Positions 1 to 64,000 of a stretch of 64,000 nucleotides of DNA are shown here, piece after piece. The position numbers and the translations under genes are program-made. The notes beneath the pieces were generated by a model that worked only from the letters and a program-made list of their open reading frames with translations, was not told the DNA's origin and did not search any database. This stretch comes from a virus. Numbering within the stretch: position 1 is the first letter of the stretch; every line of letters starts with the position of its first letter. The stretch spans positions 250,950 through 314,949 of IMG/VR virus record IMGVR_UViG_3300020202_000061. One strand, 5' to 3'.

Positions 1-212
1 GAGAGCGGAGATTCCGCCATGGTCAACCTGGAGAAGGCCGGACCCGGCGCGGAATTGATGTTCTCCGCTGGCGGTCAGGGACCGGCTGGAGGCGTCGGCA
101 CGTTCCAGGTCGGATATCCCCAACCTCTTCCAGAGAAGGAACCCGTCCGGTCTGAGGAAACCATCAATCTGAACGCTCCGGCGGTGCCCGCACAGATGCC
201 GAACGAAACCCC

Positions 213-241
213 TTGACATTCCCGAGAGTATCATCTAAATA
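213..241 (+). promoter_or_regulatory. sigma70-like promoter of the phage consensus family; drives the tRNA-Asn pair
   Basis: TTGACA 213-218; 17-nt spacer; TAAATA 236-241; tRNA starts 18 nt downstream. Confidence 0.65.
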
Positions 242-258
242 CCCGTCACCAAACATAT

Positions 259-334
259 TCCCCAGTAGCTCAGTTGGTAGAGCGTTTGACTGTTAATCAA
301 AATGTCGGAGGTTCGAGACCTTCCTGGGGAGCCA
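259..334 (+). tRNA. tRNA-Asn (GTT)
   Basis: 76-nt cloverleaf; acceptor tccccag/ctgggga; anticodon loop ctGTTaa; T-arm ggttcgagacc; encoded CCA. Confidence 0.85.
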
Positions 335-344
335 AATGTCCTAT

Positions 345-420
345 TCCAGACAACGCACCGGGTGTGCGGGCTGGCTGTTAACCAGTATCGAGCTAGGTTC
401 GAGTCCTAGGTCTGGAGCCA
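345..420 (+). tRNA. tRNA-Asn (GTT), second divergent copy
   Basis: acceptor tccagac/gtctgga; D-stem cgca/tgcg; anticodon stem gctgg/ccagt with loop ctGTTaa; T-stem ctagg/cctag; CCA. Confidence 0.75.
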
Positions 421-579
421 AAATCCCATTAGTTCCGCGCTAGGGCCTATTGTCCCATCCCCACTGACAATAACAAGGTCGCAAACAAATCCTGATGATG
501 GATCGGGAGAGGTCGGGTTCGCTCCGACTGCTTGACATCCCTTGATTTGTTACCATTTTCTCTCAGGGGAGAATCCATC

Positions 580-894
580 ATGACAGAAGATTTCAAGTTC
601 GGCTTTGGGCGTTTTCTGAGCGAGCCCGAGATGGTCACGGACCTGATCGACAACAGGTTGACGACTCAGGACAGGGCGGAATTCCGTAAGACTCCGGAAC
701 AGGACCTGATCATACTCCACCACGGCCTGGGCATGTGGATCAGGAACTTCTACGGGCTCTGGCGCGAGGATAACCCTTACACCAAGGTCAACGCTGGGCC
801 TAATTCCGAAGGAATCATTGATGATCCGCTGTTTCCGGATCAGGTCAGCCAGCGCATCATCGAGGCAGCGTGGCGTAAACTCCGCATCGACTAA
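580..894 (+). CDS. hypothetical protein
   Basis: ORF 532..894; ATG 580 preceded by aggggagaatcc RBS. Confidence 0.5.
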   Translation: MTEDFKFGFGRFLSEPEMVTDLIDNRLTTQDRAEFRKTPEQDLIILHHGLGMWIRNFYGLWREDNPYTKVNAGPNSEGIIDDPLFPDQVSQRIIEAAWRKLRID

Positions 895-897
895 TCC

Positions 898-926
898 TTG
901 ACATTTCGAAACCTCAGGATTATGCT
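898..926 (+). promoter_or_regulatory. sigma70-like promoter
   Basis: TTGACA 898-903; 17-nt spacer; TATGCT 921-926. Confidence 0.5.
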
Positions 927-932
927 GGGGTT

Positions 933-1112
933 ATGAGTGATCCAGTTTTCCTTGCTGTGGTAGTGGTCACCTGTATGGTGATGATGAGCCTCGTGCTCTG
1001 GGTGCTGCTGCCCAAGACAATCAATCGGCTGATCCCCATCGCGATCTCGAATCTTGTGTTCCTGATCATGATTGCGAATCCGGTGCTCCGCGCCCTTGAA
1101 GGGAGATTCTGA
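933..1112 (+). CDS. small hydrophobic membrane protein (59 aa)
   Basis: ATG 933 to TGA 1110-1112; hydrophobic MSDPVFLAVVVVTCMVMMSLVLWVLL; stop overlaps next start (ATGA). Confidence 0.4.
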   Translation: MSDPVFLAVVVVTCMVMMSLVLWVLLPKTINRLIPIAISNLVFLIMIANPVLRALEGRF

Positions 1113-1291
1113 TGCGTGAACTGGTTCTGTCCGCACTCAAGAAGATGCCGGTCCGCTCGGGCGATCCGGAGTGGGAAACCTCCCTGGAGGCGATGCCCGA
1201 CAATATCCTGGTGGACCTCCTGATCAAGCGGGCGCATACCGATGGGTATCGCCAGTGTATGATCGACTACCCCGACAACCAGTACATCTGA
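1112..1291 (+). CDS. hypothetical protein (59 aa)
   Basis: ATG 1112 overlapping upstream stop; TGA 1289-1291. Confidence 0.4.
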   Translation: MRELVLSALKKMPVRSGDPEWETSLEAMPDNILVDLLIKRAHTDGYRQCMIDYPDNQYI

Positions 1292-1298
1292 GGCGGTT

Positions 1299-1562
1299 AT
1301 GGCCAAGCAGAAAAAGGAACGCGAACTGACAAAGCTGGAACGCTATCGCTTGGCCATGATCGAGCACAAACGTCGAATCGAATCCGGCTCGGTCACGACC
1401 GAGCACATGAACGAGTTGGTCGTGGTGATCGCCAACTCATTTCGGTTTGGGTCTGGCATCGTCTGGAGCCAATCCAACAAAGTTCTGGAAGAGGTATTCG
1501 GTGAAGTGCCTGCGTGGCACAACCGGGTCGAGGACCATGAGCAGATCGAGGGGCTGGCCTGA
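1299..1562 (+). CDS. hypothetical protein
   Basis: ORF 87 aa; stop overlaps next start. Confidence 0.5.
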   Translation: MAKQKKERELTKLERYRLAMIEHKRRIESGSVTTEHMNELVVVIANSFRFGSGIVWSQSNKVLEEVFGEVPAWHNRVEDHEQIEGLA

Positions 1563-1819
1563 TGGAACTTTACACAATCCTGGACGTGTGGGATCAGGTC
1601 ACCGTGGTTACATCGACCACGGACATCGTCAACTACGTCCGTTATACATCGGCCGATGCTCTGCGGACCAAATACTTCATGGATCGTGAGTTCACCGTGC
1701 CGTTGTCGGTGGAGGCCCTGACCGAGACGTTCCAGAGTCCGACTCGCGGCGTGGTGCCGATCTACGTGCAGAACGTCTCGTATCGTCCCAGCTTCAAGGT
1801 GCAGCGTCATGCCGTATGA
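1562..1819 (+). CDS. hypothetical protein
   Basis: ORF 85 aa; ATGA coupling at both ends. Confidence 0.45.
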   Translation: MELYTILDVWDQVTVVTSTTDIVNYVRYTSADALRTKYFMDREFTVPLSVEALTETFQSPTRGVVPIYVQNVSYRPSFKVQRHAV

Positions 1820-2166
1820 CCCATGGGATCGATTCTATGACTAGACCACAGGATGAGGGATTCGACGAGATCACTGGTGGTCTGGCACCGAGACTTGGTG
1901 TGGTTCTCCCGGCCGATGAGATACCCCTGGGTTCCCAGGTGACCAAGCGCACCGGCCGCGCCCAATACACCCTAGGCGACCGCCTACGCGTGTTCAACGC
2001 GGGTGGTGAGAAGCAGGAGATCGTCGCCCAGGAGGGAACCCGCTTCCTCATCGGCGACCGAGGCGATGCCAATGCGATCCCAGCCAGCACCGAACTCATC
2101 TGGTTGATCGAGGAAGAGGAACTCCTCTTCTGGCTCGAAGCCCGTCAGAACGGAACGCCACAGTGA
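1816..2166 (+). CDS. hypothetical protein
   Basis: ORF 116 aa; coupled to the upstream gene. Confidence 0.45.
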   Translation: MTHGIDSMTRPQDEGFDEITGGLAPRLGVVLPADEIPLGSQVTKRTGRAQYTLGDRLRVFNAGGEKQEIVAQEGTRFLIGDRGDANAIPASTELIWLIEEEELLFWLEARQNGTPQ

Positions 2167-2282
2167 AGCGCCGCCGTAAAACCGATGCCTATATCTGCGA
2201 TATCTGTGGTGTGGGCGGCTGCAAGCTCTGGAGAGAGTATCAGACGTTTGATCCACGCCTGTTCTGTCGAGCATGCTTGTGA
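2163..2282 (+). CDS. small CxxC…CxxC zinc-ribbon-like protein (39 aa, GTG start)
   Basis: GTG 2163 overlapping upstream TGA; CDICGVGGC…CRAC motif. Confidence 0.3.
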   Translation: MKRRRKTDAYICDICGVGGCKLWREYQTFDPRLFCRACL

Positions 2283-2523
2283 GGACCAGGGCAAGGATGC
2301 CTCACTGTTCACCGCAGCGGGACTTCGTCCGAGTGACGTGATCAACATTCCCGGCCACATGACCGATCAGATCGGCTGGCTCGTACCGGCGCTTCCCTCC
2401 GAGGGTGGTTATTGGGGCTACACAAGTTCTCCGGTCGAGTCCATTGCTGCCTGGAAAGCCCTACCTACGTATCCTCGGCGTTGAAATCCCCAGGGTTTCC
2501 ACCCACCTTCGTGTGGGGGAAAC

Positions 2524-3003
2524 ATGCTGGCGCACGTCGATTGGGGTGGACCGAATCAGGAATACCGATACACCTTGTGGAGGATTTGGGACGATTCGCT
2601 CCCAATCGTTCAGTGGATCGGCCTGAATCCGAGCACCGCTGACGAACACCGGGATGACCCGACCATCCGTAAGTGCGTGGGATTCGCTCGCCGCTGGGGA
2701 GCGGGTGCGATTTGCATGACCAATCTGTTTGCGTGGCGCGACACCAAGCCCGCTAACATGATGCGAGTGGCCGATCCTGTGGGACCGGAGAATGACCGGA
2801 TTCTCCAGGAAGTGGCAAAGCATGCCACGATCCGAGTGGCCGCCTGGGGTAATCACGGAGTGCATCTGAATCGAGCGGAGATCGTCACCAAGATGATCCC
2901 CGATCTCAGCATGCTCCGTATCAACGAAGCTACCGGCCAGCCTGGACATCCCCTCTACATACCCTATGAAACGAGTCTGAGTCCGTATGAAATCCGTCGC
3001 TAA
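2524..3003 (+). CDS. DUF1643 family protein
   Basis: GLNPSTAD…D.T…C..FA…NLFAWR pattern typical of DUF1643. Confidence 0.65.
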   Translation: MLAHVDWGGPNQEYRYTLWRIWDDSLPIVQWIGLNPSTADEHRDDPTIRKCVGFARRWGAGAICMTNLFAWRDTKPANMMRVADPVGPENDRILQEVAKHATIRVAAWGNHGVHLNRAEIVTKMIPDLSMLRINEATGQPGHPLYIPYETSLSPYEIRR

Positions 3004-4123
3004 TATCATCCATAAATGGCCCAAGCTGAAAACTGATGGCGAACGCCTGGGAATGCTCCGCGCCATCGCCACGGATAGTGATTTTTGGTTCTGTCTCCAT
3101 CTGAATTCGGAGAATCGTCCGACCAATCCCTATCAGATGGTATTCGGTCCGAATCCCACCTACGGAAGCGGTGTGGTTCACGGAGTGTTTCAGAAACTGG
3201 TTTATGCGTTGGAGCGGCAAGGACTCAAGCAGGAGCGCATGATCCAGGCCGTCCAGGCATTTGCCGGAGCCTGCACCCAAGAGGAATGGGAACTCTTCTA
3301 CATGCCCATCCTCAATCAGATTCGTCCCTCGATCTATGTGCCGCCACATCTGTTTAATCGAGTTGCTCCAGAAGAGTTTCGAATCCGCTGGCCCAGGCTG
3401 ATTCCGATGAAACCAGTCGATGAGAATTGGCGCTATGAGACCGAATACTACGTGGAACCGTTACCCACCGAGGATTACCCCCGTCGAGAGATGTGGGTGA
3501 TCGAGCCGGTGCGGGTATACGGTGTGGACGAGTTCGAGCAGACCGTGGATCGTCCGGAGGTCGTAGCGATCTTCGAGAAACTCCTACTCACGGATGAGAT
3601 CGCGTTTCCGATCCTGTTGGAGGTCTACGCTGATCCCCTGGTGGTGCGTGACGTGCATTTCCCTCGGGTCAATCTCCATCTGGAAGAACGCATGGAACTC
3701 CTGGAGGATATCCGTCATCGCTTGGAAGATACCGTGGAATTCTCCGAGGTTCACAAGGTTGAAACCGCAGCGATGAACGATCAACTCGCGATGTTCTGGG
3801 AGCAGGGTTATCGAGGGATGGTTTTGCGTTCGGCTCGCAGCGATATGTTGGTGCAGCCCACAGACCGGGTTTCGGTTCGAATAGACAACTATACGGAACA
3901 GAACAAAATCCTCGAATCCATTGATGTGCTCGTGCGGAATGGATTATCCCCGCATACGCAAATTGTCAAAGCAGGCTTGAAATCTCCCAACGCCCGTCAA
4001 CTTTATGAGGGCGAGAATATCCCAAGACGGCAAACCGTGCGATTACTGACGTGCGGCACGGACCGACATGGGGATTTCATGTTTCCTGTATTTGACCAAG
4101 TGGAAGAGGACAAAAATGACTGA
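2987..4123 (+). CDS. ATP-dependent DNA ligase (minimal phage type)
   Basis: motif I KLKTDGER (KxDGxR) near the N-terminus; EGYRGMVLRS motif IV-like; about 378 aa, T7-ligase size. Confidence 0.75.
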   Translation: MKSVANIIHKWPKLKTDGERLGMLRAIATDSDFWFCLHLNSENRPTNPYQMVFGPNPTYGSGVVHGVFQKLVYALERQGLKQERMIQAVQAFAGACTQEEWELFYMPILNQIRPSIYVPPHLFNRVAPEEFRIRWPRLIPMKPVDENWRYETEYYVEPLPTEDYPRREMWVIEPVRVYGVDEFEQTVDRPEVVAIFEKLLLTDEIAFPILLEVYADPLVVRDVHFPRVNLHLEERMELLEDIRHRLEDTVEFSEVHKVETAAMNDQLAMFWEQGYRGMVLRSARSDMLVQPTDRVSVRIDNYTEQNKILESIDVLVRNGLSPHTQIVKAGLKSPNARQLYEGENIPRRQTVRLLTCGTDRHGDFMFPVFDQVEEDKND

Positions 4124-4385
4124 TGTAGGTGGCATTGCCAGCGAACGTTTGAAGAGCTTCATCGAGCGCATCGAACGTCTGGAAGAAGAGAAGTCTGGAA
4201 TCTCCGGTGATATCAAGGCGGTCTATGACGAAGCGAAGAGCACAGGCTTCGAGACCAAGATCATGAAGGAGATCATCAAGCGCCGTAAGAAGGATCGCAA
4301 GACTCTTCAGGAAGAAGACGCGCTGCTCGAACTCTACCAGCATGCTCTGGGTATGACCTCCGAGGGGGAAGACCCCGAAGAATAA
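4116..4385 (+). CDS. gapR: GapR-like nucleoid-associated protein (DUF2312)
   Basis: LKSFIERIERLEEEKSGISGDIKAVYDEAKSTGFETKIMKEIIKRRKKDRKTLQEEDALLELYQHALGM closely parallels Caulobacter GapR. Confidence 0.8.
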   Translation: MTDVGGIASERLKSFIERIERLEEEKSGISGDIKAVYDEAKSTGFETKIMKEIIKRRKKDRKTLQEEDALLELYQHALGMTSEGEDPEE

Positions 4386-4747
4386 TGGCTGTTGATCTGG
4401 TCATCTTTACGGGCGACCGAGGGGAGTATCGCCTGTGTAATCGAATCTGGCATGGCGGTCCGGATCGTCCGGACTACGAGTTCATGCAGGAACTCACGTT
4501 GATGCAGGCGATCATCCTCTATCAGACGGGAGTCGCGGACGACTACACACCCGGTAAAGAACTGGAACGAGCAGAACCGGTCAAACCGGCCGATAGAAAG
4601 AAAAACAAACCGCGCTTCCGCGTGAAAGCGCTGATAAGAAAGATCGAGGGGGATCATGACTTGGGAGAAGCGTTGGATGGATGTGGCCGATCTGGTCGCA
4701 TCCTGGAGCAAGGATCGCAGTCGCAAAACCGGGGCTGTGATTGTTGA
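4385..4747 (+). CDS. hypothetical protein
   Basis: ORF 120 aa; 3' end overlaps the dCMP deaminase ORF in another frame. Confidence 0.4.
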   Translation: MAVDLVIFTGDRGEYRLCNRIWHGGPDRPDYEFMQELTLMQAIILYQTGVADDYTPGKELERAEPVKPADRKKNKPRFRVKALIRKIEGDHDLGEALDGCGRSGRILEQGSQSQNRGCDC

Positions 4748-5114
4748 TGATCGTCAAGTCGTCATCGCGGTGGGTTGGAACGGGTTCCCGCGTGGAATTG
4801 ACGACAACGTAGAGCAGCGTCACGAGCGTCCGGCCAAGTATCAGTGGACCGAGCACGCCGAGCGCAATGCCATCTTCAATGCCGCCGCCAAGGGCATTTC
4901 CACTCGTGGAACCACCATGTATCTCACGTGGTATCCCTGCGCGGATTGCGCTCGCTCAGTGATCCAGGCGGGCATCTCCTATTTGGTCAGTGTTGAGCCG
5001 GACTGGAACGACCCGAAGTGGGGTCAGGACTTCGTCATGGTCAAGGACATGCTGTCCGAGGCCGGAGTCAACGTGCGTTTCGTCACGGATCGCACCGCAC
5101 CAATCATGAAGTAA
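4656..5114 (+). CDS. dCMP deaminase (cytidine/deoxycytidylate deaminase zinc-binding family)
   Basis: HAERNAI and PCADCA zinc-ligand motifs. Confidence 0.8.
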   Translation: MTWEKRWMDVADLVASWSKDRSRKTGAVIVDDRQVVIAVGWNGFPRGIDDNVEQRHERPAKYQWTEHAERNAIFNAAAKGISTRGTTMYLTWYPCADCARSVIQAGISYLVSVEPDWNDPKWGQDFVMVKDMLSEAGVNVRFVTDRTAPIMK

Positions 5115-5123
5115 GGAGGAATT

Positions 5124-5321
5124 ATGACCACAGTAGCACATATTCAACTCAGTGACGGTACCGTCATGGAGCGTGTGTCCATCACGAGCCCAGCAGACGC
5201 GGATTTCGGCGACAACATTCAGAACGTGTTCAACGCGGGATGGATTCAGGTCCTCTTGGAGGCCAAGCCGGTATGGGTCCAGGTCCCGACCATTGCACTG
5301 ATCGAGCCCGTTGCGGAGTAG
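5124..5321 (+). CDS. hypothetical protein
   Basis: 65 aa; strong RBS aaggagg. Confidence 0.5.
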   Translation: MTTVAHIQLSDGTVMERVSITSPADADFGDNIQNVFNAGWIQVLLEAKPVWVQVPTIALIEPVAE

Positions 5322-5324
5322 TCC

Positions 5325-5858
5325 ATGACGCTTCTCGTAAACTTGTTTGGCGGCCCAGGATGTGGCAAAAGCACGACCCGCGCTGGAATCTTCCACAAAC
5401 TAAAGCTGCGTGGTTACAACGTAGAGGAAGCGCCTGAGTACGCGAAACAACTCACTTGGGAAAAGCGTGGGATGGCTCTGACCTGTCAGCCCTACGTCCT
5501 GGGCAAGCAGTTGTTTACGATCTACCGCTTGATGGGACAGGTCGAAGCAATCATCACGGATTCTCCGATCATTCTGGGTTCGGTCTATGCACCGCCAGAG
5601 GAATTGCCATCGTTTCATCAGTTTGTGATCGACAAGTTCAACTCGTTTGACTCGATCAATTTCTACATCAATCGCGTGAAACCCTATAACCCGGCCGGTC
5701 GTAACCAGGACCTGGAGGGGGCCAAGCAGATCGATGACGTGGTCTTGAAATACATCCAGGCCCACAATATTCCCTACGAGAATATTGATGGCGACGAAGG
5801 TGGTGCGATTGAGGCCGCCGCACTCGTCGGATATATGTTGGAACGCAGAAGAACCTGA
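5325..5858 (+). CDS. P-loop NTPase, putative nucleotide/(d)NMP kinase
   Basis: Walker A GGPGCGKST at the N-terminus; 177 aa. Confidence 0.6.
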   Translation: MTLLVNLFGGPGCGKSTTRAGIFHKLKLRGYNVEEAPEYAKQLTWEKRGMALTCQPYVLGKQLFTIYRLMGQVEAIITDSPIILGSVYAPPEELPSFHQFVIDKFNSFDSINFYINRVKPYNPAGRNQDLEGAKQIDDVVLKYIQAHNIPYENIDGDEGGAIEAAALVGYMLERRRT

Positions 5859-8752
5859 TGTACATCGATGCCGCACAAATCCAAAAGGATGGGAATCGTA
5901 TCTATGTGAGTGAGAGGGGCAAGGATGGTCAAAGGATCATCAAGTCCCAGATGCCTCCATATGTGCTCTACTATACCGACCCGGATGGCAATTTCACCAG
6001 TATCTACGGGGACAAGCTAAAGCGCGTCCACAATACCTCACGCCGTGCCCACGAGAACGATCTCCAATACTACAGGGATCGCGGGTGCAACATTTTCGAA
6101 TCCGACGTGAAGCCGGTCTTCCGTGTGTTGGAGGAGAAATACGGGCATCTTGATGATTTGCCCAGTTTGAATGTGGGCATCATCGATATCGAGGCCGACA
6201 AGGACCCGAAGAAGGGCTTCACCCGCGTGCGTGATCCCTACGCGATCATCAACGCGTTGACCATCTATAAGAAGCACCTGGACACCTACATCACTCTGAT
6301 TGTGCCACCACCGAATCTCACGGTCGCACAGACCGAATCGATTCTGGCCAATACCGGACATCAAGCAGAGGATGGTAGCTACGTCGAGGGGCCGGGCCGA
6401 GATGAGTTCTCCGATCTCACTGAGGAACATGGATACTTCGTCTGTGAGGATGAGGCCGATCTTCTTCTGACGTTTCTGGAACTGATCGAGGATATCGACG
6501 TGCTGACCGGTTGGAACAGCACGTTCTTCGATATTCCCTATCTGATCCAGCGCATGCGTATCGTGTTGGGCGGAGAATCCATCAACAAACTCGCGATGGA
6601 AGACGGCACGGATCAGCATCCGTATGATCCAACGTCGGAGAGTGTCACCCACATTCAGAGAATGAACCTGTTTCCGACCGTTCCCAAACAGCGCCATGTG
6701 GAACGTTTCGGCACGTTCGAGACCGTCTACGATCTGTGTGGTCGCGTCCATCTGGACTATCTGGAACTCTACCAGAAGTTCCCCCATGAGGAGCTTCACT
6801 CCTATACCCTGGACTTCGTTCTGAAGCATGAGGTCAAGCAGTCCAAGGTTGTCTACGAGGGGAGCCTCGACCAGCTATACCGTCTGAACATTCGTAGATT
6901 CGCCGCCTATAACCGTCAGGATGTTGCCGGGTTGAAGGCGTTGGACGCGAAGAAGAAATACATCGATCTGGCCAACGTCATGGCGCACATGGCCAGTGTG
7001 ACTCTGCGCGAAGTTCTGGGTTCGGTGGTGATCATCGAACAGGCCATCTTGAAGCGTCTGCACAAGGACAAGCTGATCTGTTTCGACAAGATGGAGAAGC
7101 AACACGACCTCCCAATTCCAGGTGCGTTCGTGGTCAACCCAGAGAAGGGTGATTATCGCTGCGTAGCCTCATACGACTTCAACTCGCTGTATCCGACGAC
7201 GATTCGTCTTGTCAATATCAGTCCGGAACAGATCATTGGTCAGTTCGATCTGAACCGTACCATCACGAAGTGGCGCAAACACTTTGTGGATTACGGTGGG
7301 GACACCGGCCGCAAGGATGCCGGAACCAAGGCATGGTCGCATTTCACCGGAGTGCTCGAATACCATGACGTGATCGATGAGACCGAGGAACAACTCACCC
7401 TGGTCTTCGAAGGCACTGGTGAAGAGATCACTCTGACCGGGAAGGAATGGAAAGAGGTCCTCAAGGAGAACAACTGGTCGATCAGCGGATTCGGCACGGT
7501 CTTCGATCTATCCCGAGAGGGTATCGTCACCAAGTGCATGACTGAGTGGTATGCGGACCGCGTGAAGCTCCAGGATCAGAAGAAGAAATACGGCAAGGCC
7601 CAGGAGGGTGTAAACGATCCGGATAGACTGAAGGAGTTGAAGGAGCTTGAAGCCTATTACGACATGCTCCAGCAGGCGAAGAAGCTGTTCCTGAACTCCA
7701 CTTACGGAGCCTACCTGAACTCGTATTTCCGCTTCAATGATCCCCGCTTGGGTGCGTCGGTCACGCTGAGTGGTCGTGTCATGACCAAGCACATGGTGAA
7801 GCAGACCTCCTATGTGATGACCGGGGTCTACGATTTTGATCGCCGCGCCATCATCTATGGTGACACTGACTCCTGCTACGCTACCATGCACTGGTATATG
7901 CAGCAGAATGGTATCGAGATCACCGACCGCAACATGGTGAAGCTCGCGGACGAACTGGGTGAGAAGATCAACGCCAGTATGCCTCCGTTCCTGGAAGGCG
8001 CGTTCCTGATCGACCAGAAGCGTGGTGAGATACTCGAAGCCGGTCGAGAGATCGTCGGTCGCCGTGGTCTGTTTAAGGACAAGAAGAAACGCTACGCTCT
8101 GCACATCATCGACAAGGAAGGCAAAACGGTGGACGATCTCAAGATCGTCGGTATGGAAACGCGCCGCTCAGACACTCCCAAGCATATCCAGGAGTTTCTC
8201 ATCCAGTGCCTTACCCAGACCATCAAGGAGAACAAATCTTATGCGGAGATTCGCCAGATCGTGGATGAATTCCGTGCAGGATTCCGCAAACTTGATCCCT
8301 GGCGCATCGGTTCGCCCGGCCGCGTCAAGAAGCTGGCCACCGCCACGAAGAAACACAACGTCTACAACAGTCGCACCGAGGATGGTGTGGTCGGGCTGGC
8401 CAAGCCAAACTCGCATTTCTACGTGAAGGCGGCACTCAACACGAATACCTTGATGACCCACTACAACGAGACCCGTTGGGACGTGATCCGTGACGGCGAT
8501 AAGGTCGAGGTTCTTTACCTTAGTCCGAACGAATTCGATATGGACGTGGTTGGCATCCGCACGGGTGAAACCTATGTCCCGGAGTGGTTCAAAACCCTCC
8601 CGGTGGACCGCGCCCGAATGGAGCAGAAATTGATCGATCAGAAACTCCACAACGTTCTTGGGGATGTTCTGGAGTGGGATTTTACCCCACAAACAAACTA
8701 TGCATCTGAAGTATTTGAGGAAAACACGGATTTCTACTCCATGGCGGGTTGA
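5858..8752 (+). CDS. family B DNA polymerase
   Basis: exo motif IIDIEADKD; motif B KLFLNSTYGAY (Kx3NSxYG); motif C IIYGDTDS; 964 aa. Confidence 0.9.
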   Translation: MYIDAAQIQKDGNRIYVSERGKDGQRIIKSQMPPYVLYYTDPDGNFTSIYGDKLKRVHNTSRRAHENDLQYYRDRGCNIFESDVKPVFRVLEEKYGHLDDLPSLNVGIIDIEADKDPKKGFTRVRDPYAIINALTIYKKHLDTYITLIVPPPNLTVAQTESILANTGHQAEDGSYVEGPGRDEFSDLTEEHGYFVCEDEADLLLTFLELIEDIDVLTGWNSTFFDIPYLIQRMRIVLGGESINKLAMEDGTDQHPYDPTSESVTHIQRMNLFPTVPKQRHVERFGTFETVYDLCGRVHLDYLELYQKFPHEELHSYTLDFVLKHEVKQSKVVYEGSLDQLYRLNIRRFAAYNRQDVAGLKALDAKKKYIDLANVMAHMASVTLREVLGSVVIIEQAILKRLHKDKLICFDKMEKQHDLPIPGAFVVNPEKGDYRCVASYDFNSLYPTTIRLVNISPEQIIGQFDLNRTITKWRKHFVDYGGDTGRKDAGTKAWSHFTGVLEYHDVIDETEEQLTLVFEGTGEEITLTGKEWKEVLKENNWSISGFGTVFDLSREGIVTKCMTEWYADRVKLQDQKKKYGKAQEGVNDPDRLKELKELEAYYDMLQQAKKLFLNSTYGAYLNSYFRFNDPRLGASVTLSGRVMTKHMVKQTSYVMTGVYDFDRRAIIYGDTDSCYATMHWYMQQNGIEITDRNMVKLADELGEKINASMPPFLEGAFLIDQKRGEILEAGREIVGRRGLFKDKKKRYALHIIDKEGKTVDDLKIVGMETRRSDTPKHIQEFLIQCLTQTIKENKSYAEIRQIVDEFRAGFRKLDPWRIGSPGRVKKLATATKKHNVYNSRTEDGVVGLAKPNSHFYVKAALNTNTLMTHYNETRWDVIRDGDKVEVLYLSPNEFDMDVVGIRTGETYVPEWFKTLPVDRARMEQKLIDQKLHNVLGDVLEWDFTPQTNYASEVFEENTDFYSMAG

Positions 8753-8777
8753 CAATCCTGGGGTTTTCCCCTAAGTG
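8749..8777 (+). promoter_or_regulatory. sigma70-like promoter with GGGGTTTTCCCC dyad spacer
   Basis: TTGACA 8749-8754; 17-nt spacer atcctggggttttcccc; TAAGTG. Confidence 0.45.
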
Positions 8778-8793
8778 AAGTCTGGGGGTTTAG

Positions 8794-9579
8794 GTGAACT
8801 ATCTGTTTTCGTCCATCACAGAGTTTCTGGAGAAGATCGCTCCATTCACGAAATCGATCTCTCACGTCCATCTGGCTAAGATGAAGGATGGTCGTGGAGT
8901 CTTGGCCGCTCCCAGTAGGGATCGTTCGGTCGAGGTTCAAGCCATCACCAAACAACCACTGGAAGACCTCCAGGGAGTGGCGTGTCTGGGCAATCTCCTC
9001 TATTTGAGGCAAATCCTGAAATCCTCCTTTATCAGGGATTCCGAGATCACCCTCTCCTACAGGGATGCCAAGGACAATCGACCGGCCTCGGTCAATACCG
9101 TACAGTTCTCGGTTCCCAAGAAGTCCGCGATCCTCTATCAGGCGACGGACCCATTCATGGGGAATCTGGTGATGCCGGTCAAACAGAAGATCACGGAATG
9201 GCCGGTCAGTTTCATCCTGGAGGGGAAGGCGTTCGAAGAGATAACCGAGATGAGCCAGATTCAGGCTGCGAGTTCGGTCACGGGTGAAATTCTCTTCGAG
9301 TTGATCGCGGACAAATCCGGAGTGATGACAGCGATGTTCGGCAAACGTAACCAATCCAGTCTGGTCCTGACCGATCAGGTGGATCGTGACGATCCGAAGT
9401 CAGGATTCTCGGCGAAATTCATTACGGACCATTTCATCCGCCTCGGTGGGATGACCAATTGGAAGGTCCACAAGGACGGGATGGTGTTCCAGTTCTGTGA
9501 TAAGGCGGTGAAATCCATCTTTGAGACACCAAACCTGGAATACGAAATTATCCTGACTGCAAAGAAGGCGGCCGAATAA
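8794..9579 (+). CDS. hypothetical protein (position after polB suggests a clamp, unproven)
   Basis: ORF 261 aa immediately downstream of polB; GTG start; no motif. Confidence 0.5.
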   Translation: MNYLFSSITEFLEKIAPFTKSISHVHLAKMKDGRGVLAAPSRDRSVEVQAITKQPLEDLQGVACLGNLLYLRQILKSSFIRDSEITLSYRDAKDNRPASVNTVQFSVPKKSAILYQATDPFMGNLVMPVKQKITEWPVSFILEGKAFEEITEMSQIQAASSVTGEILFELIADKSGVMTAMFGKRNQSSLVLTDQVDRDDPKSGFSAKFITDHFIRLGGMTNWKVHKDGMVFQFCDKAVKSIFETPNLEYEIILTAKKAAE

Positions 9580-10232
9580 TGTTGAAGTGGTTTGGAAAAA
9601 AAGAGACCCCTCCGGCACCTGCTCCGACTCCCGTGGTGGAACAGAAAAAGATTTGGTTTCGGGTGGAGTTTCACCGCGCCGAGGATGGCTCGGTCTATCA
9701 CGAGGTTCAGACGGATCGTCGTTTTTTCGAGGATTTGGACCGCAAGTTCAAGGATCAGGACATCGCCTATGATCCTCTCATGGACGAGAAAACCAAGGTG
9801 GCCGTGTTTCTGCACGACTACCTGATGAAGACCATGGAGTATGATCGTCTGGTCCGCAACTTCATGTCGATGATCGGTGAACCCTATTTTCGTGTGTTGG
9901 TCGGACGTAAAACAAAGTCCACCGAGGTCACGGTGGATTCCGATTACAACAAACACCTGATCTACGATCTGGATAAAATTTATGCCAAGAATAAGGCTCC
10001 GTATGATCCGAACGCCGAGGAGCACGTGAAGATTGCGGTCTACCTCTATGACATCGTGAACCAGATCGCTCGTCAACACCTCCCCGAGGACGAGGAGGAA
10101 TTCACCCCTGATGATCCCATGATCAACATTCCTGCCCTGGCCGTACGTGGTGGGCAGGAGGTTAGGACCGTGGTGGACCTTGGCAACATCAATCCCGAAC
10201 AGACCGGAACCATAGTCGATGTCCGACAATAA
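9579..10232 (+). CDS. hypothetical protein with an internal duplicated domain
   Basis: two similar segments YDPLMDEKTKVAVFLHDYLMK and YDPNAEEHVKIAVYLYDIVNQ. Confidence 0.55.
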   Translation: MLKWFGKKETPPAPAPTPVVEQKKIWFRVEFHRAEDGSVYHEVQTDRRFFEDLDRKFKDQDIAYDPLMDEKTKVAVFLHDYLMKTMEYDRLVRNFMSMIGEPYFRVLVGRKTKSTEVTVDSDYNKHLIYDLDKIYAKNKAPYDPNAEEHVKIAVYLYDIVNQIARQHLPEDEEEFTPDDPMINIPALAVRGGQEVRTVVDLGNINPEQTGTIVDVRQ

Positions 10233-10800
10233 GATCGTTTTCATCCGCCATGGCGAATCCATGGGTAATGTGTGGGTGGGCGCTTACAAGAACGAAGCGG
10301 CAAATTTTCTGACCATCCGTGGGGTGAAACAGGTCGAGCTTGCTGCCATCGATCTGATCCGCCGTAACATCCGATTCGATCACGTAGTTACGTCCGGCTT
10401 GACCCGCGCTCGCCAGACCGCAACCACCCTGATGCAGACCATGGACGATTGGCAACGTCATTACGTGGTCGAGCCGCGCCTGAATGAGTGGGTCAAAGTT
10501 GGATACGTTCATGATCCCAGCATTCTGGTTCAGGATCGCAAGGATTTCATCCAGCGCGTGACCGACGCCTACAAGGAGGTGATTGCCCCACTGGACGGGA
10601 ATGTCCTAGTGGTCTCTCACTTCTTTGTGATGGAGGTGCTGTTCGAGCTTCTGGGATTCGGTGAGTACGGGAAAATCATTCACCAGCTTCCGAATGATTG
10701 GATTCCGAACGCTGTCCCCTACGTGTATGAACCGGGTAATTCCTGGCGTGTCCCTCGTCTGACCATGATCCACGCTTATGTGCCAGAGCCCCAGTACTAA
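10219..10800 (+). CDS. histidine phosphatase superfamily protein (phosphoglycerate mutase-like)
   Basis: RHGES catalytic motif at the N-terminus; GLTRARQTA; SHFF. Confidence 0.7.
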   Translation: MSDNKIVFIRHGESMGNVWVGAYKNEAANFLTIRGVKQVELAAIDLIRRNIRFDHVVTSGLTRARQTATTLMQTMDDWQRHYVVEPRLNEWVKVGYVHDPSILVQDRKDFIQRVTDAYKEVIAPLDGNVLVVSHFFVMEVLFELLGFGEYGKIIHQLPNDWIPNAVPYVYEPGNSWRVPRLTMIHAYVPEPQY

Positions 10801-10821
10801 ATATTCACAGAGGAACACGAC

Positions 10822-11007
10822 ATGTTGATCGAAAACAACCAACCCAACAAATTTTCCATCGGCGATTTTGTGCGCGTGAAATACACCGGACAGACCGGAA
10901 AAATCACGGGTTACGTCGATGGGAAGTGGATTGTGCAAGTGCAAAACGGTAGACCCCTCCAAGAGGTCGCCGAGAATCTCGTTCCCACGCAGGTGCTGCT
11001 GGGATGA
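10822..11007 (+). CDS. hypothetical small protein
   Basis: ORF 61 aa. Confidence 0.45.
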   Translation: MLIENNQPNKFSIGDFVRVKYTGQTGKITGYVDGKWIVQVQNGRPLQEVAENLVPTQVLLG

Positions 11008-11192
11008 GTGAGACTTGGCCCGGTTGGATCAGAGCGGTGTGGCCCGCCACAAAGCTTGTTCTCATTCGTAATGAAAATATGAACAAGGAAATCCGCGTCA
11101 GCAACGACCAGATCACTGGTCGAATCGTCATGCACGCTCATTGTCAAGTTACGGAAACTCCGGATTCTCCGGTATCAGTTGTGATCAACTGA
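11004..11192 (+). CDS. hypothetical small protein
   Basis: ORF 62 aa, ATGA-coupled. Confidence 0.4.
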   Translation: MSETWPGWIRAVWPATKLVLIRNENMNKEIRVSNDQITGRIVMHAHCQVTETPDSPVSVVIN

Positions 11193-11264
11193 ACATTTTT
11201 CCCACACTCCGAAAGTTATTTTTACATCGTGATCTAAAAGGTTTCTATGTTTAACGGAAACCCC

Positions 11265-11292
11265 TTGATGTGATCATTAAAGACCTTATGTT
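11265..11292 (+). promoter_or_regulatory. putative promoter of the prkA-yeaH-spoVR operon in an AT-rich intergenic region
   Basis: TTGATG 11265-11270; 16-nt spacer; TATGTT; followed by TATATA. Confidence 0.35.
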
Positions 11293-11370
11293 ACGCTATA
11301 TACTAAGAGGCACCGAGGGTTTCAGATGCCTCTATGGGGATTCCAAATCAACAACGGGGTCGAACAACGA

Positions 11371-13305
11371 ATGTCTAATCTCTTCGCGGATTTCAAGACA
11401 ACTTTCGAAAAAACCAGGAAAACCGAACTCTCTCTCCAGGAATACTTGGACCTGTGCAAACAGGATCGAATGGCTTACGCCTGGGCGGTGGAGAGAATGC
11501 TGGCGGCTATCGGCGAGCCCAAGCTAGTTGACACGTCCGAGGACCCGCGCCATTCCAGAATCTTCCTGAACCGCACCATCAAGGTGTATGACGTGTTCAA
11601 GGATTTCTACGGGATGGAGGCGACCATCGAAAAGATCGTCGCCTTCTTCATGAAGGCCGCTCAAGGTCTGGAAGAGAAGAAGCAGGTTCTCTATCTGATG
11701 GGGCCGGTTGGATCGGCTAAGTCCTCTCTGGCAGAGCGTCTCAAGGCTCTGATGGAGAAGATGCCGATCTACGTGCTCAAGGCGGGTGATCAAATCAGCC
11801 CGGTGTTCGAGAATCCCTTGGGTCTGTTCGATCCGAACGTGTGGAGTGATCGCCTCCAAGAGGAATACGGGATTCCTCGTCGTTATCTGACCGGGTTGAT
11901 GTCGCCTTGGGCGGTAAAGCGCCTGAACGAGGACTTCGACGGGGATATCAGCAAGTTCAGTGTGGTGAAGCTCTACCCGAGCAAGCTCAAGCAGATAGCG
12001 ATCTCCAAGGTCGAACCCGGTGACGAGAACAACCAAGACATTTCGTCTCTGGTCGGTAAGGTTGATATCCGCAAGCTGGCGGAGTTCTCCGCTCGTGATA
12101 CCGATGCCTACAGCTACTCCGGTGGTCTCTGCTTGGCCAACCAGGGCGTGCTGGAGTTCGTCGAGATGTTCAAGGCACCGATCAAGATGCTGCATCCGAT
12201 GCTCACCGCGACCCAGGAGGGCAACTACAACGGCACCGAGGCGATCTCTGGTATTCCGTTCCAGGGTGTGATTCTGGCCCACTCCAACGAATCCGAATGG
12301 GAGTCGTTCAAGAGCAACAAGAACAACGAGGCATTCCTCGACCGCATCAGCATCATCAAGGTCCCTTACTGCCTGCGTGTCACGGACGAGACCAAAATTT
12401 ACCAGAAGCTCTTGCGTGATTCGTCCCTGGACAAGGCTCCATGCACACCCAAGACGCTGGAATTGCTCTCCCAAATGAGCGTGCTTTCCCGTCTGATCTA
12501 TCCGGAGAACTCTTCGATCCATTCGAAGATGAAGGTCTACGATGGTGAGAACATCAAGGAAACCGATCCCTACGCCAAATCTGTTCAGGAATATCGTGAA
12601 CTGGCCGGGGTCAACGAGGGTATGACCGGTCTCAGCACCCGCTGGGCTTTCAAGGTGCTGTCATCGGTGTTCAATTATGATCCGAACGAGATCGGCGCGA
12701 ATCCGGTCCATCTGTTCCGTATCTTGGAGGACAAGATCACTGAGGAACAATTCCCGAAGGAAGTCGAAGAGGACCTTCGTGAACACCTCCAGTGGATCAA
12801 GGCCAAGTACATCGATTTCATCGGCAATGAAATCCAGGTTGCCTACCTGGAGTCCTACACCGAATACGGCCAGAACATGTTCGACCGCTACATCGTCTAT
12901 GCGGATCATTGGATCGAGGATCGGGACTATCGTGATTCCGAGACCGGCGAGATGTACAACCGCGAAACCCTGAATAAGGAACTCGAAAAGATCGAGAAGC
13001 CCTCCGGTATCGCGAATCCCAAGGAATTCCGTAACGAGGTGGTCAACTACTCTCTCCGTTACAAGGCCAACCACGGCAAGTATCCGAGGTGGAACTCCTA
13101 CGAGAAGCTCAAGGAAATCATCGAGAAGAAGATGTTCGCGAACATCTCTGATCTCCTGCCGGTGATCTCGTTCGAGAAGAAATCCTCCGAGGAGCACGAG
13201 AAGAAGCACAAGGATTTTGTGCAGCGCATGAAAGAGAAGGGATACAGCGAGCGCCAGACCCGTATCGTCGTGGACTGGTTCATGAAGGTACAGAAGTCCA
13301 ACTGA
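11371..13305 (+). CDS. prkA: PrkA/YeaG-family serine protein kinase
   Basis: N-terminus LQEYLDLCKQDRMAYAWAVERMLAAIGEP and P-loop YLMGPVGSAKSSLAERLK parallel E. coli YeaG; alternative start 11326. Confidence 0.85.
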   Translation: MSNLFADFKTTFEKTRKTELSLQEYLDLCKQDRMAYAWAVERMLAAIGEPKLVDTSEDPRHSRIFLNRTIKVYDVFKDFYGMEATIEKIVAFFMKAAQGLEEKKQVLYLMGPVGSAKSSLAERLKALMEKMPIYVLKAGDQISPVFENPLGLFDPNVWSDRLQEEYGIPRRYLTGLMSPWAVKRLNEDFDGDISKFSVVKLYPSKLKQIAISKVEPGDENNQDISSLVGKVDIRKLAEFSARDTDAYSYSGGLCLANQGVLEFVEMFKAPIKMLHPMLTATQEGNYNGTEAISGIPFQGVILAHSNESEWESFKSNKNNEAFLDRISIIKVPYCLRVTDETKIYQKLLRDSSLDKAPCTPKTLELLSQMSVLSRLIYPENSSIHSKMKVYDGENIKETDPYAKSVQEYRELAGVNEGMTGLSTRWAFKVLSSVFNYDPNEIGANPVHLFRILEDKITEEQFPKEVEEDLREHLQWIKAKYIDFIGNEIQVAYLESYTEYGQNMFDRYIVYADHWIEDRDYRDSETGEMYNRETLNKELEKIEKPSGIANPKEFRNEVVNYSLRYKANHGKYPRWNSYEKLKEIIEKKMFANISDLLPVISFEKKSSEEHEKKHKDFVQRMKEKGYSERQTRIVVDWFMKVQKSN

Positions 13306-13316
13306 GGGCTATCATA

Positions 13317-14606
13317 GTGACCACGGTCATTGACAGACGTAAGACCGACCGCCAGAAGAACCTCTCCAATAGGCAGAGGTTCATCAAAAGAGCCAAGGAA
13401 GCGATCAAGAAGTCGATCCGTGGAGCCATCCTCAATAAGGATCGCTCGATCAAAGACTCATCCGGCGGTAATGTTCGAATCCCCAACAAAGGGACGACAG
13501 AGCCGAATTTCCGCAATGGAGACGGTGGTCGTAAGATCATCGTTCGTCCGGGTAATCCAGGCACTGTGCCGGGTGACAAGATTCCACGTCCCAGAAAGGA
13601 TCAGACTTCGGGCCGTGGTAACAGTGATCCATCCAAAGACCCCGCTGAGTTGATGGATGAGTTCGAGTTCACGCTGACCCGTGAGGAATTTCTGGACTTC
13701 TTCTTTGAGGACCTGGAATTGCCCAACTTGGTCAAGACCGCCCTCAAAGAGGTGGTCGAGTACAAATGGTCCCGTTCGGGATTTGCCTCGGTCGGTATGC
13801 CGTCGAATCTCGACATTACCCGAACCTTCATCAATTCGATGGGTCGCCATTTCGCTCTGGCCGGAGCCTACCAGAAAAAGATCGACGAACTTCGCGCTAA
13901 TGGTGGATCGGAAGAGGATATCGCGCTCTGGGAGAAGAGGAAGCGGACCATCCCGTTCATGGATGACGTGGACCTGCGCTATCGCCTGTTTGTGAAGCAG
14001 CCCAAGCCGATCACCAAAGCGGTAATGTTCTGTCTGATGGACGTATCTGGCAGTATGGGCGAGTACGAGAAGGACTTGGCCAAGCGTTTCTTCATGCTCC
14101 TCTACATGTTTCTGGAGCGCAAATACGAGTCGGTCACCGTGGTGTTCATCCGTCATACCACCGAAGCCAAAGAGGTGGACGAGCAGGAGTTCTTCTACTC
14201 GAAAGAATCAGGTGGAACCGTGGTCAGCACGGCTCTGGAAATGACTGCTGATCTGATTCAGCGGCGCTTCAACAGTTCAGACTACAACATCTACGTGAGC
14301 CAGTGTTCGGACGGCGACAATGCCTACGATGACAACTCCGTGTGCACCCAGATCATCCGTGAGGATATTCTGCCTTATGTCCAGTATTTTGCGTATGTCC
14401 AGGTCGGACATCAGCGCGATGAGATGGCCAACATGTGGGGTGTGTTTGCGGGTCGTCTTGGGAACACCACGAGCACGAATTCCCTCTACGAGGTTTATAA
14501 GGAGATCGAGAAGAATACCTCCCATTTCAAGGTGAAGAACCTGAATGGTCCTGCCGACATCTACCCGGTGTTTCGCGAACTCTTTGAGAAGGACATCAAG
14601 GTATGA
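13317..14606 (+). CDS. yeaH: YeaH/YhbH family protein (DUF444, UPF0229)
   Basis: VIDRRKTDRQKNLSNRQRF…EFLDFFFEDLELPNL…VMFCLMDVSGSM…FFYSKESGGTVVS…DIYPVFRELF colinear with E. coli YeaH. Confidence 0.85.
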   Translation: MTTVIDRRKTDRQKNLSNRQRFIKRAKEAIKKSIRGAILNKDRSIKDSSGGNVRIPNKGTTEPNFRNGDGGRKIIVRPGNPGTVPGDKIPRPRKDQTSGRGNSDPSKDPAELMDEFEFTLTREEFLDFFFEDLELPNLVKTALKEVVEYKWSRSGFASVGMPSNLDITRTFINSMGRHFALAGAYQKKIDELRANGGSEEDIALWEKRKRTIPFMDDVDLRYRLFVKQPKPITKAVMFCLMDVSGSMGEYEKDLAKRFFMLLYMFLERKYESVTVVFIRHTTEAKEVDEQEFFYSKESGGTVVSTALEMTADLIQRRFNSSDYNIYVSQCSDGDNAYDDNSVCTQIIREDILPYVQYFAYVQVGHQRDEMANMWGVFAGRLGNTTSTNSLYEVYKEIEKNTSHFKVKNLNGPADIYPVFRELFEKDIKV

Positions 14607-16093
14607 GCCTGCTCTGGAATGATAATGAATGGACTTTCCCGCTCATCGACAAGGTCTACAAGGAGATCGAGCAGATCGGCGTGGGTGAGATGGGTCTGGA
14701 CATCTTCCCGAATCAGATCGAGGTCATCAGCAGTGATCAGATGCTGGACGCTTATGCAAGCCATGCCATGCCAGTCATGTATAAGCACTGGTCCTTTGGC
14801 AAGTCGTATTCGGTCAACAAGAAACTCTATGAGAACGGTCAGCAGGGTCTGGCCTACGAGGTCGTAATCAACTCGAATCCCTGCATTGCCTATCTCATGG
14901 AGGACAACACCATGACCATGCAGGCTTTGGTCATGGCCCATGCCAGCATCGGTCACAACAACTTCTTCAAGACTAACTACCTGTTCCAGCAGTGGACCGA
15001 TCCGGATGGGATCATCGACTACCTGATCTTCGCCAAGAATTATGTGGCGAAGTGTGAGGAGCGATACGGTGCCGAACGAGTCGAGGAAGTTCTCGATTCC
15101 TGTCACGCTCTCATGGACCAGGGTATGGACCGCTTTAAGCGAGCCCGCAAACGTTCCCGTCAGGAGGAGAAGCTCCGTGCGGCCGAACGTGAAGCCTATC
15201 ACCAAAGTCGTGTGAGTGAGCTTTGGCCGGACACCTGGAAGTCCGAGACCCCGGCCCAGAAGGAAGAACGCAAGAAGCGGATTCTTCCGGAGCCCGAGGA
15301 CAACATCCTCTACTTCATCGAGAAGAACTCGCCGATCCTGGAGCCGTGGGAACGAGAGATCGTTCGTATCGTCCGTAAGGTATCGCAGTATTTCTGGCCT
15401 CAGATGCAGACCCAGGTCGGTAATGAGGGCTGGGCCACCCATACCCATTACTTCATTATGAATCGTCTCTACGAGAAGGGTCTGATCTCGGACGGTTCTC
15501 TGTTGGAGTTCTTCAAGTCCCACACGGGCGTTATCGCGCAGTATCGCATGCAGCGTCTGAACCCGTACTGCCTGGGATTCAACATTTTCCGCGACATCAA
15601 GCGTATGTGCGAGAAACCCACCGATGAGGATCGTGAATGGTTCCCCGATCTGGTCGGGATGAACTGGCTGGAAGCCGCGAAGGACGCGCGTGAGAACTAC
15701 AAGGATGAGAGCCTGATCCTCCAGTACCTCAGCCCCAAGGTGATCCGCGATCTTAAGCTTTTCTCGATCCTGGATGATTACGGCACGGACTCGATGAACT
15801 ATATCGTCCAGAACATCCACGACCGGGAAGGCTACAAGGAAGTTCGTCGATCCCTCTCTCGCAACTACGACATCAACATGAGAATTCCACAGATTCAGGT
15901 GTCGGATGTCAATGTGGATGGGGATCGCAAACTGATCCTTCGCCATACCCGTCACAACTATGTGCCGCTGGATCAGGCCGATCTCAAGGAAACTCTCCTC
16001 CATGTGAGGCGTCTCTGGGGGTTTGCGGTGCGTCTGGACTTCTACAATCCCGGCGCGGTCAGTCCCACGGATTGGGTAGCGGTGGGTGAATAA
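14603..16093 (+). CDS. spoVR: SpoVR/YcgB family protein
   Basis: 496 aa; conserved SpoVR stretches (MYKHWSFGKSY, GHNNFFK, GWATHTHY). Confidence 0.85.
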   Translation: MSLLWNDNEWTFPLIDKVYKEIEQIGVGEMGLDIFPNQIEVISSDQMLDAYASHAMPVMYKHWSFGKSYSVNKKLYENGQQGLAYEVVINSNPCIAYLMEDNTMTMQALVMAHASIGHNNFFKTNYLFQQWTDPDGIIDYLIFAKNYVAKCEERYGAERVEEVLDSCHALMDQGMDRFKRARKRSRQEEKLRAAEREAYHQSRVSELWPDTWKSETPAQKEERKKRILPEPEDNILYFIEKNSPILEPWEREIVRIVRKVSQYFWPQMQTQVGNEGWATHTHYFIMNRLYEKGLISDGSLLEFFKSHTGVIAQYRMQRLNPYCLGFNIFRDIKRMCEKPTDEDREWFPDLVGMNWLEAAKDARENYKDESLILQYLSPKVIRDLKLFSILDDYGTDSMNYIVQNIHDREGYKEVRRSLSRNYDINMRIPQIQVSDVNVDGDRKLILRHTRHNYVPLDQADLKETLLHVRRLWGFAVRLDFYNPGAVSPTDWVAVGE

Positions 16094-16096
16094 GTT

Positions 16097-16126
16097 TTGA
16101 CAAACCCAAGGGTTTTGGGGTAGAAT
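16097..16126 (+). promoter_or_regulatory. sigma70-like promoter
   Basis: TTGACA 16097-16102; 18-nt spacer aacccaagggttttgggg; TAGAAT. Confidence 0.6.
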
Positions 16127-16133
16127 AGAATTC

Positions 16134-16385
16134 ATGATCTTCGATCTGGAACACGCTCGAAAGGCTCGTAAGAAAGGCTCCGGAAGTCTGCTCAAGGAGT
16201 GGATTCCAACCTCGCCCCAAGTGGTGGAGGATTTCCGAGTCGGCGACAAGGTGAAGTTCCGCGACGGCAAGACCGGCACCATTCTGTGCTTCGGAGCGAG
16301 TTCCATGCGGGGACCATTACTGGCCCTGGTCGCTGTGAATGGTGTCAACTACACCTGTCCGATCTCGGAACTCCGCTCGGCCTAA
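16134..16385 (+). CDS. hypothetical protein
   Basis: ORF 83 aa just downstream of the promoter. Confidence 0.5.
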   Translation: MIFDLEHARKARKKGSGSLLKEWIPTSPQVVEDFRVGDKVKFRDGKTGTILCFGASSMRGPLLALVAVNGVNYTCPISELRSA

Positions 16386-16388
16386 CCC

Positions 16389-16417
16389 TTGACAATTCCA
16401 AGATTGCGGAATAAATA
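16389..16417 (+). promoter_or_regulatory. sigma70-like promoter driving tRNA-Ile/tRNA-Leu
   Basis: TTGACA 16389-16394; 17-nt spacer; TAAATA 16412-16417. Confidence 0.65.
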
Positions 16418-16423
16418 AGCGTT

Positions 16424-16495
16424 GGGCTTGTAGCTCAGTGGTAGAGCAGAGTGTTGATAACGCTAAGGTCGAAGGTTCGATCCCTTCCAGGCCCA
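16424..16495 (+). tRNA. tRNA-Ile (GAT)
   Basis: acceptor gggcttg/caggccc; D-arm tagctcagtggtagagc; anticodon stem (g)agtg/cgct(a) with loop ttGATaa; T-arm gaaggttcgatcccttc. Confidence 0.8.
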
Positions 16496-16509
16496 CCCAA
16501 TCAAAGAAT

Positions 16510-16594
16510 GCCCGTATGGCGAAACGGCTATACGCGGGACACTTAAAACGTCCTCCTGAAAGGGGTGTGGGTTCGAATCCCTCTACGGGCACCA
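16510..16594 (+). tRNA. tRNA-Leu (TAA), class II with long variable arm
   Basis: acceptor gcccgta/tacgggc; Leu-like D-arm tggcgaaacggctatacgc; anticodon loop ctTAAaa; long variable arm; T-arm gggttcgaatccc; CCA. Confidence 0.8.
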
Positions 16595-16611
16595 ATTCCG
16601 AGGAAATTCAT

Positions 16612-16764
16612 ATGTCCGTGTTATTTTGGATCATCGCGATTATTCTGGGTATTTGGGCCTTAGGAACAATTTTCTGCTGGGCGACCATCGCTCAGTTCGA
16701 AAATGCTTCGCAATGGGGCAAATTCTGCAAGTCTCTGACTTGGCCGTTCATGCTGTTTGACTGA
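16612..16764 (+). CDS. small membrane protein (50 aa)
   Basis: ATG 16612 with RBS gaggaaattc; hydrophobic FWIIAIILGIWALGTIFCW. Confidence 0.35.
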   Translation: MSVLFWIIAIILGIWALGTIFCWATIAQFENASQWGKFCKSLTWPFMLFD

Positions 16765-17003
16765 TGCCGTTACCACCGATTCAACGCTATCAAGTCGCTG
16801 GAAATTGGGGTGTAGGTCAGCCCGGTATCTGGTGGTCCTCAGACGCCCTGATCCAGGATATGCAAGCGGCTTGGAATCGCCTACCAGCGGACCCGGTCTA
16901 CGACCGACTCATAGCCAAGTTCACCCATCGCGCCCGCCTAGACGCTCAGAAGCGGCAACAGCCTTCTCGTGGGAGGAGCCGATCTTCGCGTAGAGATCGT
17001 TAG
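16764..17003 (+). CDS. hypothetical protein (overlaps the 3' end of the convergent HNH gene)
   Basis: ORF 79 aa; start overlaps upstream stop; convergent overlap of about 80 nt lowers confidence. Confidence 0.25.
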   Translation: MPLPPIQRYQVAGNWGVGQPGIWWSSDALIQDMQAAWNRLPADPVYDRLIAKFTHRARLDAQKRQQPSRGRSRSSRRDR

Positions 17004-17244
17004 GGTGCATCCCAACGATACATTTATGCCCGTCTGAGATATGGAAGAGTTCCGCATCGTAATGGTGTTGAGGGCATAATGTGATTCCGTTCTCCTTCAC
17101 GTAGCCTCCGTTCGGCATGAGGCTGCGATCCGTAATATGGTGAGCGTCGAGATTCTTGGTTTCCGAACAGAATACGCACCTGTGGCCATCGCGGGCAAAC
17201 ACGGCGTCACGGAACTTCTGGCGGATCAGTTTCTTCTGGTTCAT
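16921..17244 (-). CDS. HNH homing endonuclease
   Basis: CVFCSETKNLDAHHI…NGITLCPQHH HNH zinc-finger motif. Confidence 0.75.
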   Translation of the reverse strand: MNQKKLIRQKFRDAVFARDGHRCVFCSETKNLDAHHITDRSLMPNGGYVKENGITLCPQHHYDAELFHISDGHKCIVGMHPNDLYAKIGSSHEKAVAASERLGGRDG

Positions 17245-17468
17245 AACACGATCCTCAAATCGGATTCACAGCATTCTTTCCAGGTCTTGTAATTGGCGTC
17301 GGGTGAACGTGGAGTTCCCCACCAATCCGGATGGTAAATCCCAAGAAACCGACCATCGATTTCCGAATGCCCGTTGGTGGTATATCCCCAGGATCGGGCG
17401 ATTCGCTCGTAGTCGGCCTCGATCAGTTTCTTCTTGGGCCGAGTAATCTGATGGAGTTCGTGGACCAT
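17241..17468 (-). CDS. hypothetical protein coupled to the HNH endonuclease
   Basis: internal ATG of ORF 17241..17801 (the upstream part would overlap tRNA-Trp); stop overlaps the HNH start (ATGA). Confidence 0.4.
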   Translation of the reverse strand: MVHELHQITRPKKKLIEADYERIARSWGYTTNGHSEIDGRFLGIYHPDWWGTPRSPDANYKTWKECCESDLRIVL

Positions 17469-17470
17469 GT

Positions 17471-17722
17471 CTATCTCCCGTTGATCTTTCCGCTGGTGAA
17501 GTCGTGGAACTGGAAGGTCCAGGCTACCGGGCAAACCCCGATCAGTGGGTGTGCCACACAATTGTGGGTGAACCACCAGAAATGATGCACCAGGAGTGAT
17601 TTCTTCAACAGCTTGAACAAACGGATGCGATAGTGGAATCGTTCTTGTGAGGTCTGGTGAGCAAAATCCATCTGGTCCCCCTTGGTTATTCCCAAGATAT
17701 CCGAGAAACCTCTTGACTTCAA
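17471..17722 (-). CDS. hypothetical protein
   Basis: ORF 83 aa; stop adjacent to the downstream start. Confidence 0.35.
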   Translation of the reverse strand: MKSRGFSDILGITKGDQMDFAHQTSQERFHYRIRLFKLLKKSLLVHHFWWFTHNCVAHPLIGVCPVAWTFQFHDFTSGKINGR

Positions 17723-17741
17723 GCAGGGGATTCGCTAAATA
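17713..17741 (+). promoter_or_regulatory. sigma70-like promoter driving the tRNA-Trp-like gene
   Basis: TTGACT 17713-17718; 17-nt spacer tcaagcaggggattcgc; TAAATA. Confidence 0.6.
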
Positions 17742-17764
17742 TCCCTCACAACGGATTGCTTTGC

Positions 17765-17840
17765 AGGCGTGTAGCTCAATTGGAAGAGCAGCGGCCTCCA
17801 AATCCGAAGGTTGGGGGTTCGAGTCCCTCCTCGCCTGCCA
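17765..17840 (+). tRNA. tRNA-Trp (CCA)-like with weak stems
   Basis: 76 nt ending gCCA; D-arm gctcaattggaagagc; T-arm gggggttcgagtccctc; anticodon loop ctCCAaa, but the anticodon stem has only 3 bp and the acceptor has one T·T mismatch. Confidence 0.5.
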
Positions 17841-17931
17841 AGCAATCCCATCTCGGGCCGCCTGCGTGACCGTTCCAGGAGGTAAGAGGCAAGGTCGTTA
17901 ATATGCCCCGCCCGATCTGAAAGGTTTCCTG

Positions 17932-18138
17932 ATGATTCTTGGTCTGAACACGAGCATTTCTGGAATGCTGGTGGGATTTACTCTGATCGGAATCGCATTG
18001 CTCGTGCCGGGTCCGGCCGGGTTTCATGCTCTCTGCATGATATTGGGAGCGGGTCTGGTTGGGGTTTGTGTCCTCCATTGGCTCGCTCTTGTCTTGGATC
18101 GATTGGTCAAACGCCTTCAAGGGAATCGTCCAAGATGA
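17932..18138 (+). CDS. small membrane protein
   Basis: ORF 68 aa, two hydrophobic helices. Confidence 0.45.
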   Translation: MILGLNTSISGMLVGFTLIGIALLVPGPAGFHALCMILGAGLVGVCVLHWLALVLDRLVKRLQGNRPR

Positions 18139-18392
18139 GTGGGGTTCCCTACTGGTTCAACGAACGTGTGAACAAGCCGATTCTGATCGAGGGGCGTGAA
18201 ACGATCTTGCGCGATGCCTACTGCGTGGGATGCCGCTATCACAGCCCGAACTCGGACGAACTCATCCTGGTCACCGACATGGGCGAGTTTAACACGTCCG
18301 ACCACAAGTTCGAGCTTCCACCCCTGACCAGGAAGAAACCCCGCAATAACCGGGCACCGGTTCGCGGTCCTCGGTCGATTTTGGGGCGCTAA
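18135..18392 (+). CDS. hypothetical protein
   Basis: ATG 18135 overlapping the upstream TGA. Confidence 0.45.
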   Translation: MSGVPYWFNERVNKPILIEGRETILRDAYCVGCRYHSPNSDELILVTDMGEFNTSDHKFELPPLTRKKPRNNRAPVRGPRSILGR

Positions 18393-18405
18393 CCCAAGAA
18401 TCTCC

Positions 18406-18434
18406 TTGACATATCCCGGAGTTTCCTGTAGACT
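18406..18434 (+). promoter_or_regulatory. sigma70-like promoter
   Basis: TTGACA 18406-18411; spacer tatcccggagtttcctg; TAGACT. Confidence 0.6.
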
Positions 18435-18441
18435 TCTGGAC

Positions 18442-18795
18442 ATGGCAGACACCTCCATCCGTAAGAGTTCCCATAAGAACGGCAAGATGCGAACCATTTA
18501 CGTGGGCACGCTGGGCCACTACATCGGCTACGGCTACTCGTGGCGTCCCGATAATGACGGGGGTCTGTTCTCGCGCAATTTCCGATACACCGACGTGGAC
18601 GTGTATATCCGCGTGGGTCGCCCCATTGACGACCTGGGTCGTGTGGCCCAGGAGACGGTCTTTGAAAAGACCGTAGGCACCGCGTTGAAATCGGGTCCCG
18701 CCGACAAGCTCGGCCGCGCCGGTATCCGCGAGGTTATCCAACCGCTCCTGCCGGAAATTATGGCCAAACTCACGGCCGAGGTCGCGGCCCTATGA
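18442..18795 (+). CDS. hypothetical protein
   Basis: ATG 18442 just after the promoter. Confidence 0.5.
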   Translation: MADTSIRKSSHKNGKMRTIYVGTLGHYIGYGYSWRPDNDGGLFSRNFRYTDVDVYIRVGRPIDDLGRVAQETVFEKTVGTALKSGPADKLGRAGIREVIQPLLPEIMAKLTAEVAAL

Positions 18796-19040
18796 GGCTG
18801 GAAATGACCAAGATCGACCGTCATCTTGAAGCCCGCCATGCCCGCCGGTTAGCGGCGGAAGATCGGTATTTGGCTCGCCGGGAACGGCTCGAAGCCAAAG
18901 CCGAACCCATGATCGGCGAACTATGTCGGGAAGGCACGACGGTCTACTATGTGTGGCCCCAGGGTGGTCGCTATCGTGAGTCCGCCAGCGAAACCGAACT
19001 CATCGAGTTTCTGATCCGCCGAGGATATGTGCATGACTGA
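18792..19040 (+). CDS. hypothetical protein
   Basis: ORF 82 aa, coupled. Confidence 0.45.
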   Translation: MRLEMTKIDRHLEARHARRLAAEDRYLARRERLEAKAEPMIGELCREGTTVYYVWPQGGRYRESASETELIEFLIRRGYVHD

Positions 19041-19425
19041 AATCCCTAAGATTGAGGTCGTGCGCGAGCACTATCGTATCCAACGCGAGAAGCAGAAGGC
19101 CGCGAGAGATCGCTATCTGTCCGACCGCTATGAAGCCGTACGAAAGGATCAGGCAGAAATTCGCCGCGATATAGGCGACCAGATTACTTACTACCTGAAT
19201 GAGGCTACCGAGCGCGGTGAGCCCATCACCTATATCATCTATCGGCGCTGGAAAGTTCACATGGATGAGGGCACTACTCTCGCCATGATGAAGATTTTTG
19301 GACCCGAATTGGAAGCAGCCGGATACGAAGTGATGCCGGTCGATGGCGGACTCCGAATTGATTGGCTGATCCAGGTCCAACCGGATCAGGCCGCTGATTG
19401 GGAAAAGGACAAGGTGCTACCATGA
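19027..19425 (+). CDS. hypothetical protein
   Basis: ORF 132 aa. Confidence 0.5.
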   Translation: MCMTEIPKIEVVREHYRIQREKQKAARDRYLSDRYEAVRKDQAEIRRDIGDQITYYLNEATERGEPITYIIYRRWKVHMDEGTTLAMMKIFGPELEAAGYEVMPVDGGLRIDWLIQVQPDQAADWEKDKVLP

Positions 19426-19922
19426 GCAAGCTGCTCGAAGGCAGTCTGGTTACTTGGAATGTGGAACCCCCGGTCCAAGGGCGGGTCATCGAGGTCACCA
19501 TCGATCTGGACGGCGATCTATGGGCAAGCCTGTCGTTCCGAGGCAATGACAAGGACGTGAAGGTTCTGGTCGAAGAAGATGTCCTCCTCCTCGACGGAAC
19601 CCCGACCGATGAAATGCTCTGGGATGGCTCCCTGACCACCAACGTGGGCAAGCGGTTCTACGGCTGGGACGGCGCGACCTACCGGTGCATCGCCCACAAT
19701 GATCGTGGCTACCTGATGGAGCCCGAGATCATCACCGGGAGCAATCCCACCCCTCGGTCCATCACCGAACGCGCCATCGGCGGCACTTTCTTCGAGATCG
19801 CCAAGGACGGCCGGGTCAAGGGCCTGCTTGGTGCACCGAACTGCCTGGAGTCGCGCCCGCTGTCCCGTGAGAATTTCCAGGTCGCCTGCAAGGTCCGGAA
19901 GGACAACGGAGTCACCGCATGA
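19422..19922 (+). CDS. hypothetical protein
   Basis: ATG 19422 overlaps upstream stop. Confidence 0.5.
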   Translation: MSKLLEGSLVTWNVEPPVQGRVIEVTIDLDGDLWASLSFRGNDKDVKVLVEEDVLLLDGTPTDEMLWDGSLTTNVGKRFYGWDGATYRCIAHNDRGYLMEPEIITGSNPTPRSITERAIGGTFFEIAKDGRVKGLLGAPNCLESRPLSRENFQVACKVRKDNGVTA

Positions 19923-20089
19923 GCAAGTACACGTTCCAGGTCGAAAAGACCATCTACCCGTTTGGTCCGAAGGACCCGGTCGAGGAGAAATTCGAGATCG
20001 TCATCGAGGCACGGACGTTGGAGGCCGCCGGTATTCGTGCCTCCAATATCGGGAAGGAACTCGGCCTGATGCTGGTCTACCACGGCTGA
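19919..20089 (+). CDS. hypothetical small protein (56 aa)
   Basis: ATGA-coupled ATG 19919; TGA 20087-20089. Confidence 0.3.
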   Translation: MSKYTFQVEKTIYPFGPKDPVEEKFEIVIEARTLEAAGIRASNIGKELGLMLVYHG

Positions 20090-20093
20090 GCCA

Positions 20094-20243
20094 ATGGTAG
20101 AACGAGGCGACAAGATCACCCTGAAAGAGGCGATTGCGGAAGCGCAACGCGGAACTCTGAAACAGCGAGTCGCCCGACATCGCAAACGCCTGAAACGCAA
20201 GTATGGACTCGGACCCAAGCCGAAACGCTCCAAAACCCCTTGA
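20094..20243 (+). CDS. hypothetical small basic protein (49 aa)
   Basis: ATG 20094; Lys/Arg-rich; 3' end runs into the tRNA promoter. Confidence 0.25.
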   Translation: MVERGDKITLKEAIAEAQRGTLKQRVARHRKRLKRKYGLGPKPKRSKTP

Positions 20244-20268
20244 CATCCTCGGGGTTATCCTCTAAATA
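20240..20268 (+). promoter_or_regulatory. sigma70-like promoter driving the class II tRNA (CGT)
   Basis: TTGACA 20240-20245; spacer tcctcggggttatcctc; TAAATA. Confidence 0.65.
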
Positions 20269-20277
20269 CCCCGTTAT

Positions 20278-20363
20278 GCCGGGATGGCTGAGTGGTCGAA
20301 AGCAGGCGTTTCGTAAGCGTCCGAAGCAATTCCTCGCAGGTTCGAATCCTGTTCCCGGCTCCA
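20278..20363 (+). tRNA. class II (Ser-type scaffold, long variable arm) tRNA with anticodon CGT
   Basis: 86 nt; acceptor gccggga/tcccggc; Ser-like D-arm tggctgagtggtcgaaagc; anticodon stem ggcgt/gcgtc with loop ttCGTaa; variable arm about 15 nt; T-arm gcaggttcgaatcctgt; CCA. Confidence 0.7.
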
Positions 20364-20501
20364 ATCCATGATCATCAGGATCAAATCCCCCATATTGTTG
20401 CGGATTTTCGGTTGGAATAATCCAACCCTGCCGAGCCACGTCACGGCCAGTCATCGGCTGTGGTGGTTCTGGCTGCTCCGGCGTGACAAAAGGAAACGCA
20501 A

Positions 20502-21026
20502 ATGAACGTGATCAAACCACCGCGTCCACTGACAGGGATTGATGAGTTTTTACCCATCTTGTTCCTGGCCGGGACCATCGACATGGGCGATTCCGTGGAT
20601 TGGCAGGCTGATACCGCCACCCGTCTCAAGCAGTATCCGGGCACCATCCTGAATCCGCGTCGTGACGCCTGGGACAAGTCCTGGAACCAGGACATTAACA
20701 ATCCTGAGTTTGCGTATCAGGTCAATTGGGAACTCGATGGTCTGGACATGGCCACGCTGATCCTGATCAACTTCGAACCGGATTCGAAGTCCCCGATCTC
20801 ATTGTTGGAGCTAGGGCTCCACGCGAATGACCGTGGTCTGATCGTGCGCTGCCCCAAGGGCTATTGGCGTAAGGGTAACGTGGACATCGTCTGCGCCCGC
20901 CATCGTGTGCCGGTCTATGAGGACCTGGATCAAGCCGTGGCCGAGATCACGGTGCGTCTGCAAGCCCAACAGAAATCAATTACCAGTTTCTACCACCAGA
21001 TGGCCGTGGACACAGGTCAGGCATAG
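20502..21026 (+). CDS. hypothetical protein (possibly nucleoside 2-deoxyribosyltransferase-like)
   Basis: ORF 174 aa; LAGTIDMG-type N-terminal motif; weak assignment. Confidence 0.45.
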   Translation: MNVIKPPRPLTGIDEFLPILFLAGTIDMGDSVDWQADTATRLKQYPGTILNPRRDAWDKSWNQDINNPEFAYQVNWELDGLDMATLILINFEPDSKSPISLLELGLHANDRGLIVRCPKGYWRKGNVDIVCARHRVPVYEDLDQAVAEITVRLQAQQKSITSFYHQMAVDTGQA

Positions 21027-21991
21027 ACCTCGGCATCGTGATTCGGTGCGGTGTCGAAGATCGACAACTCCGTGATCGTCTTGAGCACGGTCAGACCGAG
21101 GTCCTCTCTCAGGTGATAGAGCATGGTCTTGAGGTTGTCATCGTAGGCCGACTTCGTGATTCCCGCGTGCCTATAGGTGAGGATCAGCGGAGCGTTCTGC
21201 TTGGCACGGTTGACCGACATGAACAGGGCGTAGCGTTCCTGATCTTCATCCTTGAAGGAGAGATCGACAGCCTGTCGGATGATATCCTCCGCTCCGGGCG
21301 TGACGATCTCGATATGGGTTTCCAGATACACACCGGGCTCTCCGCCCACGGGCTTCCCCTCGGTCTCTAACTGCTTGATGATGGGATGCCAGGGTAGAGT
21401 CTCGATCTTTTGTCGAACCACATTGAGCATGGTATGGCGAGTGAGATCGTAGACCAGCTTCGTCATCACATCCATGGCTTCCTGCTGGGTTCCGAACACC
21501 ACCTTCGAACACATCACATCGGCCTTGAACGGGTCATACCCACGAAGCACATGATAGGGCTCGATATCCAGGCATTTCATCTCGTTTCGGAAACAGAAGT
21601 CTCGGAACGCAAATAACACCTCTTCGTGATTCAACACTTCCGAACCCACCGTGATGTGAATCTCGAACGGGATGGGAAACTTGACGGTGCCTTCCTGTGC
21701 CTGTAAACCGCTCCACTTATTCATTTTTGTGCGAAGCATGTCGTCGAGGTCTTGATCGTTGAACCCGAGCGAGTATCCGATGCTGAGTGCGGCCAGGATC
21801 ACATCCGCAACTTCATCCAGGACGTGATGACGTGAGGTCAATCGGTGCAGGGTGTCGGGTGCGCCCTCCAGTGGGAGAATGGCCTGATTGAGTTCACCAG
21901 TTTCGGCCGCCAGCTTGTTACCCTTCTGACCGAGTGTCTTACGGTCGCGCTCGGTGAGAACCTTGATGAAATCCAGAGTTTCCTGACGCAT
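21017..21991 (-). CDS. MazG-like nucleotide pyrophosphohydrolase domain protein with a C-terminal extension of unknown function
   Basis: N-terminal all-alpha MazG-like region (KVLTERDRKTLGQKGNKLAAETGELNQAI…LDEVADVILAAL); 324 aa on the minus strand. Confidence 0.55.
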   Translation of the reverse strand: MRQETLDFIKVLTERDRKTLGQKGNKLAAETGELNQAILPLEGAPDTLHRLTSRHHVLDEVADVILAALSIGYSLGFNDQDLDDMLRTKMNKWSGLQAQEGTVKFPIPFEIHITVGSEVLNHEEVLFAFRDFCFRNEMKCLDIEPYHVLRGYDPFKADVMCSKVVFGTQQEAMDVMTKLVYDLTRHTMLNVVRQKIETLPWHPIIKQLETEGKPVGGEPGVYLETHIEIVTPGAEDIIRQAVDLSFKDEDQERYALFMSVNRAKQNAPLILTYRHAGITKSAYDDNLKTMLYHLREDLGLTVLKTITELSIFDTAPNHDAEVYA

Positions 21992-22041
21992 ATTTGTTTC
22001 CCCTTCTGGAGGAAACTGTTCGAAACTCTCGAAGAGTCAAG

Positions 22042-22070
22042 TTGACGCCTAGGGATTTCATCTGATAGGA
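22042..22070 (+). promoter_or_regulatory. putative sigma70-like promoter
   Basis: TTGACG 22042-22047; spacer cctagggatttcatctg; ATAGGA. Confidence 0.4.
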
Positions 22071-22099
22071 TCGGAATTCAACAATTGGGGGAGGTTCAA

Positions 22100-22276
22100 A
22101 TGGAGCTTCAAGGCGGGGTTCGTGTTCGCACCCGAAACGGTGCGTACCTGATCGAGCAGGGCAACACCACCAGGATAGTCAAGTTGAAACCGGGCGAATC
22201 CGTCGAGGTTGTTCCGGGTTTCACCATCTCGGCTCCGGCCGAGATCGACGTGGTGATCCATGAGGCTCATCAATGA
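22100..22276 (+). CDS. hypothetical small protein
   Basis: ATG 22100 with RBS ggggaggt. Confidence 0.4.
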   Translation: MELQGGVRVRTRNGAYLIEQGNTTRIVKLKPGESVEVVPGFTISAPAEIDVVIHEAHQ

Positions 22277-22500
22277 AACGACCCCAGACGTGGGTCATCC
22301 TGGGTCTGATCGGTGCGATTGCGGTCTACCTCTATCAGAGCCAGAACAGTTACATGCTGGACCCCGACAACATCCGCTATACGCGTGATTCCCGCACTGG
22401 ACTCTGCTACGCCTATGTGGGAACCAGCCTCGGCTTTCAGAAATCCGTGGGACTGACCCAGGTTCCGTGCTCAGTTCTGACGGACCAGAGCAGCCGCTGA
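22273..22500 (+). CDS. small membrane-anchored protein
   Basis: ORF 75 aa; N-terminal TM WVILGLIGAIAVYLY. Confidence 0.45.
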   Translation: MKRPQTWVILGLIGAIAVYLYQSQNSYMLDPDNIRYTRDSRTGLCYAYVGTSLGFQKSVGLTQVPCSVLTDQSSR

Positions 22501-23141
22501 TCGAGTATCTGGCACGGACTTATTGATGGTCCCGTTGGGCTGATGTATCTCAAACACAAAACCTACGGCTGATTCTTCCAGATACTGGATTAACTGGATG
22601 AGGACCTTCTTCACCTGGGGTGTAATCTTACCCTGAATGAACTCCAGATCGAGTTCACCACGAGTCGTATAGATGCCACGAACCCAGCCATGCTCCATGG
22701 CAATACGGTTCCAATCGGTGCCATCCTCGTTGTAGTCGTCATCTCCGTATCCGAATGCCTGAAATGCCGCATCCTCGTGGTGACCAGCCGGAGGAACCCA
22801 ACCGTATGTTCCCTGCGCGGTAATCCAAAACATACCATGGTCCATGACACGATGGATATCCTCGAACCCAGATTGCGCAATCTGACGGTCGTGCCAATCA
22901 ACTCCTCCCAATGCGGCGATGCGCCTTTCGAGTTGAATGATCTTTCGAGTTGAATGATCATTGATTTGTAGTAGTCGATCTTGTTCTGATCGCGTGTTGG
23001 TATGATCTTCTCGATCATCTCACTACGATACGCTCGCAGCGCGTTTTTGATCACGGCTTCATCCTCCCGCCTCAGAATTTCCTGAAAGGTTGGACGATTA
23101 GGCAAAAACTGTTCGGTTAGGTCACGAAGTTCCATGCTCAT
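22471..23141 (-). pseudogene. hypothetical protein gene frameshifted by a 17-bp tandem duplication
   Basis: ORFs 22611..23141 and 22471..22911 lie in frames differing by 2; the offset is exactly accounted for by the 17-nt duplicated unit; deleting one copy gives a continuous product of about 213 aa. Confidence 0.6.
22926..22959. repeat. perfect 17-bp tandem duplication (tttcgagttgaatgatc x2)
   Basis: read directly from the sequence at 22926-22942 and 22943-22959. Confidence 0.9.
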
Positions 23142-23149
23142 ATTTATGC

Positions 23150-23178
23150 TTGAAACCCCAGGGTAAATCCGCTAAGTA
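23150..23178 (+). promoter_or_regulatory. sigma70-like promoter
   Basis: TTGAAA 23150-23155; spacer ccccagggtaaatccgc; TAAGTA. Confidence 0.5.
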
Positions 23179-23185
23179 TTCCCCG

Positions 23186-23506
23186 ATGCGGTATAGCCTT
23201 TTCCTGGACGACGAACGACATCCTCCTGCCGGACGGTGGGAGATCGCCCGTACTGTGGCCCAGGCCATCGAAATCGTCAAACAAAAGGGATTTCCGCAGT
23301 TCGTGAGCTTTGACCACGATCTGGGGTATGATGCCAACCTGGGTCTGCAAAGGACCGGTATGGACTTCGCCCGCTGGCTGGTGGAGCTTGATCTCGAAAC
23401 CAACCGAATGCCGGACGGTTTCCAGTACTACGTTCACTCTCAGAATCCCGTGGGTGTAGAAAACATCCGTGGTCTACTGGATTGCTATCTGAGAGTGCGC
23501 GGATGA
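23186..23506 (+). CDS. hypothetical protein
   Basis: ATG 23186 after the promoter; 106 aa. Confidence 0.5.
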   Translation: MRYSLFLDDERHPPAGRWEIARTVAQAIEIVKQKGFPQFVSFDHDLGYDANLGLQRTGMDFARWLVELDLETNRMPDGFQYYVHSQNPVGVENIRGLLDCYLRVRG

Positions 23507-23519
23507 AAGCGAGGTTATC

Positions 23520-24134
23520 ATGGGTACGCGTCATTCAATTCTGGTTCAGGTGAACGACGATTACAAGGTGGCCAATTACGGTCAATGGGATGGTTATCCG
23601 AGCGGTCAAGGAACGGGTATCCTCCATTTCCTCGCGGAGGAAATGGACCTGGAGAAGTTCACCGAAGCGGTTCGACACTGCACCGAGATCACCCATGAAC
23701 GTCTTGAGGAAATCTGGCTCTCGATGGGTGCTCGCAAAGACGGTGATAGTTACATGATGGGATCGAATGCGAGCGACAAGTTTCAGCTCGAATATCCACA
23801 TCTGCACCGTGACTGTGGTTCCGACATCCTCAAGATGATCCAGGATGCGGGCGGACTCGAACTCAAAATCGACAAGACATTCCCGGCCGATTCCCTGTTC
23901 TGCGAGTGGGCCTACGTGATCGATTTGGACAAGGGCACGTTCGAGGTCTACGAGGGCTTCAACGAAACACCCCTTGACCCGCAGGAGCGATTTGCCACCC
24001 TGGTGGGTCCGCAAGATCGTCGCAGTGAATACCACCCGTGTCGATTCAAGTACGCATGGCCACTCTCGGCCTTGCCCACTCAGGAGGAGTTCCTCGCCAT
24101 TCTGGAACCACCCGAGGAAGAGACAACGGAATAA
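23520..24134 (+). CDS. hypothetical protein
   Basis: ORF 204 aa. Confidence 0.55.
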   Translation: MGTRHSILVQVNDDYKVANYGQWDGYPSGQGTGILHFLAEEMDLEKFTEAVRHCTEITHERLEEIWLSMGARKDGDSYMMGSNASDKFQLEYPHLHRDCGSDILKMIQDAGGLELKIDKTFPADSLFCEWAYVIDLDKGTFEVYEGFNETPLDPQERFATLVGPQDRRSEYHPCRFKYAWPLSALPTQEEFLAILEPPEEETTE

Positions 24135-24137
24135 TCT

Positions 24138-24857
24138 ATGCCTGATCAGGACGTTCCGTATCCGGGCTGGCCCGAGTTCGAGTATGTCTGTGATAGCGCC
24201 AACTCGGGCAGTCACGGACCTGCTTTCTGCGGGCTTGGTCCGGGGCCGGATTGTCCCTGGTGCCAGCGCAAGGTCGTGATGACGCCGGAATGGGAAGCAT
24301 TCATCGCGGACACCCCAAATCGCCATCAGCGTATCGCTGAGGCCGTGCTGGGAAATCCCGAGGTCAAAGCCTCACTCCGTCGTCATTCCCGTTTCAACCG
24401 TGGTGAATCCCAGGAGCGCATGATGAATGCCGCAATCGACAGCACCGATATTCAACCAATCGCCATCGGCACACCATCAACCAACATCACCAAGGCCGAT
24501 CTTCAACGTGAGGAAGCGAAGTTCCAGCAGTTCAAGAAGGATCGCGGCATCAATAACGAGGTCGAGGCGTTGATCGCAAGCATCCAAGAGAGTCATACTG
24601 CGGCGGTGACGTTCGACGACTCCATGAAACCCTCAACCGAGGAACGCATGAATCGCATCCGCAAGAGTCGTGCGGAAATGGCCAGCTATGATCTGGACAT
24701 CGAGGCATTAACCCGACAGATCACCGATGACATCGCCGCTCGTCAGGACAAGGCCGCCGCCATCACCCGAACGGCTCAGAAAGAACTTCGTCGGATGCAA
24801 CGCCGAGTGTTCTGGACCCTTGTTAAGGACACGATCATCCGCTGGTTCCGTCGATGA
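24138..24857 (+). CDS. hypothetical protein
   Basis: ORF 239 aa; Cys cluster CGLGPGPDCPWC. Confidence 0.55.
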   Translation: MPDQDVPYPGWPEFEYVCDSANSGSHGPAFCGLGPGPDCPWCQRKVVMTPEWEAFIADTPNRHQRIAEAVLGNPEVKASLRRHSRFNRGESQERMMNAAIDSTDIQPIAIGTPSTNITKADLQREEAKFQQFKKDRGINNEVEALIASIQESHTAAVTFDDSMKPSTEERMNRIRKSRAEMASYDLDIEALTRQITDDIAARQDKAAAITRTAQKELRRMQRRVFWTLVKDTIIRWFRR

Positions 24858-24961
24858 TCACCGCTAACGATAACCACCGATCTCTGGCGGAAATCCTCAA
24901 TGATATCCACACCAGAAGGCGACGTGAATCTCTGACCCAACGCGTTCTGGGAAGATTCCTC

Positions 24962-24990
24962 TTGATTTTGAGCCGGATCACGCGTAAATA
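24962..24990 (+). promoter_or_regulatory. sigma70-like promoter driving the class II tRNA (TGT)
   Basis: TTGATT 24962-24967; 17-nt spacer; TAAATA 24985-24990. Confidence 0.55.
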
Positions 24991-24998
24991 AGAACTGC

Positions 24999-25084
24999 GC
25001 CAGGATGGCTGAGTGGCCGAAAGCAGAGCCTTTGTAACGCTCCGGGGAAACCCCACGCAGGTTCGAATCCTGTTCCTGGCTCCA
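24999..25084 (+). tRNA. class II (Ser-type scaffold) tRNA with anticodon TGT; paralog of the 20278 gene
   Basis: 86 nt; acceptor gccagga/tcctggc; D-arm tggctgagtggccgaaagc; anticodon stem gagc(c)/(c)gctc with loop ttTGTaa; long variable arm; T-arm gcaggttcgaatcctgt; CCA. Confidence 0.7.
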
Positions 25085-25092
25085 ATATTCCC

Positions 25093-25121
25093 TTGACATA
25101 TCCTAGGGTTTCTGGTAGACT
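25093..25121 (+). promoter_or_regulatory. sigma70-like promoter
   Basis: TTGACA 25093-25098; spacer tatcctagggtttctgg; TAGACT. Confidence 0.6.
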
Positions 25122-25146
25122 CCTCTTGCAATTCAGGAGGATACCG

Positions 25147-25431
25147 ATGGTCACCGAAGCCCAACTCAACGACTTCATCGCGGGTTGCAGCCGGATTTCC
25201 GGCTCGGACTATTCCTTCTCTTTCGACAACTCCAAGGGTTCCAAGTTCGTTCGGATCGTTCGCGAGGGCGGATGCCAGCGTTCGGTCCACTGCTTCATCG
25301 ACCGCCAAACCGGCGACGTGCTCAAGGCGGCGGGCTGGAAGGCCCCGGCCAAGCATGCCCGTGGCAACCTGTTCGACGCCAAGCAGGGCCTGGGCCTGAT
25401 GGGTCCGTATGGCCCGGCCTATCTGAGGTAG
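25147..25431 (+). CDS. hypothetical protein
   Basis: ATG 25147 with RBS aggagg. Confidence 0.5.
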   Translation: MVTEAQLNDFIAGCSRISGSDYSFSFDNSKGSKFVRIVREGGCQRSVHCFIDRQTGDVLKAAGWKAPAKHARGNLFDAKQGLGLMGPYGPAYLR

Positions 25432-25433
25432 CC

Positions 25434-25664
25434 ATGGCCCGAACCCCCACCGATGATCAATTCAACACGGCCATTGCGTGGCTCCAGGCGAACGAAGCCG
25501 ACACCAACGATGGTTACGATGAGAAGGCCGCCTGCGAGGCAGTCGCGGCGTGGCTCGACGAGTACCGGTTCAACCAGATGCTCCGGGAGAAGGCCCGCGA
25601 ATTGGGCGTTCCCGTGTCGGCGGTCCGGAAGCGGATCAAGGAAATGGAAAAGGCGAAAGGATAA
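25434..25664 (+). CDS. hypothetical protein
   Basis: ATG 25434; 76 aa. Confidence 0.45.
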   Translation: MARTPTDDQFNTAIAWLQANEADTNDGYDEKAACEAVAAWLDEYRFNQMLREKARELGVPVSAVRKRIKEMEKAKG

Positions 25665-25668
25665 AGCC

Positions 25669-25839
25669 ATGTACCGGCATGAACCCGAACGCCACTACCT
25701 GAGCCAGTCCCTGGGTCTGTGGTGGGTCCGCAAAGGCGACATCAATCCGGCTCTGGAAGGGCCGTTCATGGACGCGGCGGATGCCCGCGAGCAGACGGAC
25801 GAGCCCGGTCGGGTTCTGATCAACCAGGGACCGCGCTGA
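25669..25839 (+). CDS. hypothetical small protein
   Basis: ATG 25669; 56 aa. Confidence 0.4.
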   Translation: MYRHEPERHYLSQSLGLWWVRKGDINPALEGPFMDAADAREQTDEPGRVLINQGPR

Positions 25840-26240
25840 TGCTGACCTGGGTCAAGAACGGCGACACCATGGAGGGCACTTTCGAGGGCCGACTCCGGTT
25901 CACTGTCCAGAAAGAGGGCAAAATCTGGACAATGTGGCGCTGGCGTTACCTGCCGGGCGGGTCAGATCGTCCAGATGGCGCTGTGTTCCAGGCCAAGGAA
26001 AAGGTCAACTCCCAGCAGGACGGCATCGAGTACGCGAATGTCTTGCACAAGAACGCCTATGGGCCGGAACGCGACAAGCAAGAGAAGGCCAAGGTGGAAT
26101 TCTACGACCAGTGGGATCGGCTGCACACGGCGATCCAGAGCATGCTCTGTGCGAACGTCGAGAACATGACGGCGCGGGCTGAGAAGCTCGAACAGGAGCG
26201 GCAGGCCATGGTCAAGGTGATCAATACGAGGAAGTCATGA
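25839..26240 (+). CDS. hypothetical protein
   Basis: ATG 25839 overlapping upstream TGA; 133 aa. Confidence 0.5.
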   Translation: MLTWVKNGDTMEGTFEGRLRFTVQKEGKIWTMWRWRYLPGGSDRPDGAVFQAKEKVNSQQDGIEYANVLHKNAYGPERDKQEKAKVEFYDQWDRLHTAIQSMLCANVENMTARAEKLEQERQAMVKVINTRKS

Positions 26241-26512
26241 AGGCTGGTATGCTCAGGAATACTGCAACCGGACGGTTCCATCCGATCCTGTTCCACCCCG
26301 CGCCGTTCCCTGGCCAGACCGGTGATCTGCCCATCGGCAGCGTCATGCGTTATCGATCCATCGGTCATCACACCGAGGGGTTTTCGACCTTGGATGAGGC
26401 ACTGGCCCACGTCAAGACGACCTACCCCGGCTATACCCTGCTGGAGGGTATCGACGAGTGGGACGGCCAGGATGTTCCGGCCTCAACCATATTCCTTCCG
26501 GTGCTCACATGA
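26237..26512 (+). CDS. hypothetical protein
   Basis: ORF 91 aa. Confidence 0.45.
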   Translation: MKAGMLRNTATGRFHPILFHPAPFPGQTGDLPIGSVMRYRSIGHHTEGFSTLDEALAHVKTTYPGYTLLEGIDEWDGQDVPASTIFLPVLT

Positions 26513-26835
26513 CTGGCATTCTGGTGATGGACCCCAAGTTCCCCCTGGGACAGCTTGTCTGGACCAGAGCGGTGAACGAGCGAATCGCGAACATCGCAGA
26601 GTTCGCCGCGTTCGTCCTGGTGGCGTTGCAACGTCACGCCCACGCGGATTGGGGCGACATGGACGCCGAGGACAAGCAGAGCAACGACGAAGCTCTGGCG
26701 GCTGGAGATTTGCGCATTTTCAGCAGCTACAAGCTGCCGGAATCGCTGGCCGCCGAAAGCCCGGACAAACAGGTCTGGGTGATCACCGAGGCCGACCACA
26801 GCGTGACCACCGTGCTGTTTCCCTCGGATTACTGA
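26509..26835 (+). CDS. hypothetical protein
   Basis: ATG 26509 (ATGA overlap). Confidence 0.5.
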   Translation: MTGILVMDPKFPLGQLVWTRAVNERIANIAEFAAFVLVALQRHAHADWGDMDAEDKQSNDEALAAGDLRIFSSYKLPESLAAESPDKQVWVITEADHSVTTVLFPSDY

Positions 26836-26836
26836 C

Positions 26837-27097
26837 GTGAACCATCTGACCGAACGCGATCTGGAAGTGCTTGGCGAACTGGAGGCGGCTTGTCGCAACT
26901 ACCAGCAGGTGACCGGTGAGGATTGGGTTCAGCCGATAGACTGCGGAGGTACGAACAGTTCCCACCACTCCTACACCCTGTCCAAGCTGGTCCGGAAGGG
27001 GCTGGCCGAGCGCCGCCGCCGGGGTGGCTACTCCAGAGGGTCCTGGTCCTACCGGATCAACGATGCAGGTCGTCAACGATTGCAGGAGGTAAAGTGA
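26837..27097 (+). CDS. hypothetical protein
   Basis: ORF 86 aa. Confidence 0.45.
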   Translation: MNHLTERDLEVLGELEAACRNYQQVTGEDWVQPIDCGGTNSSHHSYTLSKLVRKGLAERRRRGGYSRGSWSYRINDAGRQRLQEVK

Positions 27098-27540
27098 CCA
27101 AGTTTCCGTTTCAGTTCGATGACGGCGGCCGAGCCGCCGCCGGATATAAGGGGCAGACCGGTGACTGCGTGACCCGGTCCATCGCCATCGTCACGGGCCT
27201 GCCCTATCAGGAGGTCTACGATCTGGTGAACGAGCACGCCCAGGGCGAGCGCCGTGGCCGTCGCAAGAAGGGCGTCTCCCGCGCCCGCACGGGTGTCTAC
27301 AAGCGCACCATCCACAAGGTGATGGAACGCTTGGGCTTCATCTGGAAACCCACCATGGCCATCGGGACTGGCTGCACCATGCACCTGCGCCGGGATGAGC
27401 TTCCCGCGCATTCGCGCATGATCGTCTCCGTGAGCCGTCATCTGACCGCTGTGATCGACGGCGTCATCCACGACACCCATGATCCGAGCCGTGACGGCAC
27501 TCGTTGCGTCTACGGGTACTGGTTCAAAACGGAGGCATGA
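27094..27540 (+). CDS. hypothetical protein
   Basis: GTG 27094 after RBS aggaggt; 148 aa. Confidence 0.5.
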   Translation: MTKFPFQFDDGGRAAAGYKGQTGDCVTRSIAIVTGLPYQEVYDLVNEHAQGERRGRRKKGVSRARTGVYKRTIHKVMERLGFIWKPTMAIGTGCTMHLRRDELPAHSRMIVSVSRHLTAVIDGVIHDTHDPSRDGTRCVYGYWFKTEA

Positions 27541-27719
27541 TGGATTGGGTTCACATGGTGGTGGTCGAGGACCAATGGGGTCTGGTTCAGGCCACCCGCC
27601 GAGTCTGGCGGAGTGAGTTCCTGGCCCAGGCTTATGCCGACACCTGTGCACCCTCCCGCAAACCCCGTGTGGTTCAGGCATTTGCGGATTCGGTAAAACC
27701 CGAGTTCATCCAGGATTAG
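27540..27719 (+). CDS. hypothetical small protein
   Basis: ATG 27540 overlaps upstream stop. Confidence 0.4.
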   Translation: MDWVHMVVVEDQWGLVQATRRVWRSEFLAQAYADTCAPSRKPRVVQAFADSVKPEFIQD

Positions 27720-27771
27720 CTTGAAATCCCCGTAGCCCTGCCTAGATTCCCTCTGAACCTAAGGGGGAAAT

Positions 27772-27939
27772 ATGGATATCAACGATATTGGTCGTCGCGT
27801 TCGTTCAACCGCGATAAATGACCGCTACGGGGAAGTCGTTTCGATCTCACATCGTGGCCACGTCTATAAGGTCCAATACGAGGATCAACCCACCAATTCT
27901 CCCATCGCTCAAGAAGAGCACGAATTCGAATTCGTCTAA
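27772..27939 (+). CDS. hypothetical small protein (55 aa)
   Basis: ATG 27772 with strong RBS aagggggaaat. Confidence 0.45.
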   Translation: MDINDIGRRVRSTAINDRYGEVVSISHRGHVYKVQYEDQPTNSPIAQEEHEFEFV

Positions 27940-27955
27940 ACCCAGGGAGAATCCA

Positions 27956-28903
27956 TTGTATATCGATAATCGCGTTCGCGATCCCGAGATCAGCTTTGCC
28001 TTGAACATCAACGGGGAACCCCAGACCGTCCTTACCCTGGGTGTGGACCAGGGTAAGTTCCACGTGGAAATCCCCGAAGGGGTCGAGGCCACTGAGGCGG
28101 CCAAGAATTTCCTAACCGTGCTGACGGAGATTTATCCGGCGTGGCAGACAGAGCGTCAGCCCAAGGTCAAGACCACGGACTTTCACGATCCTTGGTATGT
28201 GGGGAACGACAGTGGAATGCCTGCGAGTGCATTCTTCCTGGACGCTGAGGACACAGTGAAGGTGATTCACCAACCGGTGAAGATTAGTGACCTTCCCAGT
28301 TTGCCCAAGGGTAATGAACTGTTCTACGTGCATTATAATCCAAATACGGATACCCTCTCCAAGGTTCCCACAAAGAGCCGTGAAGTTGATTTTGCTCCAG
28401 AAGAAATCAGCGATCCGGAGCAATCCCCGATTTGGTTTAATTCAACCCTGTTTGACACCACTAATTTTCAGGCGTCGGATCGAGGGGCTCAACAAACCAA
28501 AATGCTGGAGGACGCCGTCAAGGTCTATGCTCTTCATCGTCCGGCCACACTCGAACAACAAGCCGATATCGAATATTTCACGAATATCGATATCAAGCTG
28601 GAATATGGCAACGCCATCTTCGGCAAGGAATCGGTTCGTTTACCCAGCATGGACGAAGACGGAGGCGAACTCTTCTCGGATGGTGCAAAAATTGGCACCT
28701 GGGAAAAGATAACACCGGATTTCGAGTTGGAAATTCAACCGATCACTCCGGTCGTGCGCTCGGTGGAGAAACCCGTGATGACCTCTGGCCATTACATGCG
28801 ACCGGAGAGCGCCAAGCGCCTAGATAGTATCATGAGCCGTTATGAGGCGGCCAACCCCAAGCCCGAGGTCACCATGACCTCCGGCACATACGAGAAGGAA
28901 TAA
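27956..28903 (+). CDS. hypothetical protein
   Basis: in-frame TTG 27956 after gggagaatcc within ORF 27818..28903; start uncertain. Confidence 0.5.
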   Translation: MYIDNRVRDPEISFALNINGEPQTVLTLGVDQGKFHVEIPEGVEATEAAKNFLTVLTEIYPAWQTERQPKVKTTDFHDPWYVGNDSGMPASAFFLDAEDTVKVIHQPVKISDLPSLPKGNELFYVHYNPNTDTLSKVPTKSREVDFAPEEISDPEQSPIWFNSTLFDTTNFQASDRGAQQTKMLEDAVKVYALHRPATLEQQADIEYFTNIDIKLEYGNAIFGKESVRLPSMDEDGGELFSDGAKIGTWEKITPDFELEIQPITPVVRSVEKPVMTSGHYMRPESAKRLDSIMSRYEAANPKPEVTMTSGTYEKE

Positions 28904-28909
28904 ATCCCA

Positions 28910-29599
28910 ATGTGGGCAATTGAAATCATGAAGGCCGATCAGGGCCTGGATCGTTGGATCGCTATGGTCGAGGATTCTGGTGTGGCAAACCGCGCCAACC
29001 TGTATATCTTGAAGAATCCGTTCGCGTTCGAAACCCGACTCGAAGCCATGCTGGCGAGCGCCGTGATATACGGATCGGACAATGCTATTCTGGGCGAGGA
29101 CATGCACCTGGAACTGGTCTCGCTGATTGACGAAGCCGAGTTGCCGCCGGAATTCGATGAGGACGAACTCGGCCTCAGTGACGCGGTTCTGCATGACCTC
29201 GACGAGGATACCATCAGTTATACCGAGTGGTGCCAGGAACACGGCATCACCATGGCCCAGGGCCGCACGCCGGTCACGACCAACCTGACCCCGATTGTGG
29301 AACTCGCGAAGTCCACCGCTGAGGTCCTGGAAGGAATCGCGAATACCCTGGAATCAATGCGCCTGACCGTGGCCGAGATGAAAGCGAACGAACTCAAGAA
29401 ATTGTTCGTCACAGATACCGGTTCAATGACTCCGGAGCGTGCACGTGATGTTGTGAGTGTGTTCGCGGCCGAAGGACTGACTGTCACGGATACCAAGAAG
29501 GCTCAGGAGTTCCTGAATCAGGCTCGATCCAACGGAGGTTTTCTGGACCCGGTCGAGTCGCCCTCCGACACTCCATTCATGTCGAGCGGAACCTATTAG
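28910..29599 (+). CDS. hypothetical acidic protein
   Basis: ORF 229 aa. Confidence 0.55.
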   Translation: MWAIEIMKADQGLDRWIAMVEDSGVANRANLYILKNPFAFETRLEAMLASAVIYGSDNAILGEDMHLELVSLIDEAELPPEFDEDELGLSDAVLHDLDEDTISYTEWCQEHGITMAQGRTPVTTNLTPIVELAKSTAEVLEGIANTLESMRLTVAEMKANELKKLFVTDTGSMTPERARDVVSVFAAEGLTVTDTKKAQEFLNQARSNGGFLDPVESPSDTPFMSSGTY

Positions 29600-29610
29600 T
29601 CGGAAACTTC

Positions 29611-29639
29611 TTGACACCCGAGGGGTATTCACCTAAATA
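29611..29639 (+). promoter_or_regulatory. sigma70-like promoter driving the tRNA-Ser cluster
   Basis: TTGACA 29611-29616; spacer cccgaggggtattcacc; TAAATA. Confidence 0.65.
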
Positions 29640-29649
29640 CCCCTCACTC

Positions 29650-29737
29650 GGAGAGTAAACCCCTGAGGTTGGGGTGCCGCCTGGAAAGCGGTCAGGACCT
29701 GAAAGGGTCTACGGTTCGAGTCCGTTGCTCTCCTCCA
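29650..29737 (+). tRNA. tRNA-Ser (GGA), class II
   Basis: acceptor ggagagt/gctctcc; anticodon stem gccgc/gcggt with loop ctGGAaa; long variable arm; T-arm acggttcgagtccgt; CCA. Confidence 0.8.
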
Positions 29738-29745
29738 AGCCTTTT

Positions 29746-29836
29746 GGAAGATTGGCAGAGTCTGGTAATGCGCCCGCCTCGAAAGCGGTGGCCTACCTCA
29801 TGGGTAGCGGGGGTTCAACTCCCTCATCTTCCGCCA
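29746..29836 (+). tRNA. tRNA-Ser (CGA), class II
   Basis: acceptor ggaagat/atcttcc; D-arm tggcagagtctggtaatgc; anticodon loop ctCGAaa; long variable arm (ctacc/gggtag stem); T-arm gggggttcaactccc; CCA. Confidence 0.8.
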
Positions 29837-29930
29837 GCATGGCCGTTCCTGGAACCCTTGAAGTTCCGATTGGTGGCCGTCAAACCGCTCGGGAGCGGGC
29901 TGAATCTGAAAAGGACCAGCGAACACCCAT

Positions 29931-30022
29931 GGAGGGTTGACAGAAAGGCTATTGTGCCGGTCTTGAAAACCGTGGCTGACCTCAGAAGGGTCATGGGAGT
30001 TCGAATCTCTCACCCTCCGCCA
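29931..30022 (+). tRNA. tRNA-Ser (TGA), class II
   Basis: acceptor ggagggt/accctcc; anticodon loop ctTGAaa; long variable arm; T-arm gggagttcgaatctctc; CCA. Confidence 0.8.
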
Positions 30023-30023
30023 A

Positions 30024-30428
30024 ATGGATCAATTCTCTATCGGCTGGCTCGCTGGAATTATTGACGGTGAAGGCACTGTCACAATTGACAAAGAATCCAA
30101 TCGTTATCGCCGACCAGTCATAAGCGTATCATCTACAGACATCGAGATTTTGAACCGTATTCAGGGAATGATCGGTGGCAGTATAACTGTGAAAAATCGT
30201 GAACGAGCGCCACATCACAAACTAGCATATATGTGGAAGATGCATGGTTCTCAAAAAGTGATTGAGGTTTTGAAAATCATTGCTCCGCATATGAGTTGTC
30301 CGAAGAAAAAGAATCGAGCAAATTTCATCCTTGAGAATTACCGAACGCTAACACCTCGTAATGGAAAATATACCGAACAAATGAGAATAGATCGTCTCCA
30401 ATTTGAAGAACAGTTTTTTCATGTCTGA
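30024..30428 (+). CDS. LAGLIDADG homing endonuclease (single-motif)
   Basis: LAGIIDGEG motif at residues 9-17; ATG only 1 nt after the CCA of tRNA-Ser(TGA); AT-rich codon usage unlike its flanks. Confidence 0.8.
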   Translation: MDQFSIGWLAGIIDGEGTVTIDKESNRYRRPVISVSSTDIEILNRIQGMIGGSITVKNRERAPHHKLAYMWKMHGSQKVIEVLKIIAPHMSCPKKKNRANFILENYRTLTPRNGKYTEQMRIDRLQFEEQFFHV

Positions 30429-30789
30429 GTTAGGAGATCAGATAATTGCTGGCATCATTAGTGGTGTGATTACCGTTATTATATTAGGTCTTTCGAATTA
30501 TCTATTTGCCACGAAGATTCATATCTACGATTGGTTATATCCATTCCCACTCGAATTCCAATTACTACAATCAATGACGTGGGATAAAATGACTCTTCCG
30601 GCCGGGCAAATCATTCGCCTTCGTCTTACTGCATGGGAATTACGCTCGATACCTCCTGATGAATGGATTGACTTTTTACTATGGGACCCATATCTAAACC
30701 AATACAACCATCATCCTGATCTACGACATCCGGCAACATATTTCAAAACGGGATCGTTGATGAAAAGGATTGATTGGAGATTTTGTTAA
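30403..30789 (+). CDS. hypothetical membrane-anchored protein
   Basis: ORF 128 aa; TM IIAGIISGVITVIILGLSNYLF; AT-rich. Confidence 0.45.
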   Translation: MKNSFFMSELGDQIIAGIISGVITVIILGLSNYLFATKIHIYDWLYPFPLEFQLLQSMTWDKMTLPAGQIIRLRLTAWELRSIPPDEWIDFLLWDPYLNQYNHHPDLRHPATYFKTGSLMKRIDWRFC

Positions 30790-30890
30790 TGCCAATCATC
30801 GTTGAAACTATAATCATCGGAATCATCGTGTTTGTGATCGGTTCGCTCATTCTGAGTGGAATCCAAGCCCTGTTCAAGAAAAAGCAATGA
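30789..30890 (+). CDS. small membrane peptide (33 aa)
   Basis: TAATG-coupled ATG 30789; MPIIVETIIIGIIVFVIGSLILSG. Confidence 0.3.
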   Translation: MPIIVETIIIGIIVFVIGSLILSGIQALFKKKQ

Positions 30891-31060
30891 CCTCGGTGAT
30901 CCTCTTCCTGGGTCTGATCGGGATCATTTACTCGGCCGCGACTCTCATCGACCAACCCTATCGCACGTGGTGGGGGAATCTCGTTCTGTTTGGTGTGCTC
31001 ATGGGATCGCTCTGTGCGATTATCTACGGGATTTCTGGTTCGCAAAATATTCCGCATTGA
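30887..31060 (+). CDS. small membrane protein (57 aa)
   Basis: ATGA-coupled ATG 30887; two hydrophobic segments. Confidence 0.3.
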   Translation: MTSVILFLGLIGIIYSAATLIDQPYRTWWGNLVLFGVLMGSLCAIIYGISGSQNIPH

Positions 31061-31063
31061 TCA

Positions 31064-31092
31064 TTGACACCGGGTAACCCTGGGATTACATT
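31064..31092 (+). promoter_or_regulatory. sigma70-like promoter with GGGTAACCC dyad spacer
   Basis: TTGACA 31064-31069; spacer ccgggtaaccctgggat; TACATT. Confidence 0.5.
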
Positions 31093-31124
31093 TGAGACCG
31101 TAGTGTAATCCGTGGGGGAATCTA

Positions 31125-32900
31125 ATGGGTGGTTTGCTATTTCTGGCATTTGGGCTCGTTGCCCTTCTTTTGATCGGAGCATTCGCTCCGAATTTCATTC
31201 ACAAAATCCTTACCAGCAAAGAATCGGAGCCGAGCAAGCTCCTGGTTCAGGCTCCGCGTGTCATCGCGTGGGGTGTGATGGTGGTGTGGGTTCTCAGTCT
31301 CTCGTTCGTGCACGTACCGATTGGTCAAGTCGGTATGTTGAACCTGATCTGGGGTGCCGAGCGTGAGCAGGGCGCGATCCTCGCTCGTAGTGGAAGTCAG
31401 CGTGGTCCGCAGACCGATCTTCTCGGACCCGGAACCAAATTCATCCCGTTCGTGCACGTGCTGTATGACGTGGAGACGGCCGATCAGTTCGTGGTGCCGG
31501 ATGGCTTCTACGGCCTATTGACGGCCAAGGATGGCGCTCCGATGCCAGCGGGTCAGTATGTGGCTCCGGCCTGGAAGGAAGGCACAGAGAGCGAAATGCT
31601 CGACGCCGCCACGTTCCTCACCAAGGGCGGGATCAAGGGTCCGCAACTCTACGTGCTGACGCCGGGTATCTACCCGCTGAACACCTACCTGTGGGACGCT
31701 CGCACCGAGGCTGCTTCCGATACCAATTCCGGAACAAGGGCCACAATCATCCCGGCTGGTTCCGTGGGTGTGGTGAAGTCGAACGTGACCGATCCCGGTA
31801 TCGTCTGCAAGCAGGTCGAGGAAAAGGTGGACACAACCGTGGCCCACGATTCGAACGCGCTCTCCGCGCTACTCGTTCCGAAGGGTTGCACCGGTATCTG
31901 GAATGAAGTGCTGACGCCGGGTGCGTATTACCTGAACCGTCTCGCCTATCAGGTGACCATCGTCGATACGCGTGTTCAAACTCTCCAGTACGCTGGTGGT
32001 TACGACTCGCGCAAGATCGAACTGAATGTCGGCCTGGACGGCAAGATCGAGCAAGCCGAGTCCGCGTCCAAGATCAGCACGCCCGAAGGTGCAGCGGATT
32101 CCGCGATCAACGTGAAGGTTGGTTCCTGGGTGGTTCATCAGGACCTCAGGATGGTGATCCAGGTCAGTCCGGAAAACGCCCCCATCGTGGTGGGTGCGGT
32201 CGGTGGACTCAAGCAGATCGAGGATTCCATCGTGACCCCGGCGGTGCAGTCGGTCGTGCGTGACGTGATGGGCGGCCTGCTGTTGTTCCCGAGCGAAACC
32301 GTCGCACGTCAGGTTGAGATCAACGATCTGATCGTGAACCGCGAATTCATCCAGAGCGTGATCGAGGATCGTATCCGCGCCGAGGGGGCCAAGGCGGGTT
32401 TGTCCGTGCGTGAGGTTCGTCTGGCCAATCCGGACATTCCGCCCGAAATGCTTCTCGGCAACAAGCGTGAGCAGCTTGCCCAGCAGATGAAGCAGGCGTT
32501 CGAGCAGGAAGAAGTTACGCAGACCCAGCGTATCAAGGTGGAGCAGGCCAAGGCCACTGCCGATCAGCAGGAATCCCTGGTGACCGCGCAGATCGGCGTG
32601 GAAGTCTCCAAGCTGACCATCAACAAGCGCACCAACGAGGGTCAGGCCGAACAGGCTTACCTGGAAGCGCTCGCTGCGGGTCAGAAGGCCCAGGCTTTGG
32701 TCCTGGGCGAAGAGAACGTGCTGATCCTGAATATGGTCGATAAGGTCCTGGCTAGTCTCGGAAAGAACCCGGAAATCCTGGGCTCGATCAAGCTGCCCTC
32801 GACCATGGTCATGGGAGGCGGTTCGTTTGAGGGGGTGGCGGCAATCGTGAAGGACGCGCTCGGGGGAGCGCCTCGTTCCGAAGCGAAGCTGCCACAGTAA
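31125..32900 (+). CDS. SPFH (band 7) / flotillin-like membrane protein
   Basis: N-terminal TM; SPFH-like core; C-terminal coiled coil with flotillin-like EA-rich repeats (QAKATADQQESLVTAQIGVEVSKL…QAEQAYLEALAAGQKAQALVLG). Confidence 0.6.
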   Translation: MGGLLFLAFGLVALLLIGAFAPNFIHKILTSKESEPSKLLVQAPRVIAWGVMVVWVLSLSFVHVPIGQVGMLNLIWGAEREQGAILARSGSQRGPQTDLLGPGTKFIPFVHVLYDVETADQFVVPDGFYGLLTAKDGAPMPAGQYVAPAWKEGTESEMLDAATFLTKGGIKGPQLYVLTPGIYPLNTYLWDARTEAASDTNSGTRATIIPAGSVGVVKSNVTDPGIVCKQVEEKVDTTVAHDSNALSALLVPKGCTGIWNEVLTPGAYYLNRLAYQVTIVDTRVQTLQYAGGYDSRKIELNVGLDGKIEQAESASKISTPEGAADSAINVKVGSWVVHQDLRMVIQVSPENAPIVVGAVGGLKQIEDSIVTPAVQSVVRDVMGGLLLFPSETVARQVEINDLIVNREFIQSVIEDRIRAEGAKAGLSVREVRLANPDIPPEMLLGNKREQLAQQMKQAFEQEEVTQTQRIKVEQAKATADQQESLVTAQIGVEVSKLTINKRTNEGQAEQAYLEALAAGQKAQALVLGEENVLILNMVDKVLASLGKNPEILGSIKLPSTMVMGGGSFEGVAAIVKDALGGAPRSEAKLPQ

Positions 32901-32955
32901 GGGGGAGAGCCAGGGCGGACTGGGGGAGTCCGCTCTGGTTCCTTTAGAGGGAAAC

Positions 32956-33210
32956 ATGTTGAAATCCAGCCGTATTCGAATCTCATACGAGACCACCAAG
33001 GGCTATTCCGGTCGTTGGTCGCTGGATTCCAAGAATATTCGTGCAGACATTTCCGAGCCCGGTGTTGAGGCCGCACTCCAGGCTCTGGTCGAAATCACCA
33101 GGATTTTGTCCGTCGCAGGTCGAGGCACAGAGGCCGTGTCCAAGGTTAATCAAACCCATATCGAAACCAGCAACATCATTGCTTCCTATCGAAAGGCAAC
33201 ATCATCATGA
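32956..33210 (+). CDS. hypothetical protein
   Basis: ORF 84 aa. Confidence 0.4.
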   Translation: MLKSSRIRISYETTKGYSGRWSLDSKNIRADISEPGVEAALQALVEITRILSVAGRGTEAVSKVNQTHIETSNIIASYRKATSS

Positions 33211-33440
33211 TCATGACCATTCTGGTTTGCGCTGCTGGCCTTGTGGCGGCCGATTGCCAATCGAACACTGCCAAGCGGATGTTTCCCGGCGTCGAAGTGA
33301 AAAATGAGTTAGAGTGCATGTTCGCCGGAATCCAGTATGCGGCGAGCCTCCCGGCCGTGCAGGAACTCGTCAAGGATCGAGAATACTACGTGAAGGTTCA
33401 GTGCACAGAAACAACCATAGGCATCGAAAATCATGGATGA
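33207..33440 (+). CDS. putative lipoprotein
   Basis: signal peptide with lipobox-like LVAADC. Confidence 0.45.
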   Translation: MIMTILVCAAGLVAADCQSNTAKRMFPGVEVKNELECMFAGIQYAASLPAVQELVKDREYYVKVQCTETTIGIENHG

Positions 33441-33621
33441 CGCATTCGGTCCACTGTTCCTACTCGGGATGATATTCACCCTAGGCGGGGCCACCCTCGG
33501 GAAGGTCGTGCTCGGATTTTCGTGGTGGGGTGGATTTGGTATTCTGGTGGCACTCTTGGTGTTCATCGGAATGATCATCGTATTCTTGTACACCACCGCG
33601 AATAAGTCCGAAACCGATTGA
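33433..33621 (+). CDS. small membrane protein
   Basis: ORF 62 aa, two TM helices. Confidence 0.45.
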   Translation: MDDAFGPLFLLGMIFTLGGATLGKVVLGFSWWGGFGILVALLVFIGMIIVFLYTTANKSETD

Positions 33622-34403
33622 TGTTCTACGTGATCCAGAGGAATCTTCTGAATGAGGCGGACTTTGCCCGTCTGGTCGAGGCGGTAACCCGCTATGATCT
33701 GGATCATTGTTTTGTCGATATCATCCCGTTCACGAGCAGCCTCCAGGAGGAGATCGAACCGAAGCAGCCCTGCATGATCTTCGGTTCGACTACGTTGGCC
33801 AGGATCGCATCCGAGCGCGATTGGACTCCGGGATCATTCCTGAATGAGAATCATGACGCACGTGTTTGGATTCCCGCTTATGGACCACATGCGTTGAACG
33901 CGGATGCGATCTTCTGCACATTCGGTGATGTCCCGGAACAATGGGACCCCTTCTTCATCCGTCCCTGCTTGGACTCGAAGAGCTTTACCGGAGAAGTATT
34001 GGACCGTAAGGAATTCGCGGAATGGCAGGACAAGGTTTTGCGTAGTGGAGCGACCATCGACGGGAATACCCCGGTAATGATCGCTGAGCCCACTCAGATC
34101 AATGCGGAGTACCGTTTCTTCATCGTAGATGGTCAGGTCATTACCGGGTCCATCTACAAGCTCGACGGCCGAGCCATGACGCTACCCTGGAACCGCAACA
34201 CCACTGTTCCGCTCGACACGGATGTCACAGAGTTTGCGAGGGAGCGAGCCGCCCAATGGAGTCCAGCCCGTGGATATGTGCTGGACATCGCACGTACGCC
34301 CATGGGGTTGAAGGTGATCGAGATCAACAACCTGAACAGTGCGGGATTCTACAAGTCAGATATCAGTCTGATCCTGCAAGCCATCGAGGTCATGGAATGG
34401 TGA
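33618..34403 (+). CDS. ATP-grasp fold protein
   Basis: EYRFFIVDGQVI…YVLDIARTPMGLKVIEINNLNSAGFY pattern typical of the ATP-grasp C-terminal domain. Confidence 0.6.
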   Translation: MMFYVIQRNLLNEADFARLVEAVTRYDLDHCFVDIIPFTSSLQEEIEPKQPCMIFGSTTLARIASERDWTPGSFLNENHDARVWIPAYGPHALNADAIFCTFGDVPEQWDPFFIRPCLDSKSFTGEVLDRKEFAEWQDKVLRSGATIDGNTPVMIAEPTQINAEYRFFIVDGQVITGSIYKLDGRAMTLPWNRNTTVPLDTDVTEFARERAAQWSPARGYVLDIARTPMGLKVIEINNLNSAGFYKSDISLILQAIEVMEW

Positions 34404-34993
34404 AGAAGATTGATCGATCCTGGACGTTCAACGGACGTTATCACGATGAGACCTACCATATCACCGTGAAGAAACTTCCGGAAGAACTCGATCAGAAGCA
34501 CCTGAAAGGGTTGCTCACGCTCTATGTGCATCGTCTGCGTGAGTTCTATGGAGACGGTACCTATCCGGTGAGTTCGAAAATTGGCTATGGTTTGCGAGAC
34601 CTCGGTCTGGTCGAGCAGGCCGGGAATGCATGGAATTCGTATCTGGTCTGGTCCCCACAGGTTAAGAGGTTCATGGAGGCACGTCAGCGGAAGTGCACGC
34701 ATGAATGGAGGCGTTGTCACATTCCGAGTGTCTACCTCAGGGAAATATACTGCAAACACTGCGGGAAGAACTTGCCCGAGAACAAGCGGACCATCAACCC
34801 GTATGAGGTTCGCGACCTCCTGGGCGAGCACTACAATCACACCTTCAAGAGAGCAGTGGATGTGCTCTGGAACGATCCACTGCCGTTGCGTGAGCGCAAG
34901 GCCAAGCTTCAAGAGTGGGCCACTCAGGTAAAGCAGAAGAACGAATCCTACAAGCACAGCAAGCACGAATCTCGTGCCGAATACGGAGCCTGA
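34397..34993 (+). CDS. hypothetical protein with Cys/His-rich zinc-ribbon-like segment
   Basis: ATG 34397 overlapping upstream stop; CTHEWRRCH…CKHCGKN. Confidence 0.5.
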   Translation: MVKKIDRSWTFNGRYHDETYHITVKKLPEELDQKHLKGLLTLYVHRLREFYGDGTYPVSSKIGYGLRDLGLVEQAGNAWNSYLVWSPQVKRFMEARQRKCTHEWRRCHIPSVYLREIYCKHCGKNLPENKRTINPYEVRDLLGEHYNHTFKRAVDVLWNDPLPLRERKAKLQEWATQVKQKNESYKHSKHESRAEYGA

Positions 34994-34995
34994 TC

Positions 34996-35319
34996 ATGGA
35001 CAACAGAATGACCTGGGAAGAGATAGGCGAAATCTTCGGGGGTAAGCTCATCCCGATGGATGTGGCCAAACTCATCTACGAGGATAAGCACGATCTCACA
35101 TCAGAGCAACTCCGCGATAAGCTCAAGGGGATCGCTGCGACTCGTGAACACTTCCAGAGCTACACGGACTGGGACTATCTGACCTCATTGGCCGAGAGCA
35201 TCGGCAAGAACCGGGCGGGGGAGTTCAACAAGTACGACACGGGTCGTCTCCTGGAGATCGCGCGTCGAATCAATCCTCAGCACTTTGTCGTGCCCAAGAA
35301 AGAAGGGATGCGCTGCTAG
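34996..35319 (+). CDS. hypothetical protein
   Basis: ATG 34996; 107 aa. Confidence 0.5.
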   Translation: MDNRMTWEEIGEIFGGKLIPMDVAKLIYEDKHDLTSEQLRDKLKGIAATREHFQSYTDWDYLTSLAESIGKNRAGEFNKYDTGRLLEIARRINPQHFVVPKKEGMRC

Positions 35320-35714
35320 ACCACCCAGGTCTGGCTGGGGGTGTGGAAGTCGCGCTTGCGGATGACCGTCTTGGCGATGATCTTCAAACGGCGGTCACGG
35401 CGATCCACATCCAGGACGAATGGCACATTCAGGTCGTTCCGGGTGTCCTTGAACACGCCCTGAGCGCCCGGCTCCAATAGAGCGATCTGACGCCCGTGCT
35501 GGGCGATCTCCTGCTGGAATAGATGGATGATCTCCTGAACGCCTATAGGAGCCTTGTTGCGGGCGTCCCCAAGGCGTTCCTTCCAATGCCGGGACATAAC
35601 CAGCCCCAAGCCCACAGCCTGCCACAGGCGATCCAGATAGCGCTCCAACTGAGTCAGCCCGGACGCACCGAGGTTGCTCATTGGATTATCTTCGAGGAGA
35701 GCCAGCAATCGCAT
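35316..35714 (-). CDS. hypothetical protein
   Basis: ORF 132 aa, convergent with the upstream + strand genes. Confidence 0.5.
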   Translation of the reverse strand: MRLLALLEDNPMSNLGASGLTQLERYLDRLWQAVGLGLVMSRHWKERLGDARNKAPIGVQEIIHLFQQEIAQHGRQIALLEPGAQGVFKDTRNDLNVPFVLDVDRRDRRLKIIAKTVIRKRDFHTPSQTWVV

Positions 35715-35948
35715 GGAAATATTTAGGCCCCCTGAAGAGGAGGGCTTCAGGGGGCCTTATGGCCGTCAGCGGAAAGCTTCAGGCAGGTTCTGGGTTCTTC
35801 CTGACCGACCACCATCAACCCAGAAGGTTGGCCCGGACATCGCACACGGCCAGGAGGGCAAACTCACAGCGCGGCGATAGGATACTTATAGCAAATTCCG
35901 AGATGGTCGTCAAGACAATAATATCCTTAAATATCGGGGAGGTGAATT

Positions 35949-36695
35949 ATGGAGAAAACCCGCTACCGTACCGTGTTTGTTCGGGATACACACCTCGGAA
36001 CCCGTGGGTGCAAAGCGGTGGAATTGGGAAATTTTCTCAGTCGGGTTCAGTGCGACACCCTCTATCTGATCGGCGACATAATCGATTTCTGGAAGTTTCG
36101 TTCCGGGTGGTATTGGCCGAAGGCTCATTCCGAGGTGATTCGTTGTCTCCTGCGTATGCGGATGGACGGAACCCGCCTGATTTACATACCGGGTAATCAT
36201 GACGATCTCCTCCGTCATCTCGACGGAGTTGAGTTCGGCGGATTACGAATTGATGAATCCGTCATTCATGAGTGTCTGGACGGTCGTCGTCTCTGGATCA
36301 CCCACGGAGATCAGTTCGATCCGGTGGTCCGGAACTATCCCTGGCTTGGCATCCTCGGTACGCAACTTCTCGATTTGCTGATCCAGTTCAGTCAATGGCT
36401 GCGCAAGAACAAGCTGATTCCAAAGCTAGGCAAGTTCTCCCTGGCCAATTACGTCGCCGACAAGGGCAAGACCAATACCCGAGTGATCGACAATTTCGAA
36501 CGGGCCATTACCGCCGCGACCAAACGCAAACGCCTGGATGGTGTGGTGTGTGGTCATACCCATCAACCGAAAATTCTTGAAATTAACGAGGTTGTTTACT
36601 ACAATGATGGTGATTGGGTGGAGTCGAATACTGCGCTGGTCGAGCACGTCGATGGGCGTTTCGAATTAACATGCCCGAATGGAAGGAACGCCTGA
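35949..36695 (+). CDS. LpxH-like calcineurin-type metallophosphoesterase
   Basis: SDTHLG…LYLIGDIIDFW…IYIPGNHDD…GHTH metallophosphoesterase motifs in the LpxH arrangement. Confidence 0.7.
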   Translation: MEKTRYRTVFVRDTHLGTRGCKAVELGNFLSRVQCDTLYLIGDIIDFWKFRSGWYWPKAHSEVIRCLLRMRMDGTRLIYIPGNHDDLLRHLDGVEFGGLRIDESVIHECLDGRRLWITHGDQFDPVVRNYPWLGILGTQLLDLLIQFSQWLRKNKLIPKLGKFSLANYVADKGKTNTRVIDNFERAITAATKRKRLDGVVCGHTHQPKILEINEVVYYNDGDWVESNTALVEHVDGRFELTCPNGRNA

Positions 36696-36696
36696 C

Positions 36697-36810
36697 ATGG
36701 TATCGCTAATTTGTGTGATATTGTTTGCGTGGTGGCTGTGTGATCTCGGCCTTCGAATTCTGGAGCATCGTCGCCAGAACAAATTCTGGGAAACTCGTAG
36801 ATCATGGTGA
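36697..36810 (+). CDS. small membrane peptide (37 aa)
   Basis: ATG 36697; hydrophobic; ATGGTGA overlap with the GT4 gene. Confidence 0.3.
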   Translation: MVSLICVILFAWWLCDLGLRILEHRRQNKFWETRRSW

Positions 36811-37796
36811 AGATCGCCATCGTCACCGACGCGTGGGCTCCGCAGATCAACGGGGTTGTCCGCACGCTCCAGGCCACGGTTGAGCACCTGCGAGCGCGAG
36901 ATCATCAAGTCATGGTGATTGAGCCCTCCACATTCCACCAGATCGGTATGCCCACCTACAACGAGATCGCGATCTCATTGTTTCCGGCCGAACAAGTGCA
37001 TCGTCGCCTGGACCAGTTCGAACCTGATCGGATTCACATCGCCACCGAAGGCACGCTGGGTTGGGCTGCACGCGAATATTGTGGACTTGCGGGAATCTCC
37101 TTCACGACGAGTTTCCACACGAACTTTCCCGACTACGCGTGGCATCGTATCCGATTCCCCCGAGCAATTTCCTGGGCGATCCTCCGTGCGTTCCATTCGA
37201 TGGCCCGCAAGGTCCTGGTGAACACTCCGGCTATGGTGGAGGAACTCCATCGTAACGGGATCACCAACACCGCGATGTGGTCACGTGGATCGGATTTCAT
37301 CGGTTACCGCAATCTTCCAGCGGACTTCGAGGTTCTCGCCCTGCCAGCACCCAGGTTTGTTTATGTGGGACGCGTGAGCGTGGAAAAGAACATCGAAGCA
37401 TTCCTCGACGCGAAACTCCCCGGCACCAAGGTGGTGGTCGGGGATGGACCGGCCCGAGAGAAGCTCCAACAGAAATACCCCACGGTGCATTTCCTTGGCT
37501 ACCGCACTGGTCTTGATCTGGCTGGGGCCATCAAGGCGTGCGAGGTCATGGTGTTTCCGAGCCGCACCGACACGTTCGGTTTGGTCATGATCGAGGCCAT
37601 GAGCCTGGGGGTGCCCGTGGCGGCTTATCCCGTGATCGGACCCAAGGATGTGGTCGATCATGGAGTGACCGGGTTCCTCAATGAGGACCTCCGTCTGGCC
37701 GCCCTAAACTGTCTCTGGATGAAGCGTCCGATCCAGTATCCAGAACGTTTCACCTGGGAAACCGCTACGGATCAGTTCGAGGCGGCTTTGGCGTAA
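36804..37796 (+). CDS. glycosyltransferase family 4 (GT-B, group 1)
   Basis: C-terminal FPSRTDTFGLVMIEAMSLGVPVAA (EX7E motif); N-terminal VTDAWAPQINGV. Confidence 0.8.
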   Translation: MVKIAIVTDAWAPQINGVVRTLQATVEHLRARDHQVMVIEPSTFHQIGMPTYNEIAISLFPAEQVHRRLDQFEPDRIHIATEGTLGWAAREYCGLAGISFTTSFHTNFPDYAWHRIRFPRAISWAILRAFHSMARKVLVNTPAMVEELHRNGITNTAMWSRGSDFIGYRNLPADFEVLALPAPRFVYVGRVSVEKNIEAFLDAKLPGTKVVVGDGPAREKLQQKYPTVHFLGYRTGLDLAGAIKACEVMVFPSRTDTFGLVMIEAMSLGVPVAAYPVIGPKDVVDHGVTGFLNEDLRLAALNCLWMKRPIQYPERFTWETATDQFEAALA

Positions 37797-37830
37797 ATAT
37801 TGGAAACCACTCGGTATTCCTGTAAAATGC

Positions 37831-37859
37831 TTGACATTTTCGACATTTTCGAGTATAAT
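37831..37859 (+). promoter_or_regulatory. consensus sigma70 promoter (TTGACA-17-TATAAT) for peptide deformylase
   Basis: TTGACA 37831-37836; TATAAT 37854-37859. Confidence 0.7.
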
Positions 37860-37865
37860 CCTCCG

Positions 37866-38297
37866 ATGCCGTTGAAGCTGATCCCGGACACCGATCCCGT
37901 ATTGCATGAGAAGGCCGAACCCGTTCAGAACGTGAACGAGGAAGTCGAGCCCGTGCTGATGGAAATGATCGCGATCATGGTCCGCGCCGGGGGCGTCGGT
38001 TTGGCCGCGCCCCAGGTCGGAATCAAGAAGCGTTTCTTCATCATCGCCTACGGCGGTCTGACCAACGTCTACATCAATCCGGAGATCGTCAAGTCGGAGC
38101 CCAAAACCGTCAATATGGTGGAGGGTTGCCTGAGTTATCCCGGTCAGAATCGTGAAATTGTTCGTCACGAGCGCATCCGCGTGGCCTACACCACGATCAC
38201 TGGAGAGCACAAGTCTCACTACGTGAATGGGATGATGGCCCGCATCTTCCAGCACGAACTCGATCACCTTGATGGAATTGTTTTCTTGGAACGATAA
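37866..38297 (+). CDS. def: peptide deformylase
   Basis: motif 1 GVGLAAPQVG, motif 2 EGCLS, motif 3 HELDHLDG. Confidence 0.85.
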   Translation: MPLKLIPDTDPVLHEKAEPVQNVNEEVEPVLMEMIAIMVRAGGVGLAAPQVGIKKRFFIIAYGGLTNVYINPEIVKSEPKTVNMVEGCLSYPGQNREIVRHERIRVAYTTITGEHKSHYVNGMMARIFQHELDHLDGIVFLER

Positions 38298-38302
38298 AAC
38301 TC

Positions 38303-38331
38303 TTGACAACCTAGGGGTCTGAGAGTATCTC
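38303..38331 (+). promoter_or_regulatory. sigma70-like promoter
   Basis: TTGACA 38303-38308; spacer acctaggggtctgagag; TATCTC. Confidence 0.5.
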
Positions 38332-38337
38332 GGGGTT

Positions 38338-39219
38338 ATGAGAAGAGCACAAGGCGGTCAATTCGTCTACGAGGGTGGGCAAGTCATCGGCTTGGAGTTC
38401 GGCGCGGATTACGTGGCCGAACACGAATGCGGGATCGAGGACCTACAGCACGAATTCGGTATCCCACTGAGACCGACCTGGACCGAATTCGGAATCGAGG
38501 CTCGTCGTATCACCAATGTCCCGGAACGTCTGTCCTTGCTGGACTGGGACGCGAGGGGGACGATGCATCGAGGCATCATCTTCGACGACTACCGCTCCTA
38601 CAAGCATCGCCTGGACAAGGCTCAGATCGATTCCCTGCAACTGTCCGACCCCAAGGACAACTGGTGGAGGAACTCGCCTCCGCCGGAATCCCGATTGATC
38701 ACGGCTTGGAAACGAAATTCGTTTGGATTTCTCGTTCATACCGAAACGCTAGGTCGGGACATCCTCGCAATCAGTGATCTCTACGACGCGTTCCTGACCA
38801 TGGACCTTGCCATGTGGGCCAGTGGTAACCAACTCAGCGGCTCCATGCTCCGTGGGGGTCTGGTCCTGGCCATCGTGAGTCGAGTGCCCGAGAAGTTTCG
38901 CGAACACCTAAAGGATCAGGATCAGAACCAACTCGCCCTGGATGAGGCCGCGCACCTGACCGGTCTGGTCCAACGTGTGAATGAGGCCCGAGGGCAGCGT
39001 CAATGGCCGGATTGGTCACCATTCGCCCATTTCTCACTACGCCCTGCATGGGTTGCGCAGAAGCAATCCGCACTGAACGGAGCCGAAACCACCTACCCGG
39101 TGTGTTTCTGGTTGAATCCGCTCGATCAGAAAAACCAGAAGGCCGGATACTACACAGTGGAGCAACTCGATGAGTGGCTTGCCGGTCGTGGTCCGGTCTA
39201 CAGAGAGGTCACCCAGTGA
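38338..39219 (+). CDS. hypothetical protein
   Basis: ORF 293 aa. Confidence 0.55.
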   Translation: MRRAQGGQFVYEGGQVIGLEFGADYVAEHECGIEDLQHEFGIPLRPTWTEFGIEARRITNVPERLSLLDWDARGTMHRGIIFDDYRSYKHRLDKAQIDSLQLSDPKDNWWRNSPPPESRLITAWKRNSFGFLVHTETLGRDILAISDLYDAFLTMDLAMWASGNQLSGSMLRGGLVLAIVSRVPEKFREHLKDQDQNQLALDEAAHLTGLVQRVNEARGQRQWPDWSPFAHFSLRPAWVAQKQSALNGAETTYPVCFWLNPLDQKNQKAGYYTVEQLDEWLAGRGPVYREVTQ

Positions 39220-39683
39220 AGGTTGAAGTCATCCACGAGGACAAGTTTTGGATCGAGCTACCCACCCGTGACGGTAATGTCCGAGTGGATGCCATGGCTC
39301 TGTTCGAGGACCTACCGAATGTTCCGGCCGGTCAGAAGCGTCAGGAGTGGACCACGAAGAACTTCCTCGATGACGAGCAACTGTACGCGTTGGATCAGAA
39401 TGGTATTATCGAGTGGTCTGAATATTCCTGCACGTGTCGTCGTGGCCTCTGGTTCGACATGTTCCTGCGGGACCTCGGCAATGCCCTGCGCGAGAAGCGC
39501 AACCTCCACACTCATGATGGGGGGCCGAACGATTTCACCAACGCCGTGCACTGTCTGATCGTGAGCATGATCGAGCGCGGTGTGGATGAGAAGGAACCCT
39601 GGTTCGGACAGGACTTCCTGCACGTGCAGAAGCTGCTCGAATCCATGGGTCGCCCCTGTAAGGTTGAGGAGCGCACCGAGTGA
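39216..39683 (+). CDS. hypothetical protein
   Basis: GTG 39216 overlapping upstream TGA. Confidence 0.5.
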   Translation: MKVEVIHEDKFWIELPTRDGNVRVDAMALFEDLPNVPAGQKRQEWTTKNFLDDEQLYALDQNGIIEWSEYSCTCRRGLWFDMFLRDLGNALREKRNLHTHDGGPNDFTNAVHCLIVSMIERGVDEKEPWFGQDFLHVQKLLESMGRPCKVEERTE

Positions 39684-39937
39684 AGTTCTACGATCCCATC
39701 CGAGAGAAGCCCAAGGTGTCTGAGTGGCATCGCGTGTTTGCGTGGTTGCCCATCCGCATCCAGGATTATTGGGTCTGGATGGAAACCTACGAGCAACGTC
39801 TGTGTTCGTTCAGGAAACCCGATCATTACTCCACCACGTATTGGTGGGAATTCCGCACCGTCGTGAAACCCTACGCGACCAGCCAGCCGAGGGTAATCGT
39901 CACGTCTGGTCCTTCCCAGGAATGCAGTGATTTCTGA
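39680..39937 (+). CDS. hypothetical protein
   Basis: ORF 85 aa, GTG start. Confidence 0.4.
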   Translation: MKFYDPIREKPKVSEWHRVFAWLPIRIQDYWVWMETYEQRLCSFRKPDHYSTTYWWEFRTVVKPYATSQPRVIVTSGPSQECSDF

Positions 39938-40275
39938 TGCTGGTAAACCTGATCGATGCGCGGTCGAATCGCTACGATGTCCATTGTGATGCGGAGCTTC
40001 GACCATCCTGGTTGGACAACGGATTGCCCGGCGCAACGCAATTCCCGGTGATCCGACCGAACACGGACATGGCCAAGCCCATGTTGTCTCTGCACATGCC
40101 CAACACCTGCTTGATCGAGATCATCAACCTCTGCCAGACCCTGGGATTTCCGGTCACCGCATATCTCTATGATCGGGGAACTCAGACCCGAATCCAGACC
40201 GAATACAAGCAGGTCGAAACCCTTCTGGAGCAGACAACCACAGAGAAAATCAACGCTCCAGAAAAAACCTCTTGA
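39937..40275 (+). CDS. hypothetical protein
   Basis: ORF 112 aa. Confidence 0.45.
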   Translation: MLVNLIDARSNRYDVHCDAELRPSWLDNGLPGATQFPVIRPNTDMAKPMLSLHMPNTCLIEIINLCQTLGFPVTAYLYDRGTQTRIQTEYKQVETLLEQTTTEKINAPEKTS

Positions 40276-40300
40276 CTTCCCGAACGGTTTCCCCTAAATA
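40272..40300 (+). promoter_or_regulatory. sigma70-like promoter of the main tRNA operon
   Basis: TTGACT 40272-40277; spacer tcccgaacggtttcccc; TAAATA 40295-40300. Confidence 0.65.
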
Positions 40301-40304
40301 CCCA

Positions 40305-40542
40305 TCACAAGCGGTGCCCAGCGGAGATGGTTGGGAGTAATTAAATGGTGAGTAATCATCAGCCGCTTCAACTTTTGAGGAACGAGTTACCACAATGACC
40401 CTGATTCGACGCAAACGAAAGATTAGCGCCTAATCACTCCGTCAGTCCACGGAGTGGTTCTAGGCTCCGTGGGTAATGGTACTCTCCCTAACTCCCACCT
40501 AAATCTGAGATAGGACGCCCCCACAAGGGGTTGTTGCTGTTT
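40305..40542 (+). ncRNA. structured leader of about 240 nt upstream of the tRNA cluster (function unknown)
   Basis: lies between promoter and first tRNA; mutually exclusive hairpins actccgt/acggagt versus ccacggag/ctccgtgg; long-range aagcgg/ccgctt pairing; cccc-acaa-gggg hairpin. Confidence 0.35.
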
Positions 40543-40619
40543 GTTCCCGTAGCTCAACTGGATAGAGCACCAGACTACGAATCTGGCGGTTGGGGGTTCG
40601 ACTCCCTCCGGGAACGCCA
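40543..40619 (+). tRNA. tRNA-Arg (ACG)
   Basis: acceptor gttcccg/cgggaac; D-arm tagctcaactggatagagc; anticodon stem ccaga/tctgg with loop ctACGaa; T-arm gggggttcgactccctc; CCA. Confidence 0.85.
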
Positions 40620-40638
40620 CAGCACCTATCGACCACAT

Positions 40639-40715
40639 GATCCTGTAGCTCATCGGACAAGAGCGCCGTCGTGCGAAGGCGGAGGTAGTGGGTTCGATTC
40701 CCACCTGGATCGCCA
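40639..40715 (+). tRNA. tRNA-Arg (GCG)
   Basis: acceptor gatcctg/ctggatc (one T·T mismatch); anticodon stem ccgtc/ggcgg with loop gtGCGaa; T-arm gtgggttcgattcccac; CCA. Confidence 0.7.
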
Positions 40716-40725
40716 AGTAAACCGA

Positions 40726-40798
40726 GACCCAGTAGCTCAATGGAGAGAGCACCGTCGTTCGAAGGCGGGAGATAGAGGTTCAAGTCCTCTTTGGGTCG
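40726..40798 (+). tRNA. tRNA-Arg (TCG)
   Basis: acceptor gacccag/ttgggtc; anticodon stem ccgtc/ggcgg with loop gtTCGaa; T-arm agaggttcaagtcctct; no encoded CCA. Confidence 0.75.
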
Positions 40799-40834
40799 CT
40801 AACGAGGAATAGTCCCGTGTACAACATCAAGGAG

Positions 40835-41032
40835 ATGGTCAAAGACAAACGCGTGAAGTTCGATTTCTACAGGGCCGGAGAACTCTGGTACATCACGGAG
40901 TGTGGCTTCCGCTTTCCGGTTCCGATCAGCGACACCGGAGATGCGGTGTTCAAGTCGGAGGATAAGGCGATCTTGTTCATGCGTTGGATCAGAAAGCACG
41001 TCGCGTCGTGTGAGGAAGGCGCGAAAGGGTAA
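40835..41032 (+). CDS. hypothetical protein embedded in the tRNA cluster
   Basis: ATG 40835 preceded by RBS aaggag within ORF 40817..41032; 65 aa. Confidence 0.45.
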   Translation: MVKDKRVKFDFYRAGELWYITECGFRFPVPISDTGDAVFKSEDKAILFMRWIRKHVASCEEGAKG

Positions 41033-41039
41033 TTGGAGT

Positions 41040-41114
41040 GGGCCGGTAGCTCAGAGGCAGAGCAGCATCCTCTTAAGTTGACGGTCGTGGGTTCGATTCC
41101 CACCCGGCCCTCCA
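41040..41114 (+). tRNA. tRNA-Lys (CTT)-like
   Basis: perfect acceptor gggccgg/ccggccc; D-arm tagctcagaggcagagc; T-arm gtgggttcgattcccac; CCA; anticodon loop ctCTTaa but anticodon stem only 3 of 5 bp (gcatc/gttga). Confidence 0.6.
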
Positions 41115-41119
41115 AATTC

Positions 41120-41195
41120 GCCAGATTACAGTTTAGTGGTAGAACACGCGGCCGATAACCGTGGAGCGGGGGTTCGATTCCCTCATCTGGCACCA
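41120..41195 (+). tRNA. tRNA with anticodon GAT (Ile-type) and atypical features
   Basis: 76 nt; acceptor gccagat/atctggc; CCA; anticodon stem cgcgg/ccgtg with loop ccGATaa (C33); 2-nt insertion before D-stem gttt/gaac. Confidence 0.6.
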
Positions 41196-41196
41196 A

Positions 41197-41279
41197 GGGC
41201 ACGGAGCTTTAGAGCCGACAGGAAAGGCAAGAGACTCTTACTCTCCCAGCATGGGGTTCGACTCCTCCCGTGCCCGCCA
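41197..41279 (+). tRNA. non-canonical 83-nt tRNA-like gene (8-bp acceptor, 4-bp T-stem, expanded D region) with Lys-type anticodon loop ctCTTac
   Basis: acceptor gggcacgg/ccgtgccc (8 bp); disc g + CCA; T-arm ggggttcgactcctc; D region 24 nt with hairpin gcc-gacaggaaa-ggc; anticodon stem gaga/tctc. Confidence 0.5.
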
Positions 41280-41280
41280 A

Positions 41281-41355
41281 GGTGGATTCTGTCTAATGGT
41301 AGGACGCGCGCCTGATGAGCGTGAAGTAGAGGTTCGATTCCTCTATCCACCACCA
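41281..41355 (+). tRNA. tRNA with anticodon GAT (G37)
   Basis: acceptor ggtggat/atccacc; CCA; anticodon stem cgcgc/gcgtg with loop ctGATga; T-arm agaggttcgattcctct. Confidence 0.65.
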
Positions 41356-41356
41356 A

Positions 41357-41432
41357 GGACCTGTAGCTGAGAGGTTTAGCGGCTGGCTTTTACCCAGCGT
41401 CAACGGGAGTTCGATTCTCTCCAGGTCCACCC
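41357..41432 (+). tRNA. tRNA-Lys (TTT)
   Basis: acceptor ggacctg/caggtcc; anticodon stem gctgg/ccagc with loop ctTTTac; T-arm gggagttcgattctctc. Confidence 0.75.
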
Positions 41433-41446
41433 AGTTTCCCAGTAAT

Positions 41447-41530
41447 GGGCCGCGAGAGTATAGCAGTACAGGAATCTGCACCGGGCTTTTAATCCGGCCT
41501 CAAGGGGTTCGACTCCTCCGTGGCTCGCCA
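41447..41530 (+). tRNA. non-canonical 84-nt tRNA-like gene (8/4 architecture, expanded D region) with anticodon loop ctTTTaa; paralog of the 41197 gene
   Basis: acceptor gggccgcg/cgtggctc (8 bp, two G·U); g + CCA; identical T-arm ggggttcgactcctc; D hairpin gcag-tacaggaat-ctgc; anticodon stem ccggg/tccgg. Confidence 0.5.
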
Positions 41531-41534
41531 ATTG

Positions 41535-41578
41535 AAAAACCCCCGAAGTTTCCCATCTTGGAAACACGGGGGTTTTCT
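41535..41578 (+). terminator. rho-independent terminator closing the tRNA operon
   Basis: aaaaaCCCCCG…(nested hairpin gtttcc/ggaaac)…CGGGGGTTTTct. Confidence 0.6.
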
Positions 41579-41579
41579 C

Positions 41580-41903
41580 ATGACCTGGAAAACATTTTGG
41601 ATTTGCATGACCGTTTGTGTCTGCGGCGTGCTCGGAGTGACTGCGTGGACTATAAGGGCAGAGCGTTCTGACCCGGTGGAGCAGAACGTGAAATGCCTCA
41701 ACGTAATGGATCAACTCGACTCACTCGCCCAACAGGGTCAGCGAAAGATCGTCATGTTCCAGATCGGCAAACCCATGACCGACGTGGAGATGATCGTGGG
41801 CGATCCCGAGGAGGGCGACTGGACCCGCGTAATCGTGCACCAGGATGCGTCCGCGTGTATTGTCGAGTCGGGGAGGGGTTTGCTTTTGCCAACCCCAGAA
41901 TAA
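41580..41903 (+). CDS. hypothetical membrane-anchored protein
   Basis: ATG 41580 immediately after the terminator T-tract; TM TFWICMTVCVCGVLGVTAW; start uncertain. Confidence 0.4.
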   Translation: MTWKTFWICMTVCVCGVLGVTAWTIRAERSDPVEQNVKCLNVMDQLDSLAQQGQRKIVMFQIGKPMTDVEMIVGDPEEGDWTRVIVHQDASACIVESGRGLLLPTPE

Positions 41904-41907
41904 AGCC

Positions 41908-41936
41908 TTGACAGAACTCCGGGGAATCCCCATAAT
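41908..41936 (+). promoter_or_regulatory. sigma70-like promoter driving tRNA-Arg (CCG)
   Basis: TTGACA 41908-41913; spacer gaactccggggaatccc; CATAAT. Confidence 0.6.
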
Positions 41937-41942
41937 TCAGGC

Positions 41943-42020
41943 GTCCTCGTAGCTCAATTGGATCAGAGCGTTACTTTCCGAAGGTAGAGGTTGTGGGTTC
42001 GAGCCCCGCCGAGGACGCCA
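41943..42020 (+). tRNA. tRNA-Arg (CCG)
   Basis: acceptor gtcctcg/cgaggac; D-arm tagctcaattggatcagagc; anticodon stem ttact/ggtag with loop ttCCGaa; T-arm gtgggttcgagccccgc; CCA. Confidence 0.8.
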
Positions 42021-42021
42021 A

Positions 42022-42345
42022 ATGATCAAGTTGATTCTCACCTGCGGCGCATGCCCCGAACAGTATGACGCATTCCTGGGCGAAGAGCGCGTAGGTTACC
42101 TCCGTCTGCGCCATGGCCGTTTCTACGTGGAATGCCCGGACTCGGGCGGTCTGCGCGTGTATGAGGCCACACCCAAGGGCGATGGCCTCTTCGACTCGGA
42201 CGAGCGCGACTATTATCTGGCCCACGCCGTGGCCGCCATCGAGGGCTGGATTGCCAGCGGCAAACCGACCCAGATCGGACAGCCCCCGCGCCCGAACGTG
42301 CAGTATGAGATCGTGGGTGTTGCTGAGGAATGGGGCATCTATTGA
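42022..42345 (+). CDS. hypothetical protein
   Basis: ATG 2 nt after the tRNA CCA; 107 aa. Confidence 0.5.
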   Translation: MIKLILTCGACPEQYDAFLGEERVGYLRLRHGRFYVECPDSGGLRVYEATPKGDGLFDSDERDYYLAHAVAAIEGWIASGKPTQIGQPPRPNVQYEIVGVAEEWGIY

Positions 42346-42572
42346 TGACCTGGGCAAATCGACTTGGTATTCCAACCGCAGTGATTCTGTTCCTGTTAGC
42401 GCAGTGGGCCAACTACGATTACCTGCACGATGTACCGGTCTCGCATTGGGGCGCGATCAACGGGTGGTTCGTCCTGATTTACACGACCATCGCATTTCCT
42501 GGATTTGGGTATCTAATGCTCGGTCTGCTTGGACACTGCATTGACCTTTACCTACAAAGGAAATCCAAATGA
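42345..42572 (+). CDS. small membrane protein
   Basis: ATGA-coupled; two TM helices. Confidence 0.45.
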   Translation: MTWANRLGIPTAVILFLLAQWANYDYLHDVPVSHWGAINGWFVLIYTTIAFPGFGYLMLGLLGHCIDLYLQRKSK

Positions 42573-42805
42573 TGTGGTTCCGTGATAGCCTCTCAGCCAT
42601 CGGGTTTGGTGCTGGTCTGGGTCTGAGCATCATCATGGTTTCTCTGATCTACCCGCAGATTCCACAGGGATCACCGGATGAGATTCGTCCCCAACTGGTT
42701 CTGACCATGGTCGCTCTCGCCGTGGGTCCGGCTATCGTCCTGAGCATCACCGGATGGTTTTTGGGCTGGATCGGGGACAAGCTCCTGGGTCTATTCACGC
42801 GATGA
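42569..42805 (+). CDS. small membrane protein
   Basis: ORF 78 aa, two TM helices. Confidence 0.45.
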   Translation: MMWFRDSLSAIGFGAGLGLSIIMVSLIYPQIPQGSPDEIRPQLVLTMVALAVGPAIVLSITGWFLGWIGDKLLGLFTR

Positions 42806-43365
42806 GAATCTACACGATCAAAGAGGTTCCAGTCACCCAGGAGCACGGAAACTGGCATCGAGTTTTCCATATCAGTTTCAACGAGGTCTCGATCCCCAAT
42901 TATGGTGAATTCGACGACTGGCTTCGTCGTGTTGTCGCGGCCAAGCGTGATGGCGGCATCATAGGTCCGATGGATTACTACTATGTGCTGCTGGCCCACT
43001 ATCAGGGTTGGGTTTCCTGCAATGGATATTCGGGATCATTAGGTGATAGCGGACCTCGCTTGACCCATTACGAACTTCGCTGTCACCAACCACTGGCTGA
43101 GTTGTTCCTCCAGGTCTACTCACTTCCACAGGAAGAGTATGATCGGAATATCAAATACCTCAGGGATCGAGAGAATCGTGGTCGTGGATATTTTGACACC
43201 AACGAGGAGGTATTCTCATACGGTGATGTGGAGAAACTCGTGGCCGCCCATCGTGGGGAAATCCGAACCCTGGAGGAACAGCGTGCGGATTACGAAGCGG
43301 CCGAGAAGATTCGCCGCAAAAACGCTCGAAAACCCCGCAAAAAATCCCGTAGACAATCCCGATAA
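42802..43365 (+). CDS. hypothetical protein with basic C-terminal tail
   Basis: ATG 42802; 187 aa; KIRRKNARKPRKKSRRQSR tail. Confidence 0.5.
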   Translation: MRIYTIKEVPVTQEHGNWHRVFHISFNEVSIPNYGEFDDWLRRVVAAKRDGGIIGPMDYYYVLLAHYQGWVSCNGYSGSLGDSGPRLTHYELRCHQPLAELFLQVYSLPQEEYDRNIKYLRDRENRGRGYFDTNEEVFSYGDVEKLVAAHRGEIRTLEEQRADYEAAEKIRRKNARKPRKKSRRQSR

Positions 43366-43384
43366 TCTGTGTTAGGATCGGGAA

Positions 43385-43687
43385 ATGATCCAGGCAGAGG
43401 ACCTCATCCAGGAAGGATATTGGCGGAAGCACTACCATACGTTGGTGGATGACTTCTACGGCCGAGTTGCCCATTCCAACGACACTTTGGGCCGCATCAA
43501 GAAGCAGGCCCGCGAGGACGGCATCGATCCACGTCCGTTGCTGGCTCCGCTGCTCACGGAGAACACTCAGTTCGATATCGAGTGCAAGGCCCGCGCTCTG
43601 CGGGTTGTCCAGATCGGCGCAGATGCGCTGACCCAGCTTGGTTTCACCCTGGAACAGGTGCGAGAGGCATACAAGTCATGGGCATGA
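43385..43687 (+). CDS. hypothetical protein
   Basis: ORF 100 aa. Confidence 0.45.
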   Translation: MIQAEDLIQEGYWRKHYHTLVDDFYGRVAHSNDTLGRIKKQAREDGIDPRPLLAPLLTENTQFDIECKARALRVVQIGADALTQLGFTLEQVREAYKSWA

Positions 43688-43872
43688 GTTCAGCCGAAAT
43701 GGATTGGCAACCCATCGAGACTGCACCCGAAGGGGTGCTGCTCTGGACCAAGATCGGTGACGCGATAGGTGTGCGTAACGAGCAGCACCTGATCCGCCAG
43801 GGCAATCTCTGGTTCATCCCGGACAGGTCGATGTACGTCTACTATACCCCAACGCACTGGAAAATCAGATGA
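43678..43872 (+). CDS. hypothetical small protein (DUF551-like WxPIETAP segment)
   Basis: ATG 43678; DWQPIETAPEGVLLWTK. Confidence 0.4.
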   Translation: MGMSSAEMDWQPIETAPEGVLLWTKIGDAIGVRNEQHLIRQGNLWFIPDRSMYVYYTPTHWKIR

Positions 43873-44270
43873 GCGTGGAACTCGACTTCCTGATCCATCG
43901 TATGCCGGGCGTGCCTCCGAAGGGTCTCTGGCTGTGCCACGAGAACATGTACGTGGGCACCACCTACAACGCATTCGTCAAGTCATGCGACACCGACGCT
44001 CTGCCCAAACAGGTGATCCCGGAGCCGATCTGTTGCCACTTCGACCGGATCAAGGACGGACCAAACGAGTCCGAATACTGCTACGGCAAGCAGGGCGAGT
44101 CCAACTACGGCGGTCCGCTTTACTGGACTTGTGCCAAGGACATCCTGAACCTCGCCCGAATGCATGTCGAGGACATCAAGGACAACACCCGAATTCAGGC
44201 TGCGCTGGCCTATCTCAAGGTTCTCGCCGACAAGGACCCGGATTGGCGTGTCGTTCTGTGGTGGCACTGA
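43869..44270 (+). CDS. hypothetical protein
   Basis: ORF 133 aa. Confidence 0.5.
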   Translation: MSVELDFLIHRMPGVPPKGLWLCHENMYVGTTYNAFVKSCDTDALPKQVIPEPICCHFDRIKDGPNESEYCYGKQGESNYGGPLYWTCAKDILNLARMHVEDIKDNTRIQAALAYLKVLADKDPDWRVVLWWH

Positions 44271-44280
44271 GAGGACCCCA

Positions 44281-44745
44281 ATGACACTCGAAGATGGCTA
44301 TGTGCCGGTAGCGAAGTTCGGTAAGGATCACTGGTCCACCCTGGCCTATGCCGAAACCGTCATGGTGGACTGCGGCGGCTTCCAGGTCGGTCTCGATCCG
44401 CACATGCGCCAGGGACGCCGCCATTACCGGGTGATGCGGGAGCAGTGCATCCGTCCGAAACGAATGGGTCGGGTCAGCCCGGACATGGCCATGATCATGG
44501 ACATGAAATATTCGACCCGTCTCAACGACGGCACCATGGTCGAGAGTCATGACGATTGGCACTGTGTGCAGGACATGGCTGAGGCCGGATACTTCCGAGT
44601 CGGTGCCGAACCCGCCACAGCAGATCGTGTGGAACCCGGCGTGATCCTGCACCTTTCTCCCCTGGGTCGCACTGTGGCCGATGCTCTTCGTCAGCACAAG
44701 GCGAACGGCGGCACCTTCTCCACCTTCGTTCCCCCAACCGTCTGA
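44281..44745 (+). CDS. hypothetical protein
   Basis: ATG 44281; 154 aa. Confidence 0.5.
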   Translation: MTLEDGYVPVAKFGKDHWSTLAYAETVMVDCGGFQVGLDPHMRQGRRHYRVMREQCIRPKRMGRVSPDMAMIMDMKYSTRLNDGTMVESHDDWHCVQDMAEAGYFRVGAEPATADRVEPGVILHLSPLGRTVADALRQHKANGGTFSTFVPPTV

Positions 44746-44751
44746 GGTTCT

Positions 44752-45753
44752 ATGGGTCAGTATCACATGCCGGTCAGTTTGACCGCGAAAGAATTCCTCT
44801 ACAGCCACGAACTGGATTGCGGGCTGAAAGCCTGGGAGATCATCGCCAACGGCGAATCGATCTGTGCCGCCGTAGCCGGATTGATCGCGGTGAATCCCGG
44901 CAATGCCCCGGCCGATCTCTCCAACAACCTCTATGTCGGGCGTTGGGCCGGTCATCGGCTGCTCTGCGTCGGAGACTACGCGGAGAATTCGGACGCCGCC
45001 AACATCCCCAACTATGATGGGCCGCCCCTGGGCGATCTCTACGGGATGTGCGACACGGACAATCTTTTGCCCAAGCCCACCCGGAAGGGCGACGGGCGTG
45101 ACCCGAATATGTTCTACAACATCACGCCCCAATTGCGCGGGCTGATCGAGCAAGCGTGTTCGGTTCGCTTCGTTCCGCACGATTGGTCCCTCAAGAACAC
45201 TGAGACCGGCGAGATCACCACCAACACCAGTTTCACCCGTGTGCAGGTGAAATCACGGGCACGCCGTGGTGAGGATGAATTCGGTCACTATGATCTGCTC
45301 GGCATCGAGGACAAGAACACTCTGGACTACTATAAGCGGGTGATGCCGAACTTCGCCGACTCACCCTGGGATCGAGCGCCCGGTGATGGCTCCAGCCATG
45401 GCATCGGTGATGACGAGATCGACCAGGGTCAGACCCGCGTGTTCGCGAACCTCGACACCCACGAGTTCATTGATCCCATCGCGTTCGGTGAGGTCGCCAC
45501 ATTGGCCGGGATTATGCGCGGCGATTGGGGCTCCGCCAGTGCGTTGCTCGGCATGTTGTTCGAACCAGACCGGCGCGGGGGTGGCGATCTCTACTCGGAG
45601 TCCCGCCTGATCGGTCACTGGCGGAACGGTCGGCTGATCGCGTCGAGCGAATACGAGTCCAAGGATTTTCCCTCGACCGATTTCATCCGGAAGAACTGGA
45701 CAAATCTCTCCAAGGACGCGGTCAAATTCATCGCCAAAGAGAAGAAATCCTGA
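44752..45753 (+). CDS. hypothetical protein
   Basis: ORF 333 aa. Confidence 0.55.
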   Translation: MGQYHMPVSLTAKEFLYSHELDCGLKAWEIIANGESICAAVAGLIAVNPGNAPADLSNNLYVGRWAGHRLLCVGDYAENSDAANIPNYDGPPLGDLYGMCDTDNLLPKPTRKGDGRDPNMFYNITPQLRGLIEQACSVRFVPHDWSLKNTETGEITTNTSFTRVQVKSRARRGEDEFGHYDLLGIEDKNTLDYYKRVMPNFADSPWDRAPGDGSSHGIGDDEIDQGQTRVFANLDTHEFIDPIAFGEVATLAGIMRGDWGSASALLGMLFEPDRRGGGDLYSESRLIGHWRNGRLIASSEYESKDFPSTDFIRKNWTNLSKDAVKFIAKEKKS

Positions 45754-45777
45754 GGACCACACTCGACTTCTTTTGAA

Positions 45778-45978
45778 ATGAGTCGGAAAGATAAACAACG
45801 AGAGACATTCAAAGCCGCATACGGCTATCTGTTCCTGCCGTCCAACGCAGCCAACCAACGAGCCTGGATCGCGGTGAAAGAGGTTCCGGAACCAGAACGG
45901 TCTAATCTGATCTCCGCGATGATGGCAGCGTGTTACGCCAAACTCGACATCAAGAAATCAAAACTCAAAGAGACCTAA
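45778..45978 (+). CDS. hypothetical small protein
   Basis: ORF 66 aa. Confidence 0.4.
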   Translation: MSRKDKQRETFKAAYGYLFLPSNAANQRAWIAVKEVPEPERSNLISAMMAACYAKLDIKKSKLKET

Positions 45979-46007
45979 TCTGACCGGAATCCCCGCCTAT
46001 ATACCGG

Positions 46008-46508
46008 GTGGGGGTGGCGTGGATGAGGGACGATCAGCGCAGTAAAATTTACACCTGGGAATGGGCCGTCGTTCCGCATTGGGATACGACAAAGGTTTTC
46101 TATAAGAACGCGCAGGAAATAGTAAATTTAATCTGGCTGGAAGAGGGATTCAAATATCCTCCGACGATCACGACGCTTCGTCCGAACGCCACGGCGACCG
46201 CAGCGAAAGCAGTTCGAGAGGGCAACACGTTAACGATTCAGATCAAGAGGAAGCGGCGTACCCGCGCGTTCATCCTGATTCACGAAATCGCCCACCACAT
46301 GCTGGAGAAGTCCAAGTGGGTGGATACCGAACCCGACCACGGACCGAAATTCGTGGGAATCTACATGAAATTGCTGCGGAAATACCTCAATATCCCCCTG
46401 ATTCATCTGATGGTTCGGGCTCATCAACACGGGGTTCGTTACAATCTCCGCGCCAAACCCACCGTGGGGCGGTTAGAACGCGCCAGAGACCGCAAGAAGG
46501 CGGCCTAG
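46008..46508 (+). CDS. HExxH motif protein (putative zinc metallopeptidase-like)
   Basis: ILIHEIAHHMLE HExxH signature. Confidence 0.5.
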   Translation: MGVAWMRDDQRSKIYTWEWAVVPHWDTTKVFYKNAQEIVNLIWLEEGFKYPPTITTLRPNATATAAKAVREGNTLTIQIKRKRRTRAFILIHEIAHHMLEKSKWVDTEPDHGPKFVGIYMKLLRKYLNIPLIHLMVRAHQHGVRYNLRAKPTVGRLERARDRKKAA

Positions 46509-46927
46509 AGCTTCCACCCATTCAGGGTGGCCAAATAGGTCAGGAGGCGCTGGCGGTCAGAATTCCCCGCTATGGGGATATCCTGGTGGAATCGGTCGGG
46601 CCGTGCGTATCCGAGCATGACCATGAGGTCCTTGAACCCGGTCTGAACCTGGATGTTGCCGTGGACACCCATTTGGTGGGCCATGCGGACCAACCCCATG
46701 AAGGTGCGGGTGCGCTCGTATTCGGTCTCCCTGGGAAGGCGACGGTGTTCCAGGTCCCAGTAAGCCTGTCGGGCGTCGGGTTTAGCCATGATGAGGCGGA
46801 ATTTCGGACGGATTTGGCGGAAGGTCAACGCGACCGGACCCGGCACAGGAATCTTGCGGGCGATGGTTTGTCGAACACGACCGGGAACTTCCGCATCAGG
46901 GCGGCTATAAATCTCAAACAGATTCAT
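46505..46927 (-). CDS. hypothetical protein downstream of the amidoligase
   Basis: ORF 140 aa; TGATG-coupled to the amidoligase gene. Confidence 0.5.
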   Translation of the reverse strand: MNLFEIYSRPDAEVPGRVRQTIARKIPVPGPVALTFRQIRPKFRLIMAKPDARQAYWDLEHRRLPRETEYERTRTFMGLVRMAHQMGVHGNIQVQTGFKDLMVMLGYARPDRFHQDIPIAGNSDRQRLLTYLATLNGWKL

Positions 46928-48372
46928 TCTGCTGCTTTCGGATAGAATTGCTTGGCACGGTAGAGTTGCTCGAAATGCTTGCGGCCGGTCTCGACCGCGA
47001 CCTTATAGAGCTTGGTCAGAAACTCCTTGCGATAGACCTCGGGAGTGGTGGCCACGTACATCATCACGATCAGTTGTAGACAAGTGTCCTCGATCTCGGA
47101 CCAACGATCCTCGTAGTCGGAGTTGCCTGCGGCACGAAACTCGATGTAGCCCTGATCTAGTTTGGTCAGGTTGACCCGGAAGTATTTCTGTTTGGGTACG
47201 GCACGACGAAACAATTCGATCACCTTTTGGATGTCCTGCTGGTTCAGTCTGATCCGACCACCAAGATTCGAGAGCACGCGCATAAGCTCGGCTTTGTTCC
47301 GGGCGAAGTTCTGCACCATTTGGTAATAGGTCTGTGCGGCCATTACCCCGCTGTTCACGGCGTGACCCTCACCCTTATTGAATTGGAGACGGTCGTAATT
47401 CTGTGCGATGTAGGCGTCTCCCATCAGGAACAACAGCTTCACGTAATCCACATCAGCACCAGCCTTGCCAATGTTGATGTGCAAACCCGTAGCCTGATTC
47501 GTCTCGGCTTGAGTTCCAGGAATGTGCCGACCGATGTTCTGGATGAACAGGAGCACCTTGTGCAAGGCTTTCAAACCTTCTGCCGCAGGCTTAATCGGTG
47601 AGACCACCTCGACACCGACCATGCCTTGTTCCCATAGCTCGTTGATGTCCAGTGAGTTGTCCATGGTAACGGCCCAGGTCGAGTAGTTGTGGGTCTTCGT
47701 CTTGGTATCGCCCCGCATCAACCGCACCACCACGGGTTCACCCAGATACTCCTCAAGCGCCTCGGCGATTACCTGATAGAGAACCTCGATCTGAACATGA
47801 CTGTCATTGGGATCGAAATTCTGATCCTCCTCACCGATCATGAACTGCCTGTAGCTCTCATCATCGAGGTTCTTATAGGCGACCATCCCCACACGATCAC
47901 CTTTCGCGATAAGACGTTTGATCTTGCGCAGGGCAGTTTCATCCTCGATGTCGAAACCCTCATCCGGCCACACACGAAGAGCCGTGATCAAGCCGTAGGG
48001 TTTGAACTTCTTGACCAACGCCCCAAACATATCCCGGAACTTGGTCTGTCCGGCCTCGGGGAAATTGGCCTGAAATAGACGGTCCATGCGCTCGCGGACG
48101 ATCTCTTGATTGTCCTGTCCCAGACCTTCCGCACCGAGCGGGGTGAAACTCTTCAACAGATCGTACCACCGGAGGTCTCCCAGCTTCTTCACGTACCAGA
48201 AACGATCCTTGCTGCGACTGGAATTCTTCTTGTAGAGACCGGCCATTCTCTTGGCCGCGTTCAACACGTAGAACTCCGTCTCGAATCCCATCGTCATGTT
48301 GGGATCGGCCAGAGCCTGATTGATTAGGGCTTGCCGGACCTTGGCCCCCTCGAAGAGAATCGGGTTTGTCAT
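46924..48372 (-). CDS. putative amidoligase (glutamine synthetase/GCS2-like carboxylate-amine ligase family)
   Basis: N-terminal MTMGFETEFYVL (G-x-E-x-E start typical of the family); 482 aa; assignment by pattern only. Confidence 0.55.
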   Translation of the reverse strand: MTNPILFEGAKVRQALINQALADPNMTMGFETEFYVLNAAKRMAGLYKKNSSRSKDRFWYVKKLGDLRWYDLLKSFTPLGAEGLGQDNQEIVRERMDRLFQANFPEAGQTKFRDMFGALVKKFKPYGLITALRVWPDEGFDIEDETALRKIKRLIAKGDRVGMVAYKNLDDESYRQFMIGEEDQNFDPNDSHVQIEVLYQVIAEALEEYLGEPVVVRLMRGDTKTKTHNYSTWAVTMDNSLDINELWEQGMVGVEVVSPIKPAAEGLKALHKVLLFIQNIGRHIPGTQAETNQATGLHINIGKAGADVDYVKLLFLMGDAYIAQNYDRLQFNKGEGHAVNSGVMAAQTYYQMVQNFARNKAELMRVLSNLGGRIRLNQQDIQKVIELFRRAVPKQKYFRVNLTKLDQGYIEFRAAGNSDYEDRWSEIEDTCLQLIVMMYVATTPEVYRKEFLTKLYKVAVETGRKHFEQLYRAKQFYPKAAE

Positions 48373-48399
48373 TGAACATATTTAGGATTTCCCTACATA
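48372..48399 (+). promoter_or_regulatory. weak putative promoter upstream of the ArfB-like gene
   Basis: TTGAAC 48372-48377; 16-17 nt spacer; TACATA. Confidence 0.3.
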
Positions 48400-48405
48400 G
48401 GAACC

Positions 48406-48837
48406 ATGACTAGAGAACCCGTATTCTCGTTGACCCGAAAGGATTTTCGCCTGGAATGGTTTAGTGGCACCGGACCGGGCGGTCAAAACCGCAACAAGGT
48501 TCAGGCGTGTTGCCGAATCACCCATATCGCCACGGGTATCCAGGCGACCTGCCAGGAACACCGTGAACGCTCCAAAAACCAAAAAGCCGCGTTCAAGGTC
48601 CTGGTTGAGCGTCTGATGCCGTGGATCGAGGAACAGGTCAACGGGAAACGTCCCGATTATAACCCCCAGACCGATACGATTCGCACCTATCACGTCGCGG
48701 ATAATCGTGTGAAGGATCACGATTCGGGTTATCGTCAGACCTGGGATGAGGTCGAACGCGATCTATCCAAGATGATTGAGGCTCGCCTTCAACAAAAAGT
48801 CCGCACCGAACTTGAAAAACAACAGGACGAATCCTAA
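48406..48837 (+). CDS. arfB: ArfB-like peptidyl-tRNA hydrolase (class I release-factor GGQ domain protein)
   Basis: GGQ motif in SGTGPGGQNRNKVQ; about 140 aa with basic C-terminal tail, as in ArfB/YaeJ. Confidence 0.8.
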   Translation: MTREPVFSLTRKDFRLEWFSGTGPGGQNRNKVQACCRITHIATGIQATCQEHRERSKNQKAAFKVLVERLMPWIEEQVNGKRPDYNPQTDTIRTYHVADNRVKDHDSGYRQTWDEVERDLSKMIEARLQQKVRTELEKQQDES

Positions 48838-48867
48838 TATTCATGGGGATACGTGAGGTGGGGAAAC

Positions 48868-49200
48868 ATGAAGCTGACTCGTCGAGGCACCCGAGCGGGG
48901 ACCAAGCCGGAAACTGAAAGGCCGGAAGAGCCTACGGTTTCGGTTCACAAGCATGCGTCGATGACACTGTCGATTCCGGGCGAGCAGATCGTCAACCTCC
49001 TCAAGGAGGTCCTTCTCGAACACCTTCCCGAAGGTGTGATGCCACCTGTCGCTCTTAGCGATGTGAACCTGGAATTCCATATCGAGGATTCCGAGGGGAA
49101 TCAGACCTGCGGCACCCTGGATACGTTGGAGTTCTCCTACCACATCTACGAGAACACCAAGGGTGAGGTCGTGTTCAAGTTTCCGTTGGTGAAGAAATGA
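48868..49200 (+). CDS. hypothetical protein
   Basis: ATG 48868 with RBS gaggtgggg. Confidence 0.45.
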   Translation: MKLTRRGTRAGTKPETERPEEPTVSVHKHASMTLSIPGEQIVNLLKEVLLEHLPEGVMPPVALSDVNLEFHIEDSEGNQTCGTLDTLEFSYHIYENTKGEVVFKFPLVKK

Positions 49201-49415
49201 CCTTCACCGTCACACTGATTGATTTATGGTGGGTTCTGCCCACGTTGGTGACCCTGATCTCTTGGGGTGTAGCCATTTGGTTCTATAACGACGAAATGAA
49301 GGGAGCCCGTTTTACTCTCCCCTGGTTCGTCAATCCAATCTTTTGGTTCGGTGCTCTTATTGCCTCGGTCCTGAGCCTGGGTTCGTGGATCATTTATCTC
49401 CTGGTGCATTCATGA
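49197..49415 (+). CDS. small membrane protein, paralog 1 of 3
   Basis: WVLPTLVTLISWGVAIWF; 72 aa. Confidence 0.45.
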   Translation: MTFTVTLIDLWWVLPTLVTLISWGVAIWFYNDEMKGARFTLPWFVNPIFWFGALIASVLSLGSWIIYLLVHS

Positions 49416-49618
49416 CGAATACTCCCGCGATCCTCGATTATGTTTGGGTGATTCCCACCCTGATCACCATCAGCATGTGGGCCTGGGTTATTTTGACTCC
49501 GGCCGAAGAAACGAAGAGCGATGTGATGTGGCTTCCCGATCCTATGCCGTTGGTTCGTGGTGCAGTCGCAGCAATCGTCAGTCTCGCGGTATGGCTGATC
49601 TACTTCATCATTTTCTGA
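49412..49618 (+). CDS. small membrane protein, paralog 2 of 3
   Basis: VWVIPTLITISMWAWVIL; ATGA-coupled. Confidence 0.45.
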   Translation: MTNTPAILDYVWVIPTLITISMWAWVILTPAEETKSDVMWLPDPMPLVRGAVAAIVSLAVWLIYFIIF

Positions 49619-49794
49619 TGTCATCCATTGTATTCCCGATTGTTCTGACCGTGCTCCTCTGGCTTTGGGCCTGGACACAACCCCGATTGGACATGCAGTC
49701 ACTCGTCTCCATGGTGATAGCAATCAACGGGACCATTGGTATCTGGGTGATCTATTTCGTCACCCTCGGCATTTACCATCTGAGCATTACATGA
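49618..49794 (+). CDS. small membrane protein, paralog 3 of 3
   Basis: ATG 49618; FPIVLTVLLWLWAW. Confidence 0.35.
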   Translation: MSSIVFPIVLTVLLWLWAWTQPRLDMQSLVSMVIAINGTIGIWVIYFVTLGIYHLSIT

Positions 49795-50030
49795 ACCACA
49801 TCTTCAACATGAATGATGTATTTCGGGTCGCTCGGGCCTGGGCCGATATGGATGGAAAACTCCAAGAATTCGATACTGAACGCGACCGGTTCCATGCGGA
49901 ATTCGTGGATTTTCTAACCGATGATCTTCAAATGCCGGTCTATGATGAGTACACCGATAAGGCTCAGGAATTGCTGGAAAAAGCCTACGGTCCCGAATCC
50001 ATTCGGTTGATCGAAGTGATCATGCACTAA
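49791..50030 (+). CDS. hypothetical protein
   Basis: ATG 49791; 79 aa. Confidence 0.4.
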   Translation: MNHIFNMNDVFRVARAWADMDGKLQEFDTERDRFHAEFVDFLTDDLQMPVYDEYTDKAQELLEKAYGPESIRLIEVIMH

Positions 50031-50033
50031 TCC

Positions 50034-50062
50034 TTGACATTTCCTGGAGTTTCCAGTATAAA
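50034..50062 (+). promoter_or_regulatory. sigma70-like promoter
   Basis: TTGACA 50034-50039; spacer tttcctggagtttccag; TATAAA. Confidence 0.6.
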
Positions 50063-50084
50063 TGGGGTTCAGATAGGAGCCCCG

Positions 50085-50273
50085 ATGAAGACCACGGACA
50101 TTGAAAGCCTGACCAACTCTGTGCTCCAGGCTATCGAGAAGGAGTTCCGAAAGAACGACATGGGTGGTGCTTTCCACCGCCAGTCGGCGATACTCCGGAC
50201 GATGATCCGTGCCAATGTCTCCATCGTCGTGGCCGACCACAAGGCCCATACCCGGAAACAGGTGAAGAAATGA
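50085..50273 (+). CDS. hypothetical small protein
   Basis: ATG 50085 with RBS aggag. Confidence 0.45.
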   Translation: MKTTDIESLTNSVLQAIEKEFRKNDMGGAFHRQSAILRTMIRANVSIVVADHKAHTRKQVKK

Positions 50274-50509
50274 GCGGCGAGAACCGCGTAGCCCTGCTCC
50301 GGGCGGTCGGCGGCGATCCCAGCGCCGTTGTGGTGCGGACACCCGAGGCGGCGCTCCAGGTCCTACTCCGGGCCAAGGTCACCGTGACGTTCGGGAGCGA
50401 GTCCATCACGACCACGGCCGGTGACGAAGTGTTTTACGACCAGTTCGGTTGGGATGTCACGTCGGCGCTGGAAGCGCTGGCCCAACAGGTGGCCAATCGG
50501 AGGACCTAG
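50270..50509 (+). CDS. hypothetical protein
   Basis: ORF 79 aa. Confidence 0.4.
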   Translation: MSGENRVALLRAVGGDPSAVVVRTPEAALQVLLRAKVTVTFGSESITTTAGDEVFYDQFGWDVTSALEALAQQVANRRT

Positions 50510-50510
50510 G

Positions 50511-50681
50511 ATGACACCGGTTCGTGAACTGCAACAGCAGTGTCGGCTGTTCCACGCCGATATGGAGCAGCGCAAGGCTGAGGTTTGCCGCGAGCGCCGC
50601 ACCATGACGGTCGGCGTGTTCATCATCACGGCGCTCCTGCTCGGGGCGTTCGGGGCCAAACTACTGACGGGGTTATTCTGA
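50511..50681 (+). CDS. small membrane-anchored protein
   Basis: ATG 50511; C-terminal TM VGVFIITALLLGAFGAKLL. Confidence 0.35.
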   Translation: MTPVRELQQQCRLFHADMEQRKAEVCRERRTMTVGVFIITALLLGAFGAKLLTGLF

Positions 50682-51199
50682 TGCTTGGTCTGTTCTATCC
50701 CACTGCGTTGGCGAATCTCTTCCGGGGTTCCACCTTGGACCCGGACCTGCCCGCGCCGAAACCCGTCCCGAGTCCGCAGCCACTGACCTATGAACGGGCG
50801 GAACCCGCCGTGACCTACGCTCGCCACAGCTTCAAGCCGAAGAGCCTGGAGCAGCATCGCGAGGAATTTCGCACAGCGTTTCAAACCGTTCTGACCCGCG
50901 TGGAGTCGGAACTGCGCTCACACCCCCACGAGCAGCCCAACCAGATCATGGTGATTCCCGGTGTCCCGGCGCGGCTCAAGGGATCGAGTCGCAAGACCAG
51001 CACGCCGGTCGGGGTTCTTCGGGATTTCCGCCACGGTCCGACCGACATGGTCCAATTCACCCGCACCATCAATGGGGTGGAGAAGATCGTCTCGGTTCCA
51101 CTGGAACGCCTGGATCAGGCCCAGGCGAAGCTGGTCGCACACATTGCGCGGCTTGCACCAACACCGGTCGCCGAACCCCTTCCCATCGCAGCGGAGTAG
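50681..51199 (+). CDS. hypothetical protein
   Basis: ATG 50681; 172 aa. Confidence 0.5.
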   Translation: MLGLFYPTALANLFRGSTLDPDLPAPKPVPSPQPLTYERAEPAVTYARHSFKPKSLEQHREEFRTAFQTVLTRVESELRSHPHEQPNQIMVIPGVPARLKGSSRKTSTPVGVLRDFRHGPTDMVQFTRTINGVEKIVSVPLERLDQAQAKLVAHIARLAPTPVAEPLPIAAE

Positions 51200-51202
51200 A
51201 CC

Positions 51203-51583
51203 ATGAGCGGGATCACCATCAGCGTCGAGTTGACCCCGTACAAGGTCAATCAGACCAAGAAGTTCATCAAGAAGCGGTTCGGTCTGATCGCCACGGATGA
51301 ACTCCTCACGGCGTTCCTCCAACAGCATCCGGATTTGGCCGTGGTCATTCATGAGTCGATTGATCCCACGCGTATGGACACGTACGACCGTGACAATTTC
51401 GTGGATGGGCTGACCCAGCATATCCTCGGTAAGGGTCGGTATTGGCCGTCCAACTCCGACATCTTCAAAGGCGTCGATCCGAAGGATTTCATCCAGGAAA
51501 TCTTCGTCATGGGCGAGGCCAAAGGCTGGAAGGTCGCCAAGTTGAAGGTGAAGAAGAAGGTCAAGAAAAAGGCGAAGAAGTGA
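51203..51583 (+). CDS. hypothetical protein with lysine-rich C-terminus
   Basis: ORF 126 aa; KLKVKKKVKKKAKK tail. Confidence 0.5.
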   Translation: MSGITISVELTPYKVNQTKKFIKKRFGLIATDELLTAFLQQHPDLAVVIHESIDPTRMDTYDRDNFVDGLTQHILGKGRYWPSNSDIFKGVDPKDFIQEIFVMGEAKGWKVAKLKVKKKVKKKAKK

Positions 51584-51873
51584 GCGAGGACAAGCACGAA
51601 CACGGCAACGTTCACTTTGCCTGGGCTCTAGGTGGGACGGGCGAGCGCGTGCACTACCGACTGGAGAGTGAAGGACGCAAGGGGCCTATCCGTGAACTCA
51701 CTCTCCAGCAGGCCGAATCCTTTATGTTGAATCCGGACCGGGATTACACCCCGAAGGATGGTGTGCTGAACCTAGAGAAATGGGTCGCCGCGAAGAAACT
51801 CCTGACCGAGACCATGTTCAAGCTGGAAAAGACCAAGCCCGGCACCATTGTCAGACCCGCCGCAAATCCCTAG
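51580..51873 (+). CDS. hypothetical protein
   Basis: GTG 51580 overlapping upstream TGA. Confidence 0.45.
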   Translation: MSEDKHEHGNVHFAWALGGTGERVHYRLESEGRKGPIRELTLQQAESFMLNPDRDYTPKDGVLNLEKWVAAKKLLTETMFKLEKTKPGTIVRPAANP

Positions 51874-51882
51874 ATTATCCCT

Positions 51883-52830
51883 ATGAATTTGGATAGGGCC
51901 GTTATCGCACTCCAGAAGGCCACGGGGTGGCCGGACATTTTCAGGACCAGATATGACGAGGTCTGCTTGCGTTTCAATATGCATCAGGCCATGTCGATCA
52001 CGGGCCTGGAAATCCGCAATTTTCCCGAGCGTATGAATTACTACTTGAATTTCCCCGGTTTGGAGGAGATTCCGTTGAGTTTCCTCGTCATGGAAGTGCC
52101 GACCAATAACAGCACGGTTCTGCATCGCACCCTGGCCGGACAATTCCACTCCTACCAGGGATTGCCATCGAAGGTTGTGATGAGCCCAATGGTGGACCCC
52201 ACTGGCGTGTCCAAATATCTCACCATGCAGGAATGGCACTGGAACGGGGTGCTCCACAACACCGAGGGGCCAGCCAGAATCACCTATCAGGGTTATCATT
52301 GTGACGAAACCCACCCGACCACACTAGACCCGATCAAGCCCTCGCAGGTGGTTCAGTTTTGGGATTCTGCGATTCTTGGTTGGTTCATCAACGGCACGAG
52401 AAAGGTGTGGCCGTTCCCGGCCACGGTTCAGCTAGAGGCGGGATGGTCCCTGCGCGAACGCGAGTCACCCTACTCGATGATCCGCCAAGAAGGGGTGAGA
52501 TCGTACTGGTGCCAGTCCGGCATGTTTCTGTTCCAGCGCGATCCCGACGACAAGGACACCAACACGGAATTCCTGGTCTCCAAGTTGCTCATCCATCAGC
52601 ACCAGGAGGAGATCGAGCAGGGCCGAATGATTCGCACTGGTCCCTGCATGTTCGAGTGGAACTTCAACGGGACCAACTACAGCGGAATCGAGAAGGAAGA
52701 AGCCTGCGTGAGGATGATGCGCTGGTTCGAGCAGGACATGCTCTCGCGTATCGATCCGTGGGGTCCGTTCTTCCAATCCCAACAGGACAAAATGATCCTG
52801 CTATCGAAGATCAAGGAGTTCGGATTTTGA
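51883..52830 (+). CDS. hypothetical protein, member 1 of a five-gene tandem paralog array
   Basis: 315 aa; WHWNGVLHNTEGPARITY repeat. Confidence 0.55.
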   Translation: MNLDRAVIALQKATGWPDIFRTRYDEVCLRFNMHQAMSITGLEIRNFPERMNYYLNFPGLEEIPLSFLVMEVPTNNSTVLHRTLAGQFHSYQGLPSKVVMSPMVDPTGVSKYLTMQEWHWNGVLHNTEGPARITYQGYHCDETHPTTLDPIKPSQVVQFWDSAILGWFINGTRKVWPFPATVQLEAGWSLRERESPYSMIRQEGVRSYWCQSGMFLFQRDPDDKDTNTEFLVSKLLIHQHQEEIEQGRMIRTGPCMFEWNFNGTNYSGIEKEEACVRMMRWFEQDMLSRIDPWGPFFQSQQDKMILLSKIKEFGF

Positions 52831-53621
52831 TCAAGAACTGGACGGACTTCGCGTCCTGCTATCCTCTAATGAAGGCTCTGGTCGATCTCATGCCGGGTGG
52901 GGAGAAGATCGCGGAAATGAGCTACGAGCCCATCCAGAACGATACCTCGTTCCGAGTAGATCGGCACTCCTATCTGGATGCGGAAAAGCTTCCAGAGGAA
53001 CTCCGCAAATACGCACCCAAGCAGGTGTTCTGGTGGAGGGACGGCCTTCGTCATCGAGCCCATGCACGACACGAGACGTTCCACGGCTCTGTGCTGCTCG
53101 CCTACGGCAACATCGCGATTGAACCGGCTCCACATCGGTCCTGGAGCACAGGCTCTTCCTGGGCCGCCAATTCGCCCATATTCAGCTACCCTCGTAGTCA
53201 GCCTTCATGGAAGGATGTTCCGGACGATTACCTGCATCGCGAAGATGGGTTTCCGGCACTAATCGGACTATTTGGGTATCATGGCAAGTTCAACCCCCTG
53301 ACCCAACTCCCCTATGGGGATGTGCGCAAGCGCACGATCACCTGCACCCATCTGACCGGTTCCTGGTGCCGCCACGGTCGTCCCTATCGCGCATTTGGAC
53401 CCTGTGGTATGATCATCCACTCCTACCGGGAATTCTGGGAGGACGGTAAGCGATCCAATTGCAGGCATTCCAGCGTGGACACGTATTGGCGTCCGACTCC
53501 GGAGAAGGACCTGGACGAGTTCAAAGCGTTCCGGGCTCGAATCCGAAAGACCGATCCCTACCAGAACATTTATTTCCTGGATTCGGTGAATCGCACGGAG
53601 TACGTGACCAGATTTGCTTGA
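52827..53621 (+). CDS. hypothetical protein, member 2 of the array
   Basis: TTG 52827 overlapping upstream TGA; FWWRDGLRHRAH repeat variant; start uncertain. Confidence 0.45.
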   Translation: MIKNWTDFASCYPLMKALVDLMPGGEKIAEMSYEPIQNDTSFRVDRHSYLDAEKLPEELRKYAPKQVFWWRDGLRHRAHARHETFHGSVLLAYGNIAIEPAPHRSWSTGSSWAANSPIFSYPRSQPSWKDVPDDYLHREDGFPALIGLFGYHGKFNPLTQLPYGDVRKRTITCTHLTGSWCRHGRPYRAFGPCGMIIHSYREFWEDGKRSNCRHSSVDTYWRPTPEKDLDEFKAFRARIRKTDPYQNIYFLDSVNRTEYVTRFA

Positions 53622-53646
53622 CAAAACTCAGTGAAATCCTTAAGAT
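53618..53646 (+). promoter_or_regulatory. sigma70-like promoter
   Basis: TTGACA 53618-53623; 17-nt spacer; TAAGAT. Confidence 0.55.
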
Positions 53647-53652
53647 ATTAGG

Positions 53653-54552
53653 ATGTTCACGAGCATTCTCGACTATATCCGTTCGGACCTCTACCACACG
53701 CTGGCGTACCGGCACCCGCGCAGTCAGGTCCGGCATGATCCGCTCGCTCTGTTCCAGAGTATCGATGGTGTGAGCCTCGGCAAGCACTTCTGGGGTGATC
53801 GCGAGATCGAGACGAACCTTGCCAAGACCAAGCCGGGTTCGTTCACCACGTTCGATCATTTCTGGTTCATTCCGGATCGCGCCAACTACCAGAACTACAT
53901 CCTCGGCCTCGCCCAGAACGAGATCGAAATCGCCGCTGATGATATCCCCGATCTGATCGGGTTCGAAAGCGAATTTGGTTGTCGTCAGCATCAGATCGAC
54001 GGGCTCATCAATACCCAACTGGATGGTTCTCCCTCGGTGGAAATGCACAACCTCTACCTCTACTGGGGCTATTGGGATGGGGAGATCGATCACAAAGAGA
54101 AGCGTCGGAAGAAATTCGTCTGCCACCGTGAGAATGGCCCGGCTCGGGTCTATATGAGCAAGCTCAAGAAGTGGCACAAGGATGGCAAACGGTATCGGGT
54201 CGGGAGTCAATCCACGATCACCTGCGACCGGTTCCATGCCTTGTGGATGCACAAGGGTGAACTGATCGAGGGGCAACACCAGGAACGGCCCCAATCCGTG
54301 TGTGTGACCGACTTTCGAGAATGGGAAAGCGTGAAGTCGAAGAAGAGAGGGCTTGAGGTTCAACAGACCGCCAAGATCGATTACATCTGGCGGATGAACC
54401 AACGGACCTATCACACGAAGGTTCTCGAACCGATCTACAAAGAACTATCCCGCCGGGGATTGGATTTCAACCTGCTCGCCACGGGTTCGGTCTACGGATC
54501 ATCTGTCGCTCGCATGGCGTTCTATTCGGAGTTGTCCAAGCATGTCGGGTAG
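53653..54552 (+). CDS. hypothetical protein, member 3 of the array
   Basis: 299 aa; YWGYWDGEIDH…HRENGPARVY repeat. Confidence 0.55.
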   Translation: MFTSILDYIRSDLYHTLAYRHPRSQVRHDPLALFQSIDGVSLGKHFWGDREIETNLAKTKPGSFTTFDHFWFIPDRANYQNYILGLAQNEIEIAADDIPDLIGFESEFGCRQHQIDGLINTQLDGSPSVEMHNLYLYWGYWDGEIDHKEKRRKKFVCHRENGPARVYMSKLKKWHKDGKRYRVGSQSTITCDRFHALWMHKGELIEGQHQERPQSVCVTDFREWESVKSKKRGLEVQQTAKIDYIWRMNQRTYHTKVLEPIYKELSRRGLDFNLLATGSVYGSSVARMAFYSELSKHVG

Positions 54553-55411
54553 TATCGTAGAGTATCTGGCCCAGGCCGACATCTACTACTTGTTGTTCCA
54601 CGAGGCGGCCTCGCGTGGTCAATCCGTGCCTTTGGGCAAGACCTTTCCGATCTACTCGGTGAAGGTCAGTAAGGGTAAGGTGGCGGATTTCGACTACACC
54701 GATTTCATGGGAATCGAACGGGCAGACTTCAATCCAACTCTGGCCTCGTTGGTTCCGGAGCATGATCTACCCGACCTCATCCTGGTGCAGAGCCGTCCGG
54801 AGTACCACTTCAACAAGGACGGACTCCTGCACGGTCCTCATGGTGGTGGACAGAGCAATCCCTCGCTCAAGATTCGCAGCATGATCCTGTTGTGGGGCTC
54901 GATTTCCTCCGCAATCACCGGAACAATGGAACGGATCAACAAGGCCAAACCCAGAGGAACCGAAACCACACCAAACCGCTACATTCAGGTACGCCGAGTT
55001 AATGCTCCGGCTATCGTTCGTATGGATCACGTCCGATTCTGGCACAATTGTGCTGAGGTCCAGTGGATCAACTGCGGCAAACTCATGTGCCATTGGGTCC
55101 ACAAGGAACGACTCCTCCGAGACAACGGTGGTCCCCACACGACTCTACTGGAGGAGATCAGGATTCTCCCTCAGAACGAAGGGGAGGGATTGGTCCTCAA
55201 CGATCACACCGTTACCATTGACGTTGTCGATCATACCTGGAACACCATGGGTGGCAAAAACATCGCTCAAAAAACAGTGCAGCGGGTTCTCGACGCCAAA
55301 AACATCCGCTATGAAGAGTTCTCAAAGGACCAATTCTTCAAAAGCCAACAGGAGTTCATGATCTTCCTCCAAGGCATGCAGGACGAACTCGCTCGGGATC
55401 GAATCGTATAA
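54542..55411 (+). CDS. hypothetical protein, member 4 of the array
   Basis: 289 aa; FNKDGLLHGPHGG repeat variant. Confidence 0.55.
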   Translation: MSGSIVEYLAQADIYYLLFHEAASRGQSVPLGKTFPIYSVKVSKGKVADFDYTDFMGIERADFNPTLASLVPEHDLPDLILVQSRPEYHFNKDGLLHGPHGGGQSNPSLKIRSMILLWGSISSAITGTMERINKAKPRGTETTPNRYIQVRRVNAPAIVRMDHVRFWHNCAEVQWINCGKLMCHWVHKERLLRDNGGPHTTLLEEIRILPQNEGEGLVLNDHTVTIDVVDHTWNTMGGKNIAQKTVQRVLDAKNIRYEEFSKDQFFKSQQEFMIFLQGMQDELARDRIV

Positions 55412-56001
55412 TGACGAATTCACATCCCGCTCATGACCTGGATTGGTACGTCTGCAATCTCAAAGGTCTCCAGACCGAGGTCTATGCCGGAATCAAATGC
55501 ACGTCCAACGCGAACCTCGATATAAAAACGAACAACCCCGAAAGGGGGAGTGTGGCAGAGATTACCTACCGCGATCTGATCCTACACTTCTACCGTGAGA
55601 ACGAACACATCAAGGCGATCCTCCGTGGTGGCCGACATCGCTTCGAGCATGGCCAACTCCATGATGGGGTCCGACCGGCTGTAGAAATCGAATACATCGA
55701 ACTGGTCTGGCAGAACGAGTTGGGCGAAAAGTTCCGCAAATTCGGTCCGGTCAGTGTAAGCATTTGGGATTATCGCGCCAATTGGTCCAACGGCACTTTT
55801 CTGATGGACCAATCCTCCATGGTGAAGGAACAGTTCCTCAACTATGATAATCGTGAAATTTTTCACGAAGCAGTAGATGCCTGGAAGAAACAGAGTAAGA
55901 TCAAGGCGGATCATTTCTCGTTCGACTACATCACGGACGGTATCCACAAACTGTCTATAAGCGCGGAACTCTTCAGGTCGCAAGATACCATTAGCAAATA
56001 A
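55411..56001 (+). CDS. hypothetical protein, member 5 of the array
   Basis: 196 aa; RGGRHRFEHGQLHDGVRPAVEIEY repeat variant. Confidence 0.5.
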   Translation: MTNSHPAHDLDWYVCNLKGLQTEVYAGIKCTSNANLDIKTNNPERGSVAEITYRDLILHFYRENEHIKAILRGGRHRFEHGQLHDGVRPAVEIEYIELVWQNELGEKFRKFGPVSVSIWDYRANWSNGTFLMDQSSMVKEQFLNYDNREIFHEAVDAWKKQSKIKADHFSFDYITDGIHKLSISAELFRSQDTISK

Positions 56002-56026
56002 ATACGGGGGAACAGGAGAATCCCCC

Positions 56027-56653
56027 ATGGTATTGAGCGCAACATCCGCAGCCACCCTTACTCAAAACGTCATCAACGTCCAGGAGAACCGTCTCCTCGT
56101 GGACGAGATCGGTGGTGCCGAGTCTGCCATCCGCAACGCTGCGCGGCGTCAGCATTATAAGGTTGCTTACAACGCGACGAAAATCGGCAATCCGCCACTG
56201 GATGATCTCGATCAGGGTCTGACGGTGGTTCAGGAGGAGTTCTACGACGCCTTCAAGAATGCCGGATACATTGTGCGGCGCGACGAAGATTCTGGATATT
56301 GGCTCCTACGGTGGGCCGTGTCCGGGGCTGAGGAACTGGTGCGGCTCTATTCGGTGCGTACGATTGTGTCGCCCGGCACCAACGAGTCTCAGACGCTCAC
56401 CGCAATCGACGCGTTCTTCACCACCCAGATTGCCCCGAAAGCGACCGTACGCTCACTCTTGGTCAATCCGATGGGATCGGGTGGAAACATCGACGAGACC
56501 CAGTTCGGGGCGACCGCGAGCACCTTCTACGAGTACGTGGCTATTGTCCAGCAAGGTACCGATCTGGACCATGCTGCGGCCCTGAAGTCTTACTTGGTGA
56601 ATTCGGCGATTGGGTTTGCCACGAACAATGTGGCCGTCTACAAGATCGCTTAA
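56027..56653 (+). CDS. hypothetical protein
   Basis: ORF 208 aa. Confidence 0.55.
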   Translation: MVLSATSAATLTQNVINVQENRLLVDEIGGAESAIRNAARRQHYKVAYNATKIGNPPLDDLDQGLTVVQEEFYDAFKNAGYIVRRDEDSGYWLLRWAVSGAEELVRLYSVRTIVSPGTNESQTLTAIDAFFTTQIAPKATVRSLLVNPMGSGGNIDETQFGATASTFYEYVAIVQQGTDLDHAAALKSYLVNSAIGFATNNVAVYKIA

Positions 56654-57066
56654 CGCTTCAGATTGAATTTTTCGCGAACGTCGTTAGCGAGCCTTGCCAG
56701 TTTTTCCTTGATCGTCTTGGGGTCGCCTTCGGACTCAACGATGATCTTGGCCTTGGCCAAGTATTCTACCGTGGCCTGAGCACCTAACTGGCATATCTTG
56801 GCGATGTCGTAGAAGTTCACCGCGATCAATGAGGCTTCCCGACCCAAGTGCACGGGGGTTTCCGGATAAGCGCTGAGGAAATCTCGATTCACACAGTTCT
56901 TGGAGAAATCCTCCGGGACCTCAACCATTTGATACTTGTACTCGGTGACTAAGACCTTCTTGGTCCCGGCGCAACCCGTGGCCAGAAATAGAACAGTGAT
57001 GATCAACAACATCCAAAGCAAAATCTTGAATGCTCTCTTCGAGTTGTAAGGAGAAACTTTGATCAT
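56650..57066 (-). CDS. putative outer-membrane spanin (lipoprotein)
   Basis: signal peptide plus lipobox LATGC; follows the i-spanin-like gene with ATGA overlap. Confidence 0.5.
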   Translation of the reverse strand: MIKVSPYNSKRAFKILLWMLLIITVLFLATGCAGTKKVLVTEYKYQMVEVPEDFSKNCVNRDFLSAYPETPVHLGREASLIAVNFYDIAKICQLGAQATVEYLAKAKIIVESEGDPKTIKEKLARLANDVREKFNLKR

Positions 57067-57533
57067 GGCTGAACCTCCGGCTTCAATTCGGGCTGTAGGG
57101 TCGGTACCGGGGCTGGCGTCACCGGAATGTTGAGTTCGAGTTTGCGGATGTCCTCCAGAGTCTTCTGCAAGACTTCGGGAATCTCACCATCCTTCAGTTG
57201 ACCCTCTTTGATCTGCTCAGTCAGATTACGGACGTTGCGGAGGAGCTTCTCCTGCTTCTGCATGAAATCCTGGATCGCCTGCTCACGCGCCTGCATGACC
57301 TCTTCCATCGTCTCCAGATGCTCCTGCTGCTGTTTCAGATGGTTTTCGACCTGCTCCTGAAATACCTTGTTCACAGCTTCGGTTTCGATAGACTTCTTCC
57401 ACCACATATATCCGAGGAACAAACCTAGGGCGACGACGCCAACCAGAAGGAGCTTTCCACCAATTCCCTTCAGGAATCCGAAGAACGGAAACATCGCAAG
57501 TAATTTGGCACCCAAAAAGGCAAACGGGAGCAT
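57063..57533 (-). CDS. putative inner-membrane spanin
   Basis: N-terminal TM LLLVGVVALGLFLGYMWW, long coiled coil, Pro-rich C-terminus; coupled to the downstream lipoprotein. Confidence 0.55.
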   Translation of the reverse strand: MLPFAFLGAKLLAMFPFFGFLKGIGGKLLLVGVVALGLFLGYMWWKKSIETEAVNKVFQEQVENHLKQQQEHLETMEEVMQAREQAIQDFMQKQEKLLRNVRNLTEQIKEGQLKDGEIPEVLQKTLEDIRKLELNIPVTPAPVPTLQPELKPEVQP

Positions 57534-57598
57534 GGTTGAAAATCCTCAATCGTATACTCATTTATTTAGGGGAACCCGAGGATTTCATAAATATTAAC

Positions 57599-58405
57599 AT
57601 GAGAGTCATCGTCTGCGGTGGTAGGGATTTTGAGGACGTAGAATTCGTCATCCACTACCTAAACCACGTCCACAACTGGAATCCGATCACCTGTGTGATT
57701 GCCGGAGCCGCTCGGGGTGTGGACACGTTTGCGGAGCTTTGGGCGGACGAGATGGGTATTCCCAAGGAGGTATATCCGGCTGACTGGGACAAACACGGGA
57801 AGTCTGCGGGACCCATCCGTAATCAGGAAATGCTCGACAAGTCCAATCCGGATATGATCATGGCCTTCCCTGGTGGTCGTGGAACCGCCCACATGTTCAA
57901 GATTGCCGAGGCCCATGGAGGTGTCGATCTATGGCAGTCCAAGCAGATTCTCTTCCGTAAGCGCGATCCCAAATACGGGTTCATGTCGAATTTTGCCGAG
58001 GGGTTTGAATTCGTCGATCAGGATGGTCTGATTTGGTCCACCAGCGAGCACCACTATCAGGCTCAAAAAGCCACAAACGAGGAGGATCGCAGCCGGGTCC
58101 AGATGGCCCGTACCGCATTCGATTCGAAGCAGATTGGTGGTTCTATTACCCTGCGTCCGGACTGGGACGAGGTCAAGATAGACTGCATGCGTCAAACCCT
58201 GGCTCTGAAGTTCGCTGAAGGTTCGAAGGCGGCCGATCGCCTCATGGACACCCAGGCGGCCTATCTCGTAGAGGATACGCCCTGGGGCGATCAATTCTGG
58301 GGGAAAACCTATGGTGTCGGAGAGAGTCATCTGGGAAAACTCTTGATGGAACGTCGTGAATCCCTTATTCTGGGGACTCCTGTGAGGATTTGGTATCCCG
58401 AGTGA
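57599..58405 (+). CDS. SLOG (DUF2493) – NADAR (YbiA-like, DUF1768) fusion protein
   Basis: N-terminal VIVCGGRDFEDV…AGAARGVDTFAELWADE…GPIRNQEM (DUF2493/SLOG); C-terminal FMSNFAEGFEF…WSTSEHHYQAQKA…DWDEVKIDCMRQTLALKF (NADAR). Confidence 0.75.
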   Translation: MRVIVCGGRDFEDVEFVIHYLNHVHNWNPITCVIAGAARGVDTFAELWADEMGIPKEVYPADWDKHGKSAGPIRNQEMLDKSNPDMIMAFPGGRGTAHMFKIAEAHGGVDLWQSKQILFRKRDPKYGFMSNFAEGFEFVDQDGLIWSTSEHHYQAQKATNEEDRSRVQMARTAFDSKQIGGSITLRPDWDEVKIDCMRQTLALKFAEGSKAADRLMDTQAAYLVEDTPWGDQFWGKTYGVGESHLGKLLMERRESLILGTPVRIWYPE

Positions 58406-58638
58406 CTTATCCACAACTTACACCACTAAACGGCACGAAAACGCATCCGCTGAGCAAGCATGCGCTTGAAGTGATTGAACGTTTGCGCCTAGGCCCATTG
58501 CCACGCACAGAAATCAATCCGGGCGTATGGAACCGTTTACTTCGCGAGCCGGATTTGGTAGAGGAAGTGTGGTTGCCGAGCCCGTACAAAACGGTTCGTG
58601 GCAACGTCCTTTTCCTCAAGCTTAAAGAGGCATCCTGA
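58390..58638 (+). CDS. hypothetical protein
   Basis: ORF 82 aa; start uncertain. Confidence 0.35.
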   Translation: MVSRVTYPQLTPLNGTKTHPLSKHALEVIERLRLGPLPRTEINPGVWNRLLREPDLVEEVWLPSPYKTVRGNVLFLKLKEAS

Positions 58639-58823
58639 TGAAACAGGTCTCCATCCGAATCGGTGGACTGTTGAGGTGTTGCACCACCACAATACGGGAG
58701 GACGCGGAGACCCGCGTGAGTAAACCGCAGGAGGGAGAACGTCTCACCTGCAAATATTGCAACAATGAAGATATCATCTTTCATAAAGGAGCCTGGGAGT
58801 GGGTTCGTGAAAAAGCTCACTGA
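58638..58823 (+). CDS. small zinc-ribbon-like protein
   Basis: 61 aa with CC…C and CKYC pairs. Confidence 0.4.
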   Translation: MKQVSIRIGGLLRCCTTTIREDAETRVSKPQEGERLTCKYCNNEDIIFHKGAWEWVREKAH

Positions 58824-59073
58824 CAAACAGGCTATTCGAGTGGCTTTGAGTTTGGCCATCGACTACGAAGAATCCCTGATCGATTCCTACAGTAGTGTGT
58901 CCGATTCGGCCGAGAAAGAAGATGTTGTGGGTCGTGCACAGAAACGAATCGACGCGTTCAAGCGTGTCCTACAACGCTACTACGGGGTGAAGTATCAACA
59001 CCCCATGTTGAAGGACGTGGGCAAACCAATACCAGTGTTGACATTTTTGAAGGGAAAACAAGACAATGAGTAA
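58765..59073 (+). CDS. hypothetical protein
   Basis: ORF 102 aa; true start probably internal. Confidence 0.35.
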   Translation: MKISSFIKEPGSGFVKKLTDKQAIRVALSLAIDYEESLIDSYSSVSDSAEKEDVVGRAQKRIDAFKRVLQRYYGVKYQHPMLKDVGKPIPVLTFLKGKQDNE

Positions 59074-59266
59074 GGTTGTGAGTCCGATCTGCATGTCTCG
59101 CGACAAATACGGCAACTACTGTCTCACCGGCACTGCTCTTGATGATGAGTTCCACAAAGACATCACCAAGGAAGAGGCAAGGAAGATTCTGAGCGACCGC
59201 AAGTGCCCACCTGATCTACTTGAAGAGATCATGTCCCAGACAGGCGCTGGCGTGGTGATGTGTTAG
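59066..59266 (+). CDS. hypothetical small protein
   Basis: ORF 66 aa. Confidence 0.4.
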   Translation: MSKVVSPICMSRDKYGNYCLTGTALDDEFHKDITKEEARKILSDRKCPPDLLEEIMSQTGAGVVMC

Positions 59267-59679
59267 CGGCGAAGTGATTTCCGCGTCAGATAATTGATCA
59301 CCGAATCGGTCAGCGCTTCCATGCGATCCTGGAGGCGCTGGATCGACCGCTTCACCTCGATGATCTGGCTCTCGACGTTCTTGATCTGCACCCGCACGGT
59401 GCCATCCAGGGTCTCCTGAAGCACTGCAAGCTTCTGTTCGAGGTCGGCGAGTTCCCTCTGGACCTCCTCAATCTCTTGCTCAGTCTTGGGATCAGCATGC
59501 TGAACGGGGTCCTTTTCCTTCTCCCCATCCACACGATTCTCGATCCACATACGAGCGACCTGAACCACACCAAGAACCACGGTGGTGACCGCACCCAAAA
59601 CGGATGCGACTAGGCCAAAAGCTCCGGCCCAGGATAAAGGTTTGAAAACCTCTACAATATCAACCAACAAGTCCATCAT
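59263..59679 (-). CDS. membrane-anchored coiled-coil protein
   Basis: 138 aa; N-terminal TM then coiled coil. Confidence 0.45.
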   Translation of the reverse strand: MMDLLVDIVEVFKPLSWAGAFGLVASVLGAVTTVVLGVVQVARMWIENRVDGEKEKDPVQHADPKTEQEIEEVQRELADLEQKLAVLQETLDGTVRVQIKNVESQIIEVKRSIQRLQDRMEALTDSVINYLTRKSLRR

Positions 59680-60214
59680 GACGGAATTCTGCCTTTAGGC
59701 GATACAGGTCTTTAAGAACCGTGTACTCGGCTGTTACATCTCGAATGATCCCCACGGTGCCCAGGTACTCCCCGTTTCTGATCGGGTAATAATTGATATG
59801 CAGGGTATGACCCCGATCCAGGGTCACCTCAAATTCTCCTTCTTCTCCTTTCGTGGCCAGGGTCCAGTGATCCTTCACGAACTCTCGCCACCGACGCCCA
59901 AAGATGAGTTCACCCTGCTCGGGCAACTTCATCTGAGTTGATTCCTTCGGGGTAAATCCTAGAAGCGTGCAGGCAGAGGGGTTGACAAACTCGATACGGC
60001 CATTGGGGTCCGTCTTGAACAGACCGATATTGATCCGCTCGGCTATGATTCGCAGAGATTCTTGTGCCTCGAACAAAGGCTTTTCATATGCTTCCATCGC
60101 CAAAGGTCCAAAATCGTTATGACCAGCATATTTATGCCATGCACGATCCGTGAGGCGTTCCACCGGGAACAACACGACGTTTTTGACGAGCGCAACATTT
60201 TCCCTGGTGTACAT
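59660..60214 (-). CDS. PAS domain protein
   Basis: GLFKTDPNGRIEFVNPSACTLLGFTPKE… single PAS fold; 184 aa. Confidence 0.6.
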   Translation of the reverse strand: MYTRENVALVKNVVLFPVERLTDRAWHKYAGHNDFGPLAMEAYEKPLFEAQESLRIIAERINIGLFKTDPNGRIEFVNPSACTLLGFTPKESTQMKLPEQGELIFGRRWREFVKDHWTLATKGEEGEFEVTLDRGHTLHINYYPIRNGEYLGTVGIIRDVTAEYTVLKDLYRLKAEFRHDGLVG

Positions 60215-60321
60215 GAGAGTTTTCCTCCGGGGTTATTTACGACCTCGAAGGATTAGACAACCCGTGTGGGTTGTAAATTTTGGATTAAATTACAACGTGT
60301 TATAACAAAAGTGTTAGGCTA

Positions 60322-60726
60322 TTATTCTGAAAAGTAAAAAGCTTCCGGACCGTAAAGGACCCAGTTGCAAACCATCAACACGTTGACCACGACCATCGCC
60401 CATAGCAGCCAACGGCCCCAGTTGTTTTTGAACAATTTGAATCGTTCATGGACCGCGACCAAAGCCAGAACCACACCTGCGCCCCCGGCTGAGAAAATTC
60501 TCCACCTGGAATGACCGTCCTCGGCGAGTTGCACGGGATCGGAGAAGTAGAGCAGGGCAATCCACCCAAGCAGTCCCACGACGAACATCGTGAGAAGGCT
60601 CCATCCCTTGGCCCCGCTCAGATCGAGTGAGACCTCTTTGGACTCGGTGATCGAATTCAGCGTGCCGGGGAACGACACAAGGAGTCCGCAGAAGAACGCC
60701 AGGAGAAGAATCAGTTGAGTGCTCAT
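60322..60726 (-). CDS. integral membrane protein (4 TM)
   Basis: ORF 134 aa, four hydrophobic helices. Confidence 0.5.
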   Translation of the reverse strand: MSTQLILLLAFFCGLLVSFPGTLNSITESKEVSLDLSGAKGWSLLTMFVVGLLGWIALLYFSDPVQLAEDGHSRWRIFSAGGAGVVLALVAVHERFKLFKNNWGRWLLWAMVVVNVLMVCNWVLYGPEAFYFSE

Positions 60727-61139
60727 GAAAATTTGATCCTCATGCGCAGGGCGATGATGACGATAGCAGAGTAGGGACTGCGACTGGCCAACACCTTGTA
60801 GTACCGGTACGGGTCATCCTGGCGCAGAGCCGCGCCCCACCACGGACGATCCTTCGGAACAACCGATTGCCAGAGTTCAGCCAGATGCCACCCCTCGGGG
60901 ATCACCTTCTGGGCATCCTCGAAATCGCTGAGGTAACGAGGTGCCTTGTAGACGAACTCCTGCTGGGTCAGTTTCCAGTAGATGGCCTGCTCAATATCAC
61001 GGAGTTCTTGATCGTCCAGAAGGATCGGAGGATTCTTCTTGGGGTCCTCCGGGATCAACGCGTGGCGCTCCAGCTTCTGGAGGATATCCTCCAGTGGGCC
61101 GTCCATGAGGGGTTCGAGTTGGTCCTCGTTGTAGGCCAT
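60723..61139 (-). CDS. hypothetical protein
   Basis: ATG at 61137-61139 (complement) inside ORF 60723..61235; start overlaps the upstream stop. Confidence 0.45.
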   Translation of the reverse strand: MAYNEDQLEPLMDGPLEDILQKLERHALIPEDPKKNPPILLDDQELRDIEQAIYWKLTQQEFVYKAPRYLSDFEDAQKVIPEGWHLAELWQSVVPKDRPWWGAALRQDDPYRYYKVLASRSPYSAIVIIALRMRIKFS

Positions 61140-61825
61140 CACTTGACTTCTTTGGTGTTGTCGAACACACCCAGATGGATGTTGAAATCCGCTCCCGTAT
61201 TGAACAGGATCAGCGTGTGATGGGGATTGCGCCAAACCGTCTGGGGCAGATGACGACTACAATGGAGTTCGCACTGGTAGGTGGGTTCGTCCTCCATTTC
61301 CTCTCGGGTGTCGGCGAAGCTGACCTCATAGGAGGTGACCGACCAGAAGTAGTTGCGGCAATCCACCAACGGGAACGTGCGGTAGCCCTCCTCGTAGCCG
61401 AACAGCTTGTGGATGTCCTGTTCCATCTTGAAGTAGTCACTAAGATGGGCGTTGGCTCGATCATGAGCACGCTGTTCATCCTGAGCCTTCAAGATAGCTT
61501 GATGATCCGGATTGATCGCCCATAGCGGAGGATCATCATTCGGAACCGCCTGGATGACCTCGGCCTTCTCCACCATGGAATGCCACGACAGGAGGTCCGT
61601 GACCTGTCCAGATCGACCCTTCAACGAGTGGTTCTCACAGATGAAATCCACCGGGTGACCCAGCACGGTCATCCACTGAAACTCCACATAGGAGTTACCC
61701 TGGTTGTTCGCGTTGAACGCGGCCAACACGATCAGATTCTCCATGCGCCGAACCCCTGTGTTCAGGGTACGATGCAGACGAAGAACATCACCCTTTCGGG
61801 GATCAAGACGTGGGTCACGCGTCAC
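61139..61825 (-). CDS. hypothetical protein
   Basis: ORF 228 aa, GTG start. Confidence 0.5.
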   Translation of the reverse strand: MTRDPRLDPRKGDVLRLHRTLNTGVRRMENLIVLAAFNANNQGNSYVEFQWMTVLGHPVDFICENHSLKGRSGQVTDLLSWHSMVEKAEVIQAVPNDDPPLWAINPDHQAILKAQDEQRAHDRANAHLSDYFKMEQDIHKLFGYEEGYRTFPLVDCRNYFWSVTSYEVSFADTREEMEDEPTYQCELHCSRHLPQTVWRNPHHTLILFNTGADFNIHLGVFDNTKEVK

Positions 61826-62424
61826 TGAATTACCTTTTTCAGGTCGATGGTGATGGAACGCTCACCCATGTTCCACTTCCCGGCCGTAGCCAGGGTAGCG
61901 GTATCGGCGAGAACACGACGAAGGACGAAGGACTGCTCCTGCGCGGCCTGTTCCAGAGTCTGGTAGCGTTTCAGAGCCATGCGGGTATCGCGGTTCTTCT
62001 TCACACCAACACGAACATCGAAGTTCTTCGCCAGAGCCTCGCGAATGTGGTTCAGCTTGGTCTCGTAGTCGTGCGGACCGATGTTGAGGCCGAAGTAGAA
62101 CTCTTTGAATCCACGATCACGTTCGTGGTTCTTCTTTGCCTGCTCTTTCTTGCGCTTCTCCTCCTCATACTTGAACTTGCCGTAGTCGAGGAGCTTGATC
62201 ACGGGCGGCTTTGCGTCCTTGTCCAGCATGATCAGATCGAGACCCGAGTTGACGCGAAGCCAGTGCGCTTCGGACTGGGTCAGGATTCGACTTTTTTGAT
62301 CATCCGGAATTCCCTCTCGCGAATCGATCAATCGGACCTGTTCGGGAAGAATTCGGGTGTCCTGGATAAGACGTTCATCCTTCTGACGCTGCGGACGGGC
62401 AGAGTTCAAATCTTGTGGTCGCAA
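61822..62424 (-). CDS. infC: translation initiation factor IF-3 homolog
   Basis: colinear with bacterial IF3: ARPQRQKDERLIQD…VRLIDSREG (N-domain) and PPVIKLLDYGKFKYEEEKRKKEQAKK…FGLNIGPHDYETKLNHIREALAKNFDVRV (C-domain). Confidence 0.8.
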   Translation of the reverse strand: MRPQDLNSARPQRQKDERLIQDTRILPEQVRLIDSREGIPDDQKSRILTQSEAHWLRVNSGLDLIMLDKDAKPPVIKLLDYGKFKYEEEKRKKEQAKKNHERDRGFKEFYFGLNIGPHDYETKLNHIREALAKNFDVRVGVKKNRDTRMALKRYQTLEQAAQEQSFVLRRVLADTATLATAGKWNMGERSITIDLKKVIQ

Positions 62425-62427
62425 AAC

Positions 62428-62763
62428 TTATTCACCTTCCAGTTGGGGTTGATAGAAATCCGGGAATAACACGAAGTTGGAACCGGATTGAATCACACAA
62501 TATGTGGATTCCGTATCGTAGACCACGAGGGTCCACTTCCTGGTATCCGCATTTGCATAGAAAAATTTGCGAATCCCTTGTATATCATCGTCATAACGAT
62601 GGACCAAGGTTTCACCCTCCTGGAGGAGACTCCATTCGATTTGCTCAATATCGGGCGAACACGTGCGATAGTCGCTGGCCCACACAGGAGCCATCACAAC
62701 GCCGACCAAGCCCAGAGCCAAAAGAAGATTCTTCAATAGCAGCGGTAGATGGAAATCTCTCAT
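62428..62763 (-). CDS. secreted hypothetical protein
   Basis: signal peptide LLLALGLVGVVMAPVWA. Confidence 0.45.
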   Translation of the reverse strand: MRDFHLPLLLKNLLLALGLVGVVMAPVWASDYRTCSPDIEQIEWSLLQEGETLVHRYDDDIQGIRKFFYANADTRKWTLVVYDTESTYCVIQSGSNFVLFPDFYQPQLEGE

Positions 62764-62794
62764 GGATTAAAGGTAAAACTCCAGAGATTCCATG

Positions 62795-63043
62795 TCAAGT
62801 GGAGATTTTCGGGAATTTGCCCTCACGGACCGCCGCCTGAAGCTTGTCGAAACCCCCAACATGTTCACCATTCCAGAATACCTGCGGAACATAGCGCTCC
62901 GTAGGCATCTTCTGAAAGAACTCGGCTCGTGCTGCTTTGTCCTTCATGATGTCCTTGTATTCGTAGGGCCACTGATTCTGCTCGATCAGAGCCTTAGCCT
63001 GGACGCAGTATGGGCAATTATCCTTACCGTAGATTAGAAACAT
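62795..63043 (-). CDS. glutaredoxin (NrdH/Grx-like)
   Basis: CPYC active site at residues 10-13; 82 aa. Confidence 0.7.
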   Translation of the reverse strand: MFLIYGKDNCPYCVQAKALIEQNQWPYEYKDIMKDKAARAEFFQKMPTERYVPQVFWNGEHVGGFDKLQAAVREGKFPKIST

Positions 63044-63824
63044 CGGGCTTTCCTAGACGATCAAGAGCCTCACCAGGGCTTCCGAGATTACCGGACTGGT
63101 CAGGCTGGGGTTGCGCAGGTTTGGCTTCCGGAGAGGCTTGATCCCGCGTCAGGGCCTCATCTTGAGGCTCCTCTAGGGTCTGCGCCTGGAAGTTCTGAAT
63201 GGTCTTCTCCGTTTCCTGGTTGGCGAGTTCCTCGGCCTTGCGCTGGGCCATCTGGTTGCGCTCGCGGTTCCTGGAACGGAAATACATCTGAAGAGTCTTC
63301 TCGGTGTACGGAAACTTATCGTCGGTGTGAGGGAAGGTCAGAGTGAAATCGTCCACCTGGAAATTCCCCAACATGCTCGCGCCTGTGAGAATCTCATGGA
63401 TATCCTTGAGGTTGATCTTCTCGCGATCCATCTCGACATAGACGATGGAAGTGTTCGGGATCGTGTCGGAATCACCGTAATCCACGTTGAGCACACCATT
63501 GCAGTGCTCGCAGTAGTTCTTGTAGGGGATCACCGCTTCGGGCACGCCCTTGATGAAGAACGCCAGCACGATATTATCGGTGTTGGGATCACCCGGCACA
63601 TACTCGTCCACGCTCATCCTGGGCAGTAGAATCCCTTCGAGATCGTTCTTGGTCAGACCCTCAGTGAGAACACGATCCACCCAGGCATTGCCGGAGCGAA
63701 ACGCGATCATGTGGGATTCCTTCAGAAATGCTGGAAGACGGTCGAACTCTCTCCTCGCATCTTCACGCGATTCATACGGACTGCTCGTGTAGGAATCACC
63801 ATCCTGAGCGATAATCTTCCACAT
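63024..63824 (-). CDS. hypothetical protein
   Basis: ORF 266 aa. Confidence 0.5.
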   Translation of the reverse strand: MWKIIAQDGDSYTSSPYESREDARREFDRLPAFLKESHMIAFRSGNAWVDRVLTEGLTKNDLEGILLPRMSVDEYVPGDPNTDNIVLAFFIKGVPEAVIPYKNYCEHCNGVLNVDYGDSDTIPNTSIVYVEMDREKINLKDIHEILTGASMLGNFQVDDFTLTFPHTDDKFPYTEKTLQMYFRSRNRERNQMAQRKAEELANQETEKTIQNFQAQTLEEPQDEALTRDQASPEAKPAQPQPDQSGNLGSPGEALDRLGKPDVSNLR

Positions 63825-64000
63825 TACTGGGTTTCCATCTCTTCGTCGGAGAGTTGATCCGAACGTTCCTTATTGCGCTGTTCGATCTGGTCCAGATAAC
63901 GCTTGAGAATCTTGAAGCGGATAATGATGCCTTCCCTGGTCTTCTTCTTGGAAACCTTGTTCTGGGCCTCCTTGTCGTTGACCACACGGAGAGCACCACG
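63824..64000 (-). CDS. hypothetical protein, 5'-truncated by the window edge
   Basis: open frame ending …DQLSDEEMETQ with TAA at 63824-63826 overlapping the next start (TAATG). Confidence 0.35.
   Translation of the reverse strand, partial: RGALRVVNDKEAQNKVSKKKTREGIIIRFKILKRYLDQIEQRNKERSDQLSDEEMETQ

Follow-up and report, generated by a model that had tools for sequence, protein, structure and literature searches.

A putative ribosome-dependent transcription attenuator at the head of a phage tRNA operon

The window analyzed here, a 64,000-nucleotide stretch of the viral record IMGVR_UViG_3300020202_000061 from IMG/VR, carries a tRNA operon for which we obtained the following genes and elements.

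40543-41531, + strand: the downstream operon as a whole (ARAGORN and Rfam)
40543-40619, + strand: tRNA-Arg(ACG), the first gene after the leader
40639-40715, + strand: tRNA-Arg(GCG)
40726-40799, + strand: tRNA-Arg(TCG)
40817-41032, + strand: 71-aa ORF
41040-41114, + strand: tRNA-Lys(CTT)
41121-41190, + strand: tRNA-Ile(GAT), first copy
about 41197-41280, + strand: Lys(CUU)-like element
41281-41355, + strand: tRNA-Ile(GAT), second copy
41357-41431, + strand: tRNA-Lys(TTT)
about 41452-41531, + strand: Lys(UUU)-like element

The order of these genes is the same in the related loci L162-L164 and L166. No promoter-like site was found before 41908, and the genes from 40543 to 41531 probably form one transcription unit. 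Upstream of them lie a promoter and a leader with the features below.

40265-40310, + strand: promoter, with -35 element TTGACT (40272-77), a 17-nt spacer and -10 element TAAATA (40295-300)
40309-40368, + strand: 5' hairpin P1, AAGCGG (40309-14) paired with CCGCTT (40363-68)
40377-40382, + strand: Shine-Dalgarno-like GAGGAA, 12-13 nt before the mini-ORF start codon
40395-40433, + strand: leader mini-ORF, ATG ACC CTG ATT CGA CGC AAA CGA AAG ATT AGC GCC TAA
40428-40465, + strand: hairpin H12, 15 bp, predicted at -20.6 kcal/mol, equivalent to an antiterminator (2:3 in attenuator numbering)
40447-40472, + strand: hairpin H23, 9 bp, predicted at -17.4 kcal/mol, CCACGGAGT paired with GCTCCGTGG
40480-40506, + strand: G-free, C-rich tract TACTCTCCCTAACTCCCACCTAAATCT, a candidate Rho entry (rut) site
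40517-40542, + strand: terminator-like hairpin and U-rich tail, GCCCC-CACAA-GGGGT followed by TTGTTGCTGTTT

The leader promoter overlaps the stop codon of an upstream 112-aa ORF and would start transcription at about 40307. The window contains six copies of CTTGAC-N17-(C)TAAATA, this one included; each is upstream of tRNAs, and chance would give 0.03. The leader promoter is conserved in L163, L166 and the AT-rich phage L028. The -10 element lies 5-23 nt from the tRNA in the other five copies; the leader promoter alone is separated from its tRNA by a 242-nt gap. The initial annotation had placed both the promoter and tRNA-Arg correctly at the two ends of this gap. It had also called the intervening stretch non-coding, a description that must be given up because the stretch holds a conserved ORF of 12 codons.

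The AAGCGG/CCGCTT pairing, which had likewise been pointed out in the initial annotation, is found to close a conserved 5' hairpin, but the 45-nt insertion in its loop is present in the window only. This insertion contains a ribosome-binding site, GGGAG (40333-37), and ORF1 (40345-40398), which has 17 codons and ends in a TGA that overlaps the mini-ORF start codon ATG. At the corresponding position L163 and L166 have a short hairpin, GCGGC-act-GCCGC, without ORF1, and L028 has neither. ORF1 was rejected as a leader peptide because it is missing in all relatives. A gene on the minus strand (54-aa ORF, 40250-40414) was rejected as well, as it is unconserved and covers the promoter and the window-only insertion. 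A tmRNA or degenerate tRNA, suggested by the resume-like string GCA AAC GA, was discarded since ARAGORN and Rfam were negative and a T-arm is lacking; neither program called a cloverleaf or tRNA-like domain anywhere in 40301-40542. Rfam, including its T-box, leader and sRNA families, gave no match in 40305-40542 at the gathering threshold or at E <= 10, and the leaders of L028 and L166 returned chance-level miRNA and PinT matches only (E 6-9).

The product of the mini-ORF is MTLIRRKRKISA. Its proposed sensor codons, AUU CGA CGC AAA CGA AAG AUU (40404-40424), specify only Ile, Arg and Lys in the order I-R-R-K-R-K-I, and the tRNAs encoded by the operon downstream are for Arg, Lys and Ile only. 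None of 5000 shuffles produced a mini-ORF with a run of at least seven Arg/Lys/Ile codons, and when 138 tRNA-array starts were scored the top scores were those of this leader family. The ribosome-binding site, ATG, frame and stop are kept in four lineages (the window, L166, L163 and L028), with GAGGAAC in the first three and AAGGAAAG at equal distance in L028; the 12-13 nt between this site and the AUG is longer than optimal. All indels that distinguish the mini-ORFs of these lineages are multiples of three, and the ATG, frame and stop persist through three such in-frame indels and a change in G+C content from 55% to 38%.

A 30-nt core of the mini-ORF, ATTCGACGCAAACGAAAGATTAGCGCCTAA, is identical in L163 and L166, in which the flanking 112-aa protein is just 71-73% identical, and L028 retains CGA-nnn-AAA-CGA-nnn-ATT-AGC in frame. 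The absence of synonymous change across the ten codons of this core, next to a gene of 71-73% amino acid identity, indicates a constraint at the nucleotide or codon level. The mini-ORF favors codons that are minor in the phage genes (CGA, 13% of Arg; AAA, 26% of Lys; ATT, 22% of Ile). As judged from the sequence, the mini-ORF is probably translated; its preference for minor codons and its unchanged nucleotides are also compatible with an RNA motif that is not translated. Folding also predicts a long-range helix between AUGGUACUCUCC and the spacer that separates the ribosome-binding site from the AUG, a helix that could gate initiation at the mini-ORF.

H12 and H23 share an arm and are mutually exclusive. 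The motifs actccgt (40436-40442), ccacggagt (40447-40455) and ctccgtgg (40466-40473) are found where the initial annotation had located them, and the alternative pairing that it had proposed for acggagt is borne out: the shared arm is engaged as ACTCCGT/ACGGAGT in H12 and as CCACGGAG/CTCCGTGG in H23. The 5' arm of H12, GCCTAATCACTCCGT, contains the mini-ORF stop codon TAA (40431-33), and its 3' arm is ACGGAGTGGT..TAGGC. Of 5000 dinucleotide-shuffled leaders, 0.1% contain a pair of perfect stems, each 7 bp or longer, with a common arm. The fold of the leader as a whole barely beats its shuffles, with z-scores of -1.95 (+ strand) and -1.73 (- strand).

Comparison with relatives, which had been suggested as a check on the structure, showed that both hairpins are conserved in L166 and L163 with near-equal stability, at about -18 kcal/mol, despite seven substitutions and one indel. 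H12 of L166 is predicted at -17.9 kcal/mol, and an A-U pair of the window is replaced in it by G-C, a compensatory change. In L166 and L163, H23 is rebuilt as CCACGG-A-GCC / GGC-A-CCGTGG, at -17.5 kcal/mol. Covariation statistics are thin because only four distinct sequences exist.

The global H12 and H23 states lie 1-2.5 kcal/mol apart. In the ribosome-free fold, H12 is favored by 2.5 kcal/mol in the window and H23 is favored in L166 and L163. The dependence on ribosome position was modelled by partition-function folding constrained by a ribosome footprint. With the modelled A-site on any codon through AAA, the leader folds into H12. With the ribosome at the second CGA or farther on, up to the stop codon, H23 is obtained at most positions, the AAG position in the window keeping partial H12. 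The change from H12 to H23 in these footprint-constrained folds thus comes as the A-site passes from AAA to the second CGA. H23 of the window is followed by GUAAUGGUAC and has no U-tract, so that it does not class as an intrinsic terminator.

In L028, whose leader is a distant homolog and whose leader fold stands out more clearly from its shuffles (z = -4.76), we found a textbook 1:2 / 2:3 / 3:4 attenuator fold in which the mini-ORF codons pair with region 2. The antiterminator 2:3 is predicted at -11.4 kcal/mol, and the overlapping terminator 3:4, at -15.6 kcal/mol, is followed by the U-tract AUUUGUUUUG. Formation of 2:3 is predicted to be possible while a ribosome is stalled at the R/P/K/R codons and to be blocked once it has reached the stop codon. 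The downstream tRNAs of L028, Arg(CCU) and Lys(CUU), do not read the sensor codons CGA and AAA, and its tRNA-Pro has its own promoter, so the match between codons and tRNAs in L028 holds at the amino acid level only.

Two candidate termination elements precede the first tRNA. The G-free run is 27-30 nt long at the corresponding place in L166 and L163 and 29 nt long in L028, where it sits past the intrinsic terminator; shuffles reach such lengths in 2-4% of cases for the three window-type leaders and in about 20% for L028. The conserved tract has 40-45% C and, at 27-30 nt, is on the short side for Rho entry. Pairing of CCCAC (40495-99) within the tract to GTGGG (40470-74) is predicted in the H12 state only. 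The second element is the hairpin at 40517-42, which a scanner called as a terminator-like site and whose U-rich tail, TTGTTGCTGTTT, ends at the first base of tRNA-Arg. It is weak, at about -7.3 kcal/mol. L166 retains CCCC-TCA-GGGG, and L163 has an unrelated hairpin and T-run in the same position. A hairpin and U-run are present between the switch and the first tRNA in every lineage, the L163 and L028 versions being non-homologous in sequence, and every first tRNA is preceded by a U-rich stretch, with U at position -1.

The cccc-acaa-gggg hairpin of the initial annotation is present within 40518-40530, but constrained partition-function folding revealed no thermodynamic coupling between it and the switch: it forms with a probability of 0.03-0.22 in every state of the window, independently of H12 and H23, and the corresponding hairpin of L166 forms with a probability of ~0.97 in all states. 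Because the hairpin is unaffected by H12 or H23, window-type folds do not connect the switch to a terminator through every thermodynamic step. No mispairing between the leader and the tRNA was predicted for the window type, and the tRNA cloverleaf is predicted to be intact whatever the leader does.

On evidence that is computational throughout, we put the chances at about even that this region is a ribosome-dependent (leader-peptide) transcription attenuator heading the phage tRNA operon. Computation shows a conserved ORF, codons that match the downstream tRNAs, and bistable hairpins whose choice depends on ribosome position. The initial annotation had named an attenuator, a processing signal and a small RNA as possible roles; the first of these gains most, because of the mini-ORF, the toggling of H12 and H23 with modelled ribosome position and the terminator/antiterminator layout of L028.

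In the mechanism that we propose, RNA polymerase, probably the host enzyme, would initiate at ~40307 and a ribosome would translate the mini-ORF. If Ile, Arg or Lys tRNAs were scarce or uncharged, the ribosome would slow on AUU CGA CGC AAA and leave 40428-42 free to pair with 40449-65 as H12; H23 would be precluded, and this state is taken as ON, with transcription continuing into the Arg, Lys and Ile tRNA genes. A ribosome that reached the stop codon would cover the 5' arm of H12 and let H23 form, which we take to be the OFF state; in L166 and L163, H23 and OFF would also be expected when no ribosome is loaded. In the OFF state, the G-free, C-rich tract at 40480-40506 would be exposed and might admit Rho; alternatively, transcription might terminate or pause at the weak hairpin and U-run at 40517-42. 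Physiologically, the switch could respond to the phage's own tRNA supply and keep it in homeostasis, or it could respond to the depletion or cleavage of host tRNAs.

The leader-peptide attenuators of enterobacteria (trpL, hisL, leuL, thrL, pheL and pheM of the pheST operon) share with the window a promoter-proximal mini-ORF that contains a run of regulatory codons and overlapping alternative hairpins that are chosen by ribosome position. L028 resembles them more fully, with the same complete 1:2 / 2:3 / 3:4 layout and a U-tract terminator, and with hairpin energies similar to those of the trp leader. The window differs from them in that tRNAs are controlled rather than biosynthetic enzymes or synthetases, in that the sensor mixes Ile, Arg and Lys codons and so mirrors the downstream tRNA set, in that H23, the hairpin in the terminator position, lacks a U-tract, and in that the element resides in a lytic jumbo phage. 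In T-box riboswitches, as in the proposed switch, the status of specific tRNAs is linked to read-through of a leader terminator, but the T-box binds tRNA directly and without a ribosome, it controls synthetase, biosynthesis and transporter genes, and no Rfam T-box match is found in the leader.

In Rho-dependent uORF attenuators (mgtL-mgtA, corL-corA, tnaC, speFL and, in part, hisL), translation of the uORF, or stalling on it, alters the leader structure so that a C-rich Rho site becomes hidden or exposed (PMC12360218). The window is similar in having a G-free, C-rich tract past H23 that is partly paired (GUGGG:CCCAC) in the H12 state only; it differs in the shortness of this tract, a candidate site only, for Rho entry, and in its output, a tRNA operon. 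The trn operon of Anabaena sp. PCC 7120 is a supernumerary, horizontally mobile tRNA array that is silent by default and induced by impaired translation (PMC8421152). That array is located on the chromosome and not in a phage. The paper reports no leader peptide for it, and the terms attenuator, leader and terminator are absent from the text (PMC8421152). A full-text search of about 8 million papers returned no description of a leader-peptide attenuator with sensor codons that mirror the tRNAs it controls.

IMG/VR, JGI metagenomes, GTDB genomes and INPHARED yielded no further members of the leader family; the pattern used for the metagenome scan was strict around the transcription start (TCACAA) and thereby passed over L162. 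A search for close relatives in INPHARED gave tRNA-level matches only, none were found in IMG/VR by way of the flanking 112-aa and 293-aa proteins, and the 25 IMG/VR and 9 Logan/ENA loci with the 71-aa family contained no leader homolog. The pattern ACTCCGT..ACGGAGT..CTCCGT had no match in IMG/VR. The pattern CGAnnnAAACGAnnnATTAGC had 119, mostly by chance, L028 being the sole real one. A pattern of ribosome-binding site, ATG and core recovered L028 alone in IMG/VR; in GTDB genomes it gave six matches, near the estimated chance number, and none was leader-like by nhmmer.

In all, ~200 tRNA-array starts were screened, and only this leader family and an ORF in Bertelyvirus stood out; ~65 starts from other phages, screened besides the 138 above, contained no similar case. 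A match in Atu_ph07 was set aside because a strong terminator separates it from its array. In Bertelyvirus (Caulobacter phages CcrBL9, CcrSC, BL47 and C1) we found an independent analog that favors the attenuator reading: tRNA-Arg(UCU) and tRNA-Arg(CCG) are preceded, at a distance of 17-18 nt, by a conserved 15-codon ORF, AGA...AGG CGG CGG CGC TAA, with N-terminal codons that vary synonymously. A run of at least four Arg codons is seen in 0.34% of shuffles for CcrBL9. Like the window, Bertelyvirus has a short conserved ORF rich in codons of the tRNAs directly downstream; the stop codon of the Bertelyvirus ORF is part of a small hairpin, beyond which comes a C-rich spacer. It differs from the window in its non-homologous sequence, in the stop codon being just 17-18 nt from the tRNA, and in having neither an H12/H23-type switch nor a terminator-like hairpin. 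In phage C1 the ORF is annotated within a 45-aa hypothetical protein. These Bertelyvirus phages are available in culture, and their host, Caulobacter crescentus, is a model organism.

Among other explanations, the one that survives best, which we nonetheless consider unlikely, is a structured 5' leader without translational sensing that serves precursor stability, RNase P/RNase E processing or folding of the first tRNA, the mini-ORF being incidental, or its conserved block serving as an RNA or protein-binding motif. Such a leader would accommodate a 30-nt block of minor codons without synonymous variation, the U at -1 and the U-rich stretch ahead of each first tRNA and the indifference of the tRNA-adjacent hairpin to the switch, and base pairing between the leader and the 5' acceptor strand of the tRNA is possible in BL47 and C1. 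However, the five sister promoters in the same phage do without a leader, the tRNA cloverleaf is predicted intact regardless, and two exclusive hairpins of equal strength would be superfluous for processing. The survival of ATG, frame and stop through three in-frame indels and the shift in G+C content also counts against it, and the match between codon content and the downstream tRNA set is left unexplained.

We regard as improbable that the leader is mainly a small RNA gene, in which RNase P cleavage at 40542/40543 or early termination would yield a stable trans-acting RNA of ~235 nt (or ~170 nt). Precedents are the attenuator-derived rnTrpL and the stable RNAs of the T4 tRNA cluster. Attenuator RNAs can act in trans (PMC6614838). 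The structure of the leader is conserved and, given established tRNA processing, RNase P cleavage at the first tRNA would be expected to free it. The window-only 45-nt insertion and the replaced 3' end of the L163 leader indicate that large parts of the leader are dispensable, which argues against a small RNA, as do the lack of an Rfam family match and of any identified target complementarity. A small RNA would also leave the codon content unexplained, and it is compatible with attenuation rather than an alternative to it.

Less probable again is a basic micropeptide, (M)..IRRKRKISA, acting in trans, for example in nucleic acid binding, with the hairpins tuning its translation. Ten codons without synonymous change point to constraint on nucleotides or codons rather than on a peptide, the L028 peptide differs (RPKRF versus RRKRK in the window) while exact codons are kept, and the position between promoter and tRNA operon, with the stop codon in the switch, is typical of cis-acting leaders; the conservation of the ORF with its ribosome-binding site, and the predicted spacer/AUGGUACUCUCC helix that could gate initiation, speak for a peptide. 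Motifs of the type +x+ (Arg/Lys-x-Arg/Lys) stall drug-bound ribosomes. Least probable of all is a general sensor of translation stress or antibiotics in which the polybasic +x+ pattern present in RRKRK would stall perturbed ribosomes through the exit tunnel or peptidyl-transferase center and induce the tRNA operon, in the manner of macrolide leader peptides: induction of the Anabaena tRNA array by translation inhibitors (PMC8421152) is in keeping with it, but it explains neither the flanking Ile codons nor the exact match to the downstream tRNA set, the Bertelyvirus analog uses codons cognate to its own two tRNAs, and a lytic jumbo phage has no reason to sense macrolides.

The attenuator remains our preferred reading of the locus. 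More tentatively, some phages may autoregulate their tRNA genes through leader mini-ORFs written in the codons of the downstream tRNAs, a tRNA homeostat or counter-defense sensor that would have arisen at least twice, in a jumbo phage lineage of the T4 superfamily with its AT-rich relative and in Caulobacter Bertelyvirus. The ribosome would then signal a lack of tRNA, be it of phage origin or lost from the host by degradation or cleavage in the course of infection, and thereby switch on the matching tRNA operon. Why phages carry tRNA genes is debated, the proposals being codon-usage matching, replacement of degraded host tRNAs and evasion of anticodon-loop nucleases; to our knowledge, almost nothing is known of how phage tRNA expression is regulated. 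If the attenuator reading is true, tRNA genes would be under direct, demand-driven control and the phage would gauge the decoding capacity for particular codons, and a tRNA-supply sensor of this kind would be a compact, portable part for synthetic biology.

By its sequence, the source of the window is a jumbo phage of the T4 superfamily; its family-B DNA polymerase shares 33-34% identity with the enzymes of Sinorhizobium phage Phosso, Ralstonia RsoM2USA, Salicola SCTP-2 and Escherichia phage 121Q, and the longest public contig with the neighbouring gene is 401 kb. ARAGORN and Rfam place 17-18 tRNA genes in the window, where a 46-nt motif, AAACCnCTTGACnT-N15-CTAAATAcCC, recurs. With ≤1 mismatch, the promoter sequence CTTGAC-N17-CTAAATA occurs six times against 0.03 expected (212-241, 16388-16417, 17712-17741, 20239-20268, 29610-29639 and 40271-40300; the C before TAAATA is optional and AAACC often stands in front), each time directly upstream of a tRNA. 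At five copies the −10 element lies 5-23 nt from the tRNA start, so these sister tRNAs would be transcribed almost leaderless and may need little RNase P trimming. Only at the 40271 copy does the gap reach 242 nt, and the leader is therefore an operon-specific addition, not a general need of tRNA expression in this phage.

Leader and operon features
40272-77 and 40295-300, plus strand: promoter-like site upstream of the leader, TTGACT and TAAATA, 17-nt spacer
40395-40433, plus strand: 12-codon mini-ORF, ATG ACC CTG ATT CGA CGC AAA CGA AAG ATT AGC GCC TAA, encoding MTLIRRKRKISA
40428-40465, plus strand: hairpin H12, 15 bp, −20.6 kcal/mol, GCCUAAUCACUCCGU / ACGGAGUGGU..UAGGC
40447-40472, plus strand: hairpin H23, 9 bp, −17.4 kcal/mol, CCACGGAGU / GCUCCGUGG
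Start 40543, plus strand: tRNA-Arg(ACG), first tRNA after the leader
Behind the leader: Arg(ACG), Arg(GCG), Arg(UCG); Lys(CUU), Lys(UUU); Ile(GAU) twice; two sub-threshold tRNA-like elements with Lys anticodon loops

The phage also carries host-like auxiliary genes, a PrkA kinase, DUF444 and SpoVR-like trio (11326-16093) and, according to the gene tables of relatives, a peptide deformylase gene directly upstream of the 293-aa ORF at 38338 (about 37800-38300). Two 86-nt tRNAs (20278-20363 and 24999-25084, 81% identical) combine a long variable arm (class II shape) with Thr anticodons CGU and UGU, an unusual combination that could reflect mis-assignment or atypical tRNA identity.

No similar leader was found in INPHARED and no Rfam family matches it; identical copies occur in one ENA and one Logan assembly. 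The 112-aa protein encoded upstream has two diverged homologues (73% and 71% identity). Gene order on their contigs (L166; L162, L163, L164) is unchanged: promoter, leader, Arg(ACG), Arg(GCG), Arg(UCG), 71-aa ORF, Lys(CUU), Ile, Ile, Lys(UUU). A promoter-motif scan of IMG/VR retrieved a 38%-GC phage contig, L028 (equivalent to L160 and L173-175), that shares the promoter and the transcription-start region (CTAAATACATATCACAAG) and has a leader of 160 nt, followed by tRNA-Arg(CCU) and tRNA-Lys(CUU). The comparison covers four distinct leaders (window, L166, L163 and L028), to which additional database scans added no fifth. In L162-L164, a 138-aa Cys-rich ORF with no Pfam family on record (L163 1840-2440) lies between tRNA-Arg(ACG) and tRNA-Arg(GCG) and may be an HNH-type homing endonuclease; there, ~50 nt at the leader 3′ end and the first tRNA are swapped for diverged sequence that retains a hairpin and T-run, which looks like co-conversion of flanks during homing. 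In L173 (15470-15580) and L174 a further promoter of the same type precedes an 81-nt leader that has no evident Arg-rich mini-ORF and carries a hairpin, GAAGATTG/CAATCTTC, and GUUUUU immediately 5′ of tRNA-Arg(UCU).

All four leaders contain a mini-ORF with a ribosome-binding site, GAGGAA or AAGGAA, 12-13 nt upstream.

Mini-ORFs of the relatives
L166 and L163: ATG CAG, then 30 nt identical to the window, encoding MQIRRKRKISA
L028: ATG TTT AAC CAT CCA CGA CCT AAA CGA TTT ATT AGC CAT ATC GGC TAA, encoding MFNHPRPKRFISHIG

The three indels that separate the lineages within the mini-ORF measure 3, 3 and 6 nt, and no stretch of the leader longer than its 30-nt core is perfectly conserved, while the adjacent gene has diverged to 71-73% amino acid identity. 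Because L028 retains the exact codons CGA, AAA, CGA, ATT and AGC across a 17-point fall in G+C even as two whole codons are exchanged, and the predicted pairing partners of this segment are not the same in the two leader types, the sequences suggest a constraint on particular codons, not on the peptide or a common base-pairing scheme. A 45-nt insertion specific to the window (40315-40362), located in a 5′ hairpin loop, gives rise to a 17-codon ORF (40345-40398) that is not conserved; the insertion supplies its ribosome-binding site (GGGAG, 40333-37), and its TGA overlaps the mini-ORF ATG (ATGA), an arrangement that may couple the translation of the two in the window lineage.

The conserved core of the mini-ORF peptide is I-R-R-K-R-K-I, and the operon behind it encodes tRNAs for Arg, Lys and Ile alone, the two Lys-like elements included. 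By standard wobble, CGA is read by UCG and ACG, CGC by GCG and ACG, AAA by UUU, AAG by CUU and UUU, and AUU by GAU. A mini-ORF with seven consecutive Arg/Lys/Ile codons arose in none of 5000 shuffles (a run of six in 0.04%), and in a set of 138 tRNA-array starts from jumbo-phage loci such runs of seven are unique to this leader family. The mini-ORF favours codons that the phage uses less often: 13% of its Arg codons are CGA, 26% of its Lys codons AAA and 22% of its Ile codons ATT. The second-best score of the 138 belongs to L028, P-R-P-K-R against downstream Arg, Lys and Pro, with the caveats that its tRNA-Arg(CCU) and tRNA-Lys(CUU) are non-cognate to the leader codons CGA and AAA and that its tRNA-Pro has its own promoter.

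Three operon elements were missed by ARAGORN: a tRNA-Ile(GAU) at 41121-41190 (Rfam score 41 bits) and the sub-threshold elements at 41197-41280 and 41452-41531, which have intact T-arms and acceptor ends, anticodon loops CUU and UUU (Lys) and, in one of the two, an aberrant D region. The tRNA-Arg at 40639-40715 has the anticodon GCG, rare among bacteria, and is kept in relatives L162-L166. The 71-aa ORF within the operon (40817-41032) belongs to a large family without a Pfam domain (>200 clusters at 90% identity, E ≤ 1e-15), dispersed over the tRNA regions of many jumbo phages (loci L001-L025 and L177-L185).

The pairing motifs described in the initial annotation were all found where it had placed them, and its proposal of mutually exclusive hairpins held: H12 and H23 overlap at 40447-40458, a pair of perfect stems (7 bp or longer) with a common arm appeared in 0.1% of 5000 dinucleotide shuffles, and both hairpins are kept in L166. 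The 46-nt switch segment differs there by seven substitutions and one indel. H12 keeps 14 of 15 pairs (one A-U becomes G-C, one U·G improves to C-G, one is lost), H23 loses an A-U pair and gains three (GCC:GGC), and the energies become −17.9 and −17.5 kcal/mol, respectively. The fold of the entire leader is marginal relative to shuffles (z = −1.95), and forcing either hairpin shifts the ensemble energy by no more than 1-2.5 kcal/mol.

Proposed attenuator regions, window type
Region 1: 5′ half of the ORF
Region 2: strand with the stop codon
Region 3: ACGGAG...
Region 4: CUCCGUGGG

The modelled ribosome footprint, kept free of pairing, reached from 15 nt upstream to 12 nt downstream of the first base in the A-site codon. 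H12 formed when the A-site was at any codon through AAA; between the second CGA and the stop codon, both included, H23 formed at most positions, an exception being AAG of the window, at which the upper H12 pairs remained. The ribosome-free fold is H23 in L166 and L163 and H12 in the window. A stalled ribosome would favour 2:3 (H12), and completed or absent translation 3:4 (H23), the same logic by which ribosome position decides in the trp leader.

In the window type, the weak hairpin and U-run adjoining the tRNA (40517-42, about −7 kcal/mol), conserved in position and not in sequence, is predicted to form equally in all switch states. H23 precedes a conserved, C-rich tract of 27-30 nt that contains no G and whose CCCAC is predicted to pair with GUGGG in the H12 state only. 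The layout is reminiscent of mgtL-mgtA and corL-corA, Rho-dependent uORF attenuators whose leaders refold to expose a Rho entry site (PMC12360218). A U-tract terminator as one switch arm, a defining feature of leader-peptide attenuators, is present in the homologue L028, and H23 of the window type lacks a U-tract.

The L028 leader is strongly structured (z = −4.76) and, in its modelled folds, is a canonical attenuator.

Pairings in the L028 leader
1:2: ORF codons CAUCCACGA..AAACGA with CGUCCCGUGAUG
2:3: AGCGUCC-C-GUGA with UCAU-A-GGACG-A-CU, −11.4 kcal/mol
3:4: CUCAUAGGACGA / UCGAUCCUGUGAG, then AUUUGUUUUG, hairpin of −15.6 kcal/mol

A ribosome at the R/P/K/R codons would leave 2:3 free to form, and one at the stop codon would cover region 2.

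A screen of about 65 more tRNA-array starts in other phages gave one clear case, unrelated to the window leader in sequence and architecture. The Caulobacter Bertelyvirus phages CcrBL9, CcrSC, BL47 and C1 share a 15-codon ORF (MTFTATIRTVSRRRR or MTFSGTIRKTIRRRR) with its stop codon 17-18 nt upstream of tRNA-Arg(UCU) and tRNA-Arg(CCG), which read four of its five Arg codons (AGA, AGG, CGG, CGG, CGC). AGGCGGCGGCGCTAAG is invariant, the N-terminal codons vary synonymously (ACT/ACC, TTT/TTC, ACG/ACC), and in CcrBL9 a run of at least four Arg codons occurs in 0.34% of shuffles. In BL47 and C1 (L190, L191), ~60 nt 5′ of tRNA-Arg(UCU), codons 4-6 (UCG GGC AC) include CGGGCAC, the complement of the tRNA 5′ acceptor strand GUGCCCG; in the predicted lowest-energy fold of leader and tRNA this pairing replaces the acceptor stem, a hint that tRNA folding or maturation could depend on translation. 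In Agrobacterium phage Atu_ph07 (L186 7623-7751, AUZ95228.1), a 42-aa protein contains RAEAAMFWYPI, 11 residues made up of exactly the nine amino acids (Ala, Arg, Phe, Pro, Ile, Tyr, Trp, Met, Glu) that belong to the nine tRNAs of an array 174 nt downstream; ORF and array are separated by a strong intrinsic terminator.

In the full-text literature, leader-peptide attenuation was found for amino-acid operons, the pheST operon and resistance genes; the searches turned up no case in a tRNA operon or a phage tRNA cluster. We put the chance that the window element is a leader-peptide attenuator at about even and consider the main rival, a non-translated structural or processing leader, unlikely. 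The nearest functional precedent is the tRNA array of Anabaena, whose description mentions no leader or attenuator and which is induced under translational stress (PMC8421152).

What the first reader, a model, noticed from the sequence alone, without database searches (positions are those of the whole stretch)
51883..56001. Five tandem paralogous genes built from W-x-x-G-x-L-H-R-x-x-G-P-A type repeats
Consecutive ORFs (51883, 52827, 53653, 54542, 55411) share repeated units such as WHWNGVLHNTEGPARITY, HRENGPARVY and DGLLHGPHGG, resembling MORN-like LHR-DGPA repeats seen in many phage proteins of unknown role. Tandem amplification of repeat proteins (about 4 kb) suggests diversifying function, perhaps host-range or an anti-defence role.
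Basis: seen in the sequence. Interest (0 to 1): 0.6.

Follow-up and report, generated by a model that had tools for sequence, protein, structure and literature searches.

The report
Conserved megaphage array of repeat-protein paralogs
Five neighbouring genes of an uncultivated ~400-kb phage encode old, strongly diverged copies of one unannotated beta-sheet repeat protein; related phages keep them in the same order next to a sixth conserved gene, so they probably work as a set rather than as a fast-evolving arms-race cluster, and their function is still unknown.

Summary
Five tightly packed + strand genes (A 51883-52830, B 52827-53621, C 53653-54552, D 54542-55411, E 55411-56001) are homologous. 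Direct BLAST shows this only for C-D. Profiles built from unrelated metagenomic relatives link all five: hhalign 97-99.7% for each, against 0.1-0.4% for the control.

Each protein has N-terminal helices, about five degenerate 23-residue W-x3-G-x-L-H-R-x2-G-P-A units, and C-terminal helices. The AlphaFold model of C (pLDDT 82) shows the units as long antiparallel strands. The units are homologous to a widespread, uncharacterised tandem repeat (WYxNGxLHRxDGPA) found in phage, giant-virus and bacterial proteins.

Pfam, PHROGs, NCBIfam, PADLOC and PDB have no match, and MORN membership is not met.

The genes fall into three old subfamilies (A, B, CD). In all 14 related loci with enough upstream sequence these lie in the same order, directly upstream of a better-conserved 208-aa gene F (56027-56653). 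Orthologue dN/dS is 0.10-0.26, like the neighbours.

Most likely this is a co-expressed, non-enzymatic binding or scaffold set acting with F. That mechanism is inferred, not shown.

The parts
51883..52830 (+). Gene A, 315 aa, A-type subfamily, the most divergent member. It has one near-canonical repeat and the family's C-terminal helix motif FFQSQQDKMILLSKIKEF.
   Evidence: ORF. Orthologues are 74% identical in L001. dN/dS is 0.14. A-only profile against external A-type proteins: 99.5%, E 4e-23. A-type profile against the external family profile: 97.6%, E 4.8e-12. The structure model is poor (pLDDT 56).
52234..52287 (+). Best-preserved repeat unit in A: WHWNGVLHNTEGPARITY (residues 118-135).
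52827..53621 (+). Gene B, 264 aa, B-type subfamily. TTG start overlaps the stop codon of A by 4 nt. Repeat units include WWRDGLRHR, LHREDGFPALI (nt 53229-53261) and SWCRHGRPYRAFGPCGMII.
   Evidence: The exact product is on record. Against the external B-type profile: 99.7%, E 3.5e-27, full length. dN/dS is 0.10.
53653..54552 (+). Gene C, 299 aa, CD-type. HRENGPARVY lies at nt 54124-54153. The beta-meander core is residues ~110-254 (nt 53980-54414).
   Evidence: Against the external CD-type profile: 99.7%, E 1.7e-26. AlphaFold2 model has pLDDT 82.3 and pTM 0.83. dN/dS is 0.26.
54542..55411 (+). Gene D, 289 aa, second CD-type copy; overlaps C by 11 nt. DGLLHGPHGG lies at nt 54818-54847.
   Evidence: C-D blastp E 3e-8. 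Full-length collinear alignment with 43 invariant columns. Against the external CD-type profile: 99.7%, E 7.7e-26. dN/dS is 0.11.
55411..56001 (+). Gene E, 196 aa, an N-terminally short B-type derivative. Its ATG overlaps the stop of D (TAATG). The unit FEHGQLHDGVRPAVEIEY lies at nt 55642-55695.
   Evidence: Against the external B-type profile: 96.8%, E 2.5e-10 over E residues 55-183. It groups with B in the NJ tree. dN/dS is 0.21.
56027..56653 (+). Gene F, 208 aa, acidic (pI 4.9), not a family member. It is the conserved downstream partner of the array.
   Evidence: It lies directly downstream of the array in every related locus. It is 41-50% identical across loci where the paralogues share about 20%. 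No Pfam, PHROG, PDB or GenBank phage match.
53618..53646 (+). Sigma-70-like site TTGACA-17-TAAGAT, just upstream of gene C. A weaker one (TTGTCA-17-TAGATT, 51848-51876) lies upstream of gene A.
   Evidence: Consensus scan only; the number found in the region equals the shuffle expectation. Listed as a possibility, not as evidence.

Best explanation
SHOWN. The block is a conserved gene module of an uncultivated clade of huge phages (contigs of 348-409 kb). Five co-oriented, overlapping or near-abutting genes encode paralogues of one unannotated protein family: one A-type, one B-type, two CD-type (C and D) and one truncated B-type (E). Each protein has a short N-terminal helical segment, about five degenerate 23-residue units of the type W-x3-G-x-L-H-R-x2-G-P-A, and two C-terminal helices ending in a conserved [FY]F-x4-[DE]E-x2-[FY] motif. 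In the model each unit gives one long beta strand followed by a tight W/G turn and an HR..GP loop, so the units stack into a curved antiparallel beta meander. The units are homologous to a widespread uncharacterised tandem repeat (WYxNGxLHRxDGPA). There is no catalytic signature. The order A-type, B-type, CD-type, then the unrelated acidic protein F is kept across phages whose F proteins are only 41-50% identical.

INFERRED. Each subfamily is retained, in fixed order, with overlapping start and stop codons and under purifying selection. The copies are therefore non-interchangeable subunits made together. They most likely assemble with each other and/or with F into a hetero-oligomeric binding or scaffold complex that acts through protein-protein or ligand contacts on its beta-sheet and HR-loop surfaces. 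The target and the stage of infection are unknown.
For: Genes are real and constrained: there are syntenic orthologues and dN/dS is 0.10-0.26.

Homology of all five.

Repeat nature.

Fold: model of C with pLDDT 82.3 and pTM 0.83, with strands 129-254 flanked by helices.

No enzyme or known-domain match.

Fixed order and F adjacency in 14 of 14 loci with enough upstream sequence: window, L001, L009, L012, L014, L016/17, L018, L021, L022, L025, L026, L029, L031, L032.

Tight junctions: A/B -4 nt, B/C +31, C/D -11, D/E -1, E/F +25. Related loci show similar overlaps.

Three old clades appear in the NJ tree.
Against: No direct evidence of physical interaction; no multimer prediction could be run. 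Conserved order and coupling also fit co-regulated but independent proteins.

Copy number varies between lineages (3 to 5 or more members, plus lineage-specific extra members X1-X4). The CD-type gene carries an in-frame stop in two lineages. A strict stoichiometric complex would tolerate this less well.

The model of A is unreliable. The NJ tree has no support values.
Confidence: 0.42

Rival explanations
1. Independent binders. Each paralogue is a stand-alone inhibitor or decoy for a different host protein (anti-defence or host takeover), and the array is a toolbox rather than a complex. This is.
For: Repeat scaffolds are typical binder frameworks (established knowledge). Copy number differs among lineages and extra divergent members occur. 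An in-frame stop in the CD-type gene of two lineages suggests single members can be lost. Neighbouring genes are non-structural and of host-manipulation type: RF-1 domain, IF3, NADAR, amidoligase.
Against: Orthologue dN/dS is not elevated. The same three subfamilies are kept in the same order with F in 14 of 14 loci, unlike typical accessory anti-defence islands. No PADLOC or other known-family match, which is weak negative evidence.
Confidence: 0.3
2. Virion or tail-associated structural proteins (host-range related). The paralogues and F would be minor structural components, like the paralogous structural gene sets of other jumbo phages.
For: Paralogous structural gene sets are common in jumbo phages (established knowledge). 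One F homologue (P0187, L009) carries a ~95-aa Gly/Thr/Asn/Ile-rich insertion of the kind seen in fibre-like proteins. In L016 a DUF4376 protein lies about 2.4 kb from F, on the opposite strand.
Against: No recognisable structural gene was found in the parts of the window that were examined; the neighbours are translation, signalling and lysis genes. No PHROG structural match. No similarity to any GenBank phage protein, including proteome-characterised jumbo phages.
Confidence: 0.15
3. Not a real family: the similarity among the five is compositional or due to chance motifs.
For: Most direct pairwise comparisons are not significant. The first leave-one-out HMM test was weak for A (E 3.1) and E (E 0.89).
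Against: Independent external profiles recover all five, and the control F stays at 0.1-0.4%. The alignment is collinear along the full length.
Confidence: 0.01

Closest known systems
Tandem WYxNGxLHRxDGPA 23-residue repeat proteins. They are unnamed. Pfam captures them only partly, through positions ~55-113 of DUF6745 (PF20530). Examples are hypothetical proteins of Agrobacterium phage Atu_ph07 and Celeribacter phage P12053L, and probably giant-virus proteins such as Mimivirus R871 (a weak Foldseek match only).
   Same: Same unit signature and 23-residue period. A profile of the five window proteins hits such proteins down to E 1e-39 through its repeat core (positions ~135-213). Foldseek gives local matches to giant-virus and Atu_ph07 proteins (E 3e-5 to 4e-4). 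tblastn with a canonical repeat protein finds Atu_ph07 and P12053L.
   Different: The canonical proteins are long, regular arrays of 4-20 or more near-identical units, often fused to other domains. The window proteins have only about five strongly degenerate units, embedded between family-specific N-terminal and C-terminal helical parts. They occur as a fixed multi-gene set. None of the five reaches DUF6745. No function is known for either group.
MORN (PF02493) and MORN_2 / YwqK-type (PF07661) repeats
   Same: Glycine- and aromatic-rich units of about 22-23 residues that stack into antiparallel beta sheets and act as binding modules (established knowledge). Some giant-virus proteins matched by Foldseek are named 'MORN repeat-containing' in UniProt. 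A canonical-repeat protein gives a sub-threshold MORN_2 hit (E 0.035).
Repeat-built beta sheets such as the CPAP TCP10/G-box domain and OspA, and beta-barrel walls (BamA, TamA)
   Different: Scores are at the level of generic beta-sheet geometry. Sequence identity is 2-7%. No membrane features. No homology is implied.
Paralogous gene arrays of jumbo phages (general phenomenon)
   Same: Several diverged copies of one gene lie side by side in a very large phage genome (established knowledge).
   Different: Here the subfamilies are old, are each kept in fixed order across lineages, and are tied to an unrelated conserved partner gene (F). The family itself is absent from GenBank phage genomes at tblastn sensitivity.

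Membership tests
MORN / MORN_2 repeat (Pfam PF02493, PF07661) | Sequence match to the Pfam repeat model at or above its gathering score | tested here: not met
   No hit at E<=10 for any of the five. Among the 41 family members there is one MORN_2 hit, at E 0.037.
MORN / MORN_2 repeat (Pfam PF02493, PF07661) | Structural similarity to solved MORN-repeat proteins | tested here: not met
WYxNGxLHRxDGPA 23-residue repeat class (unnamed) | Signature W-x3-G-x-[LF]-H-R-x2-G-P-A present in several copies per protein | tested here: met
   Present in degenerate form. Near-canonical copies are in A (WHWNGVLHNTEGPA), B (LHREDGFPA, WWRDGLRHR) and C (HRENGPA). Weaker ones are in D (RRVNAPA, LLRDNGGPH) and E (LHDGVRPA, FRKFGPV).
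WYxNGxLHRxDGPA 23-residue repeat class (unnamed) | Statistically significant profile match to canonical repeat arrays | tested here: met
   Exhaustive hmmsearch with the five-family profile: 217 proteins at E<=1e-10, mostly multi-stretch matches to profile positions ~135-213. The matched sequences are canonical arrays.
WYxNGxLHRxDGPA 23-residue repeat class (unnamed) | Period of 23 residues | tested here: met
   In C, W175 to W198 is 23 residues and W198 to W223 is 25. The modelled long strands start at residues 165, 189 and 215. The family profile matches itself off the diagonal (95%).
Pfam DUF6745 (PF20530) | Match to the Pfam model at or above 27 bits | tested here: not met
   None of the five, and none of the 41 family members, match. 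Canonical repeat proteins match only positions ~55-113 of the 206-position model.
A/B/CD-type family with partner F (defined here) | Collinear architecture: N-terminal helix, ~5 units, then a C-terminal [FY]F-x4-[DE]E-x2-[FY] helix | tested here: met
   Alignments A2, A4 and A5. hhalign to external profiles gives 96.8-99.7%. E lacks the N-terminal part.
A/B/CD-type family with partner F (defined here) | Gene order A-type, B-type, CD-type, then F, all on one strand | tested here: met
   Found in the window and 13 further loci.
Diversifying (arms-race) multigene family | Elevated dN/dS or hypervariability relative to neighbouring genes | tested here: not met
   Window against L001 orthologues: dN/dS is A 0.14, B 0.10, C 0.26, D 0.11, E 0.21, against 0.07-0.33 for the neighbours. 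This is one pairwise comparison; site-level tests were not possible.
Known anti-phage defence system proteins (PADLOC models) | Match to a PADLOC model | tested here: not met
   No hit at E<=0.1. PADLOC covers defence systems, not anti-defence proteins, so this is weak evidence.

The most novel reading that the evidence does not exclude
The A-type, B-type and CD-type proteins together with F form a previously undescribed hetero-oligomeric beta-sheet assembly. It would be specific to one clade of ~350-400-kb phages: a new intracellular or virion structure built from degenerate HRxDGPA units. It would also give the first functional handle on a repeat class present in thousands of uncharacterised phage, giant-virus and bacterial proteins.
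Probability: 0.3. Interest if true: 0.6.

Novelty: new variant of a known kind. Interest (0 to 1): 0.42.

Why it matters
Huge phages carry hundreds of genes with no annotation. This result turns five of them, plus a sixth partner gene, into one defined and testable module. It gives a family definition with three subfamilies, a confident fold model, a conserved gene order and a co-conserved partner.

It also links the module to the WYxNGxLHRxDGPA repeat. That repeat is widespread (at least 2452 profile hits) but is missing as such from Pfam, PHROGs, NCBIfam and the PDB. If the set proves to be a complex, it would give that repeat class a first function.

It is also a caution: a tandem paralogue array is not in itself evidence of an arms race.

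Tried and rejected
1. A single search with A+B+D+E concatenated, meant to collect all orthologues at once, returned nothing although the proteins are in the database. One of three searches was lost.

2. The word-index search with the 39-sequence family alignment returned only 7 close relatives. The exhaustive representative search was what opened the family.

3. Leave-one-family-out HMMs built from the five families alone were weak for A and E. They were replaced by external-only profiles.

4. The AlphaFold model of A was too poor to use (pLDDT 56).

6. tblastn of A, C, F and three external family members against 50,697 GenBank phage records found no match. blastn of the region also found none.

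7. Literature searches for the motif strings, for DUF6745 and for MORN repeats in phages found nothing useful.

8. At 15-25% identity, synonymous sites are saturated already between orthologues. Orthologue dN/dS was computed instead.

9. A shared N-terminal 'MRLLEFF' leader seen on downstream genes in related loci was looked for in the window and not found.
Full report
**What is there**

- A, 51883-52830, 315 aa
- B, 52827-53621, 264 aa
- C, 53653-54552, 299 aa
- D, 54542-55411, 289 aa
- E, 55411-56001, 196 aa

B starts at a TTG that overlaps the stop of A and follows an AAGGAG. Exactly this 264-aa product is on record in the public protein collection. The junctions are tight: A/B -4 nt, B/C +31, C/D -11, D/E -1, and E to the next gene +25. 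The quoted peptide strings are all present.

The window belongs to a 401,308-bp metagenomic contig. It encodes a T4-type family B DNA polymerase whose nearest cultured relatives are jumbo phages at about 33% identity: Phosso, RsoM2USA, SCTP-2 and 121Q. This is therefore an uncultivated huge phage.

**Are the genes real?**

A 35.6-kb ENA contig (L001) and a 4.1-kb Logan contig (L005) carry the same block. Orthologues are 310, 268, 297, 286 and 190 aa long and 64-77% identical. This is within the 44-93% range of the flanking genes.

Nei-Gojobori dN/dS for window against L001:

| Gene | dN/dS |
|---|---|
| A | 0.14 |
| B | 0.10 |
| C | 0.26 |
| D | 0.11 |
| E | 0.21 |
| 11 other genes compared | 0.07-0.33 |

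. The genes are expressed coding sequences under ordinary purifying selection.

**Are the five homologous?**

Direct comparison supports only part of the claim.
- blastp: C-D gives E 3e-8 (23% identity over 222 aa), B-E gives E 1e-3 over 24 aa, and the rest is noise.
- hhalign on 2-3-sequence orthologue profiles: C-D 86%, B-E 33%, B-C 17%, A-D 5%, controls about 0.1%.
- A leave-one-family-out HMM ranked the held-out family first among 687 six-frame segments in four of five cases, but with weak E-values.

A MAFFT alignment of all five families was nevertheless collinear. The shared motifs are hR..[DN]GPA.[IV], then I.C..L...W...G...R...GP, then [YF]R..W...G, and a C-terminal [FY]F.S....M.F.

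The decisive step was an exhaustive HMMER search of 1.84 billion representatives with that profile. It gave 2452 hits at E<=1e-3 and 217 at E<=1e-10. The hits are of two kinds:
- About 25 short proteins (180-295 aa) that match along most of the profile.
- Many long proteins that match only profile positions ~135-213, in up to 10 stretches.

The short proteins form two groups, B-like and CD-like. Profiles were built only from these external sequences. They gave:

| Window gene | External profile | hhalign probability | E-value |
|---|---|---|---|
| B | B-type | 99.7% | 3.5e-27 |
| C | CD-type | 99.7% | 1.7e-26 |
| D | CD-type | 99.7% | 7.7e-26 |
| E | B-type | 96.8% | 2.5e-10 |
| F (control) | either | 0.2-0.4% | - |

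The B-type and CD-type profiles match each other at 99.7%.

A needed intermediates. External A-type proteins found next to B-type genes in other contigs match the A profile at 99.5% (E 4e-23). The pooled A-type profile matches the A-free family profile at 97.6% (E 4.8e-12, 164 columns, A residues ~85-312).

As a plain HMM test against the six-frame window, the external family model scores C 3e-27, D 1e-26, B 4e-25, E 4e-13 and A 0.0045. The next segment scores 0.71. There is no sixth member in the window.

A rough NJ tree, without support values, puts C and D in the CD clade, E beside B in the B clade, and A in its own clade.

**Are they built from repeats?**

The long hits are regular tandem arrays of a 23-residue unit, for example WYRNGKLHREDGPAIVRVDGTEE.

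An HMM of 44 such units from four unrelated proteins places its four best domain hits of the whole window in C (HRENGPA), B (WWRDGLRHR and LHREDGFPALI) and A (WHWNGVLH). The individual scores are low, 3-8.5 bits.

The family profile matches itself off the diagonal: positions 67-168 against 129-209, 95%, E 2e-8.

In the alignment each protein shows about five degenerate units, with tryptophan-to-tryptophan spacings of 23-25 residues.

**Fold**

AlphaFold2 on C with a 41-sequence family alignment gave pLDDT 82.3 and pTM 0.83. The model has:
- helices at residues 7-20,
- a run of long antiparallel strands between residues 129 and 254,
- helices at 255-267 and 284-298.

Mapping the sequence onto the model shows how each unit folds. 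It contributes one 9-15-residue strand, a short W-x / G-x mini-hairpin, and the HR..GP loop.

Fold searches were not informative:
- Foldseek against the PDB finds nothing below E 0.6.
- Foldseek against predicted viral structures gives weak local matches (E 3e-5 to 4e-4, TM below 0.2). The targets are uncharacterised giant-virus proteins, two of them named 'MORN repeat-containing', and Agrobacterium phage Atu_ph07.

The model of A was unusable (pLDDT 56).

**Annotation status**

Pfam, PHROGs, NCBIfam and PADLOC give no hit for the five. Pfam also has none for the 41 family members, apart from one MORN_2 hit at E 0.037. The PDB has no sequence relative of the family or of F.

Canonical repeat proteins reach Pfam only through a short part of DUF6745, and MORN_2 at E 0.035. 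In cultured phages they are 'hypothetical protein' (Atu_ph07, Celeribacter P12053L).

No GenBank phage genome encodes a detectable member of the family or of F. Literature searches found nothing.

**Context and conservation of the module**

The gene just downstream, F (56027-56653, 208 aa, pI 4.9), is unrelated to the family. It travels with it, however. I looked up contigs for external family members and anchored scans on F in the viral and metagenome collections.

Every locus with enough upstream sequence shows the same arrangement on one strand: A-type, then B-type, then usually a 0.6-0.8-kb gap or a very divergent member, then CD-type, then F. The loci are the window, L001, L009, L012, L014, L016/L017, L018 (a 375,937-bp IMG/VR genome), L021, L022, L025, L026, L029, L031 and L032.

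Further points:
- Some arrays carry extra members: X2 at 95%, X3 at 98.6%, and X4, which is A-type, at 96.8%.
- F is 41-50% identical across loci in which the paralogues share only about 20%.
- An amidoligase gene often lies nearby. In the window it is at 46924-48372 on the minus strand.
- The window lineage differs from the minimal array by having two CD-type genes and the short B-type gene E.

**Interpretation**

Shown:
- The five genes form a homologous family with three old subfamilies.
- They have a repeat-built beta-meander architecture with no catalytic signature.
- They keep a fixed order and are adjacent to F.
- They evolve under purifying selection and have overlapping reading frames.

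Inferred: the subunits are made together and are not interchangeable, which best fits a hetero-oligomeric binding or scaffold assembly that includes or acts on F (confidence about 0.4).

The main rival is a toolbox of independent binders directed at different host factors (about 0.3). It is helped by the copy-number differences and by in-frame stops in the CD-type gene of two lineages. It is hurt by the invariant order and the ordinary dN/dS.

A structural, host-range role (about 0.15) has little support from the neighbourhood. That neighbourhood encodes an RF-1-domain protein, IF3, a PAS protein, YAcAr-NADAR, a PrkA-DUF444-SpoVR set and a spanin-like pair.

**Verdict**

Of its interpretation, the link to LHR-DGPA repeats holds. 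The 'MORN-like' label fails the membership tests that could be run. 'Diversifying tandem amplification' is not supported.

This is a new, well-delimited variant of a beta-hairpin repeat protein, organised as a conserved multi-paralogue module in huge phages. Its function is open.

Noticed in passing
window 56027-56653 (+): Gene F: a 208-aa acidic protein with no match in any library. It is 41-50% identical across distant loci and always lies directly downstream of the paralogue array. One homologue (P0187 in L009) carries a ~95-aa Gly/Thr/Asn/Ile-rich insertion near its C-terminus.
   Followed up: partly
window 56650-57066 (-) and 57063-57533 (-): A spanin-like pair overlapping by 4 nt. One is a 138-aa protein with a signal peptide and an LATGC lipobox. 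The other is a 156-aa protein with an N-terminal membrane helix, a coiled coil and a Pro-rich C-terminus. Read from the sequence only; Pfam gave only weak coiled-coil-type hits.
   Followed up: no
window 49197-49794 (+): Three consecutive small ORFs (about 58-72 aa) that each look like a two-helix membrane protein with similar W/I/L-rich segments. This is a second tandem paralogue set just upstream, and it is conserved in L001.
   Followed up: no
window 11326-16093 (+): A complete PrkA (AAA_PrkA + PrkA C-terminal domain), DUF444 (YeaH-like) and SpoVR gene trio with very strong Pfam scores (E 1e-143 to 1e-170). It is a bacterial stress or sporulation-associated operon carried by a phage.
   Followed up: partly
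window 48406-48837 (+) and 61822-62424 (-): Translation-related genes: a 143-aa RF-1-domain protein (of ArfB / peptidyl-tRNA hydrolase size) and an IF3 homologue (IF3_N plus a weak IF3_C match). Such genes are typical of huge phages.
   Followed up: no
window 57536-58405 (+): A fusion of a YAcAr (SLOG-family) domain and a NADAR domain in one 289-aa protein, conserved at 81% in L001.
   Followed up: no
L018 7136-7972, L022 245-1081, L026 2518-3288: The CD-type gene is interrupted by a single in-frame stop. In L018 and L022, which have identical sequence around the stop, it is TAG. In L026 it is TAA, at a position where the close relative L009 has a lysine. This could be pseudogenisation, a split gene, a sequencing error or stop-codon recoding. 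TAG is not obviously avoided as a terminator in L018.
   Followed up: partly
L009 6245-10423, L012 9590-10021, L006 2451-3482: Genes downstream of F in related loci include an amidoligase and a protein with a weak ART-PolyVal match. They share an N-terminus of the type MRLLEFF / MHLLEFF. From my own knowledge this recalls the capsid-targeting leader of T4 internal proteins. No such N-terminus was found in the window.
   Followed up: partly
MF403008.1 (Agrobacterium phage Atu_ph07), L020 5980-6291 and 7 further places: This 490-kb cultured jumbo phage has eight places matching canonical WYxNGxLHRxDGPA repeats. The one place examined is annotated as a hypothetical protein. It is a possible experimental entry point to the repeat class.
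   Followed up: no
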